Positions 1 to 64,000 of a DNA stretch of 64,000 nt are shown piece by piece. The position numbers and the translations under genes were made by a program. Origin of the DNA: an uncultured Candidatus Saccharibacteria bacterium (GTDB lineage Bacteria; Patescibacteriota; Minisyncoccia; Minisyncoccales; CG1-02-41-26). Under the pieces are notes generated by a model. The model saw only the letters and a list, made by a program, of their open reading frames with translations, ran no database searches and had not been told where the DNA came from. Numbering within the stretch: the first letter of the stretch is position 1; every line of letters begins with the position of its first letter. The stretch lies in contig CAZLUG010000002.1 in the NCBI GenBank assembly GCA_964562675.1, positions 5,852-69,851 of the forward strand, in the 5' to 3' direction.

Positions 1-72
1 ACTTCTAATGATTTGCGTCAATAAATTTTGCTGTTTTTCCGTAAGTTGTAACACCTGATTGGCACCCTGCAT
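1..72 (-). CDS. partial CDS (5' end only; continues beyond window start), unknown product
   Basis: Reverse-complement of 1..72 begins ATG and reads MQGANQVLQLTEKQQNLLTQIIRS. A GGAAGGGGG Shine-Dalgarno-like motif lies 7 nt upstream on the minus strand. Confidence 0.3.
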   Translation of the reverse strand, partial: MQGANQVLQLTEKQQNLLTQIIRS

Positions 73-161
73 CTTTTAACCCCCTTCCATGTTGTGATTG
101 AACTATTTCTATAATAACACAAACAAAAAAGGAAGCGCAACTTATTAAGCTACGCTTCAAT

Positions 162-422
162 TTATTCTCGGTCTCCCTTTTGGATAATTCGCCATCTTAT
201 GATGTTATTTGGCAACTCGGTGATGATATATTCGAATGTCTCATCTTTGCTAATATTAATTTTTCGGTAAAATCCTTTTACCACAACTTCTAGACGAATT
301 GTTTTTTCGTAGTTAATTTTTTGTTCACCTTGGTGCCTTATTTTTTTCCAGTTAGCTGGAATATCTATGATGACGAGTCTTTTCAAGATTTCTTTCGGCT
401 CTGTTTTTGCTCTAGTAGTCAA
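162..422 (-). CDS. small hypothetical protein (~86 aa)
   Basis: ORF track 162..431 (GTG start). An internal TTG at 422 is preceded by AAGGAGGTGAG at ~6 nt spacing, so the shorter start is preferred. I recognised no family. Confidence 0.45.
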   Translation of the reverse strand: MTTRAKTEPKEILKRLVIIDIPANWKKIRHQGEQKINYEKTIRLEVVVKGFYRKINISKDETFEYIITELPNNIIRWRIIQKGDRE

Positions 423-733
423 TTTACTCACCTCCTTGAATAGACCAATATTTATTAAAGAACAGTTTTAAACTATAGAATATTTTATCAAAGATAGTTT
501 GTCTTGTCAAAAAATTGCTTCTTCATAAATAATTTATCAAAAGCAGTGGATAAAATTCAATTTCTCGGTTTCTTTTGTTGCTTTAGCCATTGCGGCTGCT
601 GCTTACTTCGGGCTCAAAGCAATAGATTGCCTGTTTTTTTACTTTGCGAGATATGGTTTTTACCCTCAACAGATAAAAGCAAAATAAAAAACTGGTGCGC
701 AATATTTCCGCATTTCTAAAAAGTGAAGTGTAG

Positions 734-804
734 TCGGAGTGCCGGGAGTTGAACCCGGATTACACGCACCCCATGCGTGTATAATGCCGTTATACCACAC
801 TCCG
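734..804 (-). tRNA. tRNA-Pro (anticodon GGG)
   Basis: On the minus strand the 7-bp acceptor stem is CGGAGTG/CACTCCG. The T-arm is CCGGG-TTCAACT-CCCGG. The anticodon arm is CACGC-ATGGGGT-GCGTG, giving anticodon GGG with U33 and G37. The variable loop is 4 nt and the D-region is short and slightly irregular. The 3' CCA is not encoded. Confidence 0.7.
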
Positions 805-834
805 AATCCTCCCCCCTAAAGAGAAAAAATAATA

Positions 835-1092
835 CTACTTTTTGACGCTTGCGGGTTTCTTTTCTTTTTTGCCTTGGAATTTAGAAAGAGTTCTGATACA
901 TCGGGTACAAGCCAGCACTCTTTGCCCAGCAAACTTTCGGAAAGGTTCTTTTTTAATATCAGCGGGAATTCTTACCCATTGAAGATTTGGTTTTCTCCTT
1001 AGTTTGGGAGTGGGATTATATTTACCTCTTAATTTATTGAGCTTCCGCCCAACTTGAGGTTTTTTTCCGCAGATTTGGCAAATTCTACTCAT
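835..1092 (-). CDS. rpmB: 50S ribosomal protein L28
   Basis: The N-terminus MSRICQICGKKPQVGRKL and the 85-aa basic protein match the bL28 pattern (MSRVCQVTGKRP...). Confidence 0.85.
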   Translation of the reverse strand: MSRICQICGKKPQVGRKLNKLRGKYNPTPKLRRKPNLQWVRIPADIKKEPFRKFAGQRVLACTRCIRTLSKFQGKKEKKPASVKK

Positions 1093-1112
1093 ATGCGCTA
1101 TAATACAACAGA

Positions 1113-1760
1113 TTGTTTATTTTTTCAATTATGGGAGTTTTAATTTTTGTTTTTCTTATCTTTGTTTTTCTGTATTCCGTGATTATCCATGAGATTTCGC
1201 ATGGGGCAATGGCTAATTATTTAGGCGATCCAACCGCAAAAATGGCTGGACGCTTAAGTCTGAATCCCTTAAAACACTTAGATCCTATCGGCTCAATTAT
1301 TCTTCCTGTTTTGCTGATTATGGTGCATAGTAATATTATAGTAGGTTGGGCTAAACCAGTTCCGGTTAATCCTTTAAATTTAAGAGATAAACGGTACGGA
1401 GAAGCTAAAGTAGCCTTAGCTGGTCCCGCGGCTAATTTTTTAATGGCTGTCGTTTTTGGTTTATTGGCTCGGTTTGCGCTTCAGCAATTTCAACTAGTTT
1501 TTTTAGCCAGGCTAGCGTTCATTTTTGGATATATTTGTTGGATTAATCTCGTCTTGGCAGTTTTTAATTTAATTCCTATTCCTCCTTTGGATGGAGCTCA
1601 TATTCTTTTTGCTGTTTTGCCAAAAAGCGCGGTCCGGTTTAAACTGTTTCTGGTGCGATACGGATTTTTGATTCTCATTTTCTTAATCTTTTTTTTCTTT
1701 AATTATTTTAGTCCAATTGTAAACTTTCTTTTTAAGCTTATCATCGGCCAGAATTTTTAA
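1113..1760 (+). CDS. M50-family (site-2 protease-like) membrane zinc metalloprotease
   Basis: The HEISHGAMA (HExxH) motif sits in the first TM helix, followed by multiple hydrophobic segments and a conserved LDGG-like region (PPLDGAHIL). Confidence 0.7.
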   Translation: MFIFSIMGVLIFVFLIFVFLYSVIIHEISHGAMANYLGDPTAKMAGRLSLNPLKHLDPIGSIILPVLLIMVHSNIIVGWAKPVPVNPLNLRDKRYGEAKVALAGPAANFLMAVVFGLLARFALQQFQLVFLARLAFIFGYICWINLVLAVFNLIPIPPLDGAHILFAVLPKSAVRFKLFLVRYGFLILIFLIFFFFNYFSPIVNFLFKLIIGQNF

Positions 1761-1780
1761 TTCAATTTTTGTTCAAGAGT

Positions 1781-1809
1781 TTGACATTCTGCAATTTTTT
1801 TGTTAAATT
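1781..1809 (+). promoter_or_regulatory. candidate sigma70-type promoter upstream of rpsL (-35 TTGACA, 17-nt spacer, -10 TAAATT)
   Basis: TTGACA at 1781-1786 and TAAATT at 1804-1809. The rpsL ATG at 1818 lies ~9 nt downstream, which would make the mRNA near-leaderless. Confidence 0.35.
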
Positions 1810-1817
1810 TTTATCGT

Positions 1818-2234
1818 ATGCCAACTATTAATCAACTTATTAGAAAAGGGAGGAAAAGCGTTAAACGGAAAACTCAAGTTATGGCCTTAACGTTTAGCAT
1901 GAATAGCCTAAAGAATAGAAGAATTTATTATCCTTCTTCTTTCAAAAGGGGAATATGCTTAAAAGTTTGGGCGGTGGCGCCAAAGAAACCGAATTCTGCT
2001 TTAAGAAAAGTAGCAAGAGTTAAACTCTCTAATGGAGCAGAAGTTACGGCTTATATTCCCGGGGAGGGACATAATTTGCAAGAGCATTCTATTGTTTTAA
2101 TCCGCGGGGGCAGAGTAAAAGATTTGCCGGGCGTAAGATATCATATTGTGAGAGGAGTTTTAGACGCCTCGGGAGTAGAAAAAAGAAAACAAGGCCGTTC
2201 AAAATACGGGACAAAAAAGGCGAAGAAAGCCTAA
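1818..2234 (+). CDS. rpsL: 30S ribosomal protein S12 (with ~14-aa insertion in N-terminal extension)
   Basis: [26 protein letters not shown] and [29 protein letters not shown] are canonical uS12. The ORF-track start at 1800 is a TTG; the conserved N-terminus begins at ATG 1818. Confidence 0.95.
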
Positions 2235-2263
2235 ATTATATTTAGAAAGTCATTAATCTATTA

Positions 2264-2728
2264 ATGTCAAAAAAATTTCGAAAAAAAGAAACAAGTCCGG
2301 ATTCTCGCTACCAAAGCATAGAAGTAGGTCAGTTTATTAATCATATTATGAAGAACGGCAAGAAATCTTTGGCAAGGAGAATTTTGTATAGAGCTTTTGA
2401 TATTATCAAGAAAAAGTCTAAAAGTGATCCCTTGGATATTTTTAAAAGAGCTCTTGAGAATGTCGGACCAGTAGTTGAAGTAAAAGCAAAAAGAGTAGGT
2501 GGAGCTACTTACCAAGTGCCTAGGGAAGTTCCAGTGAATAGGAGATTTACTTTAGCAATGAGATGGATACTTGAAGCAGCTCGGAAGAAAAAGGGGAAGC
2601 CCATGGAAATGAAATTGGCTGACGAGTTAATAGCGGCTGCCAAAGAAGAAGGAGAAGCTATAAGGAAAAGAGTCAACGTTCATCGAATGGCTGAGGCCAA
2701 TCGAGCTTTCGCGCATTTTGCAAGATAA
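2264..2728 (+). CDS. rpsG: 30S ribosomal protein S7
   Basis: uS7 pattern: RYQSIEVGQFINHIMKNGKKSLA...KRVGGATYQVP...AHFAR at the C-terminus. Confidence 0.95.
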   Translation: MSKKFRKKETSPDSRYQSIEVGQFINHIMKNGKKSLARRILYRAFDIIKKKSKSDPLDIFKRALENVGPVVEVKAKRVGGATYQVPREVPVNRRFTLAMRWILEAARKKKGKPMEMKLADELIAAAKEEGEAIRKRVNVHRMAEANRAFAHFAR

Positions 2729-2851
2729 TTAATATCTTCCGAATTCTCTTTATAGTTGAATGATGCCTGTCTTTTTTTTCTTTACTAATAATAGATTTCC
2801 AAAATTAAAAGGGAAGCCAAAAGATTTTTCTTAATCAAATTTTATATTTTT

Positions 2852-4957
2852 ATGCCAAGACAATATCCTTTAGAAAGAATTCGTGATATAGGAATAATTG
2901 CTCATATTGACGCCGGTAAAACAACAGTAACGGAGCGAGTTTTATTTTATACCGGTATTAGCCATAAAATAGGAGAGGTGCATAACGGCCAGGCTATTAT
3001 GGATTGGATGGCCGAGGAGAAAGAAAGAGGTATTACTATTACTTCTGCTTCAACTACTTGCCACTGGATTCCTTTGGCATCAAATCGCAGGAAGGAGGAT
3101 GAATACCAGATAAATATTATTGATACACCGGGACACATTGATTTTACGGTTGAAGTCCAAAGGAGCTTACGTGTTTTAGACGGGGCGATAGTTGTCTTTG
3201 ATGGAGTAGCAGGAGTAGAGCCCCAGTCAGAAACAGTCTGGCGCCAAGCTGATAAGTTTCAGGTACCAAGAATTTGTTTTATTAACAAGATGGATAGAAT
3301 GGGAGCGAATTTTGACAAAAGTTTTCAGTCTATTATAGAAAAATTATCTCCTCAGGCAGTGGCTATTCAAATCCCTATTGGCCAAGAAGAAAAATTCGAA
3401 GGTGTTATTGACCTTATCCAAATGAAAGCTTTGTATTTTGAGGGGGCTTTCGGCCAAGAAGTAAAAGAGAAAGATATTCCGGATAACTTAAAGGAAACGG
3501 CTATGGCTGCGCGAGAAAAAATGCTGGAAAAAATAGCCGGGGAAGATGATGTATTATTAGAAAAATTTGTTCGGAAAGAAAGCATTTCCGTAGAAGAAAT
3601 AAAAAAATCTCTCCGCAAAACTACTCTAAGTTATAAAATTATCCCCGTCCTTTGCGGTTCAGCCTTAAAAGACAAGGGTATTCAACCTTTGTTGGATGCT
3701 GTTTGTGCTTATCTGCCCAGTCCTCAGGATCTTCCATCCACTCAAGGCACGAATCCATTAACGGGTGAAAAAACCGAGAGGGAACAATCAGATTCTGCAC
3801 CCTTTACGGCCTTGGTTTTTAAAATTGCGACCGACCCTTACGTTGGAACCTTAAACTACTTTCGGGTTTATTCCGGCTCTTTAAAGAAAGGGTCATATCT
3901 TTTGAATACAACAACTGGAGTTAAAGAAAGAATCGGCCGGCTTCTCAGAATGCATGCCAATCAAAGGATGGAATTAGATGAAGTCTTTACCGGAGATATC
4001 GCTGCGACGGTTGGATTGAAAAGAACTAGCACTGGGCACACCCTTTGTGATCCAGACCATCCTATTATTTTAGAAAAAATTACTTTTCCCGAACCGGTGA
4101 TTTCAATTAAGATTGAACCAAAAACTAGAGCTGACCAAGAAAAACTTACTTTGGCGTTAAAAAAACTTGCTGATGAAGACCCAACCTTTAGAGTTAAAGA
4201 AAATATCGAAACAGGAGAAACTATTATTTCTGGCATGGGAGAACTTCATTTAGATGTTCTTATTGATCGGATGAAAAGAGAATTTCAAGTAGAGGCTGAT
4301 ATTGGGAAACCTCAAGTGGCTTACAAAGAAACTATTTGTGCCAATTCGGAGGCAGAAGGAAAATATATTCACCAATCAGGAGGCAGAGGACAATATGGGC
4401 ATGTTTGGTTGCGAGTTCAACCGCGTTCGCGAGGCGAGGGTTTTGAATTTAAAAATGAGATTAAAGGAGGAGTTATTCCTCAAGAGTTTATTCCCGCGGT
4501 TAAAAAGGGCGTTGAAGAAATGATGAGTAAGGGTGTCCTGGCAGGTTATCCGATGGTTGATATGGAAGTGGCGCTTTATGATGGTTCTTTTCACGAAGTT
4601 GATTCTTCGGAGATTGCTTTTAAAATTGCTGCTGCCGAAGCATTGAAGTCTGCTTCCCAAAAAGCAAAACCTATTCTTTTAGAGCCTGTCATGAAAATTG
4701 AAGTGGTTGTTCCCTCGGAATTTTTTGGCGATGTTATTGGAGACCTTAATCGAAGAAGAGGCCTGATTGAAGAAACAAAGGATAGGATTAATTTAAAAGT
4801 TATTGACGTTAAGGTGCCATTAGCGGAGATGTTTGGTTATGCGACTGGTTTACGCTCTCTGACTCAGGGAAGAGGCACTTTCACCATGGAATTTGACCAT
4901 TATGAGAAAGTTCCAGAGAATATCACAAAGGAGATTATAGAAGGGAAAAGGAGTTGA
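2852..4957 (+). CDS. fusA: elongation factor G
   Basis: 701 aa with G-domain [17 protein letters not shown] and NKMD, and the EF-G domain IV/V C-terminus. Gene order is rpsL-rpsG-fusA-tuf. Confidence 0.97.
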
Positions 4958-4961
4958 TCTT

Positions 4962-5276
4962 GTGTTATTCAGTTTTTTGAGTTATATTCAAACAAATCAA
5001 AGACAATTTATGAATTTAGACGAAATTAAAAATATCCTTACTTCTAGCAGCGATAAATTTGTTTTTATTGAAAACGGCCAGCCGCTTTTTGTGATGATGA
5101 CCTACGCAGAATATAGAAAGAATTTTGGTGCTCAAAAATTGTCGAAAAACGAAAGTGATATTATTGGGAAACAAGAGGAGAAAGTTTTTACGCCCGAACT
5201 TTTATCTTCCCGCGCAAATCAGACCACTAATGATTTACCCAAAGACCACTTGACTTTAGAAGATTTGCCGTTTTGA
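4962..5276 (+). CDS. small hypothetical protein; weak Phd/YefM-antitoxin-like N-terminal pattern
   Basis: GTG start with AAAGGAG 8 nt upstream. The segment NLDEIKNIL...FIENGQPLFVMMTYAEYRKN resembles the YefM/Phd core (xNGxPxAVLxSxEEY). No toxin partner is adjacent. Confidence 0.4.
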   Translation: MLFSFLSYIQTNQRQFMNLDEIKNILTSSSDKFVFIENGQPLFVMMTYAEYRKNFGAQKLSKNESDIIGKQEEKVFTPELLSSRANQTTNDLPKDHLTLEDLPF

Positions 5277-5350
5277 GCACAAAAATTAAATAAATTGGAT
5301 AATTAATAGATAACCATTTCAGCCAGGTCGTTATTTTTTAACCAAAAGGG

Positions 5351-5379
5351 TTGACTTTAAAGTTTCTTTTTTATAAGAT
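5351..5379 (+). promoter_or_regulatory. candidate promoter upstream of tuf (-35 TTGACT, 17-nt spacer, -10 TAAGAT)
   Basis: TTGACT at 5351-5356 and TAAGAT at 5374-5379, in the 218-bp spacer before tuf. Confidence 0.3.
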
Positions 5380-5494
5380 AGAAGAGATTTGATAAAAAAT
5401 TAGGGTCAATATTAAATATAATGGAACCTATCTTGAAACCTAACAACTAGAAGTTATTTTGTTTTAAGATTTATGTTTCAAATTGTAATTTTTT

Positions 5495-6691
5495 ATGGCA
5501 AAAGAAAAATTTGAGAGGACAAAACCTCATTTAAATATAGGGACGATTGGCCACGTTGATCACGGAAAGACTACTTTAACCGCCGCCATTTTAAAGATTT
5601 CTCGAATGGAGGGTTTTAAGGCGTCTGAAAAGGGAGTTACGGAAATTGATTCAGCTCCTGAAGAAAAAGCTCGTGGCTTAACAATTAATATTTCTCATAC
5701 AGAATTTGAAACAAAGAAACGCCATTATGCTTTAATTGATTGTCCGGGTCATGCTGATTACATCAAGAATATGATTACCGGCGTAGCTCAAATGGATGGA
5801 GCTATTTTAGTTGTTTCAGCCGTGGATGGACCAATGCCCCAGACAAGAGAACATGTTTTATTGGCTCGCCAAGTCGGTTTACCGTCAATTGTAGTTTTCC
5901 TTAACAAAACTGATCAGGTTAATGATCCAGAAATGATAGAATTAGTGGAATCTGAAGTAAGAGAATTATTGGACAAATATCAATTTCCAGGAAAAGACAC
6001 GCCGATTATTAAAGGTTCTGCTTTGAAAGCCCTTGAAGCTAAATCTTTAGACGATGAAGTTGCTAAACCAATACTTGAATTATTTAAAACAATAGATGAT
6101 TATTTTCCTGAACCAAAGAGGAATCTTGACAAACCGTTTTTAATGGCTATCGAAGATGTCTTTTCTAAATCAGGAAGAGGCACCGTCGCAACCGGAAGAA
6201 TTGAGAGAGGAATAGTTAAGGCGGGTGATAAAGTGGAATTAGTCGGCTTGCGTCCAACTCAAGAAACCGTAGCAATTAGCATTGAAACATTTAACAAATC
6301 TTTAGATGAAGGAAGAGCAGGTGATAATGTGGGGGTTTTGTTAAGAGGCTTAAAAAAGGATGAAGTAGAACGTGGACAAGTTTTAGCCAAGCCTGGAACT
6401 GTGACTCCCCATTCTGAATTTGAAACAGAAGTTTATATTTTAAAGAAAGAAGAAGGCGGACGCCATACACCATTCTTTTCAGGTTACAAACCTCAGTTTT
6501 ATATTAGAACGTGTGATGTAACCGGAGAAGCTACTTTACCCGAAGGCACAGAAATGGTAATGCCAGGTGATACTGTTAAGTTAAAGGTTAAATTAGCGGC
6601 TCCTGTGGCTTTGGAAGAACAACAAAGATTTGCCATTCGAGAAGGTGGTCGGACAGTAGGAGCAGGCGTTATCACAAAGATAATCAAGTAA
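5495..6691 (+). CDS. tuf: elongation factor Tu
   Basis: [21 protein letters not shown] and NKTD are present in a 398-aa protein. Confidence 0.97.
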
Positions 6692-6739
6692 TAAAAGAAA
6701 AAAAAGTTTTAATTTAAGTGTTTCAATTATTATATTGGC

Positions 6740-7072
6740 ATGCATTCCGAGAAAAAAGATGAAATAAAATCTCGTTTGAGGGTAAAACTTAAATCTTACG
6801 ATTATAAAGTGATAGACATGAGCGCTCATCAGATTGTAGATGTTGCTTTGAGGTCAGGTGTCCAGATTCTAGGGCCAGTGCCCTTACCCACAGAAATTCG
6901 GAAATATACAGTAAACCGAGCAAGTTTTGTTCACAAAGACTCGCGCGAGCAGTTTGAGATGAGAGTCCACAAGAGATTGATTGAGGCTCTCAATCCGAAC
7001 CAGAAATTTATTGATGCTTTGAGGGATATTAACCTTCCGAATGGAGTAGAAATTGAAGTAAAAGCCACCTAA
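6740..7072 (+). CDS. rpsJ: 30S ribosomal protein S10
   Basis: uS10 pattern: LRVKLKSYDYKVIDMSAHQIVD...GPVPLPT...FEMRVHKRLI. Confidence 0.9.
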   Translation: MHSEKKDEIKSRLRVKLKSYDYKVIDMSAHQIVDVALRSGVQILGPVPLPTEIRKYTVNRASFVHKDSREQFEMRVHKRLIEALNPNQKFIDALRDINLPNGVEIEVKAT

Positions 7073-7278
7073 AAAAGAGATGTTCATTTAGTGAAAAATG
7101 CGAAGAGAGTGTTGAATGCAATAGATAATTATCAATCTATTTTTTATGCAGGAAATTTTTATTTTTTAGCATATTTTGCGAGAAAGCCTTGTTTTTAATT
7201 TGTACCGGGCTTAAACCCGGTATTTGATTAGGTAACAAGAGATATACAAACAGGCAGAAAGAGGCAAATTTAGGGTAT

Positions 7279-7872
7279 ATGAGATTTATTTTAGGCAAAA
7301 AAATAAAAATGGATCAGTTTTTCAACGAAGAGGGAATTTCGCCAGTTACTTTAATAGGGGCCGGGCCTTGTTTTATTACTCAATTAAAAAAGAAAGAAAA
7401 AGACGGTTATGAAGCAGTTCAAATCGGCTATGAAAAATTAAAGTCACAGAGAATACGGAAGACAATGAAAGGTAAAGAGTTTCGGTATCTTAGAGAATTT
7501 AAAGACGAAATTAAGAATTATAAAGTCGGACAGGAAATTAGTATCGCTATTTTCCAAAAAGGCGATAAAGTTAAAGTCTCTGGTTTTAGCAAAGGGAAAG
7601 GATTCCAAGGAGCAGTCAAGAGATGGGGTTTCACCGGAAGAAATGCAACCCATGGAGTGAAACATGAACATCGAACTTTAGGTTCAGTTGGAGGAGCTTA
7701 TCCTCAGCACGTTATGAAAGGGAAAAAAATGCCTGGAAGAATGGGAGGAGAACGAACCTCGGTTAAAAACTTAGAAATTGTTTGGATTAATAAAGCCGAA
7801 AATTTGTTAGCCTTAAAAGGAGCGGTGCCTGGCCGAAAGGGAACATTGCTTGAGATTCAAACGAGAGAGTAA
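7279..7872 (+). CDS. rplC: 50S ribosomal protein L3
   Basis: uL3 pattern: ILGKKIKMDQFFNEEGISPVTLI...KGKGFQGAVKRWGF...KMPGRMGGERTSVKNLEIV. Confidence 0.93.
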   Translation: MRFILGKKIKMDQFFNEEGISPVTLIGAGPCFITQLKKKEKDGYEAVQIGYEKLKSQRIRKTMKGKEFRYLREFKDEIKNYKVGQEISIAIFQKGDKVKVSGFSKGKGFQGAVKRWGFTGRNATHGVKHEHRTLGSVGGAYPQHVMKGKKMPGRMGGERTSVKNLEIVWINKAENLLALKGAVPGRKGTLLEIQTRE

Positions 7873-7889
7873 CCGTTTTTTATTAAATC

Positions 7890-8534
7890 TTGAAAATTAT
7901 GAAAGCTTCTGTTTATGATTCAAAAGGCAAAGAAGTTAAGCAAATAACCCTCCCCAAAGATATTTTCAATGTAGAAGTGAACCTTGATTTATTACATCAG
8001 GTAGTTGTTTCTCAGATGTCTAATCGGCGTAAAACGATTGCCCATACTAAAGACCGAGGAGAGGTGCGTGGAGGAGGAAGAAAACCTTGGCGTCAAAAGG
8101 GGACAGGGAGAGCTAGGCACGGGTCACGCCGGTCTCCTATTTGGATTGGTGGTGGAGTGACTTTTGGGCCGAGAAAGGAAAAAATATTTAAAAAGGGTAT
8201 ACCGAGAAAAATGAGGAGAAAGGCTCTATTTATGGCGCTTTCGGCGAAGGCGAAAGGAAATTTGTTAACACTTCTTGATAAATTAGAACTTGACAAAGCA
8301 AAAACAAAAGAGATGTTTAAAATTCTGGGGAATTTACCTTGTCGACAACGAAACGTTTTGTTGATTTTACCAAGCTGCGATAAAAAAATTATCTTGGCTT
8401 CGAAAAATATTCCTGGGATTTCCACAATTCAAGCTAAAGATATCAATGTTCTAGATTTATTGTCATTTAAATATTTGTTGATGCCGGAAAAATCAATTAA
8501 GATTATTAAAAATACTTTTGCAAAAACAAGTTAA
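7890..8534 (+). CDS. rplD: 50S ribosomal protein L4
   Basis: uL4 pattern: GGGRKPWRQKGTGRARHGSRRSPIWIGGGVTFGP. Confidence 0.93.
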   Translation: MKIMKASVYDSKGKEVKQITLPKDIFNVEVNLDLLHQVVVSQMSNRRKTIAHTKDRGEVRGGGRKPWRQKGTGRARHGSRRSPIWIGGGVTFGPRKEKIFKKGIPRKMRRKALFMALSAKAKGNLLTLLDKLELDKAKTKEMFKILGNLPCRQRNVLLILPSCDKKIILASKNIPGISTIQAKDINVLDLLSFKYLLMPEKSIKIIKNTFAKTS

Positions 8535-8595
8535 AATTTATTTTATTAAAGATAAAAATTTTCAGCCTTTATATTTAATGTTTTAATATCTTAGT

Positions 8596-9072
8596 ATGGC
8601 TTTATTAAATGTTTTTAAGAAAAAGCAACCTTCAGGAAAAAAAGAAAAGAGTCCGGAGAAAATTTCGAATACCCAAAAAACAAAGAAAAAAGCTGAAGCA
8701 AAAGTTTTGAAAAAAGAAAAAACGCAAGGGGCAAAGACCGCTAAAACTTCCGCTCGACCGGTTAATTTTACGGCAAAAGGGAAACCTTATCACGAATCTT
8801 TCCGAATTTTACAGTCTCCCCATGTAACCGAAAAAGCTACTGCCTTAGCTGACAAAAATCAATACATATTTAAAGTTTATCATTCTGCCAACAAAACCGA
8901 GATTAAAAAAGCAGTTGAAAGTATTTACAACGTTCAGGTAGTTTCTGTGCATACGGCTAGTTTACCCGGGAAAAAAAGGCGTCTTGGTAAGCAAACTGGT
9001 TGGAAAAAAGGATATAAAAAAGCGATAGTTTCTTTAAAGGCTGGTCAGGAGATAGAAATTTTGCCAAGATAA
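8596..9072 (+). CDS. rplW: 50S ribosomal protein L23 (with ~60-aa lysine-rich N-terminal extension)
   Basis: uL23 C-terminal core: PHVTEKATALADKNQYIFKV...KTEIKKAVESIYNVQVVSV. Confidence 0.9.
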   Translation: MALLNVFKKKQPSGKKEKSPEKISNTQKTKKKAEAKVLKKEKTQGAKTAKTSARPVNFTAKGKPYHESFRILQSPHVTEKATALADKNQYIFKVYHSANKTEIKKAVESIYNVQVVSVHTASLPGKKRRLGKQTGWKKGYKKAIVSLKAGQEIEILPR

Positions 9073-9119
9073 TATTATTTTTTCCTTGCTCGGCTTCGAA
9101 CGGAGAATAGTTAATAATT

Positions 9120-9920
9120 ATGAATTTAGGGAAGAGAAAAAAAATATTGGCCAAAAAAAGGCCGGAGAGAAGCTTGGTTAAACCACTGAAAAGCAAAGGC
9201 GGCCGGTTTTTTTCCGGAAGAATTTCGATTCGCCATCGAGGCGGGGGAGTGAAAAAACTTTATCGCCTGGTAGATTTTAAGAATCAAAGATTAGGCGAAA
9301 GAGCCAAAGTACAAGCTTTAGAGTATGACCCAAATAGAACAGCCTATATTGCTCTTTTGGAATATGAAGATGGTCAAAAAAAATATATTATCGCTCCCGA
9401 CAAACTGAAGAAAGGAGACGAAATTATAATATCTGAAAAAGCACCGCTGAGCCCGGGCAATCGGATGGCGCTAAAAAATATTCCTGTCGGAACGGTTGTT
9501 CATAATATTGAGATTAATCCCGGTCAAGGGGGGAAAATTGCTAAAGCAGCGGGTAATGCATGCGAAATTGTTGCTCAAGAAGGAAAATACACGATCTTAA
9601 AAATGCCGTCTCGGGAGCTCAGGAAAATACTTTCTAATTGTTTTGCTTCAATAGGAGTAGTTTCAAACGTTGAACACCGTTTTCAAAAAGTTGGAAAAGC
9701 AGGTTCTCGGCGCTTAAAAGGGTGGCGGCCAACGGTTCGCGGATCGGCAATGAATCCTTGTGATCACCCTCACGGAGGCGGAGAAGGCAGGACGTCAATT
9801 GGCTTGAAGTACCCAAAGACGCCATGGGGAAAACCAGCCCTAGGTGTGAGAACACGGCGGCGCAAATGGAATGATAAACTTATTCTTAAACGGAGGAAAA
9901 AAGGCAAAAGAAATTCGTAA
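9120..9920 (+). CDS. rplB: 50S ribosomal protein L2
   Basis: uL2 pattern: RNQRLGERAKVQALEYDPNRTAYIAL...GWRPTVRGSAMNPCDHPHGGGEG. Confidence 0.95.
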   Translation: MNLGKRKKILAKKRPERSLVKPLKSKGGRFFSGRISIRHRGGGVKKLYRLVDFKNQRLGERAKVQALEYDPNRTAYIALLEYEDGQKKYIIAPDKLKKGDEIIISEKAPLSPGNRMALKNIPVGTVVHNIEINPGQGGKIAKAAGNACEIVAQEGKYTILKMPSRELRKILSNCFASIGVVSNVEHRFQKVGKAGSRRLKGWRPTVRGSAMNPCDHPHGGGEGRTSIGLKYPKTPWGKPALGVRTRRRKWNDKLILKRRKKGKRNS

Positions 9921-9950
9921 TTTAAATAGTTAAAAATCCATCACAAAATT

Positions 9951-10250
9951 ATGAGCAGGAGTTTAAAAAAAGGACCATATGTCAATGAGAAATTATTAAA
10001 GAAATTGTCAAAGCTTAAGGCTGGAGACAAAACGGTTATTAAAACTTGGTCAAGATCTTCAACTATTACCCCAGAAATGACCGGTTTTACATTCGGGGTT
10101 TATAACGGGAAAGAACATTTGAAAGTTTATATCACCGAAGATATGATTGGGCACAAATTAGGAGAGTTTTCCCCGACGACTAAATTTCACCGACACGGCG
10201 GGAAAATGCAAAAAGAGCTTGAGTCAAAGAGTAAAACAACAAATCAATAG
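9951..10250 (+). CDS. rpsS: 30S ribosomal protein S19
   Basis: uS19 pattern: [11 protein letters not shown]...[40 protein letters not shown]. Confidence 0.95.
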
Positions 10251-10306
10251 CCTACTTCAGGAGGGATAAATTTGCAATAAGTTGATTATTCATTACTATA
10301 TTATCC

Positions 10307-10870
10307 ATGCAAGTTAAAGTAAAATTAAACCATTTAAAAATAGCGCCCAGAAAAGTCCGCCTAGTAGCTGATTTAGTTCGTGGGAAGAAAGCAAGTTTAG
10401 CCAAAGCGCTTTTAAATTTCAGCGTTAAGCGGGGAGCTGTTTCTCTTCGGAAATTACTAAATTCAGCTTTGGCAGCGGCAAAAAATAATTATCATTTGGA
10501 CGAGGATCGATTTTACATTACGGAAGTTAAGGTTGACGAAGGGCCAAAGCTCAAACGGTTTAGAGCTCGTTCGCGGGGGCAAAGCTATTCTATTTTAAAG
10601 AGAAGTTCTTGTGTAACTTTGGTAATTTCAGAAATTAATAAGTCTTCTTCCCGAGTTCCTAAGCAAAAAGAATCGGCGAAGAAATCAACATCACCTAAAA
10701 AAGAACAAATATTAGCCAAGAAAGACGAAAAGTTGGTAAATAAGAAGAAAGAAGAAAAAATAAATAACAAAGTTGAAACCCTTAAACCGAAATTTTCTAG
10801 TGAGACCGTCCATCACCAAGGTTTAGGTAAAAAGAGTCTTAAGAGAGTTTTTAGACGAAAGGCTTTCTAA
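10307..10870 (+). CDS. rplV: 50S ribosomal protein L22 (with ~75-aa K-rich C-terminal extension)
   Basis: The uL22 core is RKVRLVADLVRGKKASLAKALLNFSVKRGA...GPKLKRFRARSRGQSYSILKRSSCVTLVI. It is followed by a low-complexity K/E-rich tail. Confidence 0.9.
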   Translation: MQVKVKLNHLKIAPRKVRLVADLVRGKKASLAKALLNFSVKRGAVSLRKLLNSALAAAKNNYHLDEDRFYITEVKVDEGPKLKRFRARSRGQSYSILKRSSCVTLVISEINKSSSRVPKQKESAKKSTSPKKEQILAKKDEKLVNKKKEEKINNKVETLKPKFSSETVHHQGLGKKSLKRVFRRKAF

Positions 10871-10879
10871 AAAAATATT

Positions 10880-11548
10880 TTGAATATGTCACACAAAACT
10901 AACCCAAAAATATTGCGAATAAGAAATATGGGAGATTGGTTGAGTAGAGGTTTTTATGGAAAGCATCTTGCCCGCGATCTGGAAGAGGATTTTAGAATCC
11001 GTAGTTTTTTGAAGAAAAAATTAGCAGCTGGCGCTGTTGAAAATATTATTATTAATCGTTCAGGATCTTTACTGAAAATTATTATAAAAACTGCCCGACC
11101 GGCTTTAATTATTGGAAGAGGCGGAAAAGAAATTGAACGCCTGCAAAAACTCTTGCAAAAAGTAATACTTAAAGGTAGGATAAAAAACGCTGGTGTGAAT
11201 CGGCAGACAAAAATTGATGTTGAGGAGGTCAAAAATTTTTGGCTTTCGGCAAATTTAGCTGCCCAATGGGTTAGCCAGCAATTAGAAAGGCGAATGCCTT
11301 ACCGAAAAGTTTTGAAAATGGGCCTTTCTAAAATTATGGCTCAGAGAGAAGCAAAAGGGGCAAGGATTGAAGTAGCGGGGCGGTTAAATGGAGTAGAAAT
11401 AGCTAGAACCGAATGGTTAGCGGAAGGGCGAATGCCTAGAGCTAACTTAAGAGCAATCATAGATTATGGTTTTACCGAAGCTCATTGTAAATACGGAACG
11501 ATTGGCGTAAAAGTTTGGATTTATAAAGGAGAGAGATTTAAGGAATAA
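10880..11548 (+). CDS. rpsC: 30S ribosomal protein S3
   Basis: KH domain and uS3 C-terminal domain: IGRGGKEIERL...GRLNGVEIARTEWLAEGRMP...GVKVWIYKGE. Confidence 0.95.
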   Translation: MNMSHKTNPKILRIRNMGDWLSRGFYGKHLARDLEEDFRIRSFLKKKLAAGAVENIIINRSGSLLKIIIKTARPALIIGRGGKEIERLQKLLQKVILKGRIKNAGVNRQTKIDVEEVKNFWLSANLAAQWVSQQLERRMPYRKVLKMGLSKIMAQREAKGARIEVAGRLNGVEIARTEWLAEGRMPRANLRAIIDYGFTEAHCKYGTIGVKVWIYKGERFKE

Positions 11549-11568
11549 AAGTTGATTATTGATTATTT

Positions 11569-11982
11569 ATGTTTCAGCCAAAGAAAACAAAGTTTCGTAA
11601 ACAGCAAAAAGGAAGGTCTCGAAAGCGTTTAACGGAGACAAAAGGAACAACTTTAGCCTTTGGGAGTTTTGGAATGAAGGGATTGGAAGCTTGCTGGGTA
11701 ACGAGCCATCAATTGGAAGCAGCGAGGAGAGTAATGTTGAGGTATTTAAAAAAGAAAGGGAAATTCTGGTTTAGAATTTTTCCCCAAAAACCAATTACGG
11801 CCAAAGGGAATGAAGTACCGATGGGAGGAGGCAAAGGAACGGTTTCCGACTATGTTTTTCCGCTCAAACCAGGTAGGATTATTTTAGAGTTAGATGGAGT
11901 GGAGGAAAGTGTGGCCCGAGAAGCCATAAAGCAAGCTTCAACAAAATTACCGGTAAAGATTAGATTTATCAAAAGAGTTTAA
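11569..11982 (+). CDS. rplP: 50S ribosomal protein L16
   Basis: uL16 pattern: MFQPKKTKFRKQQKGR...GGGKGTVSDYVFPLKPGRIILEL. Confidence 0.95.
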   Translation: MFQPKKTKFRKQQKGRSRKRLTETKGTTLAFGSFGMKGLEACWVTSHQLEAARRVMLRYLKKKGKFWFRIFPQKPITAKGNEVPMGGGKGTVSDYVFPLKPGRIILELDGVEESVAREAIKQASTKLPVKIRFIKRV

Positions 11983-12016
11983 CGATTTTTATATTTGGTG
12001 AAAAAACGTTGTTATT

Positions 12017-12232
12017 ATGAAAAGAAAAGAAAAAATTAAAGAGTTTTCCCGTTTTGGCCGAAAAGAAAGGTTGCATACTGCCCAAAAGAAGCAGGATAAG
12101 TTAAGACAGTTGAGGTTTGATCTTGCTGCTGGCAAAGTGAAGAACATACGGGAAATCCGAGAAATCAAGAAAGATATTGCCAGAATTAAAACTTTAATGC
12201 AAAAAGATTCTTCTCCAGACTTGAAGAGTTAA
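12017..12232 (+). CDS. rpmC: 50S ribosomal protein L29
   Basis: A 71-aa helical basic protein in the conserved slot between rplP and rpsQ; the LRQLRFDLAAGKVKN region is uL29-like. Confidence 0.85.
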   Translation: MKRKEKIKEFSRFGRKERLHTAQKKQDKLRQLRFDLAAGKVKNIREIREIKKDIARIKTLMQKDSSPDLKS

Positions 12233-12278
12233 ACGAAATTTTTTGTTTAGAGAAAAATTGATTTAAATATTTAAAATC

Positions 12279-12512
12279 ATGTCCAAAAGACGATTAAAAG
12301 GTGAAATTGTTTCTCTCAAGATGGCAAAAACAGCCGTGGTAAAAGTGAGGAGCATTAAACAACATCCTAAGTATCACAAGAGATATAGAAGTGATAAGAG
12401 ATATAAAGCCCACCTTCTCAAAAGCGGTTACAAAATGGGAGATAAGGTTATCATTGAAGAGAGCCAGCCAATCTCAAAAGAGAAACATTGGATAGTTTTA
12501 AAAAAGGTTTAA
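12279..12512 (+). CDS. rpsQ: 30S ribosomal protein S17
   Basis: uS17 pattern: LKGEIVSLKMAKTAVVKVRSIKQHPKYHKRYRSDKRYKAH. Confidence 0.9.
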   Translation: MSKRRLKGEIVSLKMAKTAVVKVRSIKQHPKYHKRYRSDKRYKAHLLKSGYKMGDKVIIEESQPISKEKHWIVLKKV

Positions 12513-12515
12513 TTT

Positions 12516-12884
12516 ATGATTCAACCAGGAACAATTTTAAAAGTAGCTGATAATTCGGGTGCTAAACTCGTCCAGTGTTTTAATATTCCTGGTGGAACAC
12601 GAAAACGTTATGCTCGCATTGGTGATATTATTGTTGGGGCGGTTAAGAAAGCTGAACCAAGAAGAGGAGTGAAAACTCATGAGGTTGTCCACGCTGTTGT
12701 CATAAGACAGCGAAAAGCCTTTAAAAGAAAAGATGGTTCTTATATAAAGTTTGGGGATAACGCCTGTGTTATTTTGGCGGACAACAAAAATCCAAAAGGG
12801 ACTAGAATTTTAGGGCCGGTCCCGCGAGAATTAAAGACAATAGGTTTTACGAAAATAGCAACTATGGCCAAAGAACTTTTATAA
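12516..12884 (+). CDS. rplN: 50S ribosomal protein L14
   Basis: uL14 pattern: MIQPGTILKVADNSGAKLVQCFNIPGG...IGDIIVGAVKKAEP. Confidence 0.95.
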   Translation: MIQPGTILKVADNSGAKLVQCFNIPGGTRKRYARIGDIIVGAVKKAEPRRGVKTHEVVHAVVIRQRKAFKRKDGSYIKFGDNACVILADNKNPKGTRILGPVPRELKTIGFTKIATMAKELL

Positions 12885-12923
12885 AAGTTCTTGGATGTAT
12901 TGATTCTCTTTGCGAAAATATTT

Positions 12924-13244
12924 ATGAAAATTCAAAAGAACGATCAAGTTTTAATAATGAGTGGCCGAGATAAAGGCAGAAAAGGCAAAGTTTTAAGAGT
13001 TTTCCCGTCTCAAGATAAAATTTTGGTGGAAGGCATTAAGATTCATAAAAAGCATATTAAACCAAAGCGAGAAGGGGAGAAAGGACAACTTGTTGAAGTT
13101 GCTTCGCCGTTACCGGTAGGTAAAGTTAAATTGATATGTCCAAAATGCGGGAAGCCGACAAAGATTGGTTATAAAATTATCACCCAGTCAGACGGGAAAA
13201 AGACAAAAAGCAGAATTTGCAAAAAATGCGGGGCAGAAATATAG
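12924..13244 (+). CDS. rplX: 50S ribosomal protein L24 with C-terminal Cys4 zinc-ribbon-like tail
   Basis: The KOW core is MKIQKNDQVLIMSGRDKGRKGKVLRV. The C-terminus carries CPKCG...CKKCG. The ORF-track start at 12891 precedes the conserved N-terminus; ATG 12924 is preferred. Confidence 0.85.
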   Translation: MKIQKNDQVLIMSGRDKGRKGKVLRVFPSQDKILVEGIKIHKKHIKPKREGEKGQLVEVASPLPVGKVKLICPKCGKPTKIGYKIITQSDGKKTKSRICKKCGAEI

Positions 13245-13316
13245 AAATAATTAGAAAAAATTTTTAATATTTGTTAAACCCAGAAAAAATTAAATTCCAT
13301 TAGAAAAATAATTCTT

Positions 13317-13880
13317 ATGCTTAAATTAGCAGAAAAATATAAAAAGGAAGTGAGGCCAGCATTAAAGAAGGAATTTGGTTACCGCAATGATATGGCCGTT
13401 CCTCGTATTAAGAAAATTGTTGTGAGCTGTGGTTTTGGGAAAGATATTATCGGGAAAACAAAAGATGAACAAAAAAAACTTTTAGCCCACATCTCCAACG
13501 ACTTGGCATTGATTACAGGACAGAAACCGGCTTTTCGCAAAGCTCGAAAGTCAATTTCTAACTTTAAACTCAGAAAGGGAAATATTATTGGGGCAGAAGT
13601 GACTTTGCGGAAAAAGAGAATGTATGATTTTATAGAGAGATTAATTTACATTGCTTTACCCCGCAGTCGTGATTTTCGTGGTATTCCTTTACATTCTCTT
13701 GACCAAACAGGGAATTTAAATTTAGGTATACGAGAGCAAGTAATTTTTCCCGAAATTACCATTGAAAAAGAAAAGGGGATTTTCGGGTTGAATATTACGG
13801 TTGTCACGAGCGCTAAGAATACAAAAGAGGGCCTAGCATTATTAAAGCTTATAGGTTTTCCGATGAAACATAGCCAGTAA
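13317..13880 (+). CDS. rplE: 50S ribosomal protein L5
   Basis: uL5 pattern: MLKLAEKYKKEVRPALKKEFGYRNDMAVPRIKKIVVSCG...NLGIREQVIFPEI. Confidence 0.95.
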   Translation: MLKLAEKYKKEVRPALKKEFGYRNDMAVPRIKKIVVSCGFGKDIIGKTKDEQKKLLAHISNDLALITGQKPAFRKARKSISNFKLRKGNIIGAEVTLRKKRMYDFIERLIYIALPRSRDFRGIPLHSLDQTGNLNLGIREQVIFPEITIEKEKGIFGLNITVVTSAKNTKEGLALLKLIGFPMKHSQ

Positions 13881-13913
13881 ATCACTTTTTATTTTGGAAT
13901 TTTTAGAAATTTT

Positions 13914-14099
13914 ATGGCAAAAAAATCACAAATCGTTAAAGCTCAAAAGAAACCGAAATTTAAAACTAGAACAGTAAATCGCTGTTTTAAATGTGGCCGG
14001 AAAAGAGGATTCATTAGAAAGTTTGGTCTCTGCAGAATTTGTTTTCGAGAAATGGCAAGCAAAGGGGAAATTCCGGGAGTCAAAAAATCTTCTTGGTAA
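13914..14099 (+). CDS. rpsN: 30S ribosomal protein S14 type Z (zinc-binding)
   Basis: 61 aa with [23 protein letters not shown] (C-x2-C...C-x2-C), in the conserved position between rplE and rpsH. Confidence 0.9.
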
Positions 14100-14128
14100 C
14101 AAATAATTTTTTAAAGAAATAAATAATT

Positions 14129-14521
14129 ATGCTTAATCCAATTACGGACATGCTTAATAGGATAAGAAATGCGCAATCCGTCCATCATAAAACTGTGGAT
14201 ATCCCTTATTCCAAAGTAAAATTTGCTTTGTCGGTAGTTTTGGATAAAGAAGGTTTTATTGCCGGAGCAAGAATAAAGAAAAGGAAAAAAGAAAAAATAA
14301 TAGAGCTAGGTTTAAAATATCTGCCGAATGGATTACCTCGTATTTCCGGATTAAAAAGAATTTCAAAATCCAGCCAGAAAGTTTACAAAAAATCGAAAGA
14401 CATAAAAAAAGTAAAAGGAGGATATGGTCGAGTTATCATCTCTACTTCACAAGGATTAATGAGTAATATAGAAGCGCATAAGGCCAAATTAGGAGGCGAG
14501 ATTTTAGTCGAAGTATGGTGA
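14129..14521 (+). CDS. rpsH: 30S ribosomal protein S8
   Basis: uS8 pattern: DMLNRIRNAQSVHHKTVDIPYSKVK...GGYGRVIISTSQGLMSNIEAHKAKLGGEIL. Confidence 0.95.
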   Translation: MLNPITDMLNRIRNAQSVHHKTVDIPYSKVKFALSVVLDKEGFIAGARIKKRKKEKIIELGLKYLPNGLPRISGLKRISKSSQKVYKKSKDIKKVKGGYGRVIISTSQGLMSNIEAHKAKLGGEILVEVW

Positions 14522-14618
14522 GTTCGAGAAGAAATTAAGGAAGGCTTTTAATATATAGGTGCTTAAATAAGTTTTAGATTTTATATATTATCAAGCCGAC
14601 TTATTCTTTTATAAGATT

Positions 14619-15164
14619 GTGAGCAAAATAGGGAAAAAAATAATTGAAATACCCGAAGGAGTGGAAGTTAAAATTAATAATGAAACAGTTACAGTTAAAG
14701 GGCCGAAAGGAGAACTCTCCCTACGGATTTTGCCAGAGGTGGAAATTAAGGCCAAAGACAAGAAAGTGATTGTTTTGCCAAGAAAGCAAACAAGGAAAAC
14801 AGAAGCTTTTTGGGGATTAACAAGAATGCTTTTGTTTAATCAGATAAAAGGGGTGAGCGAGGGATTTGAAAAGAAGCTGGAGATAAAAGGCATTGGGTAT
14901 AAGGCTGTTTTAGAGGGAAATAATAAGTTGCGTTTAGAGGTAGGATTTTCTCATCCCGTTATTTTTGATATTCCAACTGGAATTGAAGCAAAGGTGGAAA
15001 AGAACATTATCACTATTTCAGGCATTGATAAACAGAAGGTAGGTGAATTTGCAGCCAGCATTCGCAGAATAAGACCCCCGGAACCATATAAAGGAAAAGG
15101 TATTCGTTATTTAGGTGAAGTGGTAAGACGAAAAGAAGGCAAACGAACGGTTGCCACTAGTTAG
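14619..15164 (+). CDS. rplF: 50S ribosomal protein L6
   Basis: GTG start. uL6 pattern: [33 protein letters not shown]. Confidence 0.93.
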
Positions 15165-15181
15165 TTGAAAGGTTTTTATTT

Positions 15182-15631
15182 ATGTTATCTTATCAAAATA
15201 AAAGGCAAAATAGGCACCGAAGAATTCGGGCAAAAGTTAGGGGTAAATCAGAAATCCCCCGTCTTTGCGTTTTTAGATCGCATAAGCACATTTATGCTCA
15301 GTTAATTGATGATGAAAAATCCAAAACTCTTTTAACAGCGAGTGACCTTGACCTTAAAGAATCATCTCGGGCCAAGGGGTTGAAAGAATCTTTGCCGCCA
15401 AAAAAAATAGCGGGAGATAAGAAAAAAAAGGCTCAAGAGCCAAAATCAAAAGTCTCTGAGATAAAGAGAACATCAAAAGTTTCTTTGGCTTTCGATTTAG
15501 GAAAGTTAATTGCTGAAAAAGCGTTAAAGCAAAAGATAAAAAAGGTTGTTTTTGACAGAGGTGGATATTTGTACCATGGTAGAGTAAAGGCAATTGCTGA
15601 TGGCGCTAGAGAGGGAGGTTTAAAATTCTAA
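15182..15631 (+). CDS. rplR: 50S ribosomal protein L18 (with ~40-aa K-rich internal insertion)
   Basis: uL18 N- and C-terminal blocks, [19 protein letters not shown]...[28 protein letters not shown], are split by a low-complexity K/S-rich segment. Confidence 0.85.
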
Positions 15632-15657
15632 AAACATTTTAAGAAAATATTCTATTT

Positions 15658-16128
15658 ATGTTTAGAAAACAAAGAAATCAGAAATTTAAAAAGAGCGAAT
15701 ACGAATCTAAACTTTTAGATTTGACGAGGGTTACAAGAGTAACGGCTGGCGGGAAACAATTAAGATTTAGAGCAGTTGTAGTTGTAGGCAACAAAAAAGG
15801 AAAAGTTGGGGTAGAAATAGCCAAAGGCAGTGATGTGGCGAAAGCTATTACGAAAGCGACAAGATTAGCGAAAAAGCGTTTGATAGAAATTCCGCTTATC
15901 GATAAAGGCATCCCTTATGAAATAGAAACAAAATTTGGGAGTGCTCGAGTAATCTTAAGACCTCAAAAGAAAGGGAAAGGGCTTATTGCCGGAGGAGCAA
16001 TGAGAGTAGTTTGTGATTTAGTTGGTATTAAGGATATCTCTGCTAAAATTCTTTCGAAATCAAGAAACAAATTTACAATTGCCAAAGCAACCATTAAAGC
16101 TCTGCAAAAATTAACCGAAACTCATTAA
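15658..16128 (+). CDS. rpsE: 30S ribosomal protein S5
   Basis: uS5 pattern: RVTRVTAGGKQLRFRAVVVVGNKKGKVGVEIAKGSDVAKAI...LIAGGAMRVVCDLVGIKDISAK. Confidence 0.93.
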   Translation: MFRKQRNQKFKKSEYESKLLDLTRVTRVTAGGKQLRFRAVVVVGNKKGKVGVEIAKGSDVAKAITKATRLAKKRLIEIPLIDKGIPYEIETKFGSARVILRPQKKGKGLIAGGAMRVVCDLVGIKDISAKILSKSRNKFTIAKATIKALQKLTETH

Positions 16129-16141
16129 TTTAGGAATATAT

Positions 16142-16576
16142 ATGCAAATCCATCAAGTTAAACCTATCCACAAATCCCAGAAAAAGAAAAGAATCGGCCG
16201 AGGAGGAGTTAAAGGACATTTTTCCGGGCGAGGAATGAAAGGGCAAAAATCAAGAGCAGGCAGGAAAATGCAACCGTTTATCAGAGAACTAATTAAAAAA
16301 TATAAAAAGTTGCGGGGTTACAAGATGAAATCTAGAAAGAAGAAACAGATTGGCATCAATCTTGGTTTTTTGAATAAAAAATTTAGAGCGGGTGATTTGA
16401 TTAATCCAGCAATATTAGTTCAAAAAAAGATTGTCAGGCGGCAAGAGGGGAAAGTTCCAGAGATTAAAATTTTAAGCCAAGGAAAATTGCAAAAGAAATT
16501 TATCTTCCAAGGATGCAGTTTTTCAAAAAAAGCAGAAGAGAAAATAAAAGAACAAAAGGGGATCATTAAATCATAG
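16142..16576 (+). CDS. rplO: 50S ribosomal protein L15
   Basis: uL15 pattern: KKKRIGRGGVKGHFSGRGMKGQKSRAG. It follows rpsE after only 13 nt, so no rpmD (L30) lies between them. Confidence 0.9.
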   Translation: MQIHQVKPIHKSQKKKRIGRGGVKGHFSGRGMKGQKSRAGRKMQPFIRELIKKYKKLRGYKMKSRKKKQIGINLGFLNKKFRAGDLINPAILVQKKIVRRQEGKVPEIKILSQGKLQKKFIFQGCSFSKKAEEKIKEQKGIIKS

Positions 16577-16620
16577 AACCGCAACTGCTTACTTGGCACT
16601 TAAATGAGGAGAATAATCCT

Positions 16621-17904
16621 ATGAATTGGTTTCAAAAACTCATTCTTATTTTTAAAAATCGCCAATTACGGAATAAAATTCTTTTTGTTCTAGGAATCTT
16701 TGTAGTTTTCCGGTTGATGGCTAATATTCCTATTCCGGGTATTAATATCGAGAACCTGAGAAGATTTTTTGCTCAGAACCAAATGTTTGGCCTTTTAAAC
16801 CTGTTTACGGGCGGAGCCTTAAGCAATCTCTCAATTGTGATGTTAGGGCTTGGCCCATATATCACGGCGGTTATTATTCTCCAGCTTTTGACAATGATTT
16901 TCCCTCAGTTGGAAAAAATGTATAAAGAGGAGGGAGAACAGGGCCGAAGGAAATTCAACCAATACGGAAGACTTTTAACCGTCCCTTTGGCAGCGCTTCA
17001 GGGCTATGGGATGTTAACGCTTTTCCAACATCAAAATATTATTCCTAGTCTTTCTCCTATTTTACTTCTTAGTTCTCTTTGTACCATTACGGGGGGAGCG
17101 GTGCTTTTAATGTGGCTTGGTGAATTGATTTCTGAGAAGGGTATTGGGAATGGAGTTTCCCTGCTTATTTTTGCAGGGATTGTGGCGAGAACCCCTATGC
17201 AGCTTCGCCAAATAGTTTTGACTTGGGATATTTCGAGAGTTCCTTCTTATATTGCCTTTTTCATTGGTTCGATATTTATTATTGTAGGAGTGGTTTTAGT
17301 TAATGAAGCAAGGCGGAATATTCCAGTTTCTTACGCTAAGCGAGTGCGCGGGCAAAAAATGTATGGAGGGGTTTCAACTTATTTGCCAATGATGGTTAAT
17401 CCTGCCGGGGTAATACCTATTATTTTTGCCTTAAGCCTTCTTCTTTTCCCCGGCATGCTTGCTAATATGTTAGCCGCCACCGGCAATGCTGTTTGGGCTG
17501 GTTTTGCCAAAGGTTTGAGTAATTTCCTACAAAATGGTTGGATCTATGGCAGTTTATATTTTGTTTTAGTATTTATCTTTACTTACTTTTATACCGCCGT
17601 GACTTTTGACCCTAAAGCAGTTTCTGAAAATTTACAGAAAATGGGAGGATTCATTCCTGGAATTAGACCGGGACGTTCAACGGCAGAGTTTTTACATAAA
17701 ATTTTGTACAGAATTTTAATCATCGGAGCAAGTTTTTTAGGATTTGTGGCAATTTTGCCTTCAATTATACAAGGTATTACGGGAGTGACGGCTCTTAGAT
17801 TTTTAACTGGAGGCACGGGATTGCTAATTATTGTTAGCGTGGTTCTGGATAGTTGGCGGCATATTAAGGCCCAGCTTGAAATGCGGGAATACGAAAAACT
17901 TTAG
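16621..17904 (+). CDS. secY: preprotein translocase subunit SecY
   Basis: 427 aa with 10 predicted TM segments and SecY signature regions: GIxP, LLQLLTMIFPQLE, GGTGLLIIVSVVLD. Confidence 0.95.
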   Translation: MNWFQKLILIFKNRQLRNKILFVLGIFVVFRLMANIPIPGINIENLRRFFAQNQMFGLLNLFTGGALSNLSIVMLGLGPYITAVIILQLLTMIFPQLEKMYKEEGEQGRRKFNQYGRLLTVPLAALQGYGMLTLFQHQNIIPSLSPILLLSSLCTITGGAVLLMWLGELISEKGIGNGVSLLIFAGIVARTPMQLRQIVLTWDISRVPSYIAFFIGSIFIIVGVVLVNEARRNIPVSYAKRVRGQKMYGGVSTYLPMMVNPAGVIPIIFALSLLLFPGMLANMLAATGNAVWAGFAKGLSNFLQNGWIYGSLYFVLVFIFTYFYTAVTFDPKAVSENLQKMGGFIPGIRPGRSTAEFLHKILYRILIIGASFLGFVAILPSIIQGITGVTALRFLTGGTGLLIIVSVVLDSWRHIKAQLEMREYEKL

Positions 17905-17952
17905 ATTAAGAATTCAATAAGCCAAATCAGCTTGCATAACTATTAAAATTTT

Positions 17953-18645
17953 ATGCACAAATTAGTTGTTATTTTAATGGGAATGCCCGGGGCGGGCAAG
18001 GGAACTCAGGGAACGCTTTTAGCAGAGAAATTCAATTTATATTACTTTGAAACCAGTAAAATTATTGAAAAAGCTATTAAGAATGCTCGCAAAGGAGATT
18101 TTGTTAAAGTTGGTTCTCAAAAGTATTATTTTTCTCACGAAAAGAAGCTCTGGGAAGATGGCGTTATTTGCAGTCCGCCATTTGTTTTCTCTTTGGTCAA
18201 AAAGAAAATTAAAGAACTATTCAAAAAAGATGAAAATTTATTATTGTCTGGTTCCCCGCGGACAATAGAAGAAAGCGAAGCATTAATGCCGCTCTTGGAG
18301 AAATTATACGGGAAGAAAAATATTAAAATTGTTCTCCTGCAAATTTCTGCCGAAGAATCCATTTTTAGAAATTCTCACCGGCGGATTTGTGCTCTTATGC
18401 GGCATCCTATTTTGTACACCCCAGAAACGAAAAACCTCAAAAGGTGTCCCTTAGATGGTTCTAAACTACAGCGCCGGAAAGGTCTTGATGACCCAGAAAC
18501 CATTAAAGTACGGCTGAGAGAGTATCAGCAGAAAACTTTTCCCTTAATAAAATATTTTCAAAAAGAGGGTTTTTCAATCAAGAAAATTAATGGTAAAGGG
18601 TCGGTCGAACAAGTATTTAAAAGAATCTTAGCAAAATTTAAATGA
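17953..18645 (+). CDS. adk: adenylate kinase
   Basis: P-loop GMPGAGKGTQ and a lid-domain metal-binding-like segment (H-x3-C...C-x-x-D), in the conserved position after secY. Confidence 0.9.
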   Translation: MHKLVVILMGMPGAGKGTQGTLLAEKFNLYYFETSKIIEKAIKNARKGDFVKVGSQKYYFSHEKKLWEDGVICSPPFVFSLVKKKIKELFKKDENLLLSGSPRTIEESEALMPLLEKLYGKKNIKIVLLQISAEESIFRNSHRRICALMRHPILYTPETKNLKRCPLDGSKLQRRKGLDDPETIKVRLREYQQKTFPLIKYFQKEGFSIKKINGKGSVEQVFKRILAKFK

Positions 18646-19391
18646 TATCAATTAAATCAGCAGAAGAAATTTCTATTATGAGAGAGGGCGGAAGGTTGTT
18701 GGCAGAAATTCTAGAAAAGGTCAAAAAACAAAGCAAGCCGGGTGTTAAAACCAAAGATTTAGATAAATTAGCGGAATCTCTTATTATCGCCGCTGGGGCG
18801 AAACCAGCATTTAAAGGATATGATGGATTTCCCAGCACTTTGTGCACTTCGGTAAATCAGGTGATAGTCCATCAAATTCCTTCAGACTATCAACTGAAAG
18901 ACGGCGATATTTTTACTTTGGATATAGGGTTGTACCTTAAGGGATTTTTTAGCGATATGGCCCAGACTATTCCTATTGGAAAGGTAAATCCGGAAGGATT
19001 AAGGTTAATTCGCGTTACCAAAAGGTCTTTAAAATACGCTATTCAGAAATCTAGAGCAGGAAATACTTTTGGGGATATAGGGAATACAATTCAACGGTAT
19101 GTTGAATCTCAAGGCTTGAATGTTGTAAGGGAGCTTTGCGGTCACGGAATTGGTAAAGATCTCCACGAAGAACCAGATGTTCTAAATTATGGCCAGCGCC
19201 ACAAAGGACCTAAAATTGAGCCGGGAATGGTTTTTTGTATAGAACCAATGGTTACCCTTGGTGATTGGCAGATTAAGCAGTCCGCGGATAAATCCGGCTG
19301 GGAGACAACCGACGGTTCGTTTTCAGCGCATTTTGAGCATGAAGTAGCTATTTTAAAAAATGGGAAAGCTGAAGTTCTCACGAAAATTTAG
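18642..19391 (+). CDS. map: methionine aminopeptidase type I
   Basis: Metal-ligand blocks: FTLDIG (D), DMAQT, CGHGIG (H), FCIEPMV (E) and FEHEV (E). Confidence 0.93.
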   Translation: MISIKSAEEISIMREGGRLLAEILEKVKKQSKPGVKTKDLDKLAESLIIAAGAKPAFKGYDGFPSTLCTSVNQVIVHQIPSDYQLKDGDIFTLDIGLYLKGFFSDMAQTIPIGKVNPEGLRLIRVTKRSLKYAIQKSRAGNTFGDIGNTIQRYVESQGLNVVRELCGHGIGKDLHEEPDVLNYGQRHKGPKIEPGMVFCIEPMVTLGDWQIKQSADKSGWETTDGSFSAHFEHEVAILKNGKAEVLTKI

Positions 19392-19448
19392 AGCAGGCCA
19401 AGTTAAAATTAATTGATTTTTTTGTTTTAAACTTATTGAATAATTAGT

Positions 19449-20498
19449 TTGAATAAAATTTTTATGAAGCGCACTAAAAATATTAAATTTCCTTCTGAAT
19501 TACGCTTTGACCCGATGGGAGAAGACTGGGTAGTTGTGGCAGTAGGGCGCGCCAAAAGACCTGAAATTTTAAAATGGCAACCTGCTAAGAGAGTTCGAAG
19601 TTCAAAAATTAATTGTCCATTTTGCCATCTCGAGACTCAAAAAAAACCTCTCTTAATTTTTGCCCAAGGAGAAAAAATTGTTTCCCCAAAAAAAATTCCT
19701 GCTCATTGGACAACGGCAGTTATCCCAAACAAATTTCCTGCTTTTCAACCAGCGAATTCTTTAAAAGTTATTCAAGAAGGGCCTTATAAATTAATGCCCG
19801 CTGTTGGTTTTCATGAATTAGTTATTACCAGAGACCACAAAAAACACATTGCTAAATTATCTCTTTCCGCTATCAGAGAAATGATTGATGCTTACCAGGA
19901 TAGATATTTATCTTTAAAAAATAAAAAATTCGTGAATTATATATCCATCTTTTGTAATCACCGAGCAGAGGCAGGTGCTTCTATTCCTCATCCTCACTCT
20001 CAAATTATAGCTATTCCCTTGATTGATTCTGATCTCCGCAAAGCTTTAGGAAATGCTAGGCGATATTATAAAAATCATCAAAAATGTCTTTATTGTGCAG
20101 GTAATGCTTTAGAAAAGAAAGAGAAAAAAAGAATTATTTTTGAAAATAAGGAATTTTTAGCTATCTGTCCGTTTGCCTCAAAGGTTGCTTTCGAGGTTAT
20201 TATTTCTCCCAAAAAACACCTTCCGTATTTTGAAAACATTACCTCGGAAGAAAAAAAATACTTGGCTGAGACTTTCAAAGTTGTTCTTTCTAAACTTGAT
20301 CGAGGGTTAAATAATCCTCCTTATAATTTCTATTTGCACACTGCTCCTTGCGATGGGCAGGATTATAGCTTTTATCATTGGCATTGGACGATTCTTCCGA
20401 AAACGGCTACAATGGCTGGCTTTGAATTAGGGGCAAGAATTGAGATTTCGACTATTGAACCAGAAAAGGCTGCTGAATATTTAAGAAAACAAAAATGA
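19449..20498 (+). CDS. galT: galactose-1-phosphate uridylyltransferase-family (GalT/HIT-like) protein
   Basis: 349 aa, similar in length to class I GalT (~348 aa). It has an N-terminal CPFC zinc motif and the HPHSQ active-site motif (GalT HPHGQ). Confidence 0.7.
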   Translation: MNKIFMKRTKNIKFPSELRFDPMGEDWVVVAVGRAKRPEILKWQPAKRVRSSKINCPFCHLETQKKPLLIFAQGEKIVSPKKIPAHWTTAVIPNKFPAFQPANSLKVIQEGPYKLMPAVGFHELVITRDHKKHIAKLSLSAIREMIDAYQDRYLSLKNKKFVNYISIFCNHRAEAGASIPHPHSQIIAIPLIDSDLRKALGNARRYYKNHQKCLYCAGNALEKKEKKRIIFENKEFLAICPFASKVAFEVIISPKKHLPYFENITSEEKKYLAETFKVVLSKLDRGLNNPPYNFYLHTAPCDGQDYSFYHWHWTILPKTATMAGFELGARIEISTIEPEKAAEYLRKQK

Positions 20499-20505
20499 TA
20501 TATTT

Positions 20506-21267
20506 ATGAGATTAATAGTGGCCAACTGGAAAATGAATCCGATTTCTTCAAAGAGAGCTCTCGAAATTTTTAATCAATTTTTAAGGGGTATAACAATCTC
20601 GCATACTGAGGTTATTATTTGTCCTCCATTTTTATATCTTCCATTTTTATCCACTAAGCTTAAGAAGCTAAAGGAAAAGAAAATTAAATTAGGGGCTCAG
20701 GATTGCGCTTTTGCTGAAAAAGGCGCTTTTACTGGTGAGATTTCTCCTTTGATGCTGAAAGACTTGGGGGTAAAATTTGTCATTCTCGGTCATTCTGAAC
20801 GCCGGATGATACTTAAAGAAACTGATGAAATCATCAACAAGAAATTAAAAGAAGCTTTGAAAACAGGCCTTCAACCCATTCTTTGTATTGGCGAGACAAT
20901 TGCTGAAAGGGAAAAAGGAAAAACTTTTTTAGTCTTGGAGAATGAAATTAAAAAGGGGTTAAAAGGAATATCACGCAGAGACGCTGCAAAAATTCTTTTT
21001 GCTTACGAACCGATTTGGGCAATTGGGAAAAGAGATTCATGCCCGGTTCATGAAGTAATGATTGAAGCGCTTTCAATCAGAAAAATTCTGACGGGGTTAT
21101 ATAATAAAAAAATTGCCAAATCAGCTAAGATTCTTTATGGAGGAAGTATAGATTCGACTAATGTAAATGATTATCTGCACAATTTTGCTCTCCAAGGTTT
21201 TTTAGTTGGAGGTTCTTCTATTGAACCAAAAGATTTTGTTAAAATAGTTAAGATTGCGGGAAAGTGA
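20506..21267 (+). CDS. tpiA: triosephosphate isomerase
   Basis: TIM motifs: IVANWKMN, ILGHSERR, GETIAERE, YEPIWAIGKR and YGGS. Confidence 0.93.
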   Translation: MRLIVANWKMNPISSKRALEIFNQFLRGITISHTEVIICPPFLYLPFLSTKLKKLKEKKIKLGAQDCAFAEKGAFTGEISPLMLKDLGVKFVILGHSERRMILKETDEIINKKLKEALKTGLQPILCIGETIAEREKGKTFLVLENEIKKGLKGISRRDAAKILFAYEPIWAIGKRDSCPVHEVMIEALSIRKILTGLYNKKIAKSAKILYGGSIDSTNVNDYLHNFALQGFLVGGSSIEPKDFVKIVKIAGK

Positions 21268-21838
21268 TTTTCAATATTATCCCCGGATTTTTTTCATTAC
21301 AGCTTTAGCGCTTAAATTTATGCTGAGTTTTAAAGAAGCTAACTTTTACAATCCAACTGTGGGACGATTGACGTTTCAAATGACTGTTCAGGAGATTTTG
21401 CGATATATGGCTGAAAAGCCCGAAAAATTTTACGATGTTGTGGTAGGGTGCGACTCCTCATCTGAAGAAATTCCCACTTTCCCAGTCGTTATTGTGGTCT
21501 TGAGGGTAGGAGAAGGAGGAAGATTTTTTATCAGGAAAATTTCTTATCCTTCAGCTCCAAGAGGTAAATTTCATAATTTTCACCAGAGAATCTTACAAGA
21601 AATCCTATTATCTTGTGAACTTGCTTTGTCATTAAAAGAAGAATTAAGCAAACAAATACGTATCAGGCACGCGAGTTTTCATTATCGGTTCCGTTATATC
21701 CATGCTGACATCGGGGAACAAGGCCCAACGAAAGATATGATTAAAGAAGTAGTAAATTTGATTCAAAGTAATGGTTTTGAAGCAAAGATTAAACCAGAAT
21801 CATTTGCTGCCTCAATAGTGGCAGATAGATTTACTTAA
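21254..21838 (+). CDS. hypothetical protein (possible RNase H-like fold; assignment tentative)
   Basis: ORF overlaps the tpiA stop by 14 nt. It has a DVVVGCDSS...VVIVVLRVGEGG beta-strand/acidic pattern and no recognisable catalytic signature. The actual start may be an internal Met (e.g. ~21320). Confidence 0.35.
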   Translation: MRESDFQYYPRIFFITALALKFMLSFKEANFYNPTVGRLTFQMTVQEILRYMAEKPEKFYDVVVGCDSSSEEIPTFPVVIVVLRVGEGGRFFIRKISYPSAPRGKFHNFHQRILQEILLSCELALSLKEELSKQIRIRHASFHYRFRYIHADIGEQGPTKDMIKEVVNLIQSNGFEAKIKPESFAASIVADRFT

Positions 21839-21845
21839 TTAAATT

Positions 21846-23711
21846 ATGAATTCTGCTGGTATAAGAAAAAAATTTTTGGATTTTTTCAAGAAAAATGGGC
21901 ATAAGATTATTTCTTCGAGCTCTTTAGTTCCCAATGATTCTACCGTTCTTTTTACTTCGGCCGGGATGCAGCAATTAGCTCCTTATTTATCAGGGGAAAA
22001 AGACGTTATAAAAGATTTTGGTCAAAGGCACCTCGCTTCTTGCCAGAAGTGCCTGAGAACGGGAGATATTGATGCGATAGGAGATGACACTCACCATACT
22101 TTTTTTGAAATGTTGGGGAACTGGTCAATTGGCCAAGATAAAGATGGATACTTTAAAGAGAAAGCGATTAAGTATTCTTTAGATTTTCTTTGTAATGTTT
22201 TGAAGCTCGAAAAGAAACGGCTGTGGGTAACAATTTTTAAAGGTGATGGAAAAATTCCTCGAGACGAGGCGTCTTTAAGGATTTGGCAGGAAAATGGAAT
22301 TCCCCGATCTAGAATTAGGGAGTTTGGCATGGAAGACAATTTCTGGGGTCCCGTTAGAGAAACTGGCCCATGCGGTCCCTGTACTGAAATTCACTATGAC
22401 CGCGGAGAAAAATTTGGTTGTGGCCGCGCTGATTGTGGTCCAAATTGTCCATACTGCCAACGATTTGTAGAGGTTTGGAATTTGGTTTTTATGGAGTATG
22501 ACAAGCAATTAATGTCTACCCAAAAAGGGAAGCCGGCTTATATCTATAAAAAATTGCCCCAGAAAAACGTTGATACAGGTATGGGATTTGAAAGATTAAT
22601 TTCTATTTTAGAGAAAAAACCCTCTGCTTATGAAACTGATATTTTTTCTTTAGCGTTGAAAACTGTTATTCAAAAGTCTCCCTATGAATACGATGGACGC
22701 CAAAAACAATTCAGAATTTTGGTAGACCACTTGAGAGCAGTAATCTTTCTAGCCGCTGAAGGGTTAACTCCAAGCAATTTAGGCAGGGGATACATTTTAC
22801 GGCGGATTCTCAGAAGAATTATGAGATATGCTAAAGAGCTTGAATTGCCAAAACAATGGTATGTAGATTGTATAAAGGCTTTTTTAAAAACTTATCAATC
22901 TTTTTATCCGGAGCTTTTGCGGAAAGAATCTGAAACTCTTGTTATTATCCAAAATGAGGAAGAAAAATTTCAAAAGACGCTACGCCAGGGCTTAAAAGAA
23001 TTTAAGAAACTTATATTTTCAAAAACCCAAAGAAGTAAATCAAAAATAATCACGGGCCGAGAAGCTTTTGAACTTTATGAAACTTATGGGTTTCCCTTGG
23101 AATTTACAAAAGAAATGGCTCTAGAACAAGGGTTTGGAGTCGAGGAGAAAGAATTCAAGGAAGCCTTAGAGCAACACCGAATAGTATCCCGTCGAGGCGC
23201 TAAAGAGAAATTTGGAGGACACGGAATCAAAGAAGATAATCCAAGCTTTTCAAAGGATAATCTTAAAATTATAAGACTTCACACAGCCACTCATCTGCTT
23301 CAAGCAGCTTTGAGAAAAATTTTAGGTAAGGAGGTTTCTCAGAAAGGCTCTGACATTAATGCTGAAAGGCTACGATTTGATTTTTCTTTTAATCGAAAGC
23401 TGACTCAAGAGGAGATTAGAAAAGTAGAGGATTTAGTCAATGGGAAAATCCGGGAGAATTTAAAAGTACGGTGGGAAAAGATGCCCAAGAGTCAAGCGCT
23501 GGCTTCTAAAGCTTTGGCGTTTTTCCCTGAAAAATATCCGGATGTAGTGAGAGTGTACACTATTTTTAACCCTGAAACCGGTGAGGTTTTTTCTCAAGAA
23601 ATTTGCGCTGGACCCCACGTGGAGAGTATATTAGAATTAGGTAAGTTTAAAATTATAAAAGAGAATTCTTTAGGACGAGGAATACGGCGGATTAAAGCAA
23701 TTCTAAAATAA
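21846..23711 (+). CDS. alaS: alanyl-tRNA synthetase, shortened form (catalytic + editing domains, no C-Ala domain)
   Basis: The AlaRS N-terminus is FLDFFKKNGHKIISSSSLVPNDSTVLFTSAGMQQ...FFEMLGNWSIG. The editing-domain motifs are HTATHLLQAAL and CAGPHV. It is only 621 aa against ~870 aa for typical bacterial AlaRS. Confidence 0.88.
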   Translation: MNSAGIRKKFLDFFKKNGHKIISSSSLVPNDSTVLFTSAGMQQLAPYLSGEKDVIKDFGQRHLASCQKCLRTGDIDAIGDDTHHTFFEMLGNWSIGQDKDGYFKEKAIKYSLDFLCNVLKLEKKRLWVTIFKGDGKIPRDEASLRIWQENGIPRSRIREFGMEDNFWGPVRETGPCGPCTEIHYDRGEKFGCGRADCGPNCPYCQRFVEVWNLVFMEYDKQLMSTQKGKPAYIYKKLPQKNVDTGMGFERLISILEKKPSAYETDIFSLALKTVIQKSPYEYDGRQKQFRILVDHLRAVIFLAAEGLTPSNLGRGYILRRILRRIMRYAKELELPKQWYVDCIKAFLKTYQSFYPELLRKESETLVIIQNEEEKFQKTLRQGLKEFKKLIFSKTQRSKSKIITGREAFELYETYGFPLEFTKEMALEQGFGVEEKEFKEALEQHRIVSRRGAKEKFGGHGIKEDNPSFSKDNLKIIRLHTATHLLQAALRKILGKEVSQKGSDINAERLRFDFSFNRKLTQEEIRKVEDLVNGKIRENLKVRWEKMPKSQALASKALAFFPEKYPDVVRVYTIFNPETGEVFSQEICAGPHVESILELGKFKIIKENSLGRGIRRIKAILK

Positions 23712-23735
23712 TCACCAAGGAAAAATAAAAAAAGT

Positions 23736-24932
23736 ATGGTTTTGCCTTTCTTTAAAATATTTTCTGCTAGGACACCTTCGCGGAAGGATTTTCTTTTCTT
23801 GGCTATTGGCAATAACCAGGTAGAGGGGTTAGTATTTCAAAAAACAATAGATAAAAAAATAAAAGTTTTGGCTTATGACCGTGAGCCCATTGAACTTTTT
23901 GGGATTTTTGAAACCAGGAATTTTTACAATGAAGTTTTGAAACGGTCTATTTTTAAAATTTTGAAATCTCTCCAGCTTGAACGAGGAAAATTTACCGAGG
24001 TGTTTGTTAACCTAGGTCCAAGAGATTTAAAAAGTTATGTTTCTTATATTAATTTTCACCGAAAAAATCCTGGAAAGATTTCCGAAAAGGAGAAAGATGA
24101 TATTTTAGATTTTGCCTTTAAGGAATCAGCTAACGAGCTTTATGAAAAATTTTCTCGAAATGCTACCAATTCTGCAAAAAAAGATATTAAACTCATCAGA
24201 CGTAAAATTTTGGATATTAAAATTTCCGGATATTCTGTGCCGACTTTAGTTGGTTACACTGGGAAAGATATTGGGTTGAGAATTCTTTCGATTTTAGGAT
24301 ATCAATCAGAGCTTAAGAGATACACAAACATACTTCAATATTTTGGTTTTAAGAAAATTGATTTTAGAAGCAAAGCCGAGGGACTTGCGGATTGGCTAGA
24401 GCAAAAAAAGAAAGATTCCGAAAAGTACTCCGCGACCATTTTAGATGTAACTTCAAATAACACCCAAGTTTTCTTGATTCAGAAAAACTGCTTAGATTGG
24501 GTAGGAGAATTTAAAATAGGCGAAAATAATTTTTTAGAAGTTCTGTCAAAGAAATTTGGCATGCAATCTTCAATGGCTTCTCAATTAGTTGAAAAATTTA
24601 TTAGAGGGAAATTAGAGAAAAATTTAACAAAAGAACTTGAGAAATATTTTTCGTTGCCTTTTAATACTTGGTGCGATCAGCTAAAGTACGAGCTTGAAGA
24701 ATTTAAAAAGAGAAATTTTATTTTTGTTCAATCTTTCCACTTTCTTGAGAATACAATTCTCATTCCTCTTCTGCGTTCTAGCTCGGGAAAGAATACTTTT
24801 GGAGAGTTGATCATTCTAGAGAATTTTAAAATTTCTTCTTTACGGCCGAAAGATTTTTCTATCAAGGCTAATTCTCGCTATCTCAATAATCCACTTGCTA
24901 CGAGAATTACTTTATTAGCTTTAGGAACTTAA
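23736..24932 (+). CDS. hypothetical protein, possibly actin-like ATPase (FtsA/PilM-like)
   Basis: ~400 aa. The N-terminal segment FLFLAIGNNQVEGLVFQ weakly resembles the phosphate-1 loop of FtsA/PilM, and the size fits, but there is no firm motif match. Confidence 0.3.
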   Translation: MVLPFFKIFSARTPSRKDFLFLAIGNNQVEGLVFQKTIDKKIKVLAYDREPIELFGIFETRNFYNEVLKRSIFKILKSLQLERGKFTEVFVNLGPRDLKSYVSYINFHRKNPGKISEKEKDDILDFAFKESANELYEKFSRNATNSAKKDIKLIRRKILDIKISGYSVPTLVGYTGKDIGLRILSILGYQSELKRYTNILQYFGFKKIDFRSKAEGLADWLEQKKKDSEKYSATILDVTSNNTQVFLIQKNCLDWVGEFKIGENNFLEVLSKKFGMQSSMASQLVEKFIRGKLEKNLTKELEKYFSLPFNTWCDQLKYELEEFKKRNFIFVQSFHFLENTILIPLLRSSSGKNTFGELIILENFKISSLRPKDFSIKANSRYLNNPLATRITLLALGT

Positions 24933-24935
24933 TAT

Positions 24936-26192
24936 ATGATCAAGAAAATTTTTGATATTAAACCACCGGAGAAGGACGAAAGAGTTGTTCAATCTTTCCC
25001 GGAAAAAACTGGATTGCCAAAACAACACTCAATCCATTTGAAAAAAATTCTCTTTTTTGGTTTAGGACTATTGATTTTTAGTCTTGGCATGGTCGTCATT
25101 ATTGATTTAAACTCAAAAATGATAATTGAGTTAACGCCTCGCGAGAGGATTATCACAGCTACCACGACTGTTCAGGCTATCTCTGAAACATCAGCTTCTA
25201 CCTCCCAAGAAAAGGCTATTAACACCCAGTTATTGAAAATTCACCAAGACGCCACAGAGAAATTTTCAGCGACGGGGGAAAAAACCGAAGAAGGGAAGGC
25301 AAAAGGAACAATACGTATTTATAATAAAAGTCTTTCTTCTCAGACAATAGTTTTTCGAGCGGGTACCCGTTTTTTATCTTCAGATGGCTCAAAAACTTTT
25401 GTTTCTCCCAAAAAAATCTATATTCCTGCTAGCTATTTTAAAAACGGGAAAAGACTGCCAGGTACGGTAGATGTCACAGTTGAAGCTGTGGAGCCGGGAC
25501 CGGACTATAATATTGGGCCCTCGAAATTTTCTGTTCCTGGATTGTCGGGCGATGCTTTATATTACAGTATTTACGGCGAATCAAATTCTTCGTTTTCCGG
25601 TGGTTTTAAAAAGAGCGTTAAGGTAGTCAGTAAAAGTGACTTGGAAAAGGCTAAACAAAATCTTCGAGGAGAACTTTTACATAATGCGAATCAGAGTTTA
25701 AAGCAAAAATTGCCCAAGGATTTCGTTTTTCTCAAAAAAAGCACTTCTACAGAATCACTAAAAATTTCTTGTTCCCAGAAATCTGGTGATGTTGTTTCGG
25801 CGTTTTCTTGTCAAGGAGATATTTTTTTAGAAGCTTTGGTTTTTGACGGCAAAGAATTAGAAAGTATTGCCAAAAAAATTGTTTTAAAGCAACTTTTGGA
25901 CTCAGAAGCTATTAATGAAAATAGTTTATCTTTTCACTACGATGTAGAGAATTTAGATATCAAAAAAGGGACAGCAACCCTTAGTATAAATTCTTTAGTC
26001 AAAGTTTATAAGAAAATAGACAAAAATTTTCTAAAATCAAGAATTAAGGGTGAATCAGAAAGCACAATGAGAAACATTATAGCCAGTGAATTTCCCGAAA
26101 TTCAGAAAGCGGAAATTAAAATATTTCCCTTTTGGCTGCATTCGGCGCCGAAGAATGAAAACAAAATTACTTTTGTTTTAAAACTAAATTAG
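24936..26192 (+). CDS. hypothetical bitopic membrane protein (short cytoplasmic N-terminus, one TM, large extracytoplasmic domain)
   Basis: The TM helix LFFGLGLLIFSLGMVVII lies ~35 aa from the N-terminus. The remainder is Ser/Thr/Lys-rich and beta-rich. It directly follows the FtsA/PilM-like gene. Confidence 0.4.
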   Translation: MIKKIFDIKPPEKDERVVQSFPEKTGLPKQHSIHLKKILFFGLGLLIFSLGMVVIIDLNSKMIIELTPRERIITATTTVQAISETSASTSQEKAINTQLLKIHQDATEKFSATGEKTEEGKAKGTIRIYNKSLSSQTIVFRAGTRFLSSDGSKTFVSPKKIYIPASYFKNGKRLPGTVDVTVEAVEPGPDYNIGPSKFSVPGLSGDALYYSIYGESNSSFSGGFKKSVKVVSKSDLEKAKQNLRGELLHNANQSLKQKLPKDFVFLKKSTSTESLKISCSQKSGDVVSAFSCQGDIFLEALVFDGKELESIAKKIVLKQLLDSEAINENSLSFHYDVENLDIKKGTATLSINSLVKVYKKIDKNFLKSRIKGESESTMRNIIASEFPEIQKAEIKIFPFWLHSAPKNENKITFVLKLN

Positions 26193-26280
26193 CCTGAAAT
26201 TTTGCCAGTGGAGAATTTACTTTTGTCATCGGCAGCAATGGAAAAAGTTGACGTTTAAATAAATTTTTGCTAAGATAAAT

Positions 26281-26514
26281 TTGGATTTAGTTAAATTAAT
26301 GTTAAAGAAAAATCAAGCAAGAGGGGAAGTTATTGAGGCCTTGCCCAGCCTCTCTTTTAAGGTAAAATTGGAGAATGGACAGGAAGTCCTTGCTCGTTTA
26401 AGAGGAAAGTTAAGAGTTTATAGAATTAAGATTTTGCCGGGGGATAAAGTGATTGTTGAAATAAGCCCTTACGACAAAACTAAAGGTAGAATTATTTACC
26501 GACTTAAGTATTGA
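26281..26514 (+). CDS. infA: translation initiation factor IF-1
   Basis: IF-1 S1-like fold: [62 protein letters not shown]. Confidence 0.9.
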
Positions 26515-26596
26515 AAGACAACCAGCAAAGAGGCTTAGCGAGCAATAACTTCATTCCATTTTTAACGGCAGAAGCCGATTTTCTTATTTAGGTATT

Positions 26597-26713
26597 ATGA
26601 AAGTTCGTTCATCAGTGAAGAAAATTTGTGATAATTGTAAAATTGTCCGCCGAAAAGGGAAAGTCTATGTGATTTGTAAAAATCCTAAGCATAAACAAAG
26701 GCAAGGGAGGTGA
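26597..26713 (+). CDS. rpmJ: 50S ribosomal protein L36
   Basis: Not in the ORF track because it is under 60 aa. Translation gives [38 protein letters not shown], a canonical bL36 zinc ribbon. Confidence 0.9.
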
Positions 26714-26756
26714 TTTTGCTATTTAAAGGTTTTTTGAATTTTGTTAAATTTATTTT

Positions 26757-27146
26757 ATGGTACGTATTGTAGGCGTTAGTATTCCTGACGAAAAATATAT
26801 AGATATTGCTCTAACCTATATTTATGGTATAGGTCGTTCTTTGGCTAACAAAATTTTGCAAGAAACAAAAATCAGTTCTTCAAAAAAAACAAAAGATTTG
26901 AGCGAGGAAGAATTAAACCGGATTAAAAAGTTTATCGATGATCATTTTGTCATTGAAGGAGAACTTCGCCGCCAAGTAGTTTCAAACATTAGAAGGTTAA
27001 AGGGCATAGAATGTTGGCGAGGAATTCGTCATCTCAAGGGGTTGCCTGTTCGCGGACAGAAAACGAGAAAGAATTCCAGGACAGTACGGGGGAATATTAG
27101 AAAAACAGTAGGATCAGGGCACAAAGCTCCTCCGGCGCCGAAATAG
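26757..27146 (+). CDS. rpsM: 30S ribosomal protein S13
   Basis: uS13 pattern: MVRIVGVSIPDEKYIDIALTYIYGIGRSLANKIL...LKGLPVRGQKTRKNSRT. Confidence 0.95.
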   Translation: MVRIVGVSIPDEKYIDIALTYIYGIGRSLANKILQETKISSSKKTKDLSEEELNRIKKFIDDHFVIEGELRRQVVSNIRRLKGIECWRGIRHLKGLPVRGQKTRKNSRTVRGNIRKTVGSGHKAPPAPK

Positions 27147-27205
27147 TTTTCAGATAAATACTAAAATTTTGTTGAGATAACTTATTAATTTATTTTTCAA
27201 AAAGT

Positions 27206-27658
27206 ATGGGAAAGAAACGAGTTATTCATAGGACAAAAGAAGAAATTCTCAAAGAAGGGGAAAGAATAGAGAAAGCTGTTAGCAAGGAAATTAAAACAAA
27301 AGTTTTGCCAAAGATTAGGGAAGGCAGGTTTTATATTTTTTCAAGTTACAATAATACAATAGTTTCCCTCACCGATGACAAGGGAGATGTCTTAGCCCAG
27401 AGAAGTGCAGGAGCCATTGGCTTTAAAGGAACAAAAAAGGGTACTTCTTTCGCTGCTTCACGTGTAGCTCAAGTTATGGTAAATATTGCCGAAAAGCTTA
27501 AAATTCAGAAAATTCATATCTTTGTTAAGGGAATTGGCAGTGGGCGAGAATCTGTTCTCCGCACTTTAATGAATTATGGATTTGACGTTCTTTCTATCCA
27601 AGATGTCACACCTATTCCCCATAATGGTTGTCGGCCAAAAAAAGTCAGAAGGGTATAG
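27206..27658 (+). CDS. rpsK: 30S ribosomal protein S11
   Basis: uS11 pattern: IFSSYNNTIVSLTDDKGDVLAQRSAGAIGFKGTKKGTSFAA...IFVKGIGSGRESVLRTL. Confidence 0.95.
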   Translation: MGKKRVIHRTKEEILKEGERIEKAVSKEIKTKVLPKIREGRFYIFSSYNNTIVSLTDDKGDVLAQRSAGAIGFKGTKKGTSFAASRVAQVMVNIAEKLKIQKIHIFVKGIGSGRESVLRTLMNYGFDVLSIQDVTPIPHNGCRPKKVRRV

Positions 27659-27738
27659 CAATAATATTTGTTTTTGAGATTTTGTTTGGGGGAAATAGTA
27701 TATTTATTAGAAATAAAAAATATTAATTATTTAGAGTT

Positions 27739-27801
27739 ATTATATTCATTCTTGTATGCAGAAAAATGCTTGTAAAATTTGTAGAAGGTTAGGGCAAAAA
27801 C
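27739..27801 (+). repeat. direct repeat copy 1 (63 bp, identical to 27935..27997): 17 nt of 5' leader + first 15 codons of rpsD
   Basis: Exact 63/63 match at an offset of 196 bp. Mismatches flank both ends (27738 vs 27934, 27802 vs 27998). Confidence 0.9.
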
Positions 27802-27935
27802 GCCGCTCCGCTTTCCAGACCCTGGCGGTTCTGGCGTCCCGTTTTCAACGGGACTGTTTCCACTACGGAGAAACATTCTGTTTCCCCGCCCCCTTTTTGG
27901 GTTTTTGCCCTAAAAGGAGTAATATCATAGATTAA
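27756..27935 (+). CDS. upstream ORF (59 codons): first 15 codons of S4 fused to read-through of the GC-rich insert
   Basis: ATG 27756 reads MQKNACKICRRLGQK, then out of S4 sequence through the structured element, and stops at TAA 27933-27935, 17 nt before the authentic rpsD ATG. It is below the 60-aa ORF-track cutoff. Whether it is translated is unknown. Confidence 0.3.
   Translation: MQKNACKICRRLGQKRRSAFQTLAVLASRFQRDCFHYGETFCFPAPFLGFCPKRSNIID
27792..27910 (+). ncRNA. GC-rich (~60% GC) multi-hairpin RNA element closed by a 10-bp outer stem, embedded in the rpsD leader
   Basis: Outer stem: GGGCAAAAAC (27792-27801) pairs with GTTTTTGCCC (27901-27910). Internal perfect hairpins: CCAGA/TCTGG (27815-27834), GTCCCG-TTTTCAA-CGGGAC (27836-27854) and TGTTTC-CACTACGGA-GAAACA (27855-27875). 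This is strikingly GC-rich against the ~35% GC background. Confidence 0.55.
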
Positions 27936-27997
27936 TTATATTCATTCTTGTATGCAGAAAAATGCTTGTAAAATTTGTAGAAGGTTAGGGCAAAAAC
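27935..27997 (+). repeat. direct repeat copy 2 (63 bp), containing the authentic rpsD start
   Basis: Identical to 27739..27801. ATG 27952 continues into the full-length S4 ORF. Confidence 0.9.
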
Positions 27998-28581
27998 TCT
28001 TTTTGAAGGGAGAAAAATGTTTTTCTTCTAAATGTCCAATGATTAAGAAACCTTATCCTCCTGGGAAAACAACTCAAAAAAGGAGAAGACGTTTATCTGA
28101 ATACGGAGTAGAATTTGCCGAAAAACAGAAGCTAAAGAACTGGTATAATCTTTCAGAGCATCAGTTTTATCAATACGTCTCTAAGGCTTTATCAGAAAGG
28201 AAAAAAGCTGAAGAAACTCCCTTAGAGCTCTTAAATTTATTAGAGAGGCGGTTTGACAATGTGGTTTTCAGATTGGGTTTTGCAGCTTCAAAAAAGGAGG
28301 CGCGCCAACTTGTTTCTCACGGGTTTTTTTTCGTGAATGGCAAAAAAGTCAATATTCCTTCGTTCCAGCTTAAAAAGGGTGATGTTGTATCTTTAGCGGC
28401 AAGCAAAGCAAAGAAAGAAAAAACTAAAGTTTTTAGCCTTCGTTTAAAGAAAGCTCAGCCTCCTGCTTGGTTGAAGTTGTTGAAAGAAAAAATGGAAGGG
28501 AAAGTTTTAAGAGATCTTAATTTAAGCGACTTGAGTTTTCCGGCTGAGATTTCTTCAATTTTTGAGTTTTATTCACGATAA
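27952..28581 (+). CDS. rpsD: 30S ribosomal protein S4
   Basis: The uS4 N-terminal zinc finger is [23 protein letters not shown] and the S4 RNA-binding domain is [38 protein letters not shown]. Confidence 0.93.
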   Translation: [209 protein letters not shown]

Positions 28582-28626
28582 TTGATTAAGTCGAAAATTT
28601 AAAATGCCCATTTTTGGGAAAAATAT

Positions 28627-29577
28627 ATGATTCCTTTACCATCTCAAATAAAAGTCACTAATCAAGCAAAAAACAAGGCGAATTTTGAAATATCGGGATT
28701 ATATCCCGGCTACGGCATCACGATTGGTAATACCTTAAGAAGAGTACTCCTTTCTTCTTTAGAGGGTGCAGCTATTACACAGTTTAAAATTAAAGGAGTC
28801 ACTCAGGAATTATCTACTTTGCCCGGCGTTTTAGAGGATACTATCTTTATCATTTTAAACCTTAAAAGATTACGTTTTAGAAGTTATAGCCAACAGCCCC
28901 AAAAAGCTACTTTGGATGTACGAGGAGCAAAGGTTGTATGTGGCAAAGATCTCAAATTACCACCTGATCTGCAAATAGTAAATCCCGAAGAAAAAATAGC
29001 CACTCTCACTGCCAAATCTTCTCATTTAGAAATGGAAGTTCAGGTTGAAAAGGGAGTAGGATACAATTCTGTAGAAAAGAGACCGGAAGATAAAAAAACT
29101 ATAGGCACAATTCCCATAGATGCTATTTTTACGCCCGTTAAAAAAGTGAGTTTCCGAGTGGATAATATGATGGTTGGCAAAAGAACTGATTTTGATAAAC
29201 TGCAGATTGCAATTGAGACAGATGGCACCCTGACTCCTCGAGCCGCTTTGCAGCAAGCGATAGATCTTCTCATCAAACATTTTTCTGACCTCAATGACCT
29301 TTTAAGCAAAGGAAACGAGCAAAAGGAGTCTTCAAAAAAGAGTATTAAGCCAAAAAGCTCAAAAAAGGAAGAAACAAAAGCCGAGGAACCACAAAATATT
29401 GAGAACCTAAAAATTTCTCAGAGAATTAAAAACGCTTTACTGAATAATAACATTAAGACCGTTAATGGTTTACTTCGCAAGCCCGAAAAAACGATTTTGG
29501 GCTTAGAAGGAATGGGAACAAAAAGCGTGCGAGAACTTAAGAAAGCTCTCAAGAAATTAGGTTTAGAGCTAAAATAG
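28627..29577 (+). CDS. rpoA: DNA-directed RNA polymerase subunit alpha
   Basis: 316 aa with N-terminal dimerisation domain (NTLRRVLLSSLEGAAI) and a C-terminal alpha-CTD HhH after a K/E-rich linker. Confidence 0.93.
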   Translation: MIPLPSQIKVTNQAKNKANFEISGLYPGYGITIGNTLRRVLLSSLEGAAITQFKIKGVTQELSTLPGVLEDTIFIILNLKRLRFRSYSQQPQKATLDVRGAKVVCGKDLKLPPDLQIVNPEEKIATLTAKSSHLEMEVQVEKGVGYNSVEKRPEDKKTIGTIPIDAIFTPVKKVSFRVDNMMVGKRTDFDKLQIAIETDGTLTPRAALQQAIDLLIKHFSDLNDLLSKGNEQKESSKKSIKPKSSKKEETKAEEPQNIENLKISQRIKNALLNNNIKTVNGLLRKPEKTILGLEGMGTKSVRELKKALKKLGLELK

Positions 29578-29581
29578 TCTT

Positions 29582-29932
29582 ATGCGGCATCTTAAAAAAG
29601 GACGAAAATTTTCAATGAAAGCTGCTCCAAGAAAAGCCTTATTAATTTCACTAGCAAGTGAGATTGTTTTGCGGGGGAAAATTAAGACTACTCATGCCAA
29701 AGCCAAAGAAGTTTCTTCTTACTTAGAAAAGTTTTTGACCAAAGCCAAAAAAGGAGATTTAGCCTCTCGAAGAATGATTAATCGTTATTTTTCTAAAAAA
29801 ACTACAAAAAAAATGATTGAAGAAATCGCTCCTAAAATACAAACTCGGAAAGGAGGTTATACAAGAGTTATTAAACTTGGTCCTCGGAAAGGAGATGGGG
29901 CAAAGATGGCGGTTATAGAGCTTGTGAAATAA
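29582..29932 (+). CDS. rplQ: 50S ribosomal protein L17
   Basis: bL17 pattern: MRHLKKGRKFSMKAAPRKALLISLASEIVLRGKIKTTHAKAKEV...GGYTRVIKLGPRKGDGAKMAVIELV. Confidence 0.93.
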   Translation: MRHLKKGRKFSMKAAPRKALLISLASEIVLRGKIKTTHAKAKEVSSYLEKFLTKAKKGDLASRRMINRYFSKKTTKKMIEEIAPKIQTRKGGYTRVIKLGPRKGDGAKMAVIELVK

Positions 29933-29948
29933 TTAATAAATAGATTTT

Positions 29949-30296
29949 ATGCAGCGTAAAACTTATACAATTGATGCTCAAAACAAATCTTTAGGTCGAA
30001 TAGCAGTCGAGGCGGCCAGGATTCTGAGAGGGAAACATAAGCCGGATTTTGAACCTTCTCAAGACAAAGGGGATTTTGTTTTAGTAAAGAATATTAAGAA
30101 AATTAAGCTGACTGGCCGTAAATTCGAAAAGAAGGTTTACCAGCATCATACTGGTTTCCCTGGTGGTTTAAAAAAGAAAGCCGTTGCTGAAGTTTTTCAA
30201 CAAAGTCCCGGAACTGTTTTACGCAAAGCGGTTTTTGGTATGTTGCCGAAAAATAAGTTGAGGCAAATAATGATTAAACGCTTAAAAACAAATTAA
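29949..30296 (+). CDS. rplM: 50S ribosomal protein L13
   Basis: uL13 pattern: KTYTIDAQNKSLGRIAVEAARILRGKHKPDFEPSQDKGDFVLVKN...VFGMLPKNKL. Confidence 0.93.
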   Translation: MQRKTYTIDAQNKSLGRIAVEAARILRGKHKPDFEPSQDKGDFVLVKNIKKIKLTGRKFEKKVYQHHTGFPGGLKKKAVAEVFQQSPGTVLRKAVFGMLPKNKLRQIMIKRLKTN

Positions 30297-30297
30297 G

Positions 30298-30876
30298 TTG
30301 TCTCATTATCTAAACGTTTTAGAATTTATGGAAAAATCAACGAAAAAAAAGAAAATTCCAGTTGTCTCAAGCAAAACAACTAAAACAACCAAGGCAGTGA
30401 AGATAGACAAGATAGTGAAATCTACTAAATTATCATCACCTAAATCTTCTTCCACTAATAAAAAGCCTGAAAAGAAAATCGAAAAAGAGAAATATTTTGA
30501 GTCGGTAGGGCGCAGGAAAAGCAGTCGAGCACGGATACGCCTTTTTACCCAGGGAGAAAAAGACATTGAAGTCAATAATAAACCTTTAGTTACTTATTTT
30601 CCTACCGAAGAGCTTCAAAAGATTGTTAGAGCACCTCTTGATATTATTAAAAGCTCGGATAAATTTAGAATCCAAATAAAGGTTAGGGGCGGAGGTGTCC
30701 ATTCTCAGGCAGAGGCGATGCGGCATGGCATTGCGAGAGCTTTAGTTGTTTTAAATCCTTATTTTCGTAAGAGACTGAAAAAAGCAGGGTATCTGACCCG
30801 TGATGCCAGAGTAAGAGAACGAAAGAAATTTGGTTTGAAAAGAGCCCGCCGAGCCCCGCAGTGGTCAAAGAGATAG
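30298..30876 (+). CDS. rpsI: 30S ribosomal protein S9 (with ~60-aa K/S/T-rich N-terminal extension)
   Basis: The uS9 core is YFESVGRRKSSRARIRLF...GGGVHSQAEAMRHGIARAL...KKFGLKRARRAPQWSKR. The start could instead be an internal Met. Confidence 0.9.
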   Translation: MSHYLNVLEFMEKSTKKKKIPVVSSKTTKTTKAVKIDKIVKSTKLSSPKSSSTNKKPEKKIEKEKYFESVGRRKSSRARIRLFTQGEKDIEVNNKPLVTYFPTEELQKIVRAPLDIIKSSDKFRIQIKVRGGGVHSQAEAMRHGIARALVVLNPYFRKRLKKAGYLTRDARVRERKKFGLKRARRAPQWSKR

Positions 30877-30927
30877 AAAATAAAAAAAGAGCAGTTTTTA
30901 AGACTTGCTCAGGTCTATAGAAAGAAA

Positions 30928-31128
30928 TTAGTCGGGAGATTTCTCTTTCGTTTCGTAAAGGAACAAAATTGTTCTGCTACTATTTGATATTGCAACTCTT
31001 ACGTCTATGATTTCAATGACATTCTTAGTAAATGCTAGCCACTTGTTGATTTTTTCTTCTCTTGCTTGATCGTCCTTATCATTAAACGCTAGCGATGTGC
31101 AATCTGAAAAAAGTTTAACAAGTTTCAT
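30928..31128 (-). CDS. small hypothetical ORF (doubtful)
   Basis: A 66-aa ORF from internal Met MKLVKLFSDCTSLAF..., convergent with rpsI. It has no recognisable domain and partially overlaps the leader of the next gene. It may be spurious. Confidence 0.15.
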   Translation of the reverse strand: MKLVKLFSDCTSLAFNDKDDQAREEKINKWLAFTKNVIEIIDVRVAISNSSRTILFLYETKEKSPD

Positions 31129-31189
31129 TCTTATCCCTCCTTTCAATAAAGTATTTATAGAATACAATATAATCGTTTATTTTTCAATT

Positions 31190-31873
31190 ATGCTCAGGGA
31201 ACTCATTGACCAATTTTATCTAGACCGGGAAAAACCTCGAGAGCAAACCCATTTTTATATTACCGATGCGGGAAAATGCCCTCGGGCCATTTTTTTTAAG
31301 TTCAAACAAGCCCCAAGAGCTCAATTAAACCCGCGTATTTTGCGAGTTTTTGACCATGGTGATTACATTCATCGCTTTATTTTACGTCCGCTTTTTACGT
31401 TAGGATTAGTGAGAGCTTCAGAAATTAATATCCCTCCTCAAGAGCTTATCGGCGGGAGAGCAGATGCTATTTTGACTTTAGAAGACGAACTTTATGTTTT
31501 AGACATCAAGAGTATGAATAGTATGATTTTTCACCGGTTGGCTGAACCAAAACCAGAGAATGTTGACCAAATTCAACTTTATCTGCACTTTTTCAAAATT
31601 AGAAAAGGACTTTTACTTTATGTCAATAAAGACACCCAAGAACTTAAGGAATTTTTAGTTAATTACGATCCTGAACTTTGTGAAAAACTTTTAAAGAATT
31701 TACGTCTTCTCAAAGAAAAAATTGACCAGAATATTATTCCTGAACCATTATCTGATTGGCCGCATAATTGGCAGTGCCGTTATTGCCAATTTAAGACAAT
31801 TTGTTCTAAAATCGGCCGAAAAGAAATGAAGTGGGATATCTTTAAACAACAGATGGAAGCTCATAAACAATAG
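31190..31873 (+). CDS. Cas4-like PD-(D/E)xK nuclease with 4-Cys (Fe-S) cluster motif, stand-alone
   Basis: Preferred start is MLRELIDQ (ATG 31190). It has an N-terminal Cys (GKCPR), a RecB-type core GRADAILTLEDELYVLDIKS (D...E-x-K), a QLYLHF (QxxxY) motif, and C-terminal CRYCQFKTIC (C-x2-C-x5-C). No cas genes or CRISPR array lie nearby. Confidence 0.6.
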   Translation: MLRELIDQFYLDREKPREQTHFYITDAGKCPRAIFFKFKQAPRAQLNPRILRVFDHGDYIHRFILRPLFTLGLVRASEINIPPQELIGGRADAILTLEDELYVLDIKSMNSMIFHRLAEPKPENVDQIQLYLHFFKIRKGLLLYVNKDTQELKEFLVNYDPELCEKLLKNLRLLKEKIDQNIIPEPLSDWPHNWQCRYCQFKTICSKIGRKEMKWDIFKQQMEAHKQ

Positions 31874-31880
31874 CCTGGCT

Positions 31881-33299
31881 TTAAAGAAAATTACTGAGGA
31901 GCATTAAGGCATTTTTACCAATAAAATAAATTCTTCCATCGCTCTGCAATTTTTCAACCAAAAGAAGCTTTGAAACCAAGGGAGTTTTAAGGGGAAAGAT
32001 GTTTAAACTGGCGGTCGGATCAATCTCGGTTATTTTGATTTCTCCGGCAATGTTCAGAACTAAATAATCATTATTTAACCAATGGCATTGTTTAATTTCT
32101 CCGGAAAAGCGATTTAAAAAGTAAGATTGGCCTTGGTTGTAAATAAAAATTTCATTCTTATTTAGAATAGCCATTTTACTGCCGTCGGGAGAAAGGATGA
32201 TTTCTCTTACTGGTTTTATTAATTCTTTAAAATTTCCTTTTTGGGTAAGATAATAAAGAGTTTGATTAGTCTTAAGAAATACCCCTAGTTTGTTTGCCCA
32301 AAAAGTGTAGTTTTGGGTCGGCTTAATAGAAATTGGTTTAAGGTTGAAGGCTTCTTTTATTTTCCCATTACTGTCGATATTGAGCAAGAAGCCTGAATTT
32401 GTCAAAACAATTATTTTATCTCCTTGGATTTGAAAAGTCGCTAAATTGTTTAATAGCGGTGAGGGCTTAAAAACTTTTTGGCCTAAAAAAACTGAAAAAA
32501 GAGTATTATTTTGCAAATAAAAAAGTTTGTCTTCCGTTGGAAAGAATTCAATATTTCGATATCCGTCTTTGAGAAAATTTAGAGGTTTTAAAGAAATCTT
32601 TCCAGATTTATAATCTCCCAGAAATTCTGTCGGAGATTTTTTTGAAACAAGGGAAAAGATAATTTCTTTTTGATTTTTGTTCCATTTGATTGGTAAAAGA
32701 TTTTTAAGTTTTAAAGTTTTTTGAAAGCCAAGAGAAGTTATTTGATTACTAGTGCCCGGAGAAACAATCTCTAGTTTTTGATTTGGATTATTTTGATTTA
32801 AGTTTACTGCCTGATCTGACTTTGAACTTGTAGTGAATTCTTCGCACAATAGTTCTTGATTATCCCTCGAAACTAGGCAGTTTGATATTTTATTAGCTAA
32901 AATAAGTAGTTGATTAGTGCGCTTAACTAAAAGGACATTAGAGAATTCACTGACTTTATTTTCTTTTACTTTGACAATTTTTTTCCAGGTAAAATAATTT
33001 GGTTTTTTTACCTCGAGCATATATTTTTTTGGCAATAAATTTGTAATGAGAAAAGGGGGAAATAAGTTTTTGACGAGGTAATTATTGGAAAAAGAGGAAA
33101 ATTGTTTTTGAAATTTTCCATCAAGATAAATTTTGGCCGGCGCATTTTTGATTCTAATCGAAATACTACCCGTTTTAAGAAAGCTTTTTTTTACCGGGTC
33201 AAATCTATAACCTTGAGAATAAAATAAAGTATAGATAGCCAAAAGGACAAAGGCAACCACGAAAAAAATAAATATAACTAAACGAATTTTTTTATTCAT
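31881..33299 (-). CDS. hypothetical membrane-anchored protein with PEGA-like domain and large beta-rich ectodomain
   Basis: N-terminal signal anchor IRLVIFIFFVVAFVLLAIYTLF. A PEGA-like segment SISIRIKNAPAKIYLDGKF follows. The ~350-aa N/K/F-rich remainder is predicted beta-rich. Confidence 0.5.
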   Translation of the reverse strand: MNKKIRLVIFIFFVVAFVLLAIYTLFYSQGYRFDPVKKSFLKTGSISIRIKNAPAKIYLDGKFQKQFSSFSNNYLVKNLFPPFLITNLLPKKYMLEVKKPNYFTWKKIVKVKENKVSEFSNVLLVKRTNQLLILANKISNCLVSRDNQELLCEEFTTSSKSDQAVNLNQNNPNQKLEIVSPGTSNQITSLGFQKTLKLKNLLPIKWNKNQKEIIFSLVSKKSPTEFLGDYKSGKISLKPLNFLKDGYRNIEFFPTEDKLFYLQNNTLFSVFLGQKVFKPSPLLNNLATFQIQGDKIIVLTNSGFLLNIDSNGKIKEAFNLKPISIKPTQNYTFWANKLGVFLKTNQTLYYLTQKGNFKELIKPVREIILSPDGSKMAILNKNEIFIYNQGQSYFLNRFSGEIKQCHWLNNDYLVLNIAGEIKITEIDPTASLNIFPLKTPLVSKLLLVEKLQSDGRIYFIGKNALMLLSNFL

Positions 33300-33378
33300 A
33301 TTAATCTATTTATTCTAGTAAAATTAGAGTATATTTGCAAAAAAAGGGGATTTAAGCTAAAATTAAAAATCATTAAAT

Positions 33379-34653
33379 ATGGCAGAAAGATTTATTATCA
33401 GAGGCCAAAAGCCCCTTCAAGGGACAGTAGAGATCAGCGGCTCAAAAAATGCATCAGGAGCCTTATTAGCTGCTACTCTTCTTACTAAAGAAGCATGTAT
33501 TTTAGAAAACTTGCCTCGCGTTACTGATATTTTAAACTTTCTAAAAATTATCCAAGGAATGGGAGGGACGGTGGAATGGCTTAACGAGCACACTGCCAGG
33601 ATTCAGAATAATAATCTTGACCCAAGTAAATTAGATTTTGGCTTAGTCTCCCGAGCAAGGCTTCCTGTCCTGCTTATGGGGGCTCTCTCGGCTCGATTCC
33701 CGTCATTTAAGATAACTAGGCCGGGAGGAGACCGTATAGGGCTTAGACCTATTACAACGCATCTTAAAGCTTTCAAGAATTTAGGCATCGAAATTACTCA
33801 GTCGGGAGATTTTTACATCCTAGCAAAAAAGGGAGTTCCAGAAAAAGACATTACACTTTCAGAATTTAGTGTTACAGCGACTGAGAATATATTACTTGCG
33901 ACCTCGCTAACCCCCGGGCAAAAAACGATTATTAAAGGAGCAGCCTGTGAGCCAGAAATTCAAAATTTAGCTGAGATGTTAACCAAAATGGGGGCAAGCA
34001 CAAAATTAGTTGGCCAGCATGCATTTTCGGTTGATGGGCAAAGTAAACTTAGGGGAGTAAAACAAGCTGTTATTCCTGATAGAATTGAAGCAGGCACATT
34101 TATAATCGCAACAGCTTTCACGGGAGGGAAAGTAAATATCAAAAAACTTCGTGTAGAGCACCTTGACGTTTTTTTAGAAAAACTTCTCGAAATCGGGGTG
34201 CGATTTAAAGTAGACAAAGAGAAAGAAGAGATAACGATTTATCCTTCTTTGGATTCTCTGCGCGGCAGTAAAGTCCAAGCTTTGCCTTATCCAGGTTTCC
34301 CCACCGATTTACTTCCTCTCATTGTACCTCTTCTTACCCAGGCAAAAGGAAAGAGCTTGATTCACGACCCTTTATATGAGAATCGGTTAAATTATACCCA
34401 GGAGTTAAGAAAGATGGGAGCTGATATAGAAATTGTTGATCCTCACCGAGCTTTTGTTTTTGGTAAAACAAATCTAACGGGTGTGAACATTGAATCTTGG
34501 GATATTAGAGCAGGAGCGTCTTTGGTTGTAGCGGGACTCAAAGCAGAAGGGGTGTCAACTATTGAAAATATCTATCAAATCGACCGAGGATATGAACAAA
34601 TAGAAAAAAAACTTCAGAAATTAGGAGTAAATATTAAACGAGTTAATTCTTAA
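33379..34653 (+). CDS. murA: UDP-N-acetylglucosamine 1-carboxyvinyltransferase
   Basis: EPSP-synthase fold. The MurA N-terminus is FIIRGQKPLQGTVEISGSKNASGALLAATLL; the motif KLRGV and the active-site region are present. Confidence 0.95.
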   Translation: MAERFIIRGQKPLQGTVEISGSKNASGALLAATLLTKEACILENLPRVTDILNFLKIIQGMGGTVEWLNEHTARIQNNNLDPSKLDFGLVSRARLPVLLMGALSARFPSFKITRPGGDRIGLRPITTHLKAFKNLGIEITQSGDFYILAKKGVPEKDITLSEFSVTATENILLATSLTPGQKTIIKGAACEPEIQNLAEMLTKMGASTKLVGQHAFSVDGQSKLRGVKQAVIPDRIEAGTFIIATAFTGGKVNIKKLRVEHLDVFLEKLLEIGVRFKVDKEKEEITIYPSLDSLRGSKVQALPYPGFPTDLLPLIVPLLTQAKGKSLIHDPLYENRLNYTQELRKMGADIEIVDPHRAFVFGKTNLTGVNIESWDIRAGASLVVAGLKAEGVSTIENIYQIDRGYEQIEKKLQKLGVNIKRVNS

Positions 34654-34690
34654 CTTACCGAAACTAAACAGATTATTTTTTTTCTTTATT

Positions 34691-35698
34691 ATGTTTGTCA
34701 ATAAAATTGCAATTGATTTAGGAACCTGCAACTCACTGGTTTTTGTGCCAAAAAAGGGGATTATTTTAAACGAGCCGTCAGTGGTAGCTGTTTTGCAGCC
34801 GGAAAATAAAATTTTGGCGGTCGGCAAAGAGGCAAAAACAATGATTGGCCGAACGCCCGATTCTATCAGGGTTTACCGGCCGTTGAAGGATGGTGTTATA
34901 GCTGATTACCGAGTTACTCAGGTAATGTTGCGTTATTTTATTAAAAAAGCAAGGGGGAGTTTTGCTTTTCTTAAACCAGAAGTGGTTGTATCTGTCCCGG
35001 TGGGTAGCACTTCTACCGAAAGGCGAGCCGTCATAGAAGCAGCCTTGCATGCTAATGCCAGAATGGCTTTTGTGGCCAAGGAGCCTCTTTTAGCTGCTAT
35101 TGGAGCGGGAATTCCTATTAATGCTTGCCAAGGAAATATGATTGTTAATATTGGCGGGGGAACCTCAGAAATTGCAGTGATTTCTTTGGGTGGAATTGTC
35201 ACCGCGAGTTCCGTCAGAGTGGGAGGAGATAAAATTGACGAAGCAATAGGGGAATACATTAAGAAGAAGTACAATTTAGCAATTGGGACACAAACCGCTG
35301 AAGAGATAAAGATAAAAATAGGAACGGCTATCCCTAAAAGGAAGGAAAATACAATTGAAGTGAGAGGACGTGACTTAGTTTCTGGATTGCCGCGGAATAT
35401 TAAAGTAAGTTCTAATGAGATAGCCGGTGCTATTAAAGACGTTCTCCAAGAAATTATTAGTGTAATCAAGCAAGTTCTCAGAGATACTCCTCCCGAGCTT
35501 TCAGCCGATATTATGAATAAAGGCATTATTGTTTCTGGGGGAGGGGCGTTGTTAAGAAATATAGATGAATTGATAGCTCGTAGCACAAGCGTTCCTTGTT
35601 TCGTAGCAGAAGAACCCCTTTATTGCGTCGTTAAAGGCACGGGTGTGGTTATTGAACACCTCGACACCTATAAGAGAAGCCTCATGAGTAAAAAGTAG
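34691..35698 (+). CDS. mreB: rod shape-determining protein MreB
   Basis: Actin fold: IAIDLGTCNSLVFV, NEPSVVAV, DIGGGTSEIAVISLGGIV and the IVSGGGALLRNIDELI C-terminal block. Confidence 0.95.
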   Translation: MFVNKIAIDLGTCNSLVFVPKKGIILNEPSVVAVLQPENKILAVGKEAKTMIGRTPDSIRVYRPLKDGVIADYRVTQVMLRYFIKKARGSFAFLKPEVVVSVPVGSTSTERRAVIEAALHANARMAFVAKEPLLAAIGAGIPINACQGNMIVNIGGGTSEIAVISLGGIVTASSVRVGGDKIDEAIGEYIKKKYNLAIGTQTAEEIKIKIGTAIPKRKENTIEVRGRDLVSGLPRNIKVSSNEIAGAIKDVLQEIISVIKQVLRDTPPELSADIMNKGIIVSGGGALLRNIDELIARSTSVPCFVAEEPLYCVVKGTGVVIEHLDTYKRSLMSKK

Positions 35699-35710
35699 GT
35701 TAAAAATTAA

Positions 35711-36709
35711 ATGGAGTTAATTGGCTATCAAAATCAATGGGAATTTCTTTCGAGAGAAGTCCGTAACTTAAGAGTTTCTCAGGCTTATCTTTTTTCAGGA
35801 CCGGCTGAAATAGGAAAGAGAAAAATGGCCTTGGAATTGTTAAAACTATTAAATACCAACGTTCGCGGTTTTAATCAGGCTTTTTCTCGAATTTTCCGTG
35901 AGACAGGGATGATTGAGAAGAATATTTTTCCGGATTTATATTTTGTTCAACCCCAGAATCAGGATAATTCGACCCAGGTAAAAATAAGAGGGAAAGATAT
36001 TAGCATTACTCAGATTAGAAATCTTAGAGATTTTTTAAGGTTTAAAGCTCAAATATCCCGTTTCAAAATGGCTATCGTAGATAATGCAGAGAGAATGACA
36101 ATAGATGCTCAAAACAGTCTTTTAAAAACCTTAGAGGAACCAAAAGAGCAGACAATTTTAGTGCTTATCACTTCGCAAGAAAACAGCTTGTTGGCTACGG
36201 TGCGCTCGCGAACTCGGATTTTAAGATTTTCACCGCTCTCTTCGTTAACAATGGAAAAAGCTTTCCAGGGAAAAATCTCTCCTGAAAAACTTCAAGACTT
36301 GATTTTTCTTGCTCAAGGCCGGCCTGGGCGAGCTATAAAGTTGCTTAAAAATCCAAAGCAGTTTCAAGCCGAAGTAGAAATGATTAAAACTTTTCCTAAA
36401 TTGTTTAGCAGTCCTTACTTAATACGCTTTCAGTTTGTTAAAGATTTATTGAAAGAAAACTCAAAATTTCCTGCTCCTAAAGAGTTTTTAGATATTTGTT
36501 TAATCTATTTCCGTTGGATTTTGCTAAAAGAGATTGGGTTGGGCCAAAATATTCCTTCTACTTTGGTTAAGAATTCTTATCTTTTAGGCAATTTAAACTT
36601 GGAACAGGTAAAAAAAATTATTGAATTTTTAGAAAAATTAAAAGTTTTATTGGCTAAAACAAATTTAAATTCAAAATTAGCCTTAGAAACATTTATGACT
36701 TATGTTTGA
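35711..36709 (+). CDS. holB: DNA polymerase III delta-prime-like clamp-loader subunit
   Basis: AAA+-like N-terminus: QAYLFSGPAEIGKRKMALEL. It has the clamp-loader SRT-like motif (TVRSRTRILRF) and the ~330-aa size. Confidence 0.7.
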   Translation: MELIGYQNQWEFLSREVRNLRVSQAYLFSGPAEIGKRKMALELLKLLNTNVRGFNQAFSRIFRETGMIEKNIFPDLYFVQPQNQDNSTQVKIRGKDISITQIRNLRDFLRFKAQISRFKMAIVDNAERMTIDAQNSLLKTLEEPKEQTILVLITSQENSLLATVRSRTRILRFSPLSSLTMEKAFQGKISPEKLQDLIFLAQGRPGRAIKLLKNPKQFQAEVEMIKTFPKLFSSPYLIRFQFVKDLLKENSKFPAPKEFLDICLIYFRWILLKEIGLGQNIPSTLVKNSYLLGNLNLEQVKKIIEFLEKLKVLLAKTNLNSKLALETFMTYV

Positions 36710-37256
36710 TAAAAATCTTGAAAAAATAAAAATAGAAGTTGAAGAAAAAATATCTAAATTTAAAGAAGCAATTGTTAAAATTAGAACTTCAAGAATTTCT
36801 CCTTCTTTGGTTGAAAATATCAAAGTAGATTGTTTTGGCAAAGATTTACCATTAAAAACTTTAGCTTCTATTTCCTCCCCGATGCCCAGAGAATTGCTTT
36901 TACAGCCTTGGGATAAAATATATCTTGAATCTATAGAAAAAGCTATTCAAAGATCGGGATTAGGACTTACGCCGATTTTAGATAAGGATAAAATTCGTTT
37001 AATGGCGCCTGTTTTAAACGCTGAATACCGAGAAGATTTGCTTAAACTTCTTGGCCAAGAAAAGGAGCTTGCCCGGGAGAATATTAGGCGTTTGCGGGAA
37101 TCAGCCTGGCGAGGCATACAAGATAGTTTCCAGAAAAAAGAGATTAGTGAGGACGAAAAATTTAAAGCGAAAGATAAACTTCAAGAGATTATTGATAAAG
37201 CTAATAAAAAAATCCAAGAAATTTCCCAAGCTAAGGAAAAAGAAATTGTTGTCTAA
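36702..37256 (+). CDS. frr: ribosome recycling factor
   Basis: RRF pattern: KFKEAIVKIRTSRISPSLVENIKVDCFGKDLPLKTLASISSP...LTPILDKDKIRLMAPVLNAEYRED. Confidence 0.93.
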   Translation: MFDKNLEKIKIEVEEKISKFKEAIVKIRTSRISPSLVENIKVDCFGKDLPLKTLASISSPMPRELLLQPWDKIYLESIEKAIQRSGLGLTPILDKDKIRLMAPVLNAEYREDLLKLLGQEKELARENIRRLRESAWRGIQDSFQKKEISEDEKFKAKDKLQEIIDKANKKIQEISQAKEKEIVV

Positions 37257-37336
37257 AACCATTATTTCTAAATTTTTATTTCCCAAGGATAAATCCTTAT
37301 TATCCGTAAAATTATATTTCGGTTATTTTTAAATTT

Positions 37337-40300
37337 ATGGATCTTCCAAAACGAGAGGAACAAATTATAAAATTTTGGCAGCAGAGAAAGATTTTCCAAA
37401 AGTCTCTGAAGCAGAACAAAAAGCGGCCTTATTTTAGTTTTTACGATGGGCCTCCTTTTGCTACCGGTTTACCGCATTATGGACACATTCTAGCTTCAAC
37501 CGTTAAAGACACCGTTTTACGTTATTGGTCTCAGCATCGTTATAGAGTTGAGTGGCGAGTGGGGTGGGATTGCCATGGGCTACCAGTAGAGAATCTTATT
37601 GAAAAAGAGTTAGGAGTTAAAACAAAAAAAGAGATTGAAAAGAAAATTGGTGTAGGAAAATTTAATCGAGCTTGCCGAAATTCTGTTTTTCGTTGTGTCA
37701 ACGACTTTCAAAAAATTCTTCAGCGAATAGGGCGATGGGCTGATTATGCAAATGCCTACGCTACTTTAGACCCGAATTACACCGAAAGTGTTTGGTGGGT
37801 TTTTAAAAAATTATTTGATAAAAAACTTATCTATCAGGATTACCGTGTAACTCCTTACTGCCCGCGTTGTGGCACTCCGTTGTCTAACTTTGAAGTTAAC
37901 CTAGGATACAAAAATGTTGAAGATGAATCTATTTACGTAAAATTTGCTCTTTTAGACCAGCCTCAAACTTTCTTTTTAGTTTGGACTACTACTCCCTGGA
38001 CTCTACCAGCTAATCTTGCCATAGCCGTTAACCAAAAATTTGAATATGTAAAAATTCGCCTAGAAAATAATGACAATAATCTTTCTCCTCAATTTCTTAT
38101 CTTGGCGAAAAAGCGGTTGGGCATTATTAAAGGAAATTATAAAATTATAGAAAATTTGTCTGGCCGTAAATTAGTGGGTTTGGCATATTCTCCTCTTTAC
38201 AAATTGAGAAATCATGAATTTAATCTTGAGCAAAAAAACAAAATTTTTAAGGTTGTTCCAGCTGATTTTGTTACCCTAGAGGAAGGGACAGGATTGGTGC
38301 ATATGGCCCCAGCTTTTGGGGAAGACGATCGGCAGGTAGGGAAAAAGTTTAACTTGCCTATTCTTATAACTATCAATTCCGAAGGGTCAATTTTGAAAGG
38401 ATTAGGTATTCCCGGTGAAGGAAAATTTGTTAAAGAAGCAGACAAAGACATTAAAACAGATTTAAAGAAACGAAATTTGCTTTATCGAGCAGAGAAAATT
38501 AAACATATTTATCCATTTTGTTATCGCTGTGATACCCCGCTTTTGTATTATCCCCTAAAAAGCTGGTATTTGAAGGTTACCGATTTTAGAAAACAATTAG
38601 TGGCTAACAACCAAAAAATTAATTGGCGTCCGAATTACTTAAAAAATGGGCGTTTTGGAAAATGGCTGAAAGGAGCAAGAGATTGGTGTTTATCCCGTAA
38701 TCGTTATTGGGGTGCTCCTATTCCTATTTGGGAGTGTTCTCATTGCCAAAAGAAAATAGCTGTTGGTTCAAAACAAGAATTAGGCAGACTAAGTACCACG
38801 TCTAACTTTTATTACCTTTTAAGGCATGGTGAAACTTCCTGCCATCAAAAAGGAATCATTGCCAATGATATTAACCATGATACCTGCCACTTGACTTCAG
38901 CGGGGAAAAAACAAATTCAAGAGGTGGCAAAGAAGTTAAGGAAAGAAAAAATCGATGTTATTTTTGCTTCTGATTTACGGCGCACTAAAGAAACCGCAAA
39001 CATTGTAGCTAAAACTCTTGGCCTAAAGGTAGAATTTTCTCCGAAACTTCGGGATCTGAATGTAGGACTCTACAATGGCCGTAGACTCGATTTTATTAAA
39101 GAACAAGTTTCTTTTGCAAAAAATCCCCAAGAAGCCTTTCCTAAAGGAGAAAGCTTAGTAAGCTGTTGGCAAAGAATGAAAGATGTCTTTCACGATACGG
39201 AGAGCAAATATCAAGGAAAAAAAGTACTAGTCATAGGACACGCCTTTCCCTTAAAATGCTTTGAGGGTATTCTTAAAGGCCATGGTTTATCTGAGGTGAG
39301 AGCAAAGAGAAATTTTGAAGTTGCTGAATTAAAAAAGATTGTCGGCAAAAAATGGCCCTTCAATGAAAGCGGAGAATTTGATTTTCATCGTCCCTACATT
39401 GATGAAGTTACACTCAAGTGTCCGATTTGCCATCATCCAATGAAACGCGTCCCTGAAGTTTTTGATTGCTGGTTTGAATCTGGTTCAATGCCGTATGCTC
39501 AGTGGCATTATCCTTTCAGCCACAAAAAAGTCGTGGAGAAAACTTTTCCCGCCGATTTTATTGCTGAAGGCGTAGACCAAACTCGAGGATGGTTTTATAC
39601 CTTGCATGTTTTAGCTACAGCCTTAACTCTGGAAAATATTGGCTTAGGAAAAAATAAGCCGGCCTTCAAGAATGTCATTGCCCACGGTTTAGTTCTAGGA
39701 GAAGATGGACGAAAGCTCTCTAAACACCTTAAGAATTATTCATCCCCCAATAACATTATCGACCATTACGGAGCTGATGCTTTACGTTTCTTTTTGCTGA
39801 GTTCTACGCCTATTGGACAGGATTATATTTTCTCTCAAAAAAGATTATCAATTACTTTTCGCCAAGTCATTGTAACTCTTTGGAACTCTTGGCAGTTTTT
39901 AAAAACATATTTACCAAAAGGGTTTATTTTGACGCCGAAAATTCAACCCCAAAATATTCTCGACAAATGGATTCTCTCTCGATTAGGTACTTTAGAAATT
40001 GAAATAGAAAAACAAATGAAGGCTTACCAATTGACCAAAGCAACTAGATTAATTGGAGTTTTTATAGATGATTTGTCAAATTGGTATATTCGCCGTTCGC
40101 GAATTAATTTTCAAAAAGAATCGGGAAAAACCGATAAAATAAAATCTGCCAACTTACTGGGTTTTACCTTGCTAAGATTATCCCAAATTTCTGCTCCGTT
40201 TATGCCTTTTTTAAGCGAAATGATTTATCAGTGGTTAAAAGAAAAAGCTCAATGGAAACTTCCCGAATCGGTCCATCTCACTCGTTATCCCGAAAAAGAG

Positions 40301-40834
40301 AAATCGTTTCAAAGCATTGCTCTGGAACGAAAAATGAAATTGGCCCGAGAAATAGTTGCTGAAATTCTTAGCCAGCGCTCTTCGCATAATTTAAAGATTC
40401 GCCAGCCTCTAAGCAAAGTAAGTTTTCCTCTAGATAAACTAAAAAATAAGAAATTGTGGAAAGTGGTGCAAGAAGAGACAAATATCCAAAAAATTGTCTT
40501 TAATCAAAAGCAGAAAGAGAATATTATTCTAGATACCAAACTTACCCCAGAGTTAAAAGAAGCAGGATTTTTAAGGGAGTTTATGCACGATATTCGGTCA
40601 CTGCGCAAAAAGACCGGTTTTAACCGTTTCCAAAAAACCAGCTTGAGTGTTACCGGTAATGAAAAATTTGTCTCTCTTGTCCAGAAAAATCAAGCAATTA
40701 TCCAAAAGGAGACATTATTGCAAGACATCCATTTTCCTCTTAGGGAAAGCGATATTTCTCAACAAGAAACGTACCTCCAAAAAGATTTTATTTTTCTTGA
40801 ATTTCAAGGTAAGATTTACTTGAGGAAGAATTAA
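37337..40834 (+). CDS. ileS: isoleucyl-tRNA synthetase, type 2 (eukaryote-like), carrying an inserted histidine-phosphatase domain
   Basis: Class I aaRS with PPFATGLPHYGHIL (HIGH region) and KLSKHLKNY (KMSKS-like). Type-2 IleRS blocks are WCLSRNRYWGAPIPIW and HRPYIDEVTLKCPICHHPMKRVPEVFDCWFESGSMPYAQ. A ~190-aa insert lies between these two blocks. Confidence 0.93.
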   Translation: MDLPKREEQIIKFWQQRKIFQKSLKQNKKRPYFSFYDGPPFATGLPHYGHILASTVKDTVLRYWSQHRYRVEWRVGWDCHGLPVENLIEKELGVKTKKEIEKKIGVGKFNRACRNSVFRCVNDFQKILQRIGRWADYANAYATLDPNYTESVWWVFKKLFDKKLIYQDYRVTPYCPRCGTPLSNFEVNLGYKNVEDESIYVKFALLDQPQTFFLVWTTTPWTLPANLAIAVNQKFEYVKIRLENNDNNLSPQFLILAKKRLGIIKGNYKIIENLSGRKLVGLAYSPLYKLRNHEFNLEQKNKIFKVVPADFVTLEEGTGLVHMAPAFGEDDRQVGKKFNLPILITINSEGSILKGLGIPGEGKFVKEADKDIKTDLKKRNLLYRAEKIKHIYPFCYRCDTPLLYYPLKSWYLKVTDFRKQLVANNQKINWRPNYLKNGRFGKWLKGARDWCLSRNRYWGAPIPIWECSHCQKKIAVGSKQELGRLSTTSNFYYLLRHGETSCHQKGIIANDINHDTCHLTSAGKKQIQEVAKKLRKEKIDVIFASDLRRTKETANIVAKTLGLKVEFSPKLRDLNVGLYNGRRLDFIKEQVSFAKNPQEAFPKGESLVSCWQRMKDVFHDTESKYQGKKVLVIGHAFPLKCFEGILKGHGLSEVRAKRNFEVAELKKIVGKKWPFNESGEFDFHRPYIDEVTLKCPICHHPMKRVPEVFDCWFESGSMPYAQWHYPFSHKKVVEKTFPADFIAEGVDQTRGWFYTLHVLATALTLENIGLGKNKPAFKNVIAHGLVLGEDGRKLSKHLKNYSSPNNIIDHYGADALRFFLLSSTPIGQDYIFSQKRLSITFRQVIVTLWNSWQFLKTYLPKGFILTPKIQPQNILDKWILSRLGTLEIEIEKQMKAYQLTKATRLIGVFIDDLSNWYIRRSRINFQKESGKTDKIKSANLLGFTLLRLSQISAPFMPFLSEMIYQWLKEKAQWKLPESVHLTRYPEKEKSFQSIALERKMKLAREIVAEILSQRSSHNLKIRQPLSKVSFPLDKLKNKKLWKVVQEETNIQKIVFNQKQKENIILDTKLTPELKEAGFLREFMHDIRSLRKKTGFNRFQKTSLSVTGNEKFVSLVQKNQAIIQKETLLQDIHFPLRESDISQQETYLQKDFIFLEFQGKIYLRKN
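38807..39300 (+). other. embedded histidine phosphatase (PGAM/His_Phos_1-like) domain within ileS
   Basis: Catalytic RHG motif YYLLRHGETSCHQ (codons at 38810-38833). An Arg motif is in ASDLRRTKETANIV. The second catalytic His is in KKVLVIGHAFPLKCF. The domain length is ~165 aa. Confidence 0.7.
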
Positions 40835-40926
40835 ATCTTTTCTTTTTAAAAACTTAGAATTTAAAGCAAGTATTATATAATAAAGGTCAATAATATTCTG
40901 TCATTAATTATGAAAAGATTATTTTT

Positions 40927-41472
40927 ATGAAAAAATGGTTAAAGTTCCTATTAATTTTCCTTATTATTTTGGCAATTTCAGTTATCGTTTTGGCTTTTAT
41001 TGGTTCTAAAGGGGGAAAACTATCTCCTAATATTTTTCACCTTAATAAAGGAACAAAGAAAACTCCCCTCAATGAAGTAGTTGTAGATAATGTAAGGTTC
41101 AAATTGGTTTCTTTAAAAAACCTTGGCAGTGTTCTCCAGGGGAAAGATGCTCCTTATCTAAAAAGGATAAGCAACTTGCAGGCCGAAGGAAAATTTCTGG
41201 AAATTACTTTATCAGCGGAAAATTTAGGCACTACTTCCCAGCCATATTGGTTTGTCTCTTATCTTGTTGACGGAGAAGGAAAGCAGTTACGTACAGGCTG
41301 GAAAGCCGAAAGCTGGATTCCTCAAAATGATGAATGCTATGGGAGGCTTGATCCAGGAAAGGCGCCGAAAATTTGTAAGAAAATTTTCGATGTCCCCTTA
41401 GACGCAGCTGGTCTAAAGTTAAAGGTGGAAGTTGGCCTTAAATACAATGGTTTGTTGAATTTGGGAATATAA
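40927..41472 (+). CDS. hypothetical secreted/membrane-anchored protein (DUF4352-like pattern, tentative)
   Basis: N-terminal TM/signal WLKFLLIFLIILAISVIVLAFIG, followed by a ~150-aa beta-rich domain. Confidence 0.4.
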   Translation: MKKWLKFLLIFLIILAISVIVLAFIGSKGGKLSPNIFHLNKGTKKTPLNEVVVDNVRFKLVSLKNLGSVLQGKDAPYLKRISNLQAEGKFLEITLSAENLGTTSQPYWFVSYLVDGEGKQLRTGWKAESWIPQNDECYGRLDPGKAPKICKKIFDVPLDAAGLKLKVEVGLKYNGLLNLGI

Positions 41473-41567
41473 AATTTACTCTGAAGACTTGCGATAATCT
41501 TATTTTGTAAATTTTGTTTAAGTTTTTCTGAATTAAATTTTAATGTGTTTTTCTAAGGAGAATTTCT

Positions 41568-42773
41568 ATGTTGAATGGATTACAAACGGAGAAGATATTT
41601 ACGGTCAGCGAATTTATTTCTCTCCTAAATAGAATTTTGTTGCCCCAGAGAGCGATTGTTCAAGGAGAGGTGGGAAAGATGAGTCAAAGAGCTAGCTATA
41701 CATTTTTCCCGCTTCGTGATAAGCAAAAACAAGAGACTTTAAATTGTTTTGTCTGGCAGGATAAGTTGGAATATTTTGGGACTACTCTCAAAGAGGGGAT
41801 GGAAATAAAAGTTGAAGGTTTCCCAGCTATCTTTCGCCGTACCGGAAGTTTAAATTTTCAAGTAGAACAGATTGCGTTGGTAGGAGAAGGAGCCCTAAAA
41901 CAGGCTTTTGAAGCTTTAAAAAGAAAACTTAAAGAACTTGGCTATTTTTCTTTAGAGCATAAAAAGGTCATTCCTCGATTTTCGCAAAAGATAGGACTTA
42001 TTACTTCTCGTTTTGCCGCTGCAAAAACTGATTTTCTTGAGCATCTCGGCAAATTCAGCTTCGAAATTTATTTTTATGATGTCAGAGTTGAGGGAATAAG
42101 AGCAGTAGATGATATTATTAGGGCTATCCGTTGGTTTAATGAAAATATGTCTGACATTGATGTTCTCGTTATAACTCGTGGCGGAGGAAGTTGGGAAAGC
42201 CTGCAAGCTTTTAACTCGGAAATGGTTGCCAGAGCTATTTTTGCCTCAAAGATTCCTATTATTGCGGGGGTAGGTCATGAGGTAGATGAAACAATTGCTG
42301 GTTTTATAGCTGATAAAAGAGCATCAACTCCCACCCATGCTGCTCGAATCTTAAGTGATCCTTGGAAATTAGCCCGAGAATTAGTTGCAGAAGCCAAAGA
42401 AAATATTTTTTCCGCTTTAGCAAAATCCCGCCGTAATTATCAAATCCGCCTCAATAATATTTTTGCCCAAAATCTTTCTCTGTTTCGGGAAGCTCTCAGA
42501 AGGAACAATAAAGAGTTATCACAAAAAACTGTTCAGCTTTTTCAAAATTATTCACATTGGCTGGGAAGGCTAAAAAACACCTTAGATCAATATCAGGAAA
42601 AACTGATTCTTTCCAGCCCCCAACTGAAACTTAAGCAGGGTTATAGTATTGTTTTTAATCAAAAAGGTGAAATTCTTAAAAGAGCAGATGAGCTGAAACT
42701 TGGAGAAGAAATGACAACTATATTCTATCGCGGGAAGGCTAAATCAGAAGTAAAGAAATTAATCGATAAATAG
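41568..42773 (+). CDS. xseA: exodeoxyribonuclease VII large subunit
   Basis: N-terminal OB fold (IVQGEVGKMSQRASYTFFPLRDKQ...LNCFVWQ) and central catalytic region (GLITSRFAAAKTDF...VITRGGGSWESL). Confidence 0.9.
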   Translation: MLNGLQTEKIFTVSEFISLLNRILLPQRAIVQGEVGKMSQRASYTFFPLRDKQKQETLNCFVWQDKLEYFGTTLKEGMEIKVEGFPAIFRRTGSLNFQVEQIALVGEGALKQAFEALKRKLKELGYFSLEHKKVIPRFSQKIGLITSRFAAAKTDFLEHLGKFSFEIYFYDVRVEGIRAVDDIIRAIRWFNENMSDIDVLVITRGGGSWESLQAFNSEMVARAIFASKIPIIAGVGHEVDETIAGFIADKRASTPTHAARILSDPWKLARELVAEAKENIFSALAKSRRNYQIRLNNIFAQNLSLFREALRRNNKELSQKTVQLFQNYSHWLGRLKNTLDQYQEKLILSSPQLKLKQGYSIVFNQKGEILKRADELKLGEEMTTIFYRGKAKSEVKKLIDK

Positions 42774-42870
42774 TTTTTCTTCATAGACATAATATAGGTT
42801 TCGCAAATTAGTTTTAAGAAACTTGGAAATTTAAAGGGATTCTGTGTATTATTTTAATCATTAAGCAAAT

Positions 42871-43077
42871 ATGCCTACTGCAAAAAATAAAATAAATTTT
42901 AATGAAGCTTTTGCTGAACTTGAAGAAATTAATCAATGGTTTCAGCAGGAAAATATCGATTTAGACGAAGGCTTGAAAAAATTCAAGAGAGGCATGGAAC
43001 TTATAAATCTTTGCAAAAAAAGATTAACCGAAGTTGATAATAAGTTTCAAGAAGTTAAAAAAGAATTCTCAGACTAA
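42871..43077 (+). CDS. xseB: exodeoxyribonuclease VII small subunit
   Basis: 68-aa helical protein with FNEAFAELEEINQWFQQENIDLDEGLKKFKRGMELINLCKKRL, which is XseB-like. It immediately follows xseA. Confidence 0.85.
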   Translation: MPTAKNKINFNEAFAELEEINQWFQQENIDLDEGLKKFKRGMELINLCKKRLTEVDNKFQEVKKEFSD

Positions 43078-43078
43078 A

Positions 43079-46030
43079 ATGCCTAGAAAACTTAATTTGG
43101 CCCAAAAAAAAGCCGTCCACTTTAATGAAGGGCCTCTTTTAGTAGTTGCGGGCGCTGGAACTGGGAAAACAACGGTTATTACTCAACGTTTAGCATATTT
43201 AGTGAAAAACAAGAAAGCGAAAGCCAATGAGGTGCTTGCTTTAACTTTTACCGAGAAAGCCGTCGAGGAAATGGAAAATAGAATAGACGACTTGCTTTCT
43301 TCAAGCTACTTGGACCTTTGGATTTCAACATTTCATTCATTTTGTGAAAGAATCCTCCGTGATAACGCTTTTGATATAGGTCTCAGTCCGAATTTCAAAG
43401 TTCTTAATCAAACTTCATCTTGGCTTTTAGTGAGACAGAATATCAAAAGATTTAGATTGAATTATTACCGGCCTTTGGGGAACCCTTCTAGATTTATTTT
43501 TGCCCTTTTGAAACACTTTTCCCGATGCAAAGATGAAGGAATTTATCCTGAAAATTACTTGGAATTTGCCGAAAATTTCAAGGGCCTAAATTCTCAACTT
43601 AAAGAAGAAAAAGCTAGAATTAAAGAAGTAGCGAAAGCCTACGCTGATTATCAAAATTTGCTTTTAGAGAAAGGTTTTTTGGATTTTGGTGATTTAATAA
43701 ATTATACCTTAAAGGTTTTTCGCCAACGGAAAACTATTTTAGAACATTATCAAAAACAATTTAAATATATCTTAATTGATGAGTTTCAGGACACAAACTG
43801 GGCTCAATATGAATTGATAAAATTATTAGCTCTGCCAAAAAACAATCTCACGGTTTGCGCCGATGACGACCAATCTATTTATCTTTTTAGGGGAGCTTCT
43901 TTTAATAACGTTTTAAGGTTTCGCAAAGATTACCCAAAAGCCAAAGAGATTGTTTTAACCAAAAATTATCGTTCGACACAGAATATTCTTGACCTAGCCT
44001 ATAAATTTATCCAATTAAATAATCCGAATAGGCTTGAATACCAATTGAATAAAGACCGAGAAATTCTTCGTAAGGCAAAAGATAAGGGTGTAGATTTATC
44101 ACATTTTAAGAAAATAGACAAAAAACTTAAAGCCGTCACTGCTAAAAAGGGTATTATCAAATATCTTCACTTTGAGAGTTTAGCCAAGGAAGCCCAAGGT
44201 GTAGCTGAAGAAATTATTAAGATTTACCAGAAAGATTCTAAGACAAAATTAAGTGATTTCGTTGTTTTGGTGAGAGCCAATAAAAGCGCCCAGCCATTTT
44301 GCCAGGCTTTTAGTAAAGCTAATATTCCTTATCAATTTTTAGCACTAAAAGGGCTTTACCAAAAATCAGTAATTATTGACGTCATTTCTTATTTTAAGCT
44401 CTTAGATAATTACCATGAAGGACCTGCTTGTTATAGAGTTTTGAATTTACCTCATTGGGAAATTTCCCCAAAAGACATTTCAAAAATTATTTTTTCAAGC
44501 AGAATGCGCGCTCAATCTATCTATGAAACTCTTCTCAGGGTTGACACAATTAAGGATTTAAGCAAAAAAACAGTTTTGGCGGTGAAGCGCTTATTAAAAC
44601 TTCTTAAGAAACATTCTAAACTAGCGCGAGAGGGGAGTGTCAGTGAAGTTTTCACCGCATTTTTAGAAGACTCCGGCTATTTAAAGTACTTGGCTAAACA
44701 AAATAACCAGAAAAGCCGGGAGAGTTTAGAATATCTCGAGCAATTTTATGATAAAATTAAACTCTTTGAAGCTAGCGAGATAGATTCTCATTTAAGCAGT
44801 TTTAGGCAACAAATAGAATGGGAAATCGAAGCAGGGGAGGAAGGTTCACTAAAATTTGATGCATATTCTGAAAAAAATGCCGTTAAAATTATGACAATCC
44901 ATGCCGCTAAGGGACTAGAATTCAAATATGTTTTTTTAGTTAGCTTGGTGGATAAACATTTCCCAACAATTGCCGTTAAAGAACCTATTGAAATTCCAGA
45001 ACCTTTAATTAAAGAAGTTATTCCCAAAGGAGACATCCATTTGCAAGAAGAAAGAAGATTATTTTATGTTGGTTTAACTCGAGCAAAAAGGGGAATTTTC
45101 CTAACTTCCGGAGAAGATTACGGAGGACAAAGAAGAAAAAAGATATCAAGGTTTCTCCAAGAGCTTGGTTTTAAAGGGAAAATTCGAAAGAAAGCAGAAC
45201 CGAAACTTTCTTTCGAAAACAAAAATGCGTTTAAAAAAGATAAATCTTTTTCGTTCCGGAGAAAAATAAAAATTTCTCACCTTTCTTACACTCAGCTTGC
45301 CGCTTTTGAAAAATGTCCGCTCCAGTATAAATTTGCTCACATCTTAAAAATTCCCGTCAAAGGGAAAGCTTCTTTTACTTTTGGCAAGGTAATGCACCAC
45401 ACCCTTTTTGAGTTTGTTTCTTTGGCTAGCGAAAAGATAAAAAATCGCCAGCCAATTCCTCCATTTCGCAGCCTTCTTGAATTTTATAATAAAAATTGGC
45501 TGAACCAATGGTATTTAGACAGAGAACAACGTTCCGACTACAAAAAGTTAGGCGAAAAATCCTTAAGGAAATTTTACAAAGATTTTGCAAGTGAAAAGCC
45601 AATGATAAAATTTATTGATGAAAAGCCATTTTTAGAGAGAGGCTTCAATTTAAAAATGGGAAGTTATCACTTAACTGGTCAAATTGACCGCATCGATGAA
45701 TTAGAAGATGGGGAAGTAGAGATTATTGATTACAAAACGGGAAATCCAAAAAAAGCGCTTTCAAGAGAAGATAAAGAACAATTGTTAATTTATCAAATGG
45801 CGGTTGAAAATATTTTGGGATTAAAAATAAAAAGGCTTACTTACTATTATCTTAACAACAACCAAACGATTTCTTTTTTAGGAACTCAGAAAGAAAAAGA
45901 GTCTCTGAGACAAAAAATTTTGGCGGAAGCCAAAAAAATTGAATCTGGAAAATTTTCCCCTCATCCAGGATGGCAATGCCAATATTGTGACTTTCGGGAA
46001 ATATGCGAATTTAGGGAAAATCATCAATAA
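43079..46030 (+). CDS. UvrD/PcrA-family helicase fused to C-terminal Cas4/AddB-type Fe-S PD-(D/E)xK nuclease
   Basis: The ATG at 43079 abuts the xseB stop; the ORF-track start is an upstream TTG. Helicase motifs include Walker A GAGTGKTT, DEFQDTN, and the motif VI region VGLTRAK. The C-terminus has EKCPLQY (N-Cys), GQIDRIDELEDGEVEIIDYKTG (D...E-x-K), QLLIYQMAVE (QxxxY) and CQYCDFREIC (C-x2-C-x5-C). Confidence 0.85.
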   Translation: MPRKLNLAQKKAVHFNEGPLLVVAGAGTGKTTVITQRLAYLVKNKKAKANEVLALTFTEKAVEEMENRIDDLLSSSYLDLWISTFHSFCERILRDNAFDIGLSPNFKVLNQTSSWLLVRQNIKRFRLNYYRPLGNPSRFIFALLKHFSRCKDEGIYPENYLEFAENFKGLNSQLKEEKARIKEVAKAYADYQNLLLEKGFLDFGDLINYTLKVFRQRKTILEHYQKQFKYILIDEFQDTNWAQYELIKLLALPKNNLTVCADDDQSIYLFRGASFNNVLRFRKDYPKAKEIVLTKNYRSTQNILDLAYKFIQLNNPNRLEYQLNKDREILRKAKDKGVDLSHFKKIDKKLKAVTAKKGIIKYLHFESLAKEAQGVAEEIIKIYQKDSKTKLSDFVVLVRANKSAQPFCQAFSKANIPYQFLALKGLYQKSVIIDVISYFKLLDNYHEGPACYRVLNLPHWEISPKDISKIIFSSRMRAQSIYETLLRVDTIKDLSKKTVLAVKRLLKLLKKHSKLAREGSVSEVFTAFLEDSGYLKYLAKQNNQKSRESLEYLEQFYDKIKLFEASEIDSHLSSFRQQIEWEIEAGEEGSLKFDAYSEKNAVKIMTIHAAKGLEFKYVFLVSLVDKHFPTIAVKEPIEIPEPLIKEVIPKGDIHLQEERRLFYVGLTRAKRGIFLTSGEDYGGQRRKKISRFLQELGFKGKIRKKAEPKLSFENKNAFKKDKSFSFRRKIKISHLSYTQLAAFEKCPLQYKFAHILKIPVKGKASFTFGKVMHHTLFEFVSLASEKIKNRQPIPPFRSLLEFYNKNWLNQWYLDREQRSDYKKLGEKSLRKFYKDFASEKPMIKFIDEKPFLERGFNLKMGSYHLTGQIDRIDELEDGEVEIIDYKTGNPKKALSREDKEQLLIYQMAVENILGLKIKRLTYYYLNNNQTISFLGTQKEKESLRQKILAEAKKIESGKFSPHPGWQCQYCDFREICEFRENHQ

Positions 46031-46037
46031 CAAAAAA

Positions 46038-46706
46038 CTATTTTATCGTGCGCCATTCAATGTCAGAATCCTTGCCGGCAAACTCCAACCATTGGCCTTC
46101 AGGGTCAATGACGTACCATTTCTTGCGTGTTTGCGACCAAACCATAGGATTGCCATCGTAAAATGGTTTTTTTACTACATCTTTTGGTTTTAATTTATCA
46201 AGCTCTAGCCATTTTTTAAACACCGTCTCGATAGCATAATCCAAATTACGGGATTTCGCCCATTTAGATACTTTTAATATAGCTTTTTTTGCCATTTCTA
46301 CCGACCCCGCTAATTCTAAAAGCTGTTTTGCGGGTCGGGTAAATCTTGAATAAATTATCTTTCTTTTCGAAGCATTTTCCTTCAGCTGTTCTAAGCTTAT
46401 TTCCTTAGTTTTAAAATAATAGGTAACGATTTGGCGGATAGCGGTTTCTTTTTTTAAGTCTTGATAATACTTTATTTTTCCAGTTTTGAGATATTCTTCA
46501 ATTTTTACAGCAATACTTTTCCCGATTCCGGGAATATCCTTCAAACCTTTTATTCCTTTCTCTTTCAAAATAACGGAAACATCTGATTTCAATGAATTCA
46601 AAGATTCCGCCGCTATTTTATACGCTTTTGGTTTATAAGGTATGCCCTTAATAAGTAAAAGTTCCGATATCTCAGATAATATTTTAGCTATTTCCTGGTT
46701 TTTCAT
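46038..46706 (-). CDS. HhH DNA-binding protein resembling the N-terminal (8-kDa/lyase + fingers) region of family-X polymerases, without polymerase domain
   Basis: NQEIAKILSEISELLLIKGIPYKPKAYKIAAESL resembles the PolX N-terminal helix bundle. An HhH-GIG motif is present (IPGIGKSIAVKIEEYLKTGKI). The ~90-aa C-terminal part is unassigned. Confidence 0.5.
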   Translation of the reverse strand: MKNQEIAKILSEISELLLIKGIPYKPKAYKIAAESLNSLKSDVSVILKEKGIKGLKDIPGIGKSIAVKIEEYLKTGKIKYYQDLKKETAIRQIVTYYFKTKEISLEQLKENASKRKIIYSRFTRPAKQLLELAGSVEMAKKAILKVSKWAKSRNLDYAIETVFKKWLELDKLKPKDVVKKPFYDGNPMVWSQTRKKWYVIDPEGQWLEFAGKDSDIEWRTIK

Positions 46707-46728
46707 ATCTTAAAGGATAAAAGAAAAG

Positions 46729-47250
46729 TTATGAAAATTTTTCAACTTTGAATTTGTAAACTATGATTCTTCCAAAACGGGGATCAATTCCTCCTTTTTG
46801 GCAGGCAATACTAATTTGTTTTTCAATTGTGTCCACCCCTTTTAAATTCGGCAGTAAGAGGCCGCTCTGAAGGGGGTTATCAGCACTTTTGACAATCACT
46901 CCATATTTTTTGGGGTCTAATTCCTTGAGATTGCTAACTTGTTCTGGAGGACTTAATATTGAAACCTCATAGTTCAGATAGGGCAATTCACTGACTTTTA
47001 GGGGTTGAAATCGGTAATCTTTGGCAGCGGCGGCAATAGCGCTATGGATAAGTTCTTGAGCAATATTTTTTTGGGTAGGTAAATATGTTCCCACGCATCC
47101 GCGCAATTGGCCTTTTTTCTCTAGAGTCACAAAAACACCTGCTTTCTTTTCTAGAAACTCTTTAGGTAGGTTAGAAGGGGGAAGTATAATTTTCCCTTCT
47201 TTCAGGTAATTTTCTATAGCTTCTTTGGCTAGTTGGATGAGAGGATGCAT
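46729..47250 (-). CDS. AMMECR1-domain protein (AmmeMemoRadiSam system protein A)
   Basis: Signature LRGCVGT (AMMECR1 LRGCIG motif), ~170 aa. Confidence 0.8.
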   Translation of the reverse strand: MHPLIQLAKEAIENYLKEGKIILPPSNLPKEFLEKKAGVFVTLEKKGQLRGCVGTYLPTQKNIAQELIHSAIAAAAKDYRFQPLKVSELPYLNYEVSILSPPEQVSNLKELDPKKYGVIVKSADNPLQSGLLLPNLKGVDTIEKQISIACQKGGIDPRFGRIIVYKFKVEKFS

Positions 47251-47282
47251 AAATTTTCTAATTTTGTTAAGAGGACGGACTG

Positions 47283-47597
47283 TTAATTTTGATTTTTTAA
47301 TTTTTCTATTATCTCTTTTATCCTTTTAGCTTCTTCTTTTACTACTTCGCTTGAATATTCGGCTGAATGGCTGGGCGCGTTTTGATAAATAGGCTTTTTT
47401 TGGTCCAAGTGTAAATTAAAAATCAAAATACCGTTTCCTTCCTTAAGGTAAATATGGAATCGGGGATATCTATTGCCCCCCAGAGGACGGATACAATTTA
47501 TTTCATCTTCTTTCTTTCCTAAAAAATAATAGCCGATTCTCTTTATAATAGTGTAAATATTTTCTTTTAATGACTCTTGAGAGATAATAAGTCTCAT
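47283..47597 (-). CDS. small hypothetical protein inserted between AMMECR1 and Memo-like genes
   Basis: A 104-aa ORF with tight spacing to its neighbours (its start codon directly abuts the upstream gene's stop; ~32 nt to the downstream gene). I recognised no domain. Confidence 0.35.
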   Translation of the reverse strand: MRLIISQESLKENIYTIIKRIGYYFLGKKEDEINCIRPLGGNRYPRFHIYLKEGNGILIFNLHLDQKKPIYQNAPSHSAEYSSEVVKEEAKRIKEIIEKLKNQN

Positions 47598-47598
47598 G

Positions 47599-48219
47599 TT
47601 AGTTGAGAAATTTAAAATTTGCTACTAAATAGCCAACTCCAAAAGGTCCTTCGTAAGATAAAATTTCTGGCTGCCAGTTTAATTTTTCTCCAGTTAAAAT
47701 ACCTAGCAAAAAAGAAAAAGAACGCAATCCGCAATCCGCTGCTTGGGGATAAATATCATCTAAGTTCAAAATTTTTTCTATATCTTTTCTTTTTAGGCTT
47801 TCTAAAAGGGCTTTATCAAATTTTGGGCCATCGGGCTGAAACCCGTATGGGCCGTCTTCTTTTAAGCAATGTGATAAATCACCCGAAGCAACCAAAGCGT
47901 ATTTTTTATCTTTCTCAAGCGAGCGAGCTATTTCCTTTCCTTTATTAAAATAGAATTTCGGCGGCTCAAAACCCGTTAAGAGAGTTTTTATTTCTCCTTT
48001 AAAGTTAGGGGTAATAAAATACAATGGTACTTTAAACCCCCAATCCAAATGAGGCGAAGATATTATTAAAATATCTGGCTTTTTTTGTGCGAGCTCCTTG
48101 TTAAGTTTTTTTAAACCTGCAATGGTTTTTTTAACTTTTTCTCTGTCCTCTTTAGAACCTACTGATGGCAGTAAGATCGGGGGATGGGGAGAAAAACAAG
48201 CAAAAGTAATCATATACAC
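47599..48219 (-). CDS. Memo/LigB-like protein (AmmeMemoRadiSam system protein B), apparently N-terminally short
   Basis: FSPHPPILLP and ASGDLSHCL motifs fit the Memo-family metal site. It is 206 aa against ~260-280 aa for the family. Confidence 0.6.
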   Translation of the reverse strand: MYMITFACFSPHPPILLPSVGSKEDREKVKKTIAGLKKLNKELAQKKPDILIISSPHLDWGFKVPLYFITPNFKGEIKTLLTGFEPPKFYFNKGKEIARSLEKDKKYALVASGDLSHCLKEDGPYGFQPDGPKFDKALLESLKRKDIEKILNLDDIYPQAADCGLRSFSFLLGILTGEKLNWQPEILSYEGPFGVGYLVANFKFLN

Positions 48220-48223
48220 TAAT

Positions 48224-49240
48224 CTAGTTTATAATATGTAAATTTTCTTTGCACTTTGAACAATATCCATGATTGTCATAACGGATAACTTGATATCCTT
48301 CCCGCTTAATCATTAAACTGCCGCATCGCGGGCAATAAGTACTTTGGTGTTTAAAATCATCAATGACATTTCCGATATAAACAAATTTTAATCCCGCTTT
48401 TTTGGCAATTTTGTATGCCTCCAAAAGAGTTGCTTTGGGAGTAGGGGAAACATCATTCATTTTATAAGCCGGGAAAAAAGCAGAAAGATGCCAGGGAATA
48501 TTAGGATTGATATTATAAATAAATTTAGCGATTTGATGAAACTCTTTAGACGAATCATTAAAATTAGGGATAATCAAAGTTGTTATTTCTTCCCAGACAC
48601 CAAGTTTATGCACTCTTTTAATGGTTTCTTTAACGGGTTCTAATTTTGCTTTGACAATTTCCTTGTAGAATTTTTCAGAAAATGACTTTAAGTCAATATT
48701 AATTGCATCTAAATAAGGGTGAATAAGTTCTAGGGCTTCTTTTGATTCGTATCCATTTGATACCCAGACATTTTTAATGCCAGCTTCTCTTGCTAATTTC
48801 ATTGTATCTAAAGCGTATTCTAAAAAGACAGTTGGTTCGTTGTAAGTATAAGCAATAGTTGGAATTTGCTGAGTTTTACAATATTGGACAATTTCTTGAG
48901 GGGCTAATTCTTTGCTTAGTTTTGGAATAATTTCTGGATTTTTTTGGGCTGTTTGCGAAATTTCCCAATTTTGGCAAAAATTACACCCAAAATTACACCC
49001 ATAGGTACCAAAAGATAAAACTTGACTGCCTGGCTTAAAATGAAAGAGTGGTTTTTTCTCAATTGGGTCAATGTTCAATGTAGCAGCTTTCCCATAAACT
49101 AAAGAATAAAGTTTTCCTCCAATATTTTTTCTTACTCCGCAAATTCCCGTTTTCCCTTCCGGCAATACGCAGTAATGGGCGCAATTTCTGCATTGAATCT
49201 TCTTTCCAGAGAGTTTTTTATAAAGATAAGCTTCTTTCAT
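48224..49240 (-). CDS. AmmeMemoRadiSam system radical SAM enzyme
   Basis: Radical SAM CNFGCNFC (C-x3-C-x2-C). An N-terminal auxiliary Cys cluster CRNCAHYC...C is present and a C-terminal CPRCG...CSKC. It lies in an operon with the Memo-like and AMMECR1 genes. Confidence 0.85.
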   Translation of the reverse strand: MKEAYLYKKLSGKKIQCRNCAHYCVLPEGKTGICGVRKNIGGKLYSLVYGKAATLNIDPIEKKPLFHFKPGSQVLSFGTYGCNFGCNFCQNWEISQTAQKNPEIIPKLSKELAPQEIVQYCKTQQIPTIAYTYNEPTVFLEYALDTMKLAREAGIKNVWVSNGYESKEALELIHPYLDAINIDLKSFSEKFYKEIVKAKLEPVKETIKRVHKLGVWEEITTLIIPNFNDSSKEFHQIAKFIYNINPNIPWHLSAFFPAYKMNDVSPTPKATLLEAYKIAKKAGLKFVYIGNVIDDFKHQSTYCPRCGSLMIKREGYQVIRYDNHGYCSKCKENLHIIN

Positions 49241-49451
49241 GCTGTTTCTTTATTAGGTGGTTATTTTTTCTTTCGCATGTTTCACTGGGTTTTCTATATT
49301 CTATCACAAAATAAAGAATTGATTAAATTTCAAAAATCCAAAACATAAATGTTTTGTTCAATTTCTGCCATTATCGCTAAGTGTCAATTTCGAAATTTTA
49401 GAAGATTTTTGGAAAACGGTTTTCAAAATAAACTAGACTCTTTACTGAAAG

Positions 49452-49480
49452 TTGTCTTAAAAAGTAAAAGATGTTATAAT
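49452..49480 (+). promoter_or_regulatory. candidate promoter for acyl-CoA synthetase gene (-35 TTGTCT, 17-nt spacer, extended -10 TGTTATAAT)
   Basis: TTGTCT at 49452-49457 and TGT+TATAAT at 49472-49480, 24 nt upstream of ATG 49504 in a divergent intergenic region. Confidence 0.4.
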
Positions 49481-49503
49481 GTATTAGATTAAATAAATAC
49501 CCT

Positions 49504-51267
49504 ATGATAAAAACAAAAGACGGGATTGACAATAATCATCCTTGGTTTCAATTTTATCCTAAAGGAAAATCTTTTTCTCTCCATTATCCGGAGGTTCCGC
49601 TATACTCCTTTCTTGACAAAACAGCGGAAAATCAACCGAATAAAACAGCTTTGGTTTTTTACAACCAGAAAATAAGTTACCAACAATTAAAAGAATTAAC
49701 AGACAAATTTGCTAACTTGCTTAAAAATCTATCCATCAAAAAAGGCGACCGCGTCGCCTTTTTGCTTCCAAATTGCCCTCAGTTTGTCATTGCTCTTTAC
49801 GGAACAATCAAAACTGGCGCTATTGCCACTGTTTTGAATCCTCTTTACAGCAAAGAGGAATTGCATTCTTGCTTACAAAATTCAAAACCTAAAATTATTG
49901 TCTCTTTAAAAATGTTCGTTGATAAAATTGCTGATTATCCGGGGAAAATCATTATTACAAAAATTTCTGATTACTTGCCCCAAAAACTTAAAATTCTTTT
50001 CAACATTAAAGAAATCATAAAGTCTCCAAAAGAAGAAAAGAAGAATTTACCCAAGAGAAAAGATGTCTTTTGGCTCCGCAAAGCTTTAAAAAACAGTTCA
50101 GCTAAACTTCAGCCTGTCCAAATTAACGCTCGCCAAGATCCAGCTTTAATAATTTACACTTCCGGCACTACCGGCGTGCCAAAAGGCGCAATCTTAACTC
50201 ATTTTAACTTAGTTTCCAATGCTTTTTCGCTAAACGTTTGGGCTGAAGAAATCAAAACAGACAGTTATTTAGCTGTTTTGCCGCTTTTCCACATTTACGG
50301 TTTAACCGTACAACTATTAACGGCTATTTTAAGAGGGGCTTCGGTGATTCTTTTACCAAAATTTCACACTCGCGAAGTGGTCAAGACTATCCAGAAATAT
50401 AAAATCCAATATTTTGTCGGTGTTCCCCAAATGTACAGCGCTTTAGTGAAATATTCTGCTTCTACTCATCAGCTTCATCTATTTGATTCACTCATCCTTT
50501 GTTCAAGCGGAGCGGCATCTATCTCGGGTTACTTGTGGAACAAAATAAAAGAAATAGCCCCTCGGGCAAAATTAATGGAAGGATATGGACTCTCGGAAAC
50601 ATCACCAGTAGTGCTTATTGATTCTCTCTCGAAAAATTACTTTAAAAAAGAAGGTTCCCCGGGCATCCCAATTTTTGATACGGACGTAAGAATTGTTGAT
50701 ATGGAAACAGGCAGGGAGCTTGCGGCGGGGGAACCAGGAGAAATTGTTGTCAAAGGACCGCAGGTTTTCCAGGGTTACTGGCATAATTTAGAAAAAACAA
50801 AGCAAGTGTTAAAAAATGGTTGGTTTTACACTCATGATATTGGGCATATGGATCCAGACGGCAGATTCTATATCCACGAACGCATTGACGATATCATTAA
50901 TGTCAAAGGTGAAATGGTGTGGCCGGGAAGAGTAGAGCGAATTTTAAAAAAACATCCTAAAATTAAAGAAGCCGCCGTGATTAGCGTAAAAAGCGAGTAT
51001 TACACCCAAGCGATTAAAGCTTATCTTGTACTTAAGAAAAAACAGACTATTAGTAAGGCTGAGGTGACAAATTTTTGCCAAGATAAATTAGCCCGCTATG
51101 AAATTCCTGTTTTTATTGAATGTGTGGAGAAACTGCCTCGAACTTATGTAGGGAAATTGCAACGTTTTAAATTAAGGAAGAAATCCAGGCAAAAGGCTAA
51201 GCCTGTTAAGCATAATTTAAATAAAAAGGCCGAAAACAGTAAAAAAAAGAAAAACATGAAGAAATAA
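49504..51267 (+). CDS. long-chain-fatty-acid--CoA ligase (AMP-binding enzyme) with K-rich C-terminal tail
   Basis: AMP-binding motifs: YTSGTTGVPKGA, GYGLSETS and the C-terminal domain. The last ~35 aa are lysine-rich low complexity. Confidence 0.9.
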   Translation: MIKTKDGIDNNHPWFQFYPKGKSFSLHYPEVPLYSFLDKTAENQPNKTALVFYNQKISYQQLKELTDKFANLLKNLSIKKGDRVAFLLPNCPQFVIALYGTIKTGAIATVLNPLYSKEELHSCLQNSKPKIIVSLKMFVDKIADYPGKIIITKISDYLPQKLKILFNIKEIIKSPKEEKKNLPKRKDVFWLRKALKNSSAKLQPVQINARQDPALIIYTSGTTGVPKGAILTHFNLVSNAFSLNVWAEEIKTDSYLAVLPLFHIYGLTVQLLTAILRGASVILLPKFHTREVVKTIQKYKIQYFVGVPQMYSALVKYSASTHQLHLFDSLILCSSGAASISGYLWNKIKEIAPRAKLMEGYGLSETSPVVLIDSLSKNYFKKEGSPGIPIFDTDVRIVDMETGRELAAGEPGEIVVKGPQVFQGYWHNLEKTKQVLKNGWFYTHDIGHMDPDGRFYIHERIDDIINVKGEMVWPGRVERILKKHPKIKEAAVISVKSEYYTQAIKAYLVLKKKQTISKAEVTNFCQDKLARYEIPVFIECVEKLPRTYVGKLQRFKLRKKSRQKAKPVKHNLNKKAENSKKKKNMKK

Positions 51268-51279
51268 ATAAACTATTTT

Positions 51280-51936
51280 ATGTCAGAAAAAACTGTAATA
51301 ATATTTGATCTTGATGGCACGATTGTTAGTAAAAACACCCAGACCAGTTTGTTCATTTATCTTTTCAAAAAAAAGAAAATCTCTTTAAAATTTTTTTCTC
51401 AGGTTATTTTTTGGTCAATTTTGTACAAACTTGGAATAATAAATTTATCAAAAATAATGGGGAAAATTTATCGATTTACTTCAAAACTTGACCCGGATAA
51501 CTTCGAGAGTTTACTCACTGAATTTTATCGAGATATAATCAGAAAACAAATTTACCGTAGGGCTTTGCAATTGATTGAGAAATATGAATCATCCGGCATG
51601 CCAGTTGGTTTAATATCTACTTCCATTCAACCATTAGTAAAAATAGTAGGGGATCAGTTAAAAGTGAATTTTGCAATAGGCACGAAACTTCAGGTAGAAA
51701 ATGGAAAATTTACCGGAAAAATTGCAGGAAAACCAATGTATGGCATAGTAAAACTTGAGACAATGCGAAAATTAGCTCAGGAAAACGGTTGGGATTTAGC
51801 TTCTAGCTATTTTTTTTCAGATAACCATTCTGACAAACCTTCACTTGAAGCAGTAGGCCATCCTCGAGCAATTAACCCTACCCCCAAACTTAGAAAAATG
51901 GCTCGACGCAACCACTGGCTAATTTTATACTGGTAA
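51280..51936 (+). CDS. HAD-superfamily hydrolase (subfamily IB, phosphoserine-phosphatase-like)
   Basis: Motif I VIIFDLDGTIV, motif II LISTS, a K motif and motif IV (FFSDNHSD). Confidence 0.8.
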   Translation: MSEKTVIIFDLDGTIVSKNTQTSLFIYLFKKKKISLKFFSQVIFWSILYKLGIINLSKIMGKIYRFTSKLDPDNFESLLTEFYRDIIRKQIYRRALQLIEKYESSGMPVGLISTSIQPLVKIVGDQLKVNFAIGTKLQVENGKFTGKIAGKPMYGIVKLETMRKLAQENGWDLASSYFFSDNHSDKPSLEAVGHPRAINPTPKLRKMARRNHWLILYW

Positions 51937-51943
51937 CAATTAT

Positions 51944-52345
51944 ATGACTTTTTTTCATCAAAAATTTTTCACCCAGACTAAAGGGCAATTTGATTTTATT
52001 GATATCACCGATTTAGCTAAAAGTATTGTAGAAAAATCAGGTGTCAAAAATGGTTTTTTAAATGTCGAAAGCTTACATACTACTTTCGCAATTATTATAA
52101 ATGAGAATGAATCTCGTTTAATTACAGATATAAAAGCAATGCTTAAAAGATTGGTTCCGCAAGATATTCAATATCATCATCCCGATAATGGTTACGCTCA
52201 TTGTCGATCAGCCCTCCTTGGCCCTTCGGAAACTCTTAATGTCTACCAAGGAAAAATCGAATTAGGAAACTGGCAGCGGATATTTGCGGTAGAACTAGAC
52301 AGTTCTCGCCCCCGTGAAATTTCTTTCGCTGTCATTGGAGAATAG
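51944..52345 (+). CDS. YjbQ/UPF0047 family protein
   Basis: ~133 aa with GFLNVESLHTTFAIIINENE...HCRSALLGPSETLNVYQGKIELGNWQRIF, typical of YjbQ. Confidence 0.8.
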   Translation: MTFFHQKFFTQTKGQFDFIDITDLAKSIVEKSGVKNGFLNVESLHTTFAIIINENESRLITDIKAMLKRLVPQDIQYHHPDNGYAHCRSALLGPSETLNVYQGKIELGNWQRIFAVELDSSRPREISFAVIGE

Positions 52346-52621
52346 CCAAAAGACAACGAAAAGAAGATTATAATAGGTATACAACGATATCCTCAATCTT
52401 ATAATATTCTGGTAATCATAACCTTATATCATTCCATATATCCTCGATTCTATTAAAATAGGATTTTCATTCTTCTGGGAAGAGAAAAGTAGATTTAGAC
52501 ATCTCTTTCCTCGCTTTAGTAGGATTTAGCGGAGACATTATAATTCTTTTCTTCAACTTATTAATCTTACCCTACGGCAATTATTTTATTGCCTCATACC
52601 ATCTCGTTGTTGCTTATATGA

Positions 52622-53750
52622 TATGCACATGAAGATACATGGGTGACACTCTAAAAATCAAGAAATATGAAGGAACCCATTGATTTAAAGGATGTTACCT
52701 ACTGTGATAGAGTGGAAATTAAGCTAATCTACGAATTGGGTTATCGTTTAATCAATGAAGTGGTTCTGCTCTATCATATGCTCTCATTTTTAAATAAATA
52801 CAATGATTTTTCCAAGGAAGCCAAACCAAAACTAAAATGGATAGACTATTATCATCAATGTGGCAATGTTTCTAAGATCTGTTGATGTTTCGGCATTTCC
52901 CGCCAATGTTTCTATGAATGGTATTGAAAATATGGCCCGAACAACCTTTACGCCCTGGAAAATCGATCTACCACCTCTATCAGGAAAAGACAAAGAGAAA
53001 TTACTCCAGAACAAACATTAAGAGTTATCGGGTTAAGAAAGAAATATATTCGCCACAGCAAGATTAAACTGGCCAGAATCTATCAACGAGAATATGGAGA
53101 AGTTATTTCTTCCTGGAAAGTCCAAAAAGTCATTAAGAAATACAGACTCTACCACAATTCCAAGAAAATCACTAAAATTCCGTATAAACGCTTAATCGCC
53201 ATTCAGAAGAAGAGAATCACCGAACTGAACAAAAAGCCTAAAAATGGATTTTTTCTTTGTTTAGATGCTATTAAATTAAGAATGAACAATCTCAAAATAT
53301 ACATCTTTACCGAAATAGATTCTTTTTTAAGGTGGCTTTCGCCTGAATGTACAAGAATGCTAATCCCTACAACGCAGCTGATTTCCTTAATAGGTTGCTT
53401 TACTTAGTTAACGGAAGAATTGAAAACATTCAAACAGATAACGGAAGTGAAATTGAAAAATACTTTAACCAGGCCTGCCGAAAAATGGGATTAGTTAGAT
53501 ATTACAGCCATCCGAGAACCCCTAAGGATAATCCAGTCAATGAACAATTAAACAAAACCTTAGAAGATGAATTTATCAGTCTTATCAATTTTAATCCTAA
53601 TGTTACGTAATTTAACAAGAACCTGACCGAATGGCTGATTGAATACAATTTTAAAAGGCTCCATCAGGCACTTAACTACGAAACGTCGATAAAATTCAAT
53701 AATTTTATTAAAGTGTCACCTATGTGCTCATCGCACACAATAGATTGACA
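52622..53750. mobile_element. degraded IS element (IS481-family-like DDE/rve transposase), ~1.1 kb
   Basis: Imperfect terminal inverted repeats share the core GGTGACACT (52642-52650) against AGTGTCACC (53712-53720). The interior encodes rve-integrase-core fragments in at least three frames. Confidence 0.6.
52667..53748 (+). pseudogene. frameshifted DDE transposase (integrase core domain) pseudogene
   Basis: One frame gives ...LCLDAIKLRMNNLKIYIFTEIDSFLRW... (first D and second D regions). Another frame gives IQTDNGSEIEKYF...YSHPRTPKDNPVNEQLNKTLEDEF (DNGSEF and E/K region). A third frame gives the C-terminal ...TEWLIEYNFKRLHQALNYET. Stops and frameshifts lie between the pieces. Confidence 0.6.
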
Positions 53751-53891
53751 AAGTCATCCAATTTTGATAAAATAACTTTAAATATTGAAAAAGTTTCTTA
53801 ACTTTAAAAATTAAATAATGAACGAAGATAAAAAGTCTCTTGGAAAAGAAATTTTGTATTAAAAAAAAGAGACGAAAAGGAGGTGAGAAAT

Positions 53892-54089
53892 ATGTCTAGC
53901 ACAGAAGATTCTTACGAGAAAGGTTATGCAGACGGCAGAAGAGAAGCAGAGCACGAGGTAGAAGATGGATTAAGTGGGACCATTTCTGATGTATTTACAG
54001 GAAAGATCAACTATAATCCTGACGGGTCCACAGCATACGACGAAGGTTTCCAAGATGGACTTGAGGATGGCCGTGGAGATTATGAGTAG
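53892..54089 (+). CDS. small acidic protein with two G-[YF]-x-D-G-[RL]-x-[ED] repeats
   Basis: A perfect SD AAAGGAGGTGA sits 9 nt before ATG 53892; the ORF-track start is GTG 53883. Local GC (~48%) is above background. The repeats are YEKGYADGRREAEHE and YDEGFQDGLEDGRGD. Confidence 0.45.
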   Translation: MSSTEDSYEKGYADGRREAEHEVEDGLSGTISDVFTGKINYNPDGSTAYDEGFQDGLEDGRGDYE

Positions 54090-54133
54090 TCATCCATTTT
54101 TGAGGGAGAGAATATTACTCTCCCTCTATCATT

Positions 54134-54688
54134 TTGTATAATATGGTTATAGAATTTGAATTTTTTCTCATAATAATAATTTTATTTTTATTAATCTTTT
54201 TTTCTCCTACCACGGTAAAAGCAGCTTTTATGGGAGCGCCGTTTGTGCCCACTCCAAAAAAGATAATTCGTAAAGCCTTGAAAACTGCTCATTTGAAAAA
54301 AAACGAGAAATTATATGATTTGGGTTGCGGCACTGGAAGGGTTTTGGTTATTGGAGCAAAGGAATTTGGGGCGAAAGTGACAGGGGTGGAATATTCTATA
54401 CCTCTTTTTGCTTTGGCTAAAATAAATCTGCTCTTGCACAAAATTAAAAATGGAAAAATTTATAGAAAAGATTTCTTTAAAGAAAACATAAAATTAAATA
54501 ACGCTGATGTTGTTTTTTTATTCTTAACCCCAAAAGCTTTTCCTAAGCTGAAAGGTAAATTTGAGAGAGAGTTAAAACCAGGCACTAGAATAATCGCTTA
54601 TTCCTCTCCTCTTTTATTTTGGGAACCAACCGAAACAGTTTTTACTCCAAATCCAAAAATAAAGATATATCTCTATATCAAGAGGTAA
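54134..54688 (+). CDS. membrane-anchored small class I SAM-dependent methyltransferase (CbiT-like), paralog 1
   Basis: N-terminal TM FFLIIIILFLLIFF. Then GAPFVPTPKKIIRKALKTAHLKKNEKLYDLGCGTGRVLVIGA (motif I) and the acidic motif-II residue in VTGVEYS. Confidence 0.75.
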   Translation: MYNMVIEFEFFLIIIILFLLIFFSPTTVKAAFMGAPFVPTPKKIIRKALKTAHLKKNEKLYDLGCGTGRVLVIGAKEFGAKVTGVEYSIPLFALAKINLLLHKIKNGKIYRKDFFKENIKLNNADVVFLFLTPKAFPKLKGKFERELKPGTRIIAYSSPLLFWEPTETVFTPNPKIKIYLYIKR

Positions 54689-54988
54689 ACATAAACATTT
54701 CCCTATAATGCATTTAAACTATTGCTATTTTAAAACACAGTTTTAGATGAAGAGGAAAAATAATCAGATATAAATTATCCGTCGAAAATACTAAAACTAA
54801 AAAATATACAGTTTTCAATGCACTGGTTGGTGAATTCAGCAGCTAAGCCGCAATAGCAATGCAACATACATTATTATCTTTTTGATGAATCATAATTTCT
54901 GTTCTAAGCTACTTGGTCTAACTCAATTAAATTTTGTTTAATTTCACCAGTTGGTTATTAAATCAGTTTTTCTAGAGAGCCGTTTTTG

Positions 54989-54997
54989 TGTTATAAT
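54989..54997 (+). promoter_or_regulatory. extended -10 promoter element (TGT TATAAT) upstream of sensor-paralog gene
   Basis: TGTTATAAT lies in the 440-bp non-coding spacer, ~135 nt upstream of ATG 55132. No good -35 is present. Confidence 0.25.
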
Positions 54998-55131
54998 TAT
55001 TCATTATAGAAGAAACTCTGAAAATTTTATTAATCTAGAGATATTAAGCCTATGGAACCACAGGAAATTTTCGGAGTGAAGTGGATAAAAAAAAGAGATC
55101 TCTTGGAAATTGCTAAGGCTAATTAAAAATA

Positions 55132-56277
55132 ATGGATAGTTTAAGTGTTAATTTATTTACATCATCGTGTTTTATAACTGGTTTCTTGGCAATAGGATTA
55201 GGTGTTTTTGTTCTCTCAAAGGGGTATAGAAAAAAAACGCATCGTGCGTGGTTTTTATTAAGTTTAGCTATATTTATATGGTCAATAGCCCTGGGTGGAA
55301 CGACGATTGCTAAAAACAAGGAAATTGCCTTATTTTGGCAAAGAATATTATATATAGGAACTATTTTATTGCCCGTTTTGTTCCTAGATTTTTGTTCGTT
55401 TTTTACAAAGGTTTCTCATGGCATAAAGCGAATATTATGGATAGGTTCTATTTTAACAGCCATTTTTTTAATTTCTGTCTTCACAAAATTTTTTATAGCA
55501 GGAATAGAACCGAGAACTAGTTTTGGTTACTGGCCTATAAAAACTGGGGTTTTATACCCTTTGTTTTTAGCGTTCTTCGCGTTTTATATTAGTTATTCAT
55601 TTATCCTCTTGAAAAAAGTTTATAATCAATCTTATGGAATTAAAAAGCGGCAAATATCATTTTTATATTATGGAGCTCTTATTGGTTTTATTGGTGGTTC
55701 AACTAATTTTCTATTAGATTTTGATATCAAAAATTTTTACCCTTTTGGAAATTTCTTTATCGCATTATACGTTGTAATCGTAACTTATGCGATGTTCAAA
55801 TATCATTTAATGGAAATTAAACTCATAGCTACTCAATTGTCTGTTGGACTAGTAGCTATTATTCTTTTCGTAGATATTTTATTATCAAACTCACTAATTA
55901 TTTTTTGGCTAAAGATAGGTATATTTTTTGGATTTCTTTACCTTGGCTATTTATTAATTAAAAGCGTTTTAAACGAAACAAACCAAAGACAAAGAATAGC
56001 GAAAATGGCAAAGGAACTAGCGGAAAATAATGATTCTCTCAAAGAACTTAACGGGACACTTGATGAAAAGGTGAAAGAAAGAACGGAAGAGTTGGAAAAA
56101 AGCAGAGCAACACTTGAAAAAACTAATAAGGATTTAGGAAAGAGCACAAAGGAAATAGAAGATAAGGAAAAAGAACTCGAAAAATGGTATAATCTAACTG
56201 TCGGTCGGGAATTAAAAATGATAGAGTTAAAAAAGAAAATTGAGGAATTGAAAGGAAAAGATCAAGTTTACAGATAA
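55132..56277 (+). CDS. multi-pass membrane sensor-domain protein with C-terminal coiled coil (kinase-less paralog of the downstream histidine kinase N-terminus)
   Basis: About 7 TM segments. Blocks are shared with the 57818 protein: WSIALGG/WALAVGL, YAMFKYHLMEIKLIATQLSVGLVAIILFV/YAITKHHLFNIKVILTELFVGLISFFLLV and FLYLGYLLIKSV/FLYLGYSLIKSV. The C-terminal ~110 aa is a K/E-rich coiled coil with no HisKA/HATPase. Confidence 0.6.
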   Translation: MDSLSVNLFTSSCFITGFLAIGLGVFVLSKGYRKKTHRAWFLLSLAIFIWSIALGGTTIAKNKEIALFWQRILYIGTILLPVLFLDFCSFFTKVSHGIKRILWIGSILTAIFLISVFTKFFIAGIEPRTSFGYWPIKTGVLYPLFLAFFAFYISYSFILLKKVYNQSYGIKKRQISFLYYGALIGFIGGSTNFLLDFDIKNFYPFGNFFIALYVVIVTYAMFKYHLMEIKLIATQLSVGLVAIILFVDILLSNSLIIFWLKIGIFFGFLYLGYLLIKSVLNETNQRQRIAKMAKELAENNDSLKELNGTLDEKVKERTEELEKSRATLEKTNKDLGKSTKEIEDKEKELEKWYNLTVGRELKMIELKKKIEELKGKDQVYR

Positions 56278-56280
56278 ATT

Positions 56281-56976
56281 ATGCAGAAATCAAAATTCTG
56301 GGAAAAATACTTTAGGGTTTATGATGTTTTGAATTTCTTTATTCCGTACCAAGAATTATTGGATAAAATCTGTGAGGTTTTAGAAATTCAACCGGGAGAA
56401 AGAGTGCTAGACGCAGGTTGTGGTACAGGAAACTTAGCTATTAAAATGGACAGAAGGGGGGGGCGAGTAATTGGTCTAGATAATTGTGAAGAAGCATTAA
56501 AAACCTTTAGAAAAAAAAATCCTTCTATTAAATTGATATTTGCTGATTTAACACAAAAATTTCCTTTCCCGGATAATTATTTTGACAAAATTGCTTCTAA
56601 TAACGTGCTTTATACTATCCAAAGCGAAAAACTTAAATTAGTTCTAAAGGAGTTATTTCGTGTATTAAAACCGAATGGGAAATTGGCAATATCTAATCCT
56701 AAAAAAAATTGGAGTGCGTTTAAAATTTATAGTTATGGCTTTAAAAAAAGTCTTTCTAAAAATGGTTTCCTTTTGACAACCCATCATGTTTTTAAAACAG
56801 TTGTACCTACACTAAAAATTCTTTATTATAACCATTTAATAAGAAAAATGTGGCATTACCATTTTTTTCAACCGGAAGAGCAAAAACAACTTCTTCTCAA
56901 AATTGGATTTAAAGAGGTATCTAATGATATTTTTTTATATGGCAAACAAGTAATTTTAAATGTAGGTACAAAATAA
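56281..56976 (+). CDS. class I SAM-dependent methyltransferase
   Basis: Motif I VLDAGCGTGNLAIKM, motif II-like VIGLDNCEEAL, and post-I LKPNGKLAI. Confidence 0.8.
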   Translation: MQKSKFWEKYFRVYDVLNFFIPYQELLDKICEVLEIQPGERVLDAGCGTGNLAIKMDRRGGRVIGLDNCEEALKTFRKKNPSIKLIFADLTQKFPFPDNYFDKIASNNVLYTIQSEKLKLVLKELFRVLKPNGKLAISNPKKNWSAFKIYSYGFKKSLSKNGFLLTTHHVFKTVVPTLKILYYNHLIRKMWHYHFFQPEEQKQLLLKIGFKEVSNDIFLYGKQVILNVGTK

Positions 56977-57110
56977 AATGTTTTTGTTGTGTCTTTACGA
57001 CAAGAGATTAGAAAACTAACATTCACAGAAAAATCACTTTAGGAAATTACTCAATCCAGAAATGTGCTATGTATACTATCGTCCTAGCAAGAATAAGAAT
57101 TATTTAAATT

Positions 57111-57785
57111 ATGAAATTACTGCTAACAACTAAGATTGACAAAAAAAATGTTTTGAAATTCGGCATTCCAACGAATAAAATAGAAAGAGAGAAAATTTTT
57201 AAATTAAGATATACTGTTTATATCCTAGAAAAAGGTTATCGAGAATCAAAAGCTACTGTTAAGAAACAAGAATATGATAAATATGATCGAAAAGTACGAA
57301 CTCAATACTTTATGGCTTTACTTGGTAAAAAACTGGTGGGGACAATTAGATTAGTAGTGGGAAGACCACTGCCTGTAATGGAAGATTACTTCGAATTTCA
57401 AGAACCCAAAGAAACAAAGAAATTTTCATCTAATCAAATAGCTGAAATAAGCCGGGCAATTTCGCGACCTAGAGGCGCTGCCCTTCCTCGTCACATAGTC
57501 TCCCTCGGGCTATTTTTCTGTCTCTTGCAGTGGAGCTCTAAACATAATATCAAAGTTGAATACGAAGTAGTTAAGAAGGATTTAGCAATAAAATTAAAAA
57601 AAATTAATTTACCCCTTCATAAAATTAAAAATTTTTCTCTAAAAAACACCCCCTTAACTCGTGAATATTCTGGTTATTTTAAAAAAAACACAAATAATCT
57701 TTTCATTTTTTACTTTTTCACCAGAAAAGTACAAAATCAATTAGAGAAAATTCTTTCCAAAATGCAATATCTGAAAATTACTTAG
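57111..57785 (+). CDS. LuxI-family (autoinducer synthase / N-acyl amino acid synthase-like) GNAT-fold acyltransferase
   Basis: The LuxI signature is aligned against V. fischeri LuxI recalled from memory (not database-verified): LRYTVY..EKGY (LRYQVF..LEW), EYDKYD (ESDEYD), YFMALLGKKLVGTIRLV (YIYACDD..VSGCWRLL) and EISRAIS (ELSRFAV). Confidence 0.6.
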   Translation: MKLLLTTKIDKKNVLKFGIPTNKIEREKIFKLRYTVYILEKGYRESKATVKKQEYDKYDRKVRTQYFMALLGKKLVGTIRLVVGRPLPVMEDYFEFQEPKETKKFSSNQIAEISRAISRPRGAALPRHIVSLGLFFCLLQWSSKHNIKVEYEVVKKDLAIKLKKINLPLHKIKNFSLKNTPLTREYSGYFKKNTNNLFIFYFFTRKVQNQLEKILSKMQYLKIT

Positions 57786-57817
57786 ATGTCTAAAAAAATT
57801 TATCCCTTGTAATAAAT

Positions 57818-59482
57818 TTGACTCTTGTTAAAACAACTATGGAAATTGGGGCTTTAATTTCGATTATTGTAAGTTTAATCAACTTCTTTTTTGGGTTATT
57901 CATCCTGATAAAAAACTCTAAAGATTTATCAAGTAAGCTTTATTTTATTTTATCTACCTCAGCTTCTATTTGGGCATTAGCCGTTGGATTAGGCAGAATA
58001 TCTCAATCTTTCCCTACCTTACTATTATGGGAAAAAATCTCTTACATAGGGGGAATTGGGACGGCTCTTTTCTTTTTCTACTTTTCTATTGTTTTCCCTT
58101 TCTTTAGCTTCTTTCGGATTCGCAAAAAGAATAATCTAGCTCTTTCTGTTTTAGTATTGCCTCTCATTCTTTTCGTTTTTTTGTTAAAAATAATTATTTT
58201 CAACTTTGATACCTTCGTACAAAATGTGGCATTTGCGAGTTCCTCTAAATACGTAATCGCCAGTATCATATTCAAGTTCGGTAAAAATTATACTCTCTAC
58301 GTTCTATTTATTCCTGTCCTATTCGGGTTAGCATTAATTAATCTATTCCTTAAATATAAAAAAGCTACCCATACTGAAAAAGCACAAATATTTTTTGTTA
58401 TCTTAGGAACTTCAATTTCTTTGTTTTCAGCAATATTTTTAAACCTTATACCTAGAAGGAACATTCTTGAGTATAATTATCTTGCTCCAAGTTTCATATT
58501 AGCAACTGTTATATCTATCGCTTATGCCATTACAAAACACCATCTCTTTAATATTAAGGTTATTCTTACAGAATTATTTGTTGGATTGATTTCATTCTTT
58601 CTACTTGTAAAAGTATTCATAGGACAAAATACTACCGAGCGATTACTTTGGTTACTCATTACTATCATTTTTCTTTATCTTGGTTATTCATTAATCAAAA
58701 GTGTCTGGAGAGAAATAAAAAGGCGGAAGAAATTAGAAATTTTAACACACCAACTAGAAAAAGCTAATGCGGAATTAAAACGGATAGACAAATCTAAAAC
58801 AGAGTTTTTGTCTATGGCCTCTCACCAATTAAGAACACCTCTCACCGCTATCAAGGGATATATTTCAATGTCTTTAGAGGGGGATTACGGTCAACTCTCT
58901 GAAAGAGAGAAACGAGTTCTAAAAAACGTTTACCAATCAAATGAAAGGTTAATCAATATCGTAAACGATTTATTAAATATTTCACGAATTGATTTGGGGA
59001 AAATGGAGCTTAAGAAAGCACCAGTTCGAATCAATAAACTTATAGAAAGTATTTCTCAAGAATTTCAGGAAAAATTTAAAGAAAAAAATCTGAAATTTAT
59101 ATTCCAAAAATCTAAAGAACCTTTGCCAGAAATTGAAGCTGATGCTCTAAAAATTTCTCAAGTGATATCTAATCTTTTAGACAACGCTTTGAAATATACA
59201 CGTAAAGGTTCTATTGTGATTGCTTCTAAATTTGACCCGCTGAAAAAGATTATTTTGATATCTGTTCAAGATACTGGCGAAGGGTTAAATAAAGAAGAAA
59301 AAGGGAAAATATTTGAGAGTTTTGTGAGAGGGTCAGCTGGAATTAATGACTGGGTACAAGGAGTTGGGTTGGGGCTTTGTGTGGCAAAACGTTATGTAGA
59401 ACTTCACCACGGAAAGATTTGGGTAGAATCTGCCGGGAAGGGGAGAGGCGCTACTTTCTATGTTGCACTACCGGTAAAATAA
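57818..59482 (+). CDS. sensor histidine kinase with N-terminal 7TM-type sensor domain
   Basis: ~7 TM segments, then a coiled-coil linker. HisKA is EFLSMASHQLRTPLTAIKGY. HATPase_c has N-box NLLDNALKYT, G1 DTGEGL and G2 GVGLGL. TTG start at 57818; ATG at 57839 is possible. No response regulator is in the window. Confidence 0.85.
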   Translation: MTLVKTTMEIGALISIIVSLINFFFGLFILIKNSKDLSSKLYFILSTSASIWALAVGLGRISQSFPTLLLWEKISYIGGIGTALFFFYFSIVFPFFSFFRIRKKNNLALSVLVLPLILFVFLLKIIIFNFDTFVQNVAFASSSKYVIASIIFKFGKNYTLYVLFIPVLFGLALINLFLKYKKATHTEKAQIFFVILGTSISLFSAIFLNLIPRRNILEYNYLAPSFILATVISIAYAITKHHLFNIKVILTELFVGLISFFLLVKVFIGQNTTERLLWLLITIIFLYLGYSLIKSVWREIKRRKKLEILTHQLEKANAELKRIDKSKTEFLSMASHQLRTPLTAIKGYISMSLEGDYGQLSEREKRVLKNVYQSNERLINIVNDLLNISRIDLGKMELKKAPVRINKLIESISQEFQEKFKEKNLKFIFQKSKEPLPEIEADALKISQVISNLLDNALKYTRKGSIVIASKFDPLKKIILISVQDTGEGLNKEEKGKIFESFVRGSAGINDWVQGVGLGLCVAKRYVELHHGKIWVESAGKGRGATFYVALPVK

Positions 59483-59575
59483 TACCTTACTCTCTTACGA
59501 AATTTTATCTAACTACTCTTAAAGAATACCTAATGAGAAGTGTCATTTTTTTCTGGGTATAAGCATTTATTATTA

Positions 59576-59609
59576 CTGAAAGGTATCCGCCATTTCAGTT
59601 TTGTTTTTT
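59576..59609 (+). terminator. candidate rho-independent terminator after the histidine kinase gene
   Basis: CTGAAA-(11 nt loop)-TTTCAG stem followed by TTTTGTTTTTT. The stem is only 6 bp. Confidence 0.35.
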
Positions 59610-59639
59610 ATGTTGGTTCTATAATAGTATAAAGTTATT

Positions 59640-60161
59640 ATGTATCTTTTAATTCTGTATCTCTCAATTTTAGGACTAACTATACTATTACTCTCCGGCG
59701 CTCTTTTTGATGCCCCCTGGGTTCCAACTAGAAAAAGAGATTTTGAGCGAATAGCAAAATTAGCAAAATTGCAACCAGGAATATCATTTTATGATTTGGG
59801 TTGCGGCACGGGAGAAATGCTATTTTATTTGTCTTCTAAGTACAAAGTAAATTGTGTAGGCGTGGAAATATCGCCAATTTTATATTTGTATTCAAAAATA
59901 AAATCGCTGTTTTATAAAAGAGTAAAAATCATATACGGCGATTTTTATCAACATAACATATCAAAAGCTGACATTGTATATGCTTTTTTAATGCCTAAAT
60001 CTATGGATAAGCTAAAGAGAAAAATTAAGAAAGAATCAAAAAAAGATGCAAGAATTATAATATCATGTTGGTCGCTTCAAGGTTACAATCCAACGTTAAT
60101 AAGCCAAAAAAATAATAGGATGACATATTATCTATATGGAAAATCCGCTCTATTAAAATAG
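59640..60161 (+). CDS. membrane-anchored small class I SAM-dependent methyltransferase (CbiT-like), paralog 2
   Basis: N-terminal TM LLILYLSILGLTILLLSGALF. Then DAPWVPTRKRDFERIAKLAKLQPGISFYDLGCGTGEMLF, the same architecture as the 54134 gene. Confidence 0.75.
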   Translation: MYLLILYLSILGLTILLLSGALFDAPWVPTRKRDFERIAKLAKLQPGISFYDLGCGTGEMLFYLSSKYKVNCVGVEISPILYLYSKIKSLFYKRVKIIYGDFYQHNISKADIVYAFLMPKSMDKLKRKIKKESKKDARIIISCWSLQGYNPTLISQKNNRMTYYLYGKSALLK

Positions 60162-60254
60162 GGCGGATTAGCGTATGGGAAATATGTTTCTTTATTCCCG
60201 ATTGTTTTGCTGTCCTTGCAACTTACACACATCCTTCTGGCAGAGTCTGCTTAG

Positions 60255-60283
60255 AGTCTATCGAAGTTAAACTTCGATAGACT
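60255..60283 (+). terminator. perfect 12-bp hairpin (AGTCTATCGAAG-TTAAA-CTTCGATAGACT) followed by TCTTTAATGTTT
   Basis: Seen directly, ~95 nt downstream of the methyltransferase stop. It could be a terminator or a protein-binding palindrome. Confidence 0.35.
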
Positions 60284-60506
60284 TCTTTAATGTTTAATGC
60301 AAAGATAGTATTCTCTCTAAACCAAGACTACCAGTGGCAAAAACCGCTATATATGTGTAAACATTACCTAAAGCATTTGGCAAGAACTAAAAAATTACTT
60401 ATAATAAAAGGAGCGACAGTGAATTTAAAGATTATTTTTTTAAGAGCAATTATTGATAAATTAGTTCCAAAACGCCTTTAACCTTAGAAGATTTCTTTAT
60501 GAATCA

Positions 60507-61169
60507 ATGGGGAATAAAACTAAAAAATTAATCATTCTCGTCAGTCTTTTTAAAAGCAGGATGGGAGCTGTTAAAGATTTATTAGTTTTGTTGGGAAAAG
60601 GGGTAAGAGTAAGAGAGATAGATAAAGAATATCAAGAGAAAAAACTTTTTGGGCCATGGGGATTAGAGGAATTAGCCAAATTATATAAGGGTTTTCCTAA
60701 AGATAAATTACAAACGGCGGCTTTGTATTATTGCCGAAAAAACTTATTGGATGGGCTAAGGGAGCTTGCCGTTAATCTGAAGAAAAAAGGGTTTATTCTC
60801 GGCATTTTAAGCTCAAATCCTCAGTTCATCATTGATTCTCTAAGAAGATTTCTGCCAGTGGATTTTGCTTTTGGCACCCAGTTAGATTTTTGCCAGGGAA
60901 TAGCAAATGGGAAAATTAAAAGAGAACTTAATATGTATGAGAAAAGTGAAATTTTAAGGCGAGAAGAGGAAAAATACAGCATAACCTCGCAGAATGTTAT
61001 GGTTATAGGCCGAGCAACCATAAATCATCTTTTGATGGCAGAAGAAGCAGGAAAATTTATTGGCTTTAATCCGGAAACAGAAAATCTCACTAAAATTATT
61101 AATGCAAACCAAGAAATCAAAAAGTTCTTACTCTTGAAAAATTCATCCCATTTTCCTCAACTTCGTTAA
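60507..61169 (+). CDS. HAD-like fold protein with degenerate motif I
   Basis: C-terminal HAD motifs are GILSSNPQFI and MVIGRATINHLLMAEEAGKFIGFNP (D/K region). The N-terminal DxD nucleophile motif is not recognisable. Confidence 0.45.
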   Translation: MGNKTKKLIILVSLFKSRMGAVKDLLVLLGKGVRVREIDKEYQEKKLFGPWGLEELAKLYKGFPKDKLQTAALYYCRKNLLDGLRELAVNLKKKGFILGILSSNPQFIIDSLRRFLPVDFAFGTQLDFCQGIANGKIKRELNMYEKSEILRREEEKYSITSQNVMVIGRATINHLLMAEEAGKFIGFNPETENLTKIINANQEIKKFLLLKNSSHFPQLR

Positions 61170-61255
61170 CACTCAATCGAAGCAACGAGGATAGATCGCT
61201 GCCGTAGCAGTGATTTATTATTACTATTTGAGATTTAAGAGAGGAAAAAGAGTTT

Positions 61256-61876
61256 ATGCAAAATCAAACTAAGAGACTATTCATTGCTGTTAATTTTCAA
61301 AACAAGATTAAGTCAGCTCTAAAAAACCGCCAGCAGGCAATTGAAAGTCTCTTTCCGGAAGAATTAATATCGGCAGGCTTAATTCGTTGGACGAAAATAG
61401 AAAATCTTCATCTGACTTTATGTTTTATTGGCTATGTCAAAATACAATTTATTCCCAAAATAGTATCTGTTGTAAACAATGTAGCCAGCCAATTTTCTCC
61501 TTTTTACCTACAATTTAAAGAAATTCAATATGGACCGCTAAACATTTTGCCTCCGCGAATGATTTGGGCAGATGTAGAACGATCGGAAACCTTATTAAAA
61601 ATTACAGAAAAAATAAAACACCAGCTCGAGGCAATAAATATCCAAAATGAGACAATGCGAAGATTATTTGTTGCTCATGTTACATTGGGAAGGTTAAAGA
61701 GTTGGTTGTGGAGAAGAATTGACGAAGAAGAAAGGCCCAAAATCTCTCAAGAGCTTTCTTTAAGATTTCCGGTAAGGTCAATCGAAATTATGGAAAGTGT
61801 ATTGAAGAGAAAGGGTGCAGAATACAAAATTCTCCAAAGTGCCAGTTTAAACCAAGGGAAGGAAAAAGAAATTTAA
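61256..61876 (+). CDS. thpR: RNA 2',3'-cyclic phosphodiesterase (2H phosphoesterase, LigT/ThpR family)
   Basis: Two H-x-T-x motifs, HLTLCFIG and HVTLGRL, about 80 aa apart. Confidence 0.8.
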   Translation: MQNQTKRLFIAVNFQNKIKSALKNRQQAIESLFPEELISAGLIRWTKIENLHLTLCFIGYVKIQFIPKIVSVVNNVASQFSPFYLQFKEIQYGPLNILPPRMIWADVERSETLLKITEKIKHQLEAINIQNETMRRLFVAHVTLGRLKSWLWRRIDEEERPKISQELSLRFPVRSIEIMESVLKRKGAEYKILQSASLNQGKEKEI

Positions 61877-61893
61877 AGGTTTATATTTCAACC

Positions 61894-63234
61894 ATGAAAG
61901 TCTATTTTATCGGTATTGGAGGTATCGGCACGTCTGCTTTAGCCCAATATTACCTATCCCAAAACTATAAAGTTAGTGGTTCTGATTTAGTTTCTTCAGA
62001 AATTACTAATTTTCTCCAGAAAAAAGGAGTAAAAATATTTATAGGGAAGCATCAATCAAAAAATTTGCCTCGAGATGCTGACTTTGTAATTCACAGCCCC
62101 GCTGTCAACCAAAATAATCCTGAAATTAAAGAAGCTATTAGAATGCAAGCTCGAAACGGAAATCTTCAGATACTAAGTTATCCTGAGGCCCTGGGTAATT
62201 TAACTAAAAAATATTGGACCATAGCTGTAACTGGCACTCATGGGAAAAGCACAACTACCGCCATGATTGCTCTTCTTTTAATAAAAGCTGGTTTAGACCC
62301 TACTGTGATTATCGGAACAAAGCTTAGAGAATTTTCTAATACCAATTTCCGTTTAGGCAAATCAAAGTATTTAGTTATAGAAGCTTGTGAGTACGCAAAA
62401 TCTTTCCTTAATTATTGGCCAAAAATGATTATCTTGACCAATATTGAGAAAGAACACCTTGATTATTATCAGAATTTGAAAAATGAACTTCAAGGTTTCA
62501 AAGAATTTATCAGTCATCTTCAAAAAAATGGAATATTAATAGCAAATAATGATGATTATAATATTAGAAAAATTCTATCTTTGTTTGCTTTAAAAGCAAA
62601 ACCAAAAATTAAATTTTATTCTTATTCTCAAAAAGAGGGAAAAGATTTAAAGAGTATTTTAAAGGTACCTGGAGATCACAATGTATATAATGCTCTGGCA
62701 GCATTAAGTGCCGCAAGAGCATTAAAAATTCCTGATAAGATTTCTTTCCAGGCTCTTTCACAATATCAAGGAAGCTGGCGGCGCTTCGAACAAAAAAAAC
62801 CAAAAAATAAAAAAATTAAAGCAAAGATTATTTCCGATTATGCTCATCATCCAACCGAAATAAAAGCAACACTTAAAGCAGCAAAAGAAAAGTATCCTAC
62901 CCAAAACATCATTTGTTTTTTCCAACCTCATCAATATCAAAGAACTTATTATTTATTTAAAGATTTTGTGAAAGTATTCAAAGAAACCTTAAAAAAACAA
63001 TGGCTTAAGGAACTGTTTATTACTGATATTTACGATGTTGCTGGCCGAGAAAAAAAGACTATTAAACAAGAAATAAATAGCCGAAAACTTGTACAAGCCG
63101 TCCATAGAGCGGAAGCAATTTATTTGCCAAGCCAAAAATTAGAAAAGCGTTTCAAGGAATTCTTACAAAAAAAAGTGGTAATCATCGTTATGGGAGCGGG
63201 TGATATTTACAAGATAGCCGAAAAACTAAAATAA
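61894..63234 (+). CDS. murC: UDP-N-acetylmuramate--L-alanine ligase
   Basis: N-terminal Rossmann YFIGIGGIGTSALAQYY, Mur ligase P-loop AVTGTHGKSTTTAM, and the C-terminal domain. Confidence 0.93.
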   Translation: MKVYFIGIGGIGTSALAQYYLSQNYKVSGSDLVSSEITNFLQKKGVKIFIGKHQSKNLPRDADFVIHSPAVNQNNPEIKEAIRMQARNGNLQILSYPEALGNLTKKYWTIAVTGTHGKSTTTAMIALLLIKAGLDPTVIIGTKLREFSNTNFRLGKSKYLVIEACEYAKSFLNYWPKMIILTNIEKEHLDYYQNLKNELQGFKEFISHLQKNGILIANNDDYNIRKILSLFALKAKPKIKFYSYSQKEGKDLKSILKVPGDHNVYNALAALSAARALKIPDKISFQALSQYQGSWRRFEQKKPKNKKIKAKIISDYAHHPTEIKATLKAAKEKYPTQNIICFFQPHQYQRTYYLFKDFVKVFKETLKKQWLKELFITDIYDVAGREKKTIKQEINSRKLVQAVHRAEAIYLPSQKLEKRFKEFLQKKVVIIVMGAGDIYKIAEKLK

Positions 63235-63309
63235 ACAGAGTTGCAAAATACCCACAATTTTTCTGAGCTTATATTGATTTTACCGAAAAACTTAGCTAAG
63301 ATAGATAAA

Positions 63310-64000
63310 ATGCTTAAACAAACTAGGCAACAAAAAATCAAGGAACTCTTGACAAGAGGAGTGGAAAATGTCATTGAACGAAAAAGCCTTCTGCGAAAGC
63401 TTCATTCGAGCCAGAAATTGCGGATAAAGCACGGCGTTGACCCTACCGGACCTCGAATTCATCTCGGGAGAGCCATTCAATTATGGAAACTGCGGGAGTT
63501 TCAAGAGCTCGGCCATCAAGTAGTGATTATCATTGGTGACTTCACTGCTCAAATTGGCGATGCTTCAGATAAAACAGCGATGAGAAAACCTTTAAGCAAG
63601 GAAGAGGTTGAAAAAAACTTAAAAGATTACAAATATCAAATAGGAAAAATTTTAGACCTCAAAAAAGTGGAGTTTCACCGAAACTCGGAATGGTTAGCAA
63701 ATCTCTCTCTGCAAAAACTTCTTCCGCTGGCAATGAAATTTACGGCTCAGCAAATGATTCAAAGAAGAAACTTTAAAGAAAGATGGGAAAAAGCAAAGCC
63801 CATCGGCGTACACGAACTTTTGTATCCTATTCTTCAAGGGTATGATTCGTTGCAGATTAAAGCTGATGTCGAAATAGGGGGGACAGATCAACTCTTCAAT
63901 TTGAAAGTAGGCAGGGATATTCAAAGGCTTTATGGCCAATCACCTCAAGATATTATGACGACAAAGATGCTTTACGGCCTAGACCAACGCAAAATGTCAA
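63310..64000 (+). CDS. tyrS: tyrosyl-tRNA synthetase (3' end truncated by window)
   Basis: GVDPTGPRIHLGR (HIGH region), LQGYD, GGTDQLFN and ...KMS at the window edge (start of KMSKS). Confidence 0.85.
   Translation, partial: MLKQTRQQKIKELLTRGVENVIERKSLLRKLHSSQKLRIKHGVDPTGPRIHLGRAIQLWKLREFQELGHQVVIIIGDFTAQIGDASDKTAMRKPLSKEEVEKNLKDYKYQIGKILDLKKVEFHRNSEWLANLSLQKLLPLAMKFTAQQMIQRRNFKERWEKAKPIGVHELLYPILQGYDSLQIKADVEIGGTDQLFNLKVGRDIQRLYGQSPQDIMTTKMLYGLDQRKMS

Follow-up and report, generated by a model that had tools for sequence, protein, structure and literature searches.

In the textbook two-component sensor, input and transmitter sit on a single polypeptide. Accessory regulators of histidine kinases, such as RetS and LadS acting on GacS, LiaF on LiaS, and YycH/I on WalK, are separate proteins that feed or modulate kinase input by protein–protein contact, and they form lineage-specific pairs without a portable motif. 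In chemotaxis, many kinase-less receptors (MCPs, transmembrane or soluble), whose cytoplasmic domains are long and helical and which have a single strongly conserved region, share one kinase, CheA, which is encoded alongside receivers. In split histidine kinases in the sense of Amin et al. 2013 (PMC3591291), two polypeptides share the functions of the kinase, as in the system proposed below. The break there reportedly lies within the transmitter, between the DHp and the catalytic domain (CheA3/CheA4 type). The S-helix, defined by Anantharaman, Balaji & Aravind 2006 (PMC1592074), is a heptad-periodic helix with an 'ERT' signature that directly follows the last TM helix or a HAMP domain and connects two signaling domains of one protein. 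HisKA_7TM kinases (PF16927) combine a 7-TM sensor, two extra TM helices, and a juxtamembrane helix with a DHp/H-box and an ATPase domain.

ORF A, the subject of this analysis, shares the membrane architecture of the latter kinases and carries a conserved 'GRELKM' tail in place of their catalytic part. It is encoded in the window, i.e., the whole 64-kb stretch of DNA analyzed here, together with the following features:

55132..56277, + strand: ORF A, 381 aa, ATG start (ORF list, Pfam, homologues, AF2 pLDDT 87.1)
55171..55818, + strand: HisKA_7TM sensor domain of ORF A, TM1–TM7, residues 14–229 (PF16927, hydropathy, AF2)
55825..55971, + strand: TM8–TM9 and juxtamembrane block FLYLGYLLIKSV of ORF A, residues 232–280 (hydropathy, alignment, AF2)
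55972..56172, + strand: helical stalk of ORF A, cytoplasmic, continuous with TM9, residues 281–347 (regex xRT, AF2)
56173..56250, + strand: putative docking motif of ORF A, terminal, ELEKWYNLTVGRELKMIELKKKIEEL, residues 348–373 (motif position, profile, consensus)
56281-56976: SAM methyltransferase gene, starting 4 nt after the stop of A (ORF list, Pfam)
57818..59482, + strand: ORF B, complete HisKA_7TM-HisKA-HATPase_c histidine kinase, 554 aa, without LED motif (see below)
54102-54126 and 60254-60284: terminator-like hairpins bracketing the co-directional block that holds A and B

Just upstream of ORF A, the GC content dips and an IS element lies in degraded form. Promoter and terminator scans across 52.3–60.3 kb were no richer than shuffled sequence.

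ORF A matched PF16927 (HisKA_7TM) with 67.5 bits (E=2e-18; gathering cut-off 28.6). Hydropathy and the AF2 model both yielded nine TM helices, i.e., the 7 of the HisKA_7TM domain plus 2 extra, and in the model a long cytoplasmic helix runs on from TM9, the helices C-terminal to the 7TM domain spanning residues 232–250 and 255–334. TM6 is weakly hydrophobic, and AF2 secondary structure places a short beta-hairpin (residues 122–138) in an outside loop. A Foldseek comparison of the model with the PDB was uninformative, returning only generic 7-TM bundles (GPCR TM domains, TM-score ~0.35). No Pfam match to HisKA was obtained at E ≤ 0.1, i.e., no DHp/H-box; Pfam matches to HATPase_c and MCPsignal were likewise absent, and the ORF stops at residue 381.

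The same sensor was detected in ORF B, which matched PF16927 with 48.9 bits (cut-off 28.6) as well as HisKA and HATPase_c. BLASTP aligned A and B at 27% identity over 316 aa (E=2e-24), and as these statistics are composition-adjusted, the match is not merely hydrophobic. A hydropathy script found nine hydrophobic segments with the same positive-inside pattern in both proteins, consistent with an N-out/C-in orientation. A sequence-only reading of this locus had proposed that A and B share a multi-TM sensor and that only B retains the kinase, and the Pfam matches, pairwise alignment, and topology all bear this out: A is a kinase-less member of the 7TM sensor superfamily of B. The near-identical juxtamembrane block that it pointed out is indeed found in both (FLYLGYLLIKSV in A, FLYLGYSLIKSV in B), but in the alignment this FLYLGY..IKSV block is a family-wide element with nothing particular to the pair. 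To speak of two copies of the same sensor was an overstatement, since the sensor of A is 55–56% identical to kinase sensors of other genomes (P0002–P0004), as opposed to 27% to B. The closest relatives of A are full-length kinases. In the sensor-domain tree A is nested within a clade formed by kinases of other genomes, and one kinase (P0021) within a clade of tail proteins, which indicates repeated exchange of kinase and tail on the same 7TM scaffold. Judging from this nesting, A and B are no recent duplicate pair. We also rejected the idea that A arose by truncation, in place, of an orthologue of its closest kinases, because A is not syntenic with P0002 and P0003, whose own conserved context, after Flavoprotein and DFP genes (PF02441/PF04127), differs from that of A.

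The C-terminal ~110 aa of ORF A (residues ~272–381) are helical, with 25 K+R and 24 D+E in residues 281–381. The earlier description of this region as a K/E-rich coiled coil therefore holds as to composition and helicity, but the region is a conserved module rather than a generic coiled coil. Its stalk contains one S-helix-like 'KERT' unit (VKERTEEL, with ERT at residues 316–318) inside the helix 255–334, S-helix membership being judged here from motif and model rather than from a curated profile, and AF2 shows a low-confidence break at residues 335–339. Residues 348–368 (ELEKWYNLTVGRELKMIELKK) satisfy the pattern G-R-E-L-x-M-x-x-L preceded by ELE(K/R)(F/W). Every invariant residue of the tail module is present, and the invariant G R E L x M x x L starts at G358, 24 residues from the C-terminus (381 aa). 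Against the tail profile, which the tail of A helped build, ORF A (as the near-identical copy P0001) scored 77.7 bits (E=4e-17). Searches of Pfam, NCBIfam, and PDB sequences returned nothing but coiled-coil noise for the tail, and no signaling domain after the ERT unit, which is followed only by a ~65-residue helical tail. By eye, GRELKM resembles the SHELRTPL of a degenerate DHp/H-box; this candidate was rejected, as hhalign of the tail profile against a DHp alignment gave a probability of 0.4%.

The tail module, i.e., an S-helix-like stalk plus the terminal motif ELE(K/R)(F/W)xxLTVGRELKMIELKK (consensus drawn over 105 units), is present in 35 of 54 homologues of A, 18–48 aa from the C-terminal end and behind different sensors, with 0–4 ERT units per tail. 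Its position is strictly C-terminal, the distance from motif core to C-terminus having a family median of 24 residues (range 18–37). A profile search of 1.84 billion proteins retrieved 14,311 cluster representatives at E ≤ 1e-3, of which 1,815 remained at E ≤ 1e-10; nearly all of the best 150 had their match at the C-terminus. Based on these profile matches, the module is common to thousands of proteins with unrelated sensors. Domains detected in 94 tail proteins included 41 HAMP, 12 HisKA_7TM, 11 dCache, and ~11 PAS, along with GAF, PocR, and 5TMR-LYT, and none of HisKA, HATPase, GGDEF, EAL, or MCPsignal was among the 25 most frequent of the 42 families matched. Across 105 genomic tail ORFs, a kinase core was found in none and REC in 7. 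In these proteins the tail stands where an output domain would.

We then evaluated the genes next to the tail genes in 80 genome loci, counting a kinase gene as adjacent if it started −30 to +40 nt downstream on the same strand; motif scoring relied on regular expressions, an ORF caller, and small HMMs of our own making (9 sequences for the kinase-core HMM). A kinase gene was adjacent to 25 of 98 tail genes and to 27 of the 837 remaining genes of these loci (odds ratio 10.3, p=8e-13), so that an adjacent kinase is common among tail genes but far from a constant feature. Most of the 25 tail-adjacent kinases carry an N-terminal 'LNILED' motif (20/25; hereafter "LED kinases") and have no TM segments (20/25), and the same motif was found in 6/40 kinases lying nearby, 4/892 genes that encode no kinase, and 0/10 of the 7TM-kinase homologues of A. 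By Pfam, six adjacent LED kinases consist of LED repeats, HisKA, and HATPase_c with no sensor, and no Pfam family covers their LED part. The coupling also holds in the other direction: in a reciprocal test on an independent collection, with loci picked by LED repeats alone, a tail gene lies directly upstream of 50 of 60 informative LED-repeat ORFs, mostly with a 4-nt overlap. The tail is absent from the kinase ORFs sampled, being found within the same ORF as LED repeats in 0/78 cases. The motif pair recurs in Patescibacteria, DPANN, methanogenic archaea, Nitrospirota, Planctomycetota, Bacteroidota, Myxococcota, and others. Simple register-matched pairing of the 21-residue ERT and LED units is unsupported, as their counts were uncorrelated over 25 adjacent pairs (Spearman rho 0.04, p 0.85), and tail core (+0.5) and LED unit (−2.8) complement each other only weakly in charge.

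Several Patescibacterial loci provide precedents for a membrane sensor coupled in this way. In L013, a TM-tail gene stops at 6633 and a soluble LED kinase starts at 6634, followed by two REC genes; L012 combines a TM-tail and a PAS-tail gene with one LED kinase and two REC genes; L043 encodes a 9-TM tail protein, a soluble LED kinase, and two REC proteins; and L068, L073, and L089 offer further examples. L043 was rejected as a direct HisKA_7TM precedent and downgraded to a "multi-TM precedent", because the likeness of its TM7–9 to A is distant (E 0.005) and Pfam makes no PF16927 call. Among multi-TM (≥6 TM) tail genes, a kinase follows immediately downstream in 3/26, and where a kinase occurs within 5 kb, an LED kinase is nearby in 5/5. 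The strict PF16927-type relatives of A are mostly found in tandem arrays or amid housekeeping genes, without a kinase in the vicinity, and in L030 two PF16927 tail genes have an LED kinase 3.7 kb away. Genomes with arrays include GCA_041657565.1 and the MAG of L017.

Taken together, we modestly favor the reading that A supplies the membrane sensor of a split sensor/kinase system, with its cognate LED kinase encoded outside the 64-kb window. The HisKA_7TM bundle and the two additional TM helices would sense a membrane or extracytoplasmic cue, and TM9 would run on as a dimeric signaling helix with the S-helix-like ERT unit, ending near the free C-terminus in the conserved ~26-residue helix ELEKWxxLTVGRELKMIELKK. 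This terminal helix may serve for docking and coupling to a transmitter histidine kinase that is encoded by a gene of its own and bears one or more 'QRAxLN(I/L)LED' units in its N-terminal helix. The kinase-less sensor would thereby control autophosphorylation of its partner and, through it, single-domain response regulators. Several tail sensors of Patescibacteria, sometimes 5–8 in tandem, probably feed into a single LED kinase. Helix–helix docking, the direction of control, and the use of an LED kinase by A itself are what we infer from the family-wide pattern. No LED-like motif occurs in any frame of the window and kinase B, the only one nearby, is LED-negative, so the claim for A stems from tail homology and not from its own context; phmmer searches with two CPR receiver proteins as queries likewise found no response regulator in the window.

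Such an arrangement resembles each of the described systems in part. The stalk of A has the heptad periodicity, ERT signature, and membrane-proximal position of an S-helix, but it does not connect two signaling domains of one protein: a ~26-residue motif and the C-terminus follow, and the downstream domain is apparently supplied by another polypeptide. The logic is that of MCPs and CheA, including many receptors per kinase; however, MCPsignal is absent from the 25 most frequent families of the 94 tail proteins, the hairpin four-helix bundle of MCPs is absent from the AF2 model of A, no CheW was seen in the loci inspected, and, unlike CheA, the partner kinases checked are of the ordinary HisKA/HATPase_c type. 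As with accessory regulators, a separate protein would act on kinase input by direct contact, but the tail/LED pair is cross-phylum. Unlike in split kinases, the transmitter stays intact, and it is the sensor that would be split from the transmitter.

Alternatively, as the sequence-only reading proposed, A could act on B through heteromers of the TM bundle or juxtamembrane helices, as a co-sensor or dominant-negative regulator. The two genes lie on the same strand, 1.5 kb apart in one co-directional block between the terminator-like hairpins, their fold and topology are equal and their juxtamembrane block is near-identical, and in L004 a 7TM kinase lies ~3 kb from two 7TM-tail genes. We nevertheless consider this unlikely, as A and B are only 27% identical, with the sensor of A far closer to kinases elsewhere, and the juxtamembrane block is common to the whole family. 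Moreover, arrays of 5–8 tail genes occur without a 7TM kinase nearby, and action on B would leave the same tail on PAS, GAF, HAMP, and REC proteins unexplained. Because B lacks the LED motif typical of tail-coupled kinases, it is probably not the cognate kinase of A, and it should not be assumed to be its partner in the window.

It is rather improbable that the tail instead recruits a non-kinase partner, such as a stand-alone receiver or a cell-division or envelope component, making A a scaffold or localization receptor. Most 7TM-tail genes have no nearby kinase, three Paceibacterota genomes hold tail arrays in the slot xseA...[array]-LiaF_TM-DUF4342-HIT-ftsZ, and single-domain REC genes flank some tail genes with no kinase between (L014, with REC 18 nt downstream, L046, and L070). 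The window has no such ftsZ neighborhood, however, and elsewhere it may be plain synteny within a single lineage; REC genes would be expected in two-component operons of any kind, and it is for LED kinases that a statistically supported, two-way, cross-phylum association was obtained. For the decoy, dominant-negative, and filament- or septum-associated roles suggested by the sequence-only reading, we found no specific support, the position of related arrays near ftsZ in the three Paceibacterota genomes being the sole hint.

The methyltransferase gene 4 nt past the stop of A raises the prospect of a methylation switch in the S-helix-like stalk, which would be an add-on to, rather than an alternative for, the output of A. 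In Bacillus cereus, RsbM is reported to methylate the RsbK S-helix (PMC4574943), and the enzyme encoded at 56281-56976 is a class I SAM methyltransferase with a very weak match to CheR (E 0.005) among many methyltransferase families. Its generic Methyltransf_11/25 domains carry no substrate information, though, and the gene is not recurrent beside tail genes (across the 80 loci it has only two homologues, weak ones, each >2.8 kb away from a tail gene), so that we view such a switch as very doubtful. No homologues of the methyltransferases at 54134 and 59640, the FeeM-like gene, or the HAD gene were found in the 80 tail loci, and the neighbors of A were therefore rejected as part of a conserved system.

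Finally, that A is the functionless remnant of a decaying kinase gene that lost its 3′ half, as its full-length kinase relatives and the IS element and GC dip upstream might suggest, is essentially refuted by the conserved terminal motif, with a non-random C-terminus, all invariant residues at the canonical distance from the stop, a confident AF2 model, and no kinase remnant downstream, where the next gene begins 4 nt on.

A is most likely a signaling partner protein rather than junk, as the sequence-only reading had surmised, although comparative genomics points to an LED kinase and not to B as its partner. More broadly, and still tentatively, the GRELKM tail and LNILED repeat could form a universal, portable, non-covalent plug and socket across bacteria and archaea, by which a kinase-less sensor of whatever kind, be it 7TM, HAMP/Cache, multi-PAS, GAF, or even REC, would connect to a minimal histidine kinase encoded apart from it. 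Kinases with two to five LED units would then integrate several sensors simultaneously, arrays of 5–8 tandem 7TM-tail genes in Patescibacteria would represent a receptor-array-like, many-to-one architecture built on ordinary two-component kinases, and A would be one plug-in sensor. No literature match was found for the tail or LED motif by motif strings or phrases, and the tail is described neither in the S-helix paper (PMC1592074) nor in the archaeal TCS paper; the coupling is apparently an undescribed way of wiring sensors to kinases.

The S-helix has been described as an intramolecular connector. Should the tail and LED motifs truly form an interface, thousands of proteins at present annotated just as "PAS domain S-box protein" or "HAMP domain-containing protein" would gain an output, as would entries labeled "histidine kinase N-terminal 7TM domain-containing protein", and many seemingly sensor-less kinases would gain an input. 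The pair would also offer synthetic biology a compact, natural, modular docking system for rewiring sensors to kinases. For reduced genomes (CPR/Patescibacteria, DPANN), the census of signaling would shift, with few kinases and possibly numerous tail sensors.

ORF A, a kinase-less 9-TM protein, and the histidine kinase B belong to one co-directional block, flanked on either side by terminator-like hairpins (54102-54126 and 60254-60284):

Genes of the co-directional block (window coordinates)
54134-54688, + strand: TM-anchored methyltransferase (MTase), first gene of the block
55132-56277, + strand: ORF A, open reading frame of 381 aa, second gene
56281-56976, + strand: MTase, starting 4 nt past the stop of A
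57111-57785, + strand: FeeM/autoinducer-synthase-like acyltransferase, 33 nt upstream of kinase B
57818-59482, + strand: kinase B, open reading frame of 554 aa, fifth gene
59640-60161, + strand: TM-anchored MTase, last gene

The multi-TM sensor that the sequence-only reading had seen in both proteins is indeed shared: A and B each exceed the Pfam gathering score of HisKA_7TM (PF16927), and their pairwise match is significant under composition-adjusted BLASTP statistics (27% identity, 316 residues, E=2e-24). Kinase B also carries HisKA and HATPase_c, and Pfam returned no significant domain in A besides HisKA_7TM, consistent with the kinase core having been described as missing from A. Topology agrees as well, as a hydropathy script counted nine hydrophobic segments in A and nine in B, with the same distribution of loop Lys/Arg, which indicates that the N-terminus is outside and the C-terminus inside. 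A confident AlphaFold2 model of A (26-sequence alignment, mean pLDDT 87.1) likewise shows nine TM helices, with a short beta-hairpin within an outside loop; TM9 runs unbroken into a cytoplasmic helix ending at residue 334, and residues 335-339 form a short break of low confidence ahead of the last helix (340-380). The juxtamembrane block FLYLGY(L/S)LIKSV is present in both proteins as first noted, but it is conserved throughout the family alignment and marks no special link between A and B.

To call the two proteins copies of one sensor is, however, an overstatement. A search of 5.8 billion proteins returned full-length HisKA_7TM kinases of 530-550 aa as the best relatives of A (45-53% identity), along with a further set of kinase-less relatives of 337-380 aa. 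Over the sensor region only, A is 55-56% identical to three of these kinases (P0002-P0004) vs 27% to B; as judged from these comparisons, A and B are not products of a local duplication. P0002 and P0003 lie in a conserved neighbourhood unlike that of A, so A is no orthologue truncated in situ. The sensor-domain tree (neighbour joining) places A inside a kinase clade and one kinase (P0021) inside a kinase-less clade, so that kinase and non-kinase C-termini have been repeatedly exchanged on the 7TM scaffold. One kinase-less relative with a sensor 47% identical to A (P0009, 344 aa) has the ERT unit of the tail described below and lacks the GRELKM motif at its end; the terminus is thus not uniform among kinase-less members.

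The C-terminus of A had been taken for a K/E-rich coiled coil. A helix it is, of an S-helix-like type, yet it forms a conserved module with a motif of its own: tails of kinase-less relatives align as V(K/Q)ERTxEL units followed by ELE(K/R)(F/W)xxLTVGRELKMIELKK, and ERT is a signature of the S-helix (PMC1592074). An S-helix links two signalling domains within one protein; in tail proteins the second of these is absent from the chain. Of 1.84 billion cluster representatives, 14,311 matched a 54-column tail profile (invariant residues G, R, E, L, M, and L) at E<=1e-3, and 1,815 did so at E<=1e-10; in the best 150 matches (62-920 aa, 0-9 TM segments), the motif is extreme C-terminal in nearly all. 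Proteins with HAMP, dCache-HAMP, PAS, GAF, or unrelated TM-bundle N-termini share this ending, as does even a soluble protein from an archaeon. Pfam annotation of 94 tail proteins included HAMP (41), HisKA_7TM (12), dCache_1 (11), and PAS (~11), with GAF, PocR, and 5TMR-LYT also present; HisKA, HATPase_c, GGDEF, EAL, and MCPsignal were not among the 25 most frequent of 42 families. ORF A itself holds all invariant residues, with G358 of 381 at the canonical distance from the C-terminus, and against the profile, which was built partly from A's own tail, the near-identical copy P0001 reaches 77.7 bits. Some proteins carry the motif twice (P0141, P0055, P0056, and P0184). P0141 (920 aa, from a GC-rich organism) reads HAMP, first internal GRELKM copy, PocR, "MNLAEDA" LED-like helix, PAS, and terminal copy; it has no kinase and is a rare single chain holding both motif types.

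The second motif type is found on neighbouring kinases. At two patescibacterial loci that are syntenic, the gene directly behind a TM-tail gene encodes a soluble PAS-HisKA-HATPase kinase with an ALMN(M/I)LED helix, and two single-domain receivers follow. At L013 the kinase begins at 6634, right after the tail-gene stop at 6633; L012 encodes TM-tail and PAS-tail proteins, one kinase, and two receivers. We sampled 80 loci with the tail profile from GTDB contigs, one genome per species (at least 497 of the first 600 pattern matches confirmed), spanning Patescibacteria, DPANN, methanogenic archaea, Nitrospirota, Planctomycetota, Bacteroidota, Myxococcota, Desulfobacterota, Chloroflexota, and others, and scored them with a custom ORF caller and small HMMs for kinase core and REC. 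The 105 tail ORFs, which in other phyla include arrays of 5-8 PAS or 4 GAF domains, have 18-37 residues (median 24) from motif core to C-terminus, and none scored for a kinase core. A kinase gene starting -30 to +40 nt downstream on the same strand was adjacent to 25 of 98 tail genes vs 27 of 837 other genes at the same loci (odds ratio 10.3, Fisher p=8e-13), and 20 of these 25 kinases lack a TM segment. Counts for the LED motif are 20/25 in adjacent, 6/40 in nearby, and 6/20 in distant kinases, 4/892 in non-kinase genes, and 0/10 in 7TM-kinase relatives of A. Many adjacent kinases carry 2-5 tandem 21-residue N-terminal units, (T/S)QRAxLN(I/L)LED(F/Y)xxEK; in six of them Pfam recognized HisKA and HATPase_c only, with no match to the LED part.

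Other genes also lie beside some tail genes. The L012 signalling operon alternates two tail proteins with two paralogous ~200-aa proteins without Pfam domain (6888-7484 and 8050-8658), and further encodes three small TM proteins and one protein with a faint likeness to V4R; P0061 (96 aa) resembles the N-terminus of this ~200-aa domain, joined directly to a tail. At L011, a FIST/FIST_C protein (4579-5991) directly upstream of a HAMP-tail protein (6001-6987) is a possible extra layer of trans-acting input.

The association also holds from the LED side. In JGI metagenome contigs, an independent collection, the LED double repeat was the sole criterion for picking loci; 454 of the first 600 matches were confirmed, and the loci yielded 78 LED-repeat ORFs, 60 of them informative, i.e., starting away from a contig edge. 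A GRELKM-tail gene lies immediately upstream of 50 of these 60, most commonly with a 4-nt overlap, and the tail motif was found within the same ORF in none of the 78. In effect, then, tail and LED are a pair of genes that takes the place of the covalent sensor-transmitter junction. About half of the ten exceptions have LED units behind a long N-terminal region, i.e., are fused sensors without tail. Varied gaps of -26 to +46 nt and the change of frame point to probable translational coupling, over read-through or programmed frameshifting.

In the best-supported reading, the tail protein would be a sensor subunit whose terminal helix is predicted to control a transmitter kinase encoded by a gene of its own, docking on the kinase's LED helix. 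The conserved hydrophobics of the tail (L, V, L, I around T-V-G-R-E-L-K-M-I) and LED unit (I-L-N-I-L-E-D-F) exceed the need of a two-stranded coiled coil and would be compatible with a four-helix assembly. Net charge is -2.8 for the acidic LED unit and +0.5 for the slightly basic tail core. Neither the reading of the tail as an H-box that has degenerated (hhalign probability 0.4%) nor a pairing of ERT with LED repeats in matched register (rho 0.04) stood up to testing.

For A, we slightly favour action through a LED kinase encoded elsewhere. Among tail genes with at least six TM segments, a kinase lies immediately downstream in 3/26, and where any kinase occurs within 5 kb, a LED kinase is nearby in 5/5. 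At L043, a 9-TM tail gene, with a sensor only distantly related to A's, precedes a soluble LED kinase and two REC genes. Strict PF16927-type relatives mostly form tandem arrays (five adjacent tail genes plus two more at L001/L014, eight at L017), others standing among housekeeping genes; L030 has two PF16927 tail genes and a LED kinase at 3.7 kb. The partnership with B that the sequence-only reading proposed is improbable: the two share a sensor family and a block, but B is LED-negative. All frames of the 64-kb window are free of LED-like sequence, and two single-domain CPR receivers used as phmmer queries picked up no response regulator there, making B an orphan kinase as far as the window shows.

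Kinase-less 7TM-tail genes of Paceibacterota (L014, five in tandem and two further downstream, 5001-10159 and 16197-18319; L017, eight, 7009-15459; L007, one, 8001-9077) share a syntenic slot running from xseA through the array to LiaF_TM-like, DUF4342, HIT, and ftsZ. These arrays are a strong sensor copy-number expansion with no kinase nearby. The window contains xseA (41544-42770) and no ftsZ.

A's block neighbours do not recur beside tail genes elsewhere, and thus lie outside the conserved system. All three MTases are SAM methyltransferases; those flanking the A-B region each have an N-terminal hydrophobic anchor and are paralogues (37% identity, 156 aa, E 7e-24). The RsbM/RsbK report (PMC4574943) offers a precedent of S-helix methylation, by analogy with which a regulatory role of the adjacent MTase (56281-56976) on A is conceivable but unsupported. 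The GNAT-type acyltransferase resembles FeeM, an N-acyl amino acid synthase (E 3e-8), as well as autoinducer synthases (E 1e-4) and, below cut-off, PEP-CTERM/exosortase-associated acyltransferases (TIGR03694, E 2e-18). Its position directly before B suggests a synthase/sensor pair, and because a putative lipid-signal synthase directly precedes a 7TM kinase embedded in the membrane, HisKA_7TM domains may sense acylated molecules. Degraded transposase remnants at ~52667-53610 (+) include an HTH-like stretch with an in-frame stop (...GISRQCFYEWY*KYGP...) and an 87-aa ORF with weak rve/rve_3 matches (E 0.002-0.004, below cut-off); GC just downstream is 0.30-0.31 vs ~0.35 elsewhere (54-58 kb profile). 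The segment that holds the A-B block may have been acquired or rearranged.

A separate protein feeding a kinase is a well-known idea, as with chemoreceptors and CheA or accessory regulators. Neither Pfam, NCBIfam, nor any solved structure covers the tail or LED motif, tail searches of Pfam, NCBIfam, and PDB sequences returned coiled-coil noise only, and full-text searches with motif strings and split-system descriptions found nothing relevant outside subscription-only literature. A conserved, portable tail/LED pair across bacteria and archaea thus appears undescribed in the searched sources, although an earlier description is possible in subscription-only literature. REC was detected in 7 of the 105 tail ORFs (L035, L037, L053, L064, L067, L071, and L081), in each at the start of the protein. 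The GRELKM tail is therefore also an output of response-regulator-like proteins, and such REC-tail chains imply phosphorylation-controlled input to a second kinase.

Follow-up and report, generated by a model that had tools for sequence, protein, structure and literature searches.

The window, that is the whole 64,000-nucleotide stretch of DNA analysed here, carries a LuxI/FeeM-type acyltransferase gene followed by a sensor histidine kinase gene, and both open reading frames are present where the original prediction had placed them (Table 1). The genome was predicted to be CPR-like, and this is borne out by its SecY, which is 62-80% identical to that of Nealsonbacteria, Staskawiczbacteria, Paceibacterota and Minisyncoccales MAGs, and by the missing L30 gene between S5 and L15. 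Upstream of the acyltransferase lies a SAM methyltransferase whose closest relatives in the PDB are phosphoethanolamine N-methyltransferases (E 1.4e-16) and whose gene starts 4 nt past the stop codon of another 7TM gene. The latter encodes a paralogue of the kinase sensor (27% identity over 316 aa); a counterpart was not detected next to the cassette elsewhere, and this paralogue appears to be a lineage-specific accessory. Two further methyltransferases, 37% identical to each other, lie at the borders of the putative transcription unit. The first has one N-terminal hydrophobic segment and matches an archaeal protein-lysine methyltransferase model under its cut-off (E 6e-22), and a gene similar to the second is found between the methyltransferase and kinase genes of another locus (L096, 7090-7593, minus strand); membership of both in the module is uncertain. 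A ligase gene located further upstream is best matched by NCBIfam models of long-chain-fatty-acid-CoA ligases (431 bits, under their cut-offs). This enzyme probably supplies the activated acyl donor, although its gene is separated from the cassette in this genome.

Table 1. Features of the locus, in window coordinates.
Feature	Position	Strand	Length	Remarks
Long-chain fatty-acid-CoA ligase-like	49504-51267	+	587 aa	AMP-binding, E 1.6e-96
Terminator-like hairpin, 5' of unit	54102-54126	+		Consensus scan only
Single-TM-anchored methyltransferase	54134-54688	+	184 aa	Methyltransf_31, E 1.7e-11; first gene of putative transcription unit
Kinase-less sensor paralogue	55132-56277	+	381 aa	PF16927, E 2e-18, then coiled coil of ~100 aa
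UbiE/Methyltransf_11-type SAM methyltransferase	56281-56976	+	231 aa	Pfam Methyltransf_11, E 5.7e-21
LuxI/FeeM-type acyltransferase	57111-57785	+	224 aa
Sensor histidine kinase	57839-59482 (ATG); ORF opens at TTG 57818	+	547 aa	HisKA_7TM, HisKA and HATPase_c
Single-TM-anchored methyltransferase	59640-60161	+	173 aa	Directly after kinase
Terminator-like hairpin, 3' of unit	60254-60284	+		Consensus scan only

The acyltransferase contains the motifs LRYTVYILEKGY (aa 32-43), EYDKYD (54-59), VGTIRLV (76-82) and EISR (112-115), which had led to its prediction as a LuxI-type enzyme. In an alignment of 41 family representatives, which retain R, D-x-x-D, R and E-x-S-R, residues R33, Y37, D56, D59, R80, E112 and R115 show no variation and Y43 is conserved in at least 90%, so the motifs are not a chance resemblance. 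Comparison with the LuxI reference residues (R25, F29, W35, D46, D49, R70, E101, S103 and R104) shows that R33, D56, D59, R80, E112, S114 and R115 keep the LuxI spacing and that the Phe/Trp pair is replaced by Y37/Y43. In LasI, this pair is considered crucial for binding SAM (PMC4655403), and the aromatic pair of FeeM is given as Tyr/Tyr (PMC9654057 Table 1). Among curated models, TIGR03694 ranks first for each of the 41 family members. It scores 66.8 bits (E 1.9e-18) with the window protein, below the NCBIfam cut-off of 111.95, and matches 41/41 relatives with a best E of 5.5e-20, so that, judged from E-values, they appear to fall below it too. The FeeM model PF21926 passes its gathering threshold (34 bits against 27, E 3e-8) and also matches 41/41 relatives (best E 1.5e-15), as PF13444 passes its own cut-off (28.8 bits against 22.4). 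PF00765 (Autoind_synth) remains under its gathering threshold for the window protein (22.2 bits against 24, E 1.2e-4) and matches 38/41 relatives at E <= 0.01 (best 7.4e-12). A TraI-type model matches 14/41, and the OlsB NCBIfam model 2/41 (best E 7e-4), the window protein being unmatched by the latter.

At the structural level, the AlphaFold model of the acyltransferase (pLDDT 94) resembles AHL synthases and FeeM far more than generic GNATs, which answers the alternative of a generic GNAT raised with the original prediction; AHL synthases are the top structural matches. The protein has the LuxI/FeeM variant of the GNAT fold and the catalytic Glu position (Glu95 in FeeM), making E112 its putative catalytic Glu. 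A search of PDB sequences with the family profile recovered RpaI, BjaI, EsaI, LasI and TofI at 5e-8 to 1e-2, and did not reach FeeM itself. The window protein is missing a C-terminal segment of ~25 aa found in most relatives. The family is rare: an exhaustive search with the acyltransferase gave 205 cluster representatives among 1.84 billion, a word-indexed homologue search returned the query only, and a scan of GTDB genomes with this single protein found no related loci. No Autoind_bind or LuxR-type protein was detected among the window ORFs scanned or the annotated neighbours in relatives. Altogether, the acyltransferase is a member of the structural superfamily of LuxI, FeeM and N-acyl-amino-acid synthases; its R / D-x-x-D / R / E-x-S-R residues and its catalytic Glu are intact. 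The LuxI assignment is thus upheld for the superfamily but not at the cut-offs of PF00765 and TIGR03694, and by these sequence thresholds the protein forms a separate, rare clade, outside both LuxI and TIGR03694.

The neighbouring gene encodes a multi-TM sensor kinase, as predicted. Its start is likely the ATG, chosen by the gene callers and aligning with residue 1 of orthologues; adjacency to the acyltransferase stands, but the spacer is 53 nt (32 nt to the TTG) and not 25 nt. PF16927 (E 9.6e-13, 48.9 bits), HisKA (5e-19, 68.5) and HATPase_c (4e-23, 82.3) all score above their gathering thresholds, and the H-box SMASHQLRTPL, with the phospho-acceptor His, and the N, G1 and G2 boxes are seen in the translation. 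Hydropathy gives ~9 hydrophobic segments with short loops in the N-terminal 290 aa, in a layout consisting of a membrane-embedded sensor, a coiled-coil linker, HisKA and HATPase_c, with essentially no extracytoplasmic domain in the sensor. Orthologues align over the full length, sensor included, at 30-52% identity, and a database search with the sensor retrieved 3 homologues. Homology to PrsK, CqsS or LuxN was considered and set aside, five sensor regions having no such NCBIfam match at E <= 0.1; the proposed likeness to PrsK is therefore an analogy. The lack of a response regulator in the window, noted with the original prediction, was confirmed by tblastn. The contig does encode a receiver-only regulator past the window end, ~5 kb 3' of the kinase (L001 9535-9900), which shares 50% identity with the receiver of a related locus (L008) and lies in the same RR-AspRS-S11-MraY context. 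A receiver-only regulator is found directly 3' of the kinase in L008 and L099 and is not adjacent to it in most loci; the regulator has no output or DNA-binding domain.

About 20 unrelated low-GC loci contain the acyltransferase followed by an orthologous kinase, with an orthologous UbiE-like methyltransferase flanking them. In the set anchored on the acyltransferase (n = 9: L003, L005, L006, L008, L090, L091, L092, L093 and L174), the kinase is directly 3' in 9/9, often with overlapping stop and start codons, and the methyltransferase adjoins the acyltransferase in 8/9, the ninth contig being cut. These eight methyltransferase orthologues are full length (38-59% identity), and others occur in L094-L112. 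An independent start from the methyltransferase yielded 12 low-GC metagenome loci with enough flank; a FeeM-type gene adjoins it in 10/12, and the kinase comes directly after the cassette in 11/12, L108 having tblastn kinase matches on both sides. Moreover, methyltransferase and acyltransferase are fused in both orders, with the synthase leading in P0058 and P0109 and the methyltransferase in P0068. The partner in another fusion (P0048) was suspected to be a CqsA/SPT-like oxoamine synthase and turned out to be HisC/CobD-like. The pairing of acyltransferase and kinase is not due to chance and represents a conserved functional pair, and the orthologous methyltransferase, the most conserved core member of the cassette, is an obligate partner of the acyltransferase. 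The two-gene module originally proposed therefore holds as a pair, but the module is larger and includes the methyltransferase that had been missed.

Other genes accompany this core in some lineages only. Full-length orthologues of the window ligase (41-43% identity) lie directly 5' of the methyltransferase-acyltransferase(-kinase) genes in L100 and L101, and a more distant AMP-binding ligase holds the same position in L005. A PF01553 PlsC-like acyltransferase is encoded directly 5' of the methyltransferase in eight relatives (L006, L008, L091, L093, L102, L108, L111 and L112) and, in L090, ~2 kb 5' of the acyltransferase. It is missing in about half of the relatives and so is not core, and it was absent from the 64-kb window by tblastn and from the genes called on the downstream extension L001. 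The cassette is thus composed of a fatty-acid-CoA ligase or PlsC-like acyltransferase in some loci, the SAM methyltransferase, the LuxI/FeeM-fold N-acyltransferase, the 7TM kinase and, in some loci, a receiver-only regulator. The analysis establishes folds and families, the conservation of the gene order, the fusions, and orthology for all parts. One relative is labelled as a Xanthomonadaceae / Rhodospirillaceae MAG; its contig has 25% GC and the same cassette as the CPR-like loci, and it is probably mis-binned.

The members of the cassette evolve at different rates. Mean pairwise identity is 33% for the acyltransferase and 28% for the sensor compared with 48% for the methyltransferase and 42% for the kinase core, so the former two diverge faster; comparison with the nearest genome gives 80% identity for SecY and only 41% for the acyltransferase. 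Acyltransferase and sensor show a weak co-variation that falls short of significance in a Mantel test (rho 0.21, p 0.07), and rho is -0.15 between acyltransferase and kinase core. A second, more FeeM-like acyltransferase subtype occupies the same slot in six loci. Methyltransferase and kinase are kept without a recognizable FeeM-type gene in two others, where it is replaced (L111) or unrecognizable (L096, in which the 229-aa ORF preceding the kinase has no Pfam match and may be a very divergent acyltransferase), and the kinase may therefore respond to something other than the product of the FeeM-type enzyme.

The reading tentatively preferred, with a probability of about 0.4, is that the cassette makes a methylated N-acyl-amino-acid-type amphiphile from scavenged fatty acids and that this compound is sensed in the membrane. 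Scavenged fatty acids would be activated, probably as acyl-CoA, and the N-acyltransferase would move the acyl chain onto the amino group of an amino-acid-type acceptor by means of Glu112 and Ser114-Arg115, as suggested by its homology to FeeM, NasY and LuxI enzymes. The obligate co-occurrence and the gene fusions suggest that the methyltransferase acts on the same molecule. Its target would be either a free amine or a free carboxylate, the latter yielding a neutral methyl ester that resembles an AHL. The amphiphile would then enter the membrane and be detected by the nearly all-membrane sensor of the co-transcribed kinase, which would phosphorylate the stand-alone receiver, with output through protein-protein contact. 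This last step is modelled on LuxM/LuxN, CqsA/CqsS and PhcB/PhcS. A signalling role of the cassette is plausible. A more specific version is considered unlikely. In it, ultra-small episymbionts would use the cassette as an autoinducer circuit complete in itself: fatty acids from the host would yield a methylated N-acyl amino acid, such as a NAME-like methyl ester, which the 7TM kinase would read in the membrane, thereby reporting cell density or host contact.

Several other explanations can be weighed against the same data. In a membrane aminolipid pathway, an OlsB-like N-acyltransferase, an OlsA-like PlsC-type O-acyltransferase and a methyltransferase acting on the head group, as OlsG, the methyltransferase of the ornithine-lipid pathway, would turn fatty acids of the host into a membrane lipid that is remodelled or free of phosphorus, and the 7TM kinase would monitor the membrane state and tune the pathway. 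Because of the PlsC-like gene near the cassette in nine relatives, such a two-step pathway fits at least as well as a signal. It is also consistent with the nearby fatty-acid-CoA ligases, with the head-group amine N-methyltransferases that are the closest solved relatives of the methyltransferase and, to our knowledge, with the need of CPR bacteria lacking fatty-acid synthesis to remodel scavenged lipids. However, the PlsC-like gene is not shared by the window locus and many of its relatives, the OlsB models give weak matches to 2/41 members where N-acyl-amino-acid-synthase and LuxI models reach 38-41/41, and O-acylation requires a 3-hydroxyacyl chain, normally supplied by FAS II; we also know of no invariant kinase coupling in Ols/Gls loci. 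PF13444, which the window protein passes, is a domain common to aminolipid N-acyltransferases, but these enzymes are placed on a branch apart from N-acyl-amino-acid synthases and AHL synthases (PMC11631085). An aminolipid role competes seriously with a signal and is on balance somewhat unlikely. A true AHL system appears distinctly improbable. In this proposal, published by Bernard et al. 2020 (PMC7567580), a divergent LuxI would form an acyl-homoserine lactone from SAM and acyl-CoA or acyl-ACP, sensed by the kinase as LuxN senses HAI-1. An AHL-type reaction does find support in the LuxI-like E-x-S-R and D-x-x-D, with both Arg at LuxI spacing, in a family profile that matches AHL synthases in the PDB and not FeeM, in the PF00765 and TraI-type matches among the relatives, and in the top structural matches. 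The balance is tipped towards an N-acyl amino acid by TIGR03694, the best curated model, which scores far above any AHL-synthase model while the window protein stays under the PF00765 threshold, by a Tyr/Tyr pair as in FeeM in place of the SAM-binding Phe/Trp, by the FeeM-like subtype filling the slot in six loci, and by the obligate, sometimes fused methyltransferase, for which an N-acyl amino acid would offer an obvious target and a lactone none. This enzyme has no role in AHL synthesis, and a LuxR-type gene is absent from the window.

Co-transcription could also occur without any ligand-receptor pairing, the kinase sensing an external or host cue and controlling, for example, a surfactant, antibiotic or adhesion lipid. 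N-acyl amino acids of related enzymes are reported to serve as biosurfactants or antibiotics (PMC4897644; PMC7293339), and both the non-significant Mantel test and the loci in which methyltransferase and kinase outlast the FeeM-type gene are compatible with this idea. A sensor lacking an extracytoplasmic domain favours membrane-borne ligands instead, and simple control of operon transcription is not the obvious output of a regulator without a DNA-binding domain; such a scheme is judged very improbable. A PEP-CTERM/exosortase-associated synthase of N-acyl amino acids, paired with a kinase like PrsK, is effectively refuted. The first place of TIGR03694 among curated models for all 41 members speaks for it, but the window protein scores far under the model's cut-off and the relatives appear to stay under it too, the sensor regions have no PrsK-type match at E <= 0.1, and, as noted in the original prediction for the window, no exosortase or PEP-CTERM gene occurs among the annotated ORFs, whether in the window or in the loci of relatives. 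Moreover, the hosts of the cassette are presumably monoderm-type CPR bacteria.

The genomes of Patescibacteria are minimal, with few two-component systems and without fatty-acid synthesis, yet diverse lineages of this group have kept the cassette intact as its neighbours changed. Such retention speaks for a real function in surface or communication biology. The pairing of synthase and kinase in CPR was already reported in silico in 2020, so the statement that such enzymes are essentially unreported in Patescibacteria has to be withdrawn: LuxI-like proteins were found in CPR phyla, 9 by BLAST and 36 by HMM, 18 of the homologues adjoin a putative sensor kinase, and key residues are kept, except that Phe or Tyr stands in place of Trp35 (Bernard et al. 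2020, mSystems; PMC7567580). These pairs represent the same phenomenon as the window pair and were read there as AHL synthases. The methyltransferase, the fusions, the affinity to N-acyl-amino-acid synthases, the PlsC-like and ligase neighbours and the receiver are not mentioned in that article, whose text has 0 occurrences each of "methyltransferase" and "N-acyl amino acid", and PlsC-like proteins are handled separately as "HdtS" AHL synthases (PMC7567580). The published "LuxI + kinase" observation thereby becomes a defined three-to-five-gene module, in which the obligate methyltransferase partner argues against a plain AHL. Two concrete chemical outcomes can be named, the methylated product being either an N-acyl amino acid signal or an aminolipid, and a candidate ligand class would be offered for the uncharacterized HisKA_7TM sensor domain. 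Should the autoinducer-circuit reading prove true, Patescibacteria would have their first defined pair of signal and receptor; genes for molecules of the N-acyl amino acid methyl ester type, and a ligand for the HisKA_7TM sensor family, would likewise be known for the first time.

Among known systems, LuxI-type enzymes (LasI, EsaI and TofI, and the CoA-dependent BjaI, RpaI and MesI) provide the best structural and PDB-sequence matches of the acyltransferase and share the positions and spacing of R / D-x-x-D / R / E-x-S-R. The acyltransferase differs from them by its sub-threshold Pfam score, its Phe to Tyr and Trp to Tyr replacements, the lack of a LuxR partner and the presence of an obligate methyltransferase. 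Compared with TIGR03694/FeeM-type synthases, it stays under the TIGR03694 cut-off and is not accompanied by an exosortase; it retains the LuxI-type E-x-S-R, whereas FeeM is given with Gln (PMC9654057), FeeM is not reached by the family profile, and a methyltransferase and a kinase are its constant partners. OlsB/OlsA, GlsB/GlsA and OlsF combine a PF13444 N-acyltransferase with a PlsC-like O-acyltransferase (PMC11631085), as some relatives do. Unlike the cassette, Ols/Gls loci are not known to be kinase-linked, and the OlsB models and the PlsC-like gene both fail to extend to the window locus. N-acyl alanine and glycine methyl esters (NAMEs) of Roseobacter-group bacteria are AHL analogues whose genes are not known in the literature (PMC11580390, PMC6296433). 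Their link to the cassette is purely hypothetical. In LuxM/LuxN, AinS/AinR, CqsA/CqsS, LqsA/LqsS and PhcB/PhcS, the synthase of a lipid-like signal is encoded beside a multi-TM kinase without a periplasmic domain, and PhcB is itself a SAM methyltransferase, producing a fatty-acid methyl ester. Although the cassette synthase is from a different family than LuxM, CqsA or PhcB, the regulator is a bare receiver and sensor homology was not detected, the architecture of the cassette matches that of these circuits.

The acyltransferase gene belongs to a cassette in which a UbiE/Methyltransf_11-type SAM methyltransferase (MT), the acyltransferase and a sensor histidine kinase follow one another, and which, judged by sequence, appears to be a kind of synthase and sensor-kinase lipid signalling module. 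The headline observation has already been published. The original prediction held LuxI-type enzymes to be essentially unreported in Patescibacteria, but Bernard et al. (2020; PMC7567580) had described, in silico, a LuxI-like gene beside a sensor kinase in CPR: across 2,503 CPR genomes, BLAST gave 9 homologues and HMM searches 36, and 18 of them adjoin a putative sensory kinase; Phe or Tyr stands in place of Trp35. No account was found in the literature of the methyltransferase as an obligate and at times fused partner, of a nearer kinship with N-acyl amino acid synthases, of a receiver and a ligase or PlsC-like enzyme as further components, or of an aminolipid alternative for the cassette. The cassette is well-defined and experimentally tractable, and occurs in a poorly understood group.

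Features of the window in and around the cassette (strand and remarks where available)
Feature	Position	Strand	Remarks
Isoleucyl-tRNA synthetase	37337-40834	+	1165 aa
AMMECR1 / LigB (MEMO1-like) / radical-SAM trio	46729-49240	-	
Fatty-acid-CoA ligase	49504-51267		
HAD-family phosphatase-like gene	51280-51936	+	
Region grouped with the rve remnant	52667-52885		
Integrase-core (rve) remnant	53347-53610	+	87 aa, E 0.002, under cut-off
Terminator-like hairpins	54102-54126 and 60254-60284		consensus matches only; enclose six genes
Single-TM methyltransferase	54134-54688	+	paralogue of 59640-60161, 37% identity
Kinase-less sensor paralogue	55132-56277	+	
MT	56281-56976		
Acyltransferase	57111-57785	+	224-aa ORF
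Histidine kinase	57818-59482 (ORF)	+	likely start ATG 57839
Single-TM methyltransferase	59640-60161	+	one N-terminal TM segment
HAD-family phosphatase-like gene	60507-61169	+	

Adjacency of acyltransferase and kinase holds beyond the window. In all nine independent relatives retrieved via the acyltransferase (loci L003, L005, L006, L008, L090, L091, L092, L093 and L174; GC 0.25-0.42), the next gene downstream is the kinase, often with an overlap of a few bases, and its product is a full-length orthologue, sensor included (27-52% identity). Of the two-gene module originally proposed, the pairing is thus conserved, but the module is larger, an orthologous MT having been missed: it adjoins the acyltransferase in eight of the nine relatives (38-59% identity), and the ninth contig ends there. 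An independent start from the MT, by metagenome scan, gave 23 full-length orthologues, 12 of them in low-GC loci with sufficient flank. A FeeM-type gene lies beside the MT in 10 of these 12 and the kinase straight after the cassette in 11; in the remaining locus, L108, tblastn gives kinase matches to either side. MT orthologues of high GC are found without acyltransferase and kinase, so the MT family is broader than the module. Among representatives of the acyltransferase family, fusions to the MT occur in both orders (acyltransferase first in P0058 and P0109, MT first in P0068), which is strong sequence evidence that the two enzymes would act on one substrate molecule. Fusions and translational coupling also suggest that neighbouring members of the cassette may form a physical complex. 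A variant cassette with other chemistry is found in locus L111, where the slot between MT and kinase (1756-3998) is filled by a 364-aa ORF, which matches an NAD-binding model weakly, and by a class V aminotransferase (E 1.8e-64).

All four motifs quoted in the original prediction are found in the 224-aa protein, an N-acyltransferase of the LuxI/FeeM fold whose catalytic centre is intact. The Pfam models FeeM (34 bits, cut-off 27) and Acetyltransf_5 (28.8 bits, cut-off 22.4) are passed; LuxI-family membership, as first claimed, is not upheld by Pfam, with Autoind_synth at 22.2 bits under a 24-bit cut-off. By far the top-scoring model is TIGR03694 of NCBIfam (66.8 bits, E 1.9e-18), the model for the PEP-CTERM-associated N-acyl amino acid synthase, though its cut-off of 111.95 is well out of reach. 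By curated thresholds, the protein matches the FeeM model and neither LuxI nor TIGR03694. HMMER, run exhaustively over 1.84 billion cluster representatives, returned only 205 relatives (E <= 1e-3); the family, apparently a separate clade, is rare. In an alignment of 41 of these, R33, Y37, D56, D59, R80, P88, E112, R115 and P126 are invariant. TIGR03694 and FeeM are each matched by 41/41 members, Autoind_synth by 38/41, a TraI-type model by 14/41 and OlsB, weakly, by 2/41. In the PDB, the family profile reached the AHL synthases RpaI (5e-8), BjaI, EsaI and LasI, and FeeM was not reached in this sequence search. The residues are a LuxI/FeeM hybrid, LuxI-like in the E-x-S-R and D-x-x-D motifs and FeeM-like in Tyr/Tyr at two aromatic positions. 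This pair is listed as Tyr/Tyr for FeeM (PMC9654057), and its LasI counterparts, Phe27/Trp33, are called crucial for SAM binding (PMC4655403). Elsewhere in the family, P0149 is a tandem fusion of two acyltransferases, and L006 carries, immediately 5' of the main gene, a second FeeM-like gene (7165-7978) broken into 165-aa and 115-aa ORFs, a tandem duplicate that may be decaying. In P0048 (617 aa), the acyltransferase is joined to a HisC/CobD-like PLP enzyme (TIGR01141, E 1.1e-68), which may supply the amine acceptor in that lineage.

The kinase scores over threshold for HisKA_7TM (PF16927), HisKA and HATPase_c. Its most likely start is the ATG, because gene callers choose it and residue 1 of the orthologues aligns there; the spacer to the acyltransferase gene, first given as 25 nt, is 32-53 nt depending on this start. 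In the first 290 residues, a crude hydropathy scan shows short loops between some nine hydrophobic segments, a pattern shared by all kinase orthologues. The sensor regions have no PrsK-, CqsS- or LuxN-type match in NCBIfam. The kinase-less sensor paralogue combines HisKA_7TM with a coiled coil of ~100 aa, is 27% identical to the kinase sensor, and ends 4 nt 5' of the MT start; other loci showed no counterpart next to the cassette.

Accessory genes vary between loci. A PlsC-like acyltransferase lies directly 5' of the MT in 8 relatives; in L090 it is ~2 kb 5' of the acyltransferase. In L005, L100 and L101 the gene directly 5' of the MT encodes a fatty-acid-CoA ligase, and the ligases of the latter two are full-length orthologues of the window's own (41-43% identity). 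A receiver-only response regulator (RR) follows the kinase directly in L008 and L099; its orthologue (50% identity) lies on the window's contig ~5 kb past the kinase, and the order RR-AspRS-peptidase S11-MraY is common to this contig and L008.

The window is chromosomal DNA from Patescibacteria, class Paceibacteria. Its SecY is 80% identical to that of MAG AUK098 and 62-76% identical to those of MAGs labelled Nealsonbacteria, Staskawiczbacteria, Gribaldobacteria, Paceibacterota and Minisyncoccales; S5 is followed by L15 after 13 nt, the L30 gene being absent between them. In the isoleucyl-tRNA synthetase, the class I catalytic domain is split in two by an inserted His_Phos_1 domain of the phosphoglycerate-mutase-like histidine phosphatase type (aa 493-656, E 8.9e-33). 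In AUK098, the closest of the available genomes, the cassette (L174) is 41% identical to the window's in the acyltransferase, 59% in the MT and 52% in the sensor, against 80% in SecY; an AI-2E family transporter (PF01594; 1582-2643) lies two genes upstream. The 54-60 kb stretch has the lowest GC of the window (0.30-0.32 vs ~0.35). Comparison with L008 suggests that the cassette was shifted to a place upstream of LigT-MurC, beside the weak integrase-core remnant, and that the adjacent PlsC-like gene and regulator were lost in the move; the remnant, grouped with 52667-52885, lies just 5' of the cassette. The AMMECR1/LigB/radical-SAM trio also lies upstream of the cassette in L008 and so marks conserved synteny around the locus. 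The cassette is enclosed by the two single-TM methyltransferases, each DOT1 / protein-lysine-MT-like, and a similar gene lies between MT and kinase in L096 (7090-7593, minus strand). The two HAD-like genes flanking the region, the downstream one matching SerB (phosphoserine phosphatase) weakly at 55 bits, under cut-off, had no counterparts in other loci.

Folds, orthology, gene order and fusions are observed; from them we infer the following mechanism. Scavenged fatty acids would be activated, probably to acyl-CoA, a donor suggested by the ligase in the neighbourhood and by the presence, among the closest solved structures, of several CoA-dependent LuxI relatives (MesI, BjaI and RpaI). An amino-acid-type acceptor would next receive the acyl chain on its amine, and the MT would methylate the acylated product. 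An N-acyl amino acid is favoured over an AHL as this product, because no model scores better than TIGR03694, both aromatic positions hold Tyr, the same slot is occupied in six loci by an acyltransferase subtype closer to FeeM, and the obligate MT would have an evident target in a free carboxylate or a side-chain amine and none in a lactone. The closest solved relatives of the MT are phosphoethanolamine N-methyltransferases, a hint of amine methylation that is not diagnostic.

A membrane aminolipid pathway is a rather unlikely alternative; it would account for the PlsC-like neighbours in relatives and the PF13444 domain, and a two-step scheme of this kind has been described (PMC11631085), but the PlsC-like gene is not core, the family is NAS/LuxI-like (NAS, N-acyl amino acid synthase) instead of OlsB-like, and Ols-type loci are not known to be linked to a kinase. 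The published reading, a true AHL synthase with LuxN-like sensing, is improbable: model thresholds, the Tyr/Tyr residues and the methyltransferase partner all speak against it, despite LuxI-like motifs and AHL synthases as top structural matches. That the kinase responds to an unrelated cue is distinctly improbable, since its sensor has no extracytoplasmic domain, although L096 and L111, in which no FeeM-type gene is recognisable, retain MT and kinase. A PEP-CTERM/PrsK-type system, to which TIGR03694 as best model would point, is effectively refuted by the missed cut-off and the lack of a PrsK-type NCBIfam match in the sensor.

The mean pairwise identity of the acyltransferase (33%) and sensor (28%) is lower than that of the MT (48%) and kinase core (42%), so the former pair diverges faster; co-variation between acyltransferase and sensor, tested directly, fell short of significance (Mantel rho 0.21, p 0.07). 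Our leading, still tentative reading (probability about 0.4) is that a methylated N-acyl-amino-acid-type amphiphile would be made from scavenged fatty acids and sensed in the membrane by the kinase. It draws on three likenesses to LuxM/LuxN, CqsA/CqsS and PhcB/PhcS, which are circuits of a synthase and a sensor kinase: as in these systems, the kinase is invariably coupled to biosynthetic genes, the sensor lies wholly within the membrane, and acyltransferase and sensor are the parts that diverge fastest.
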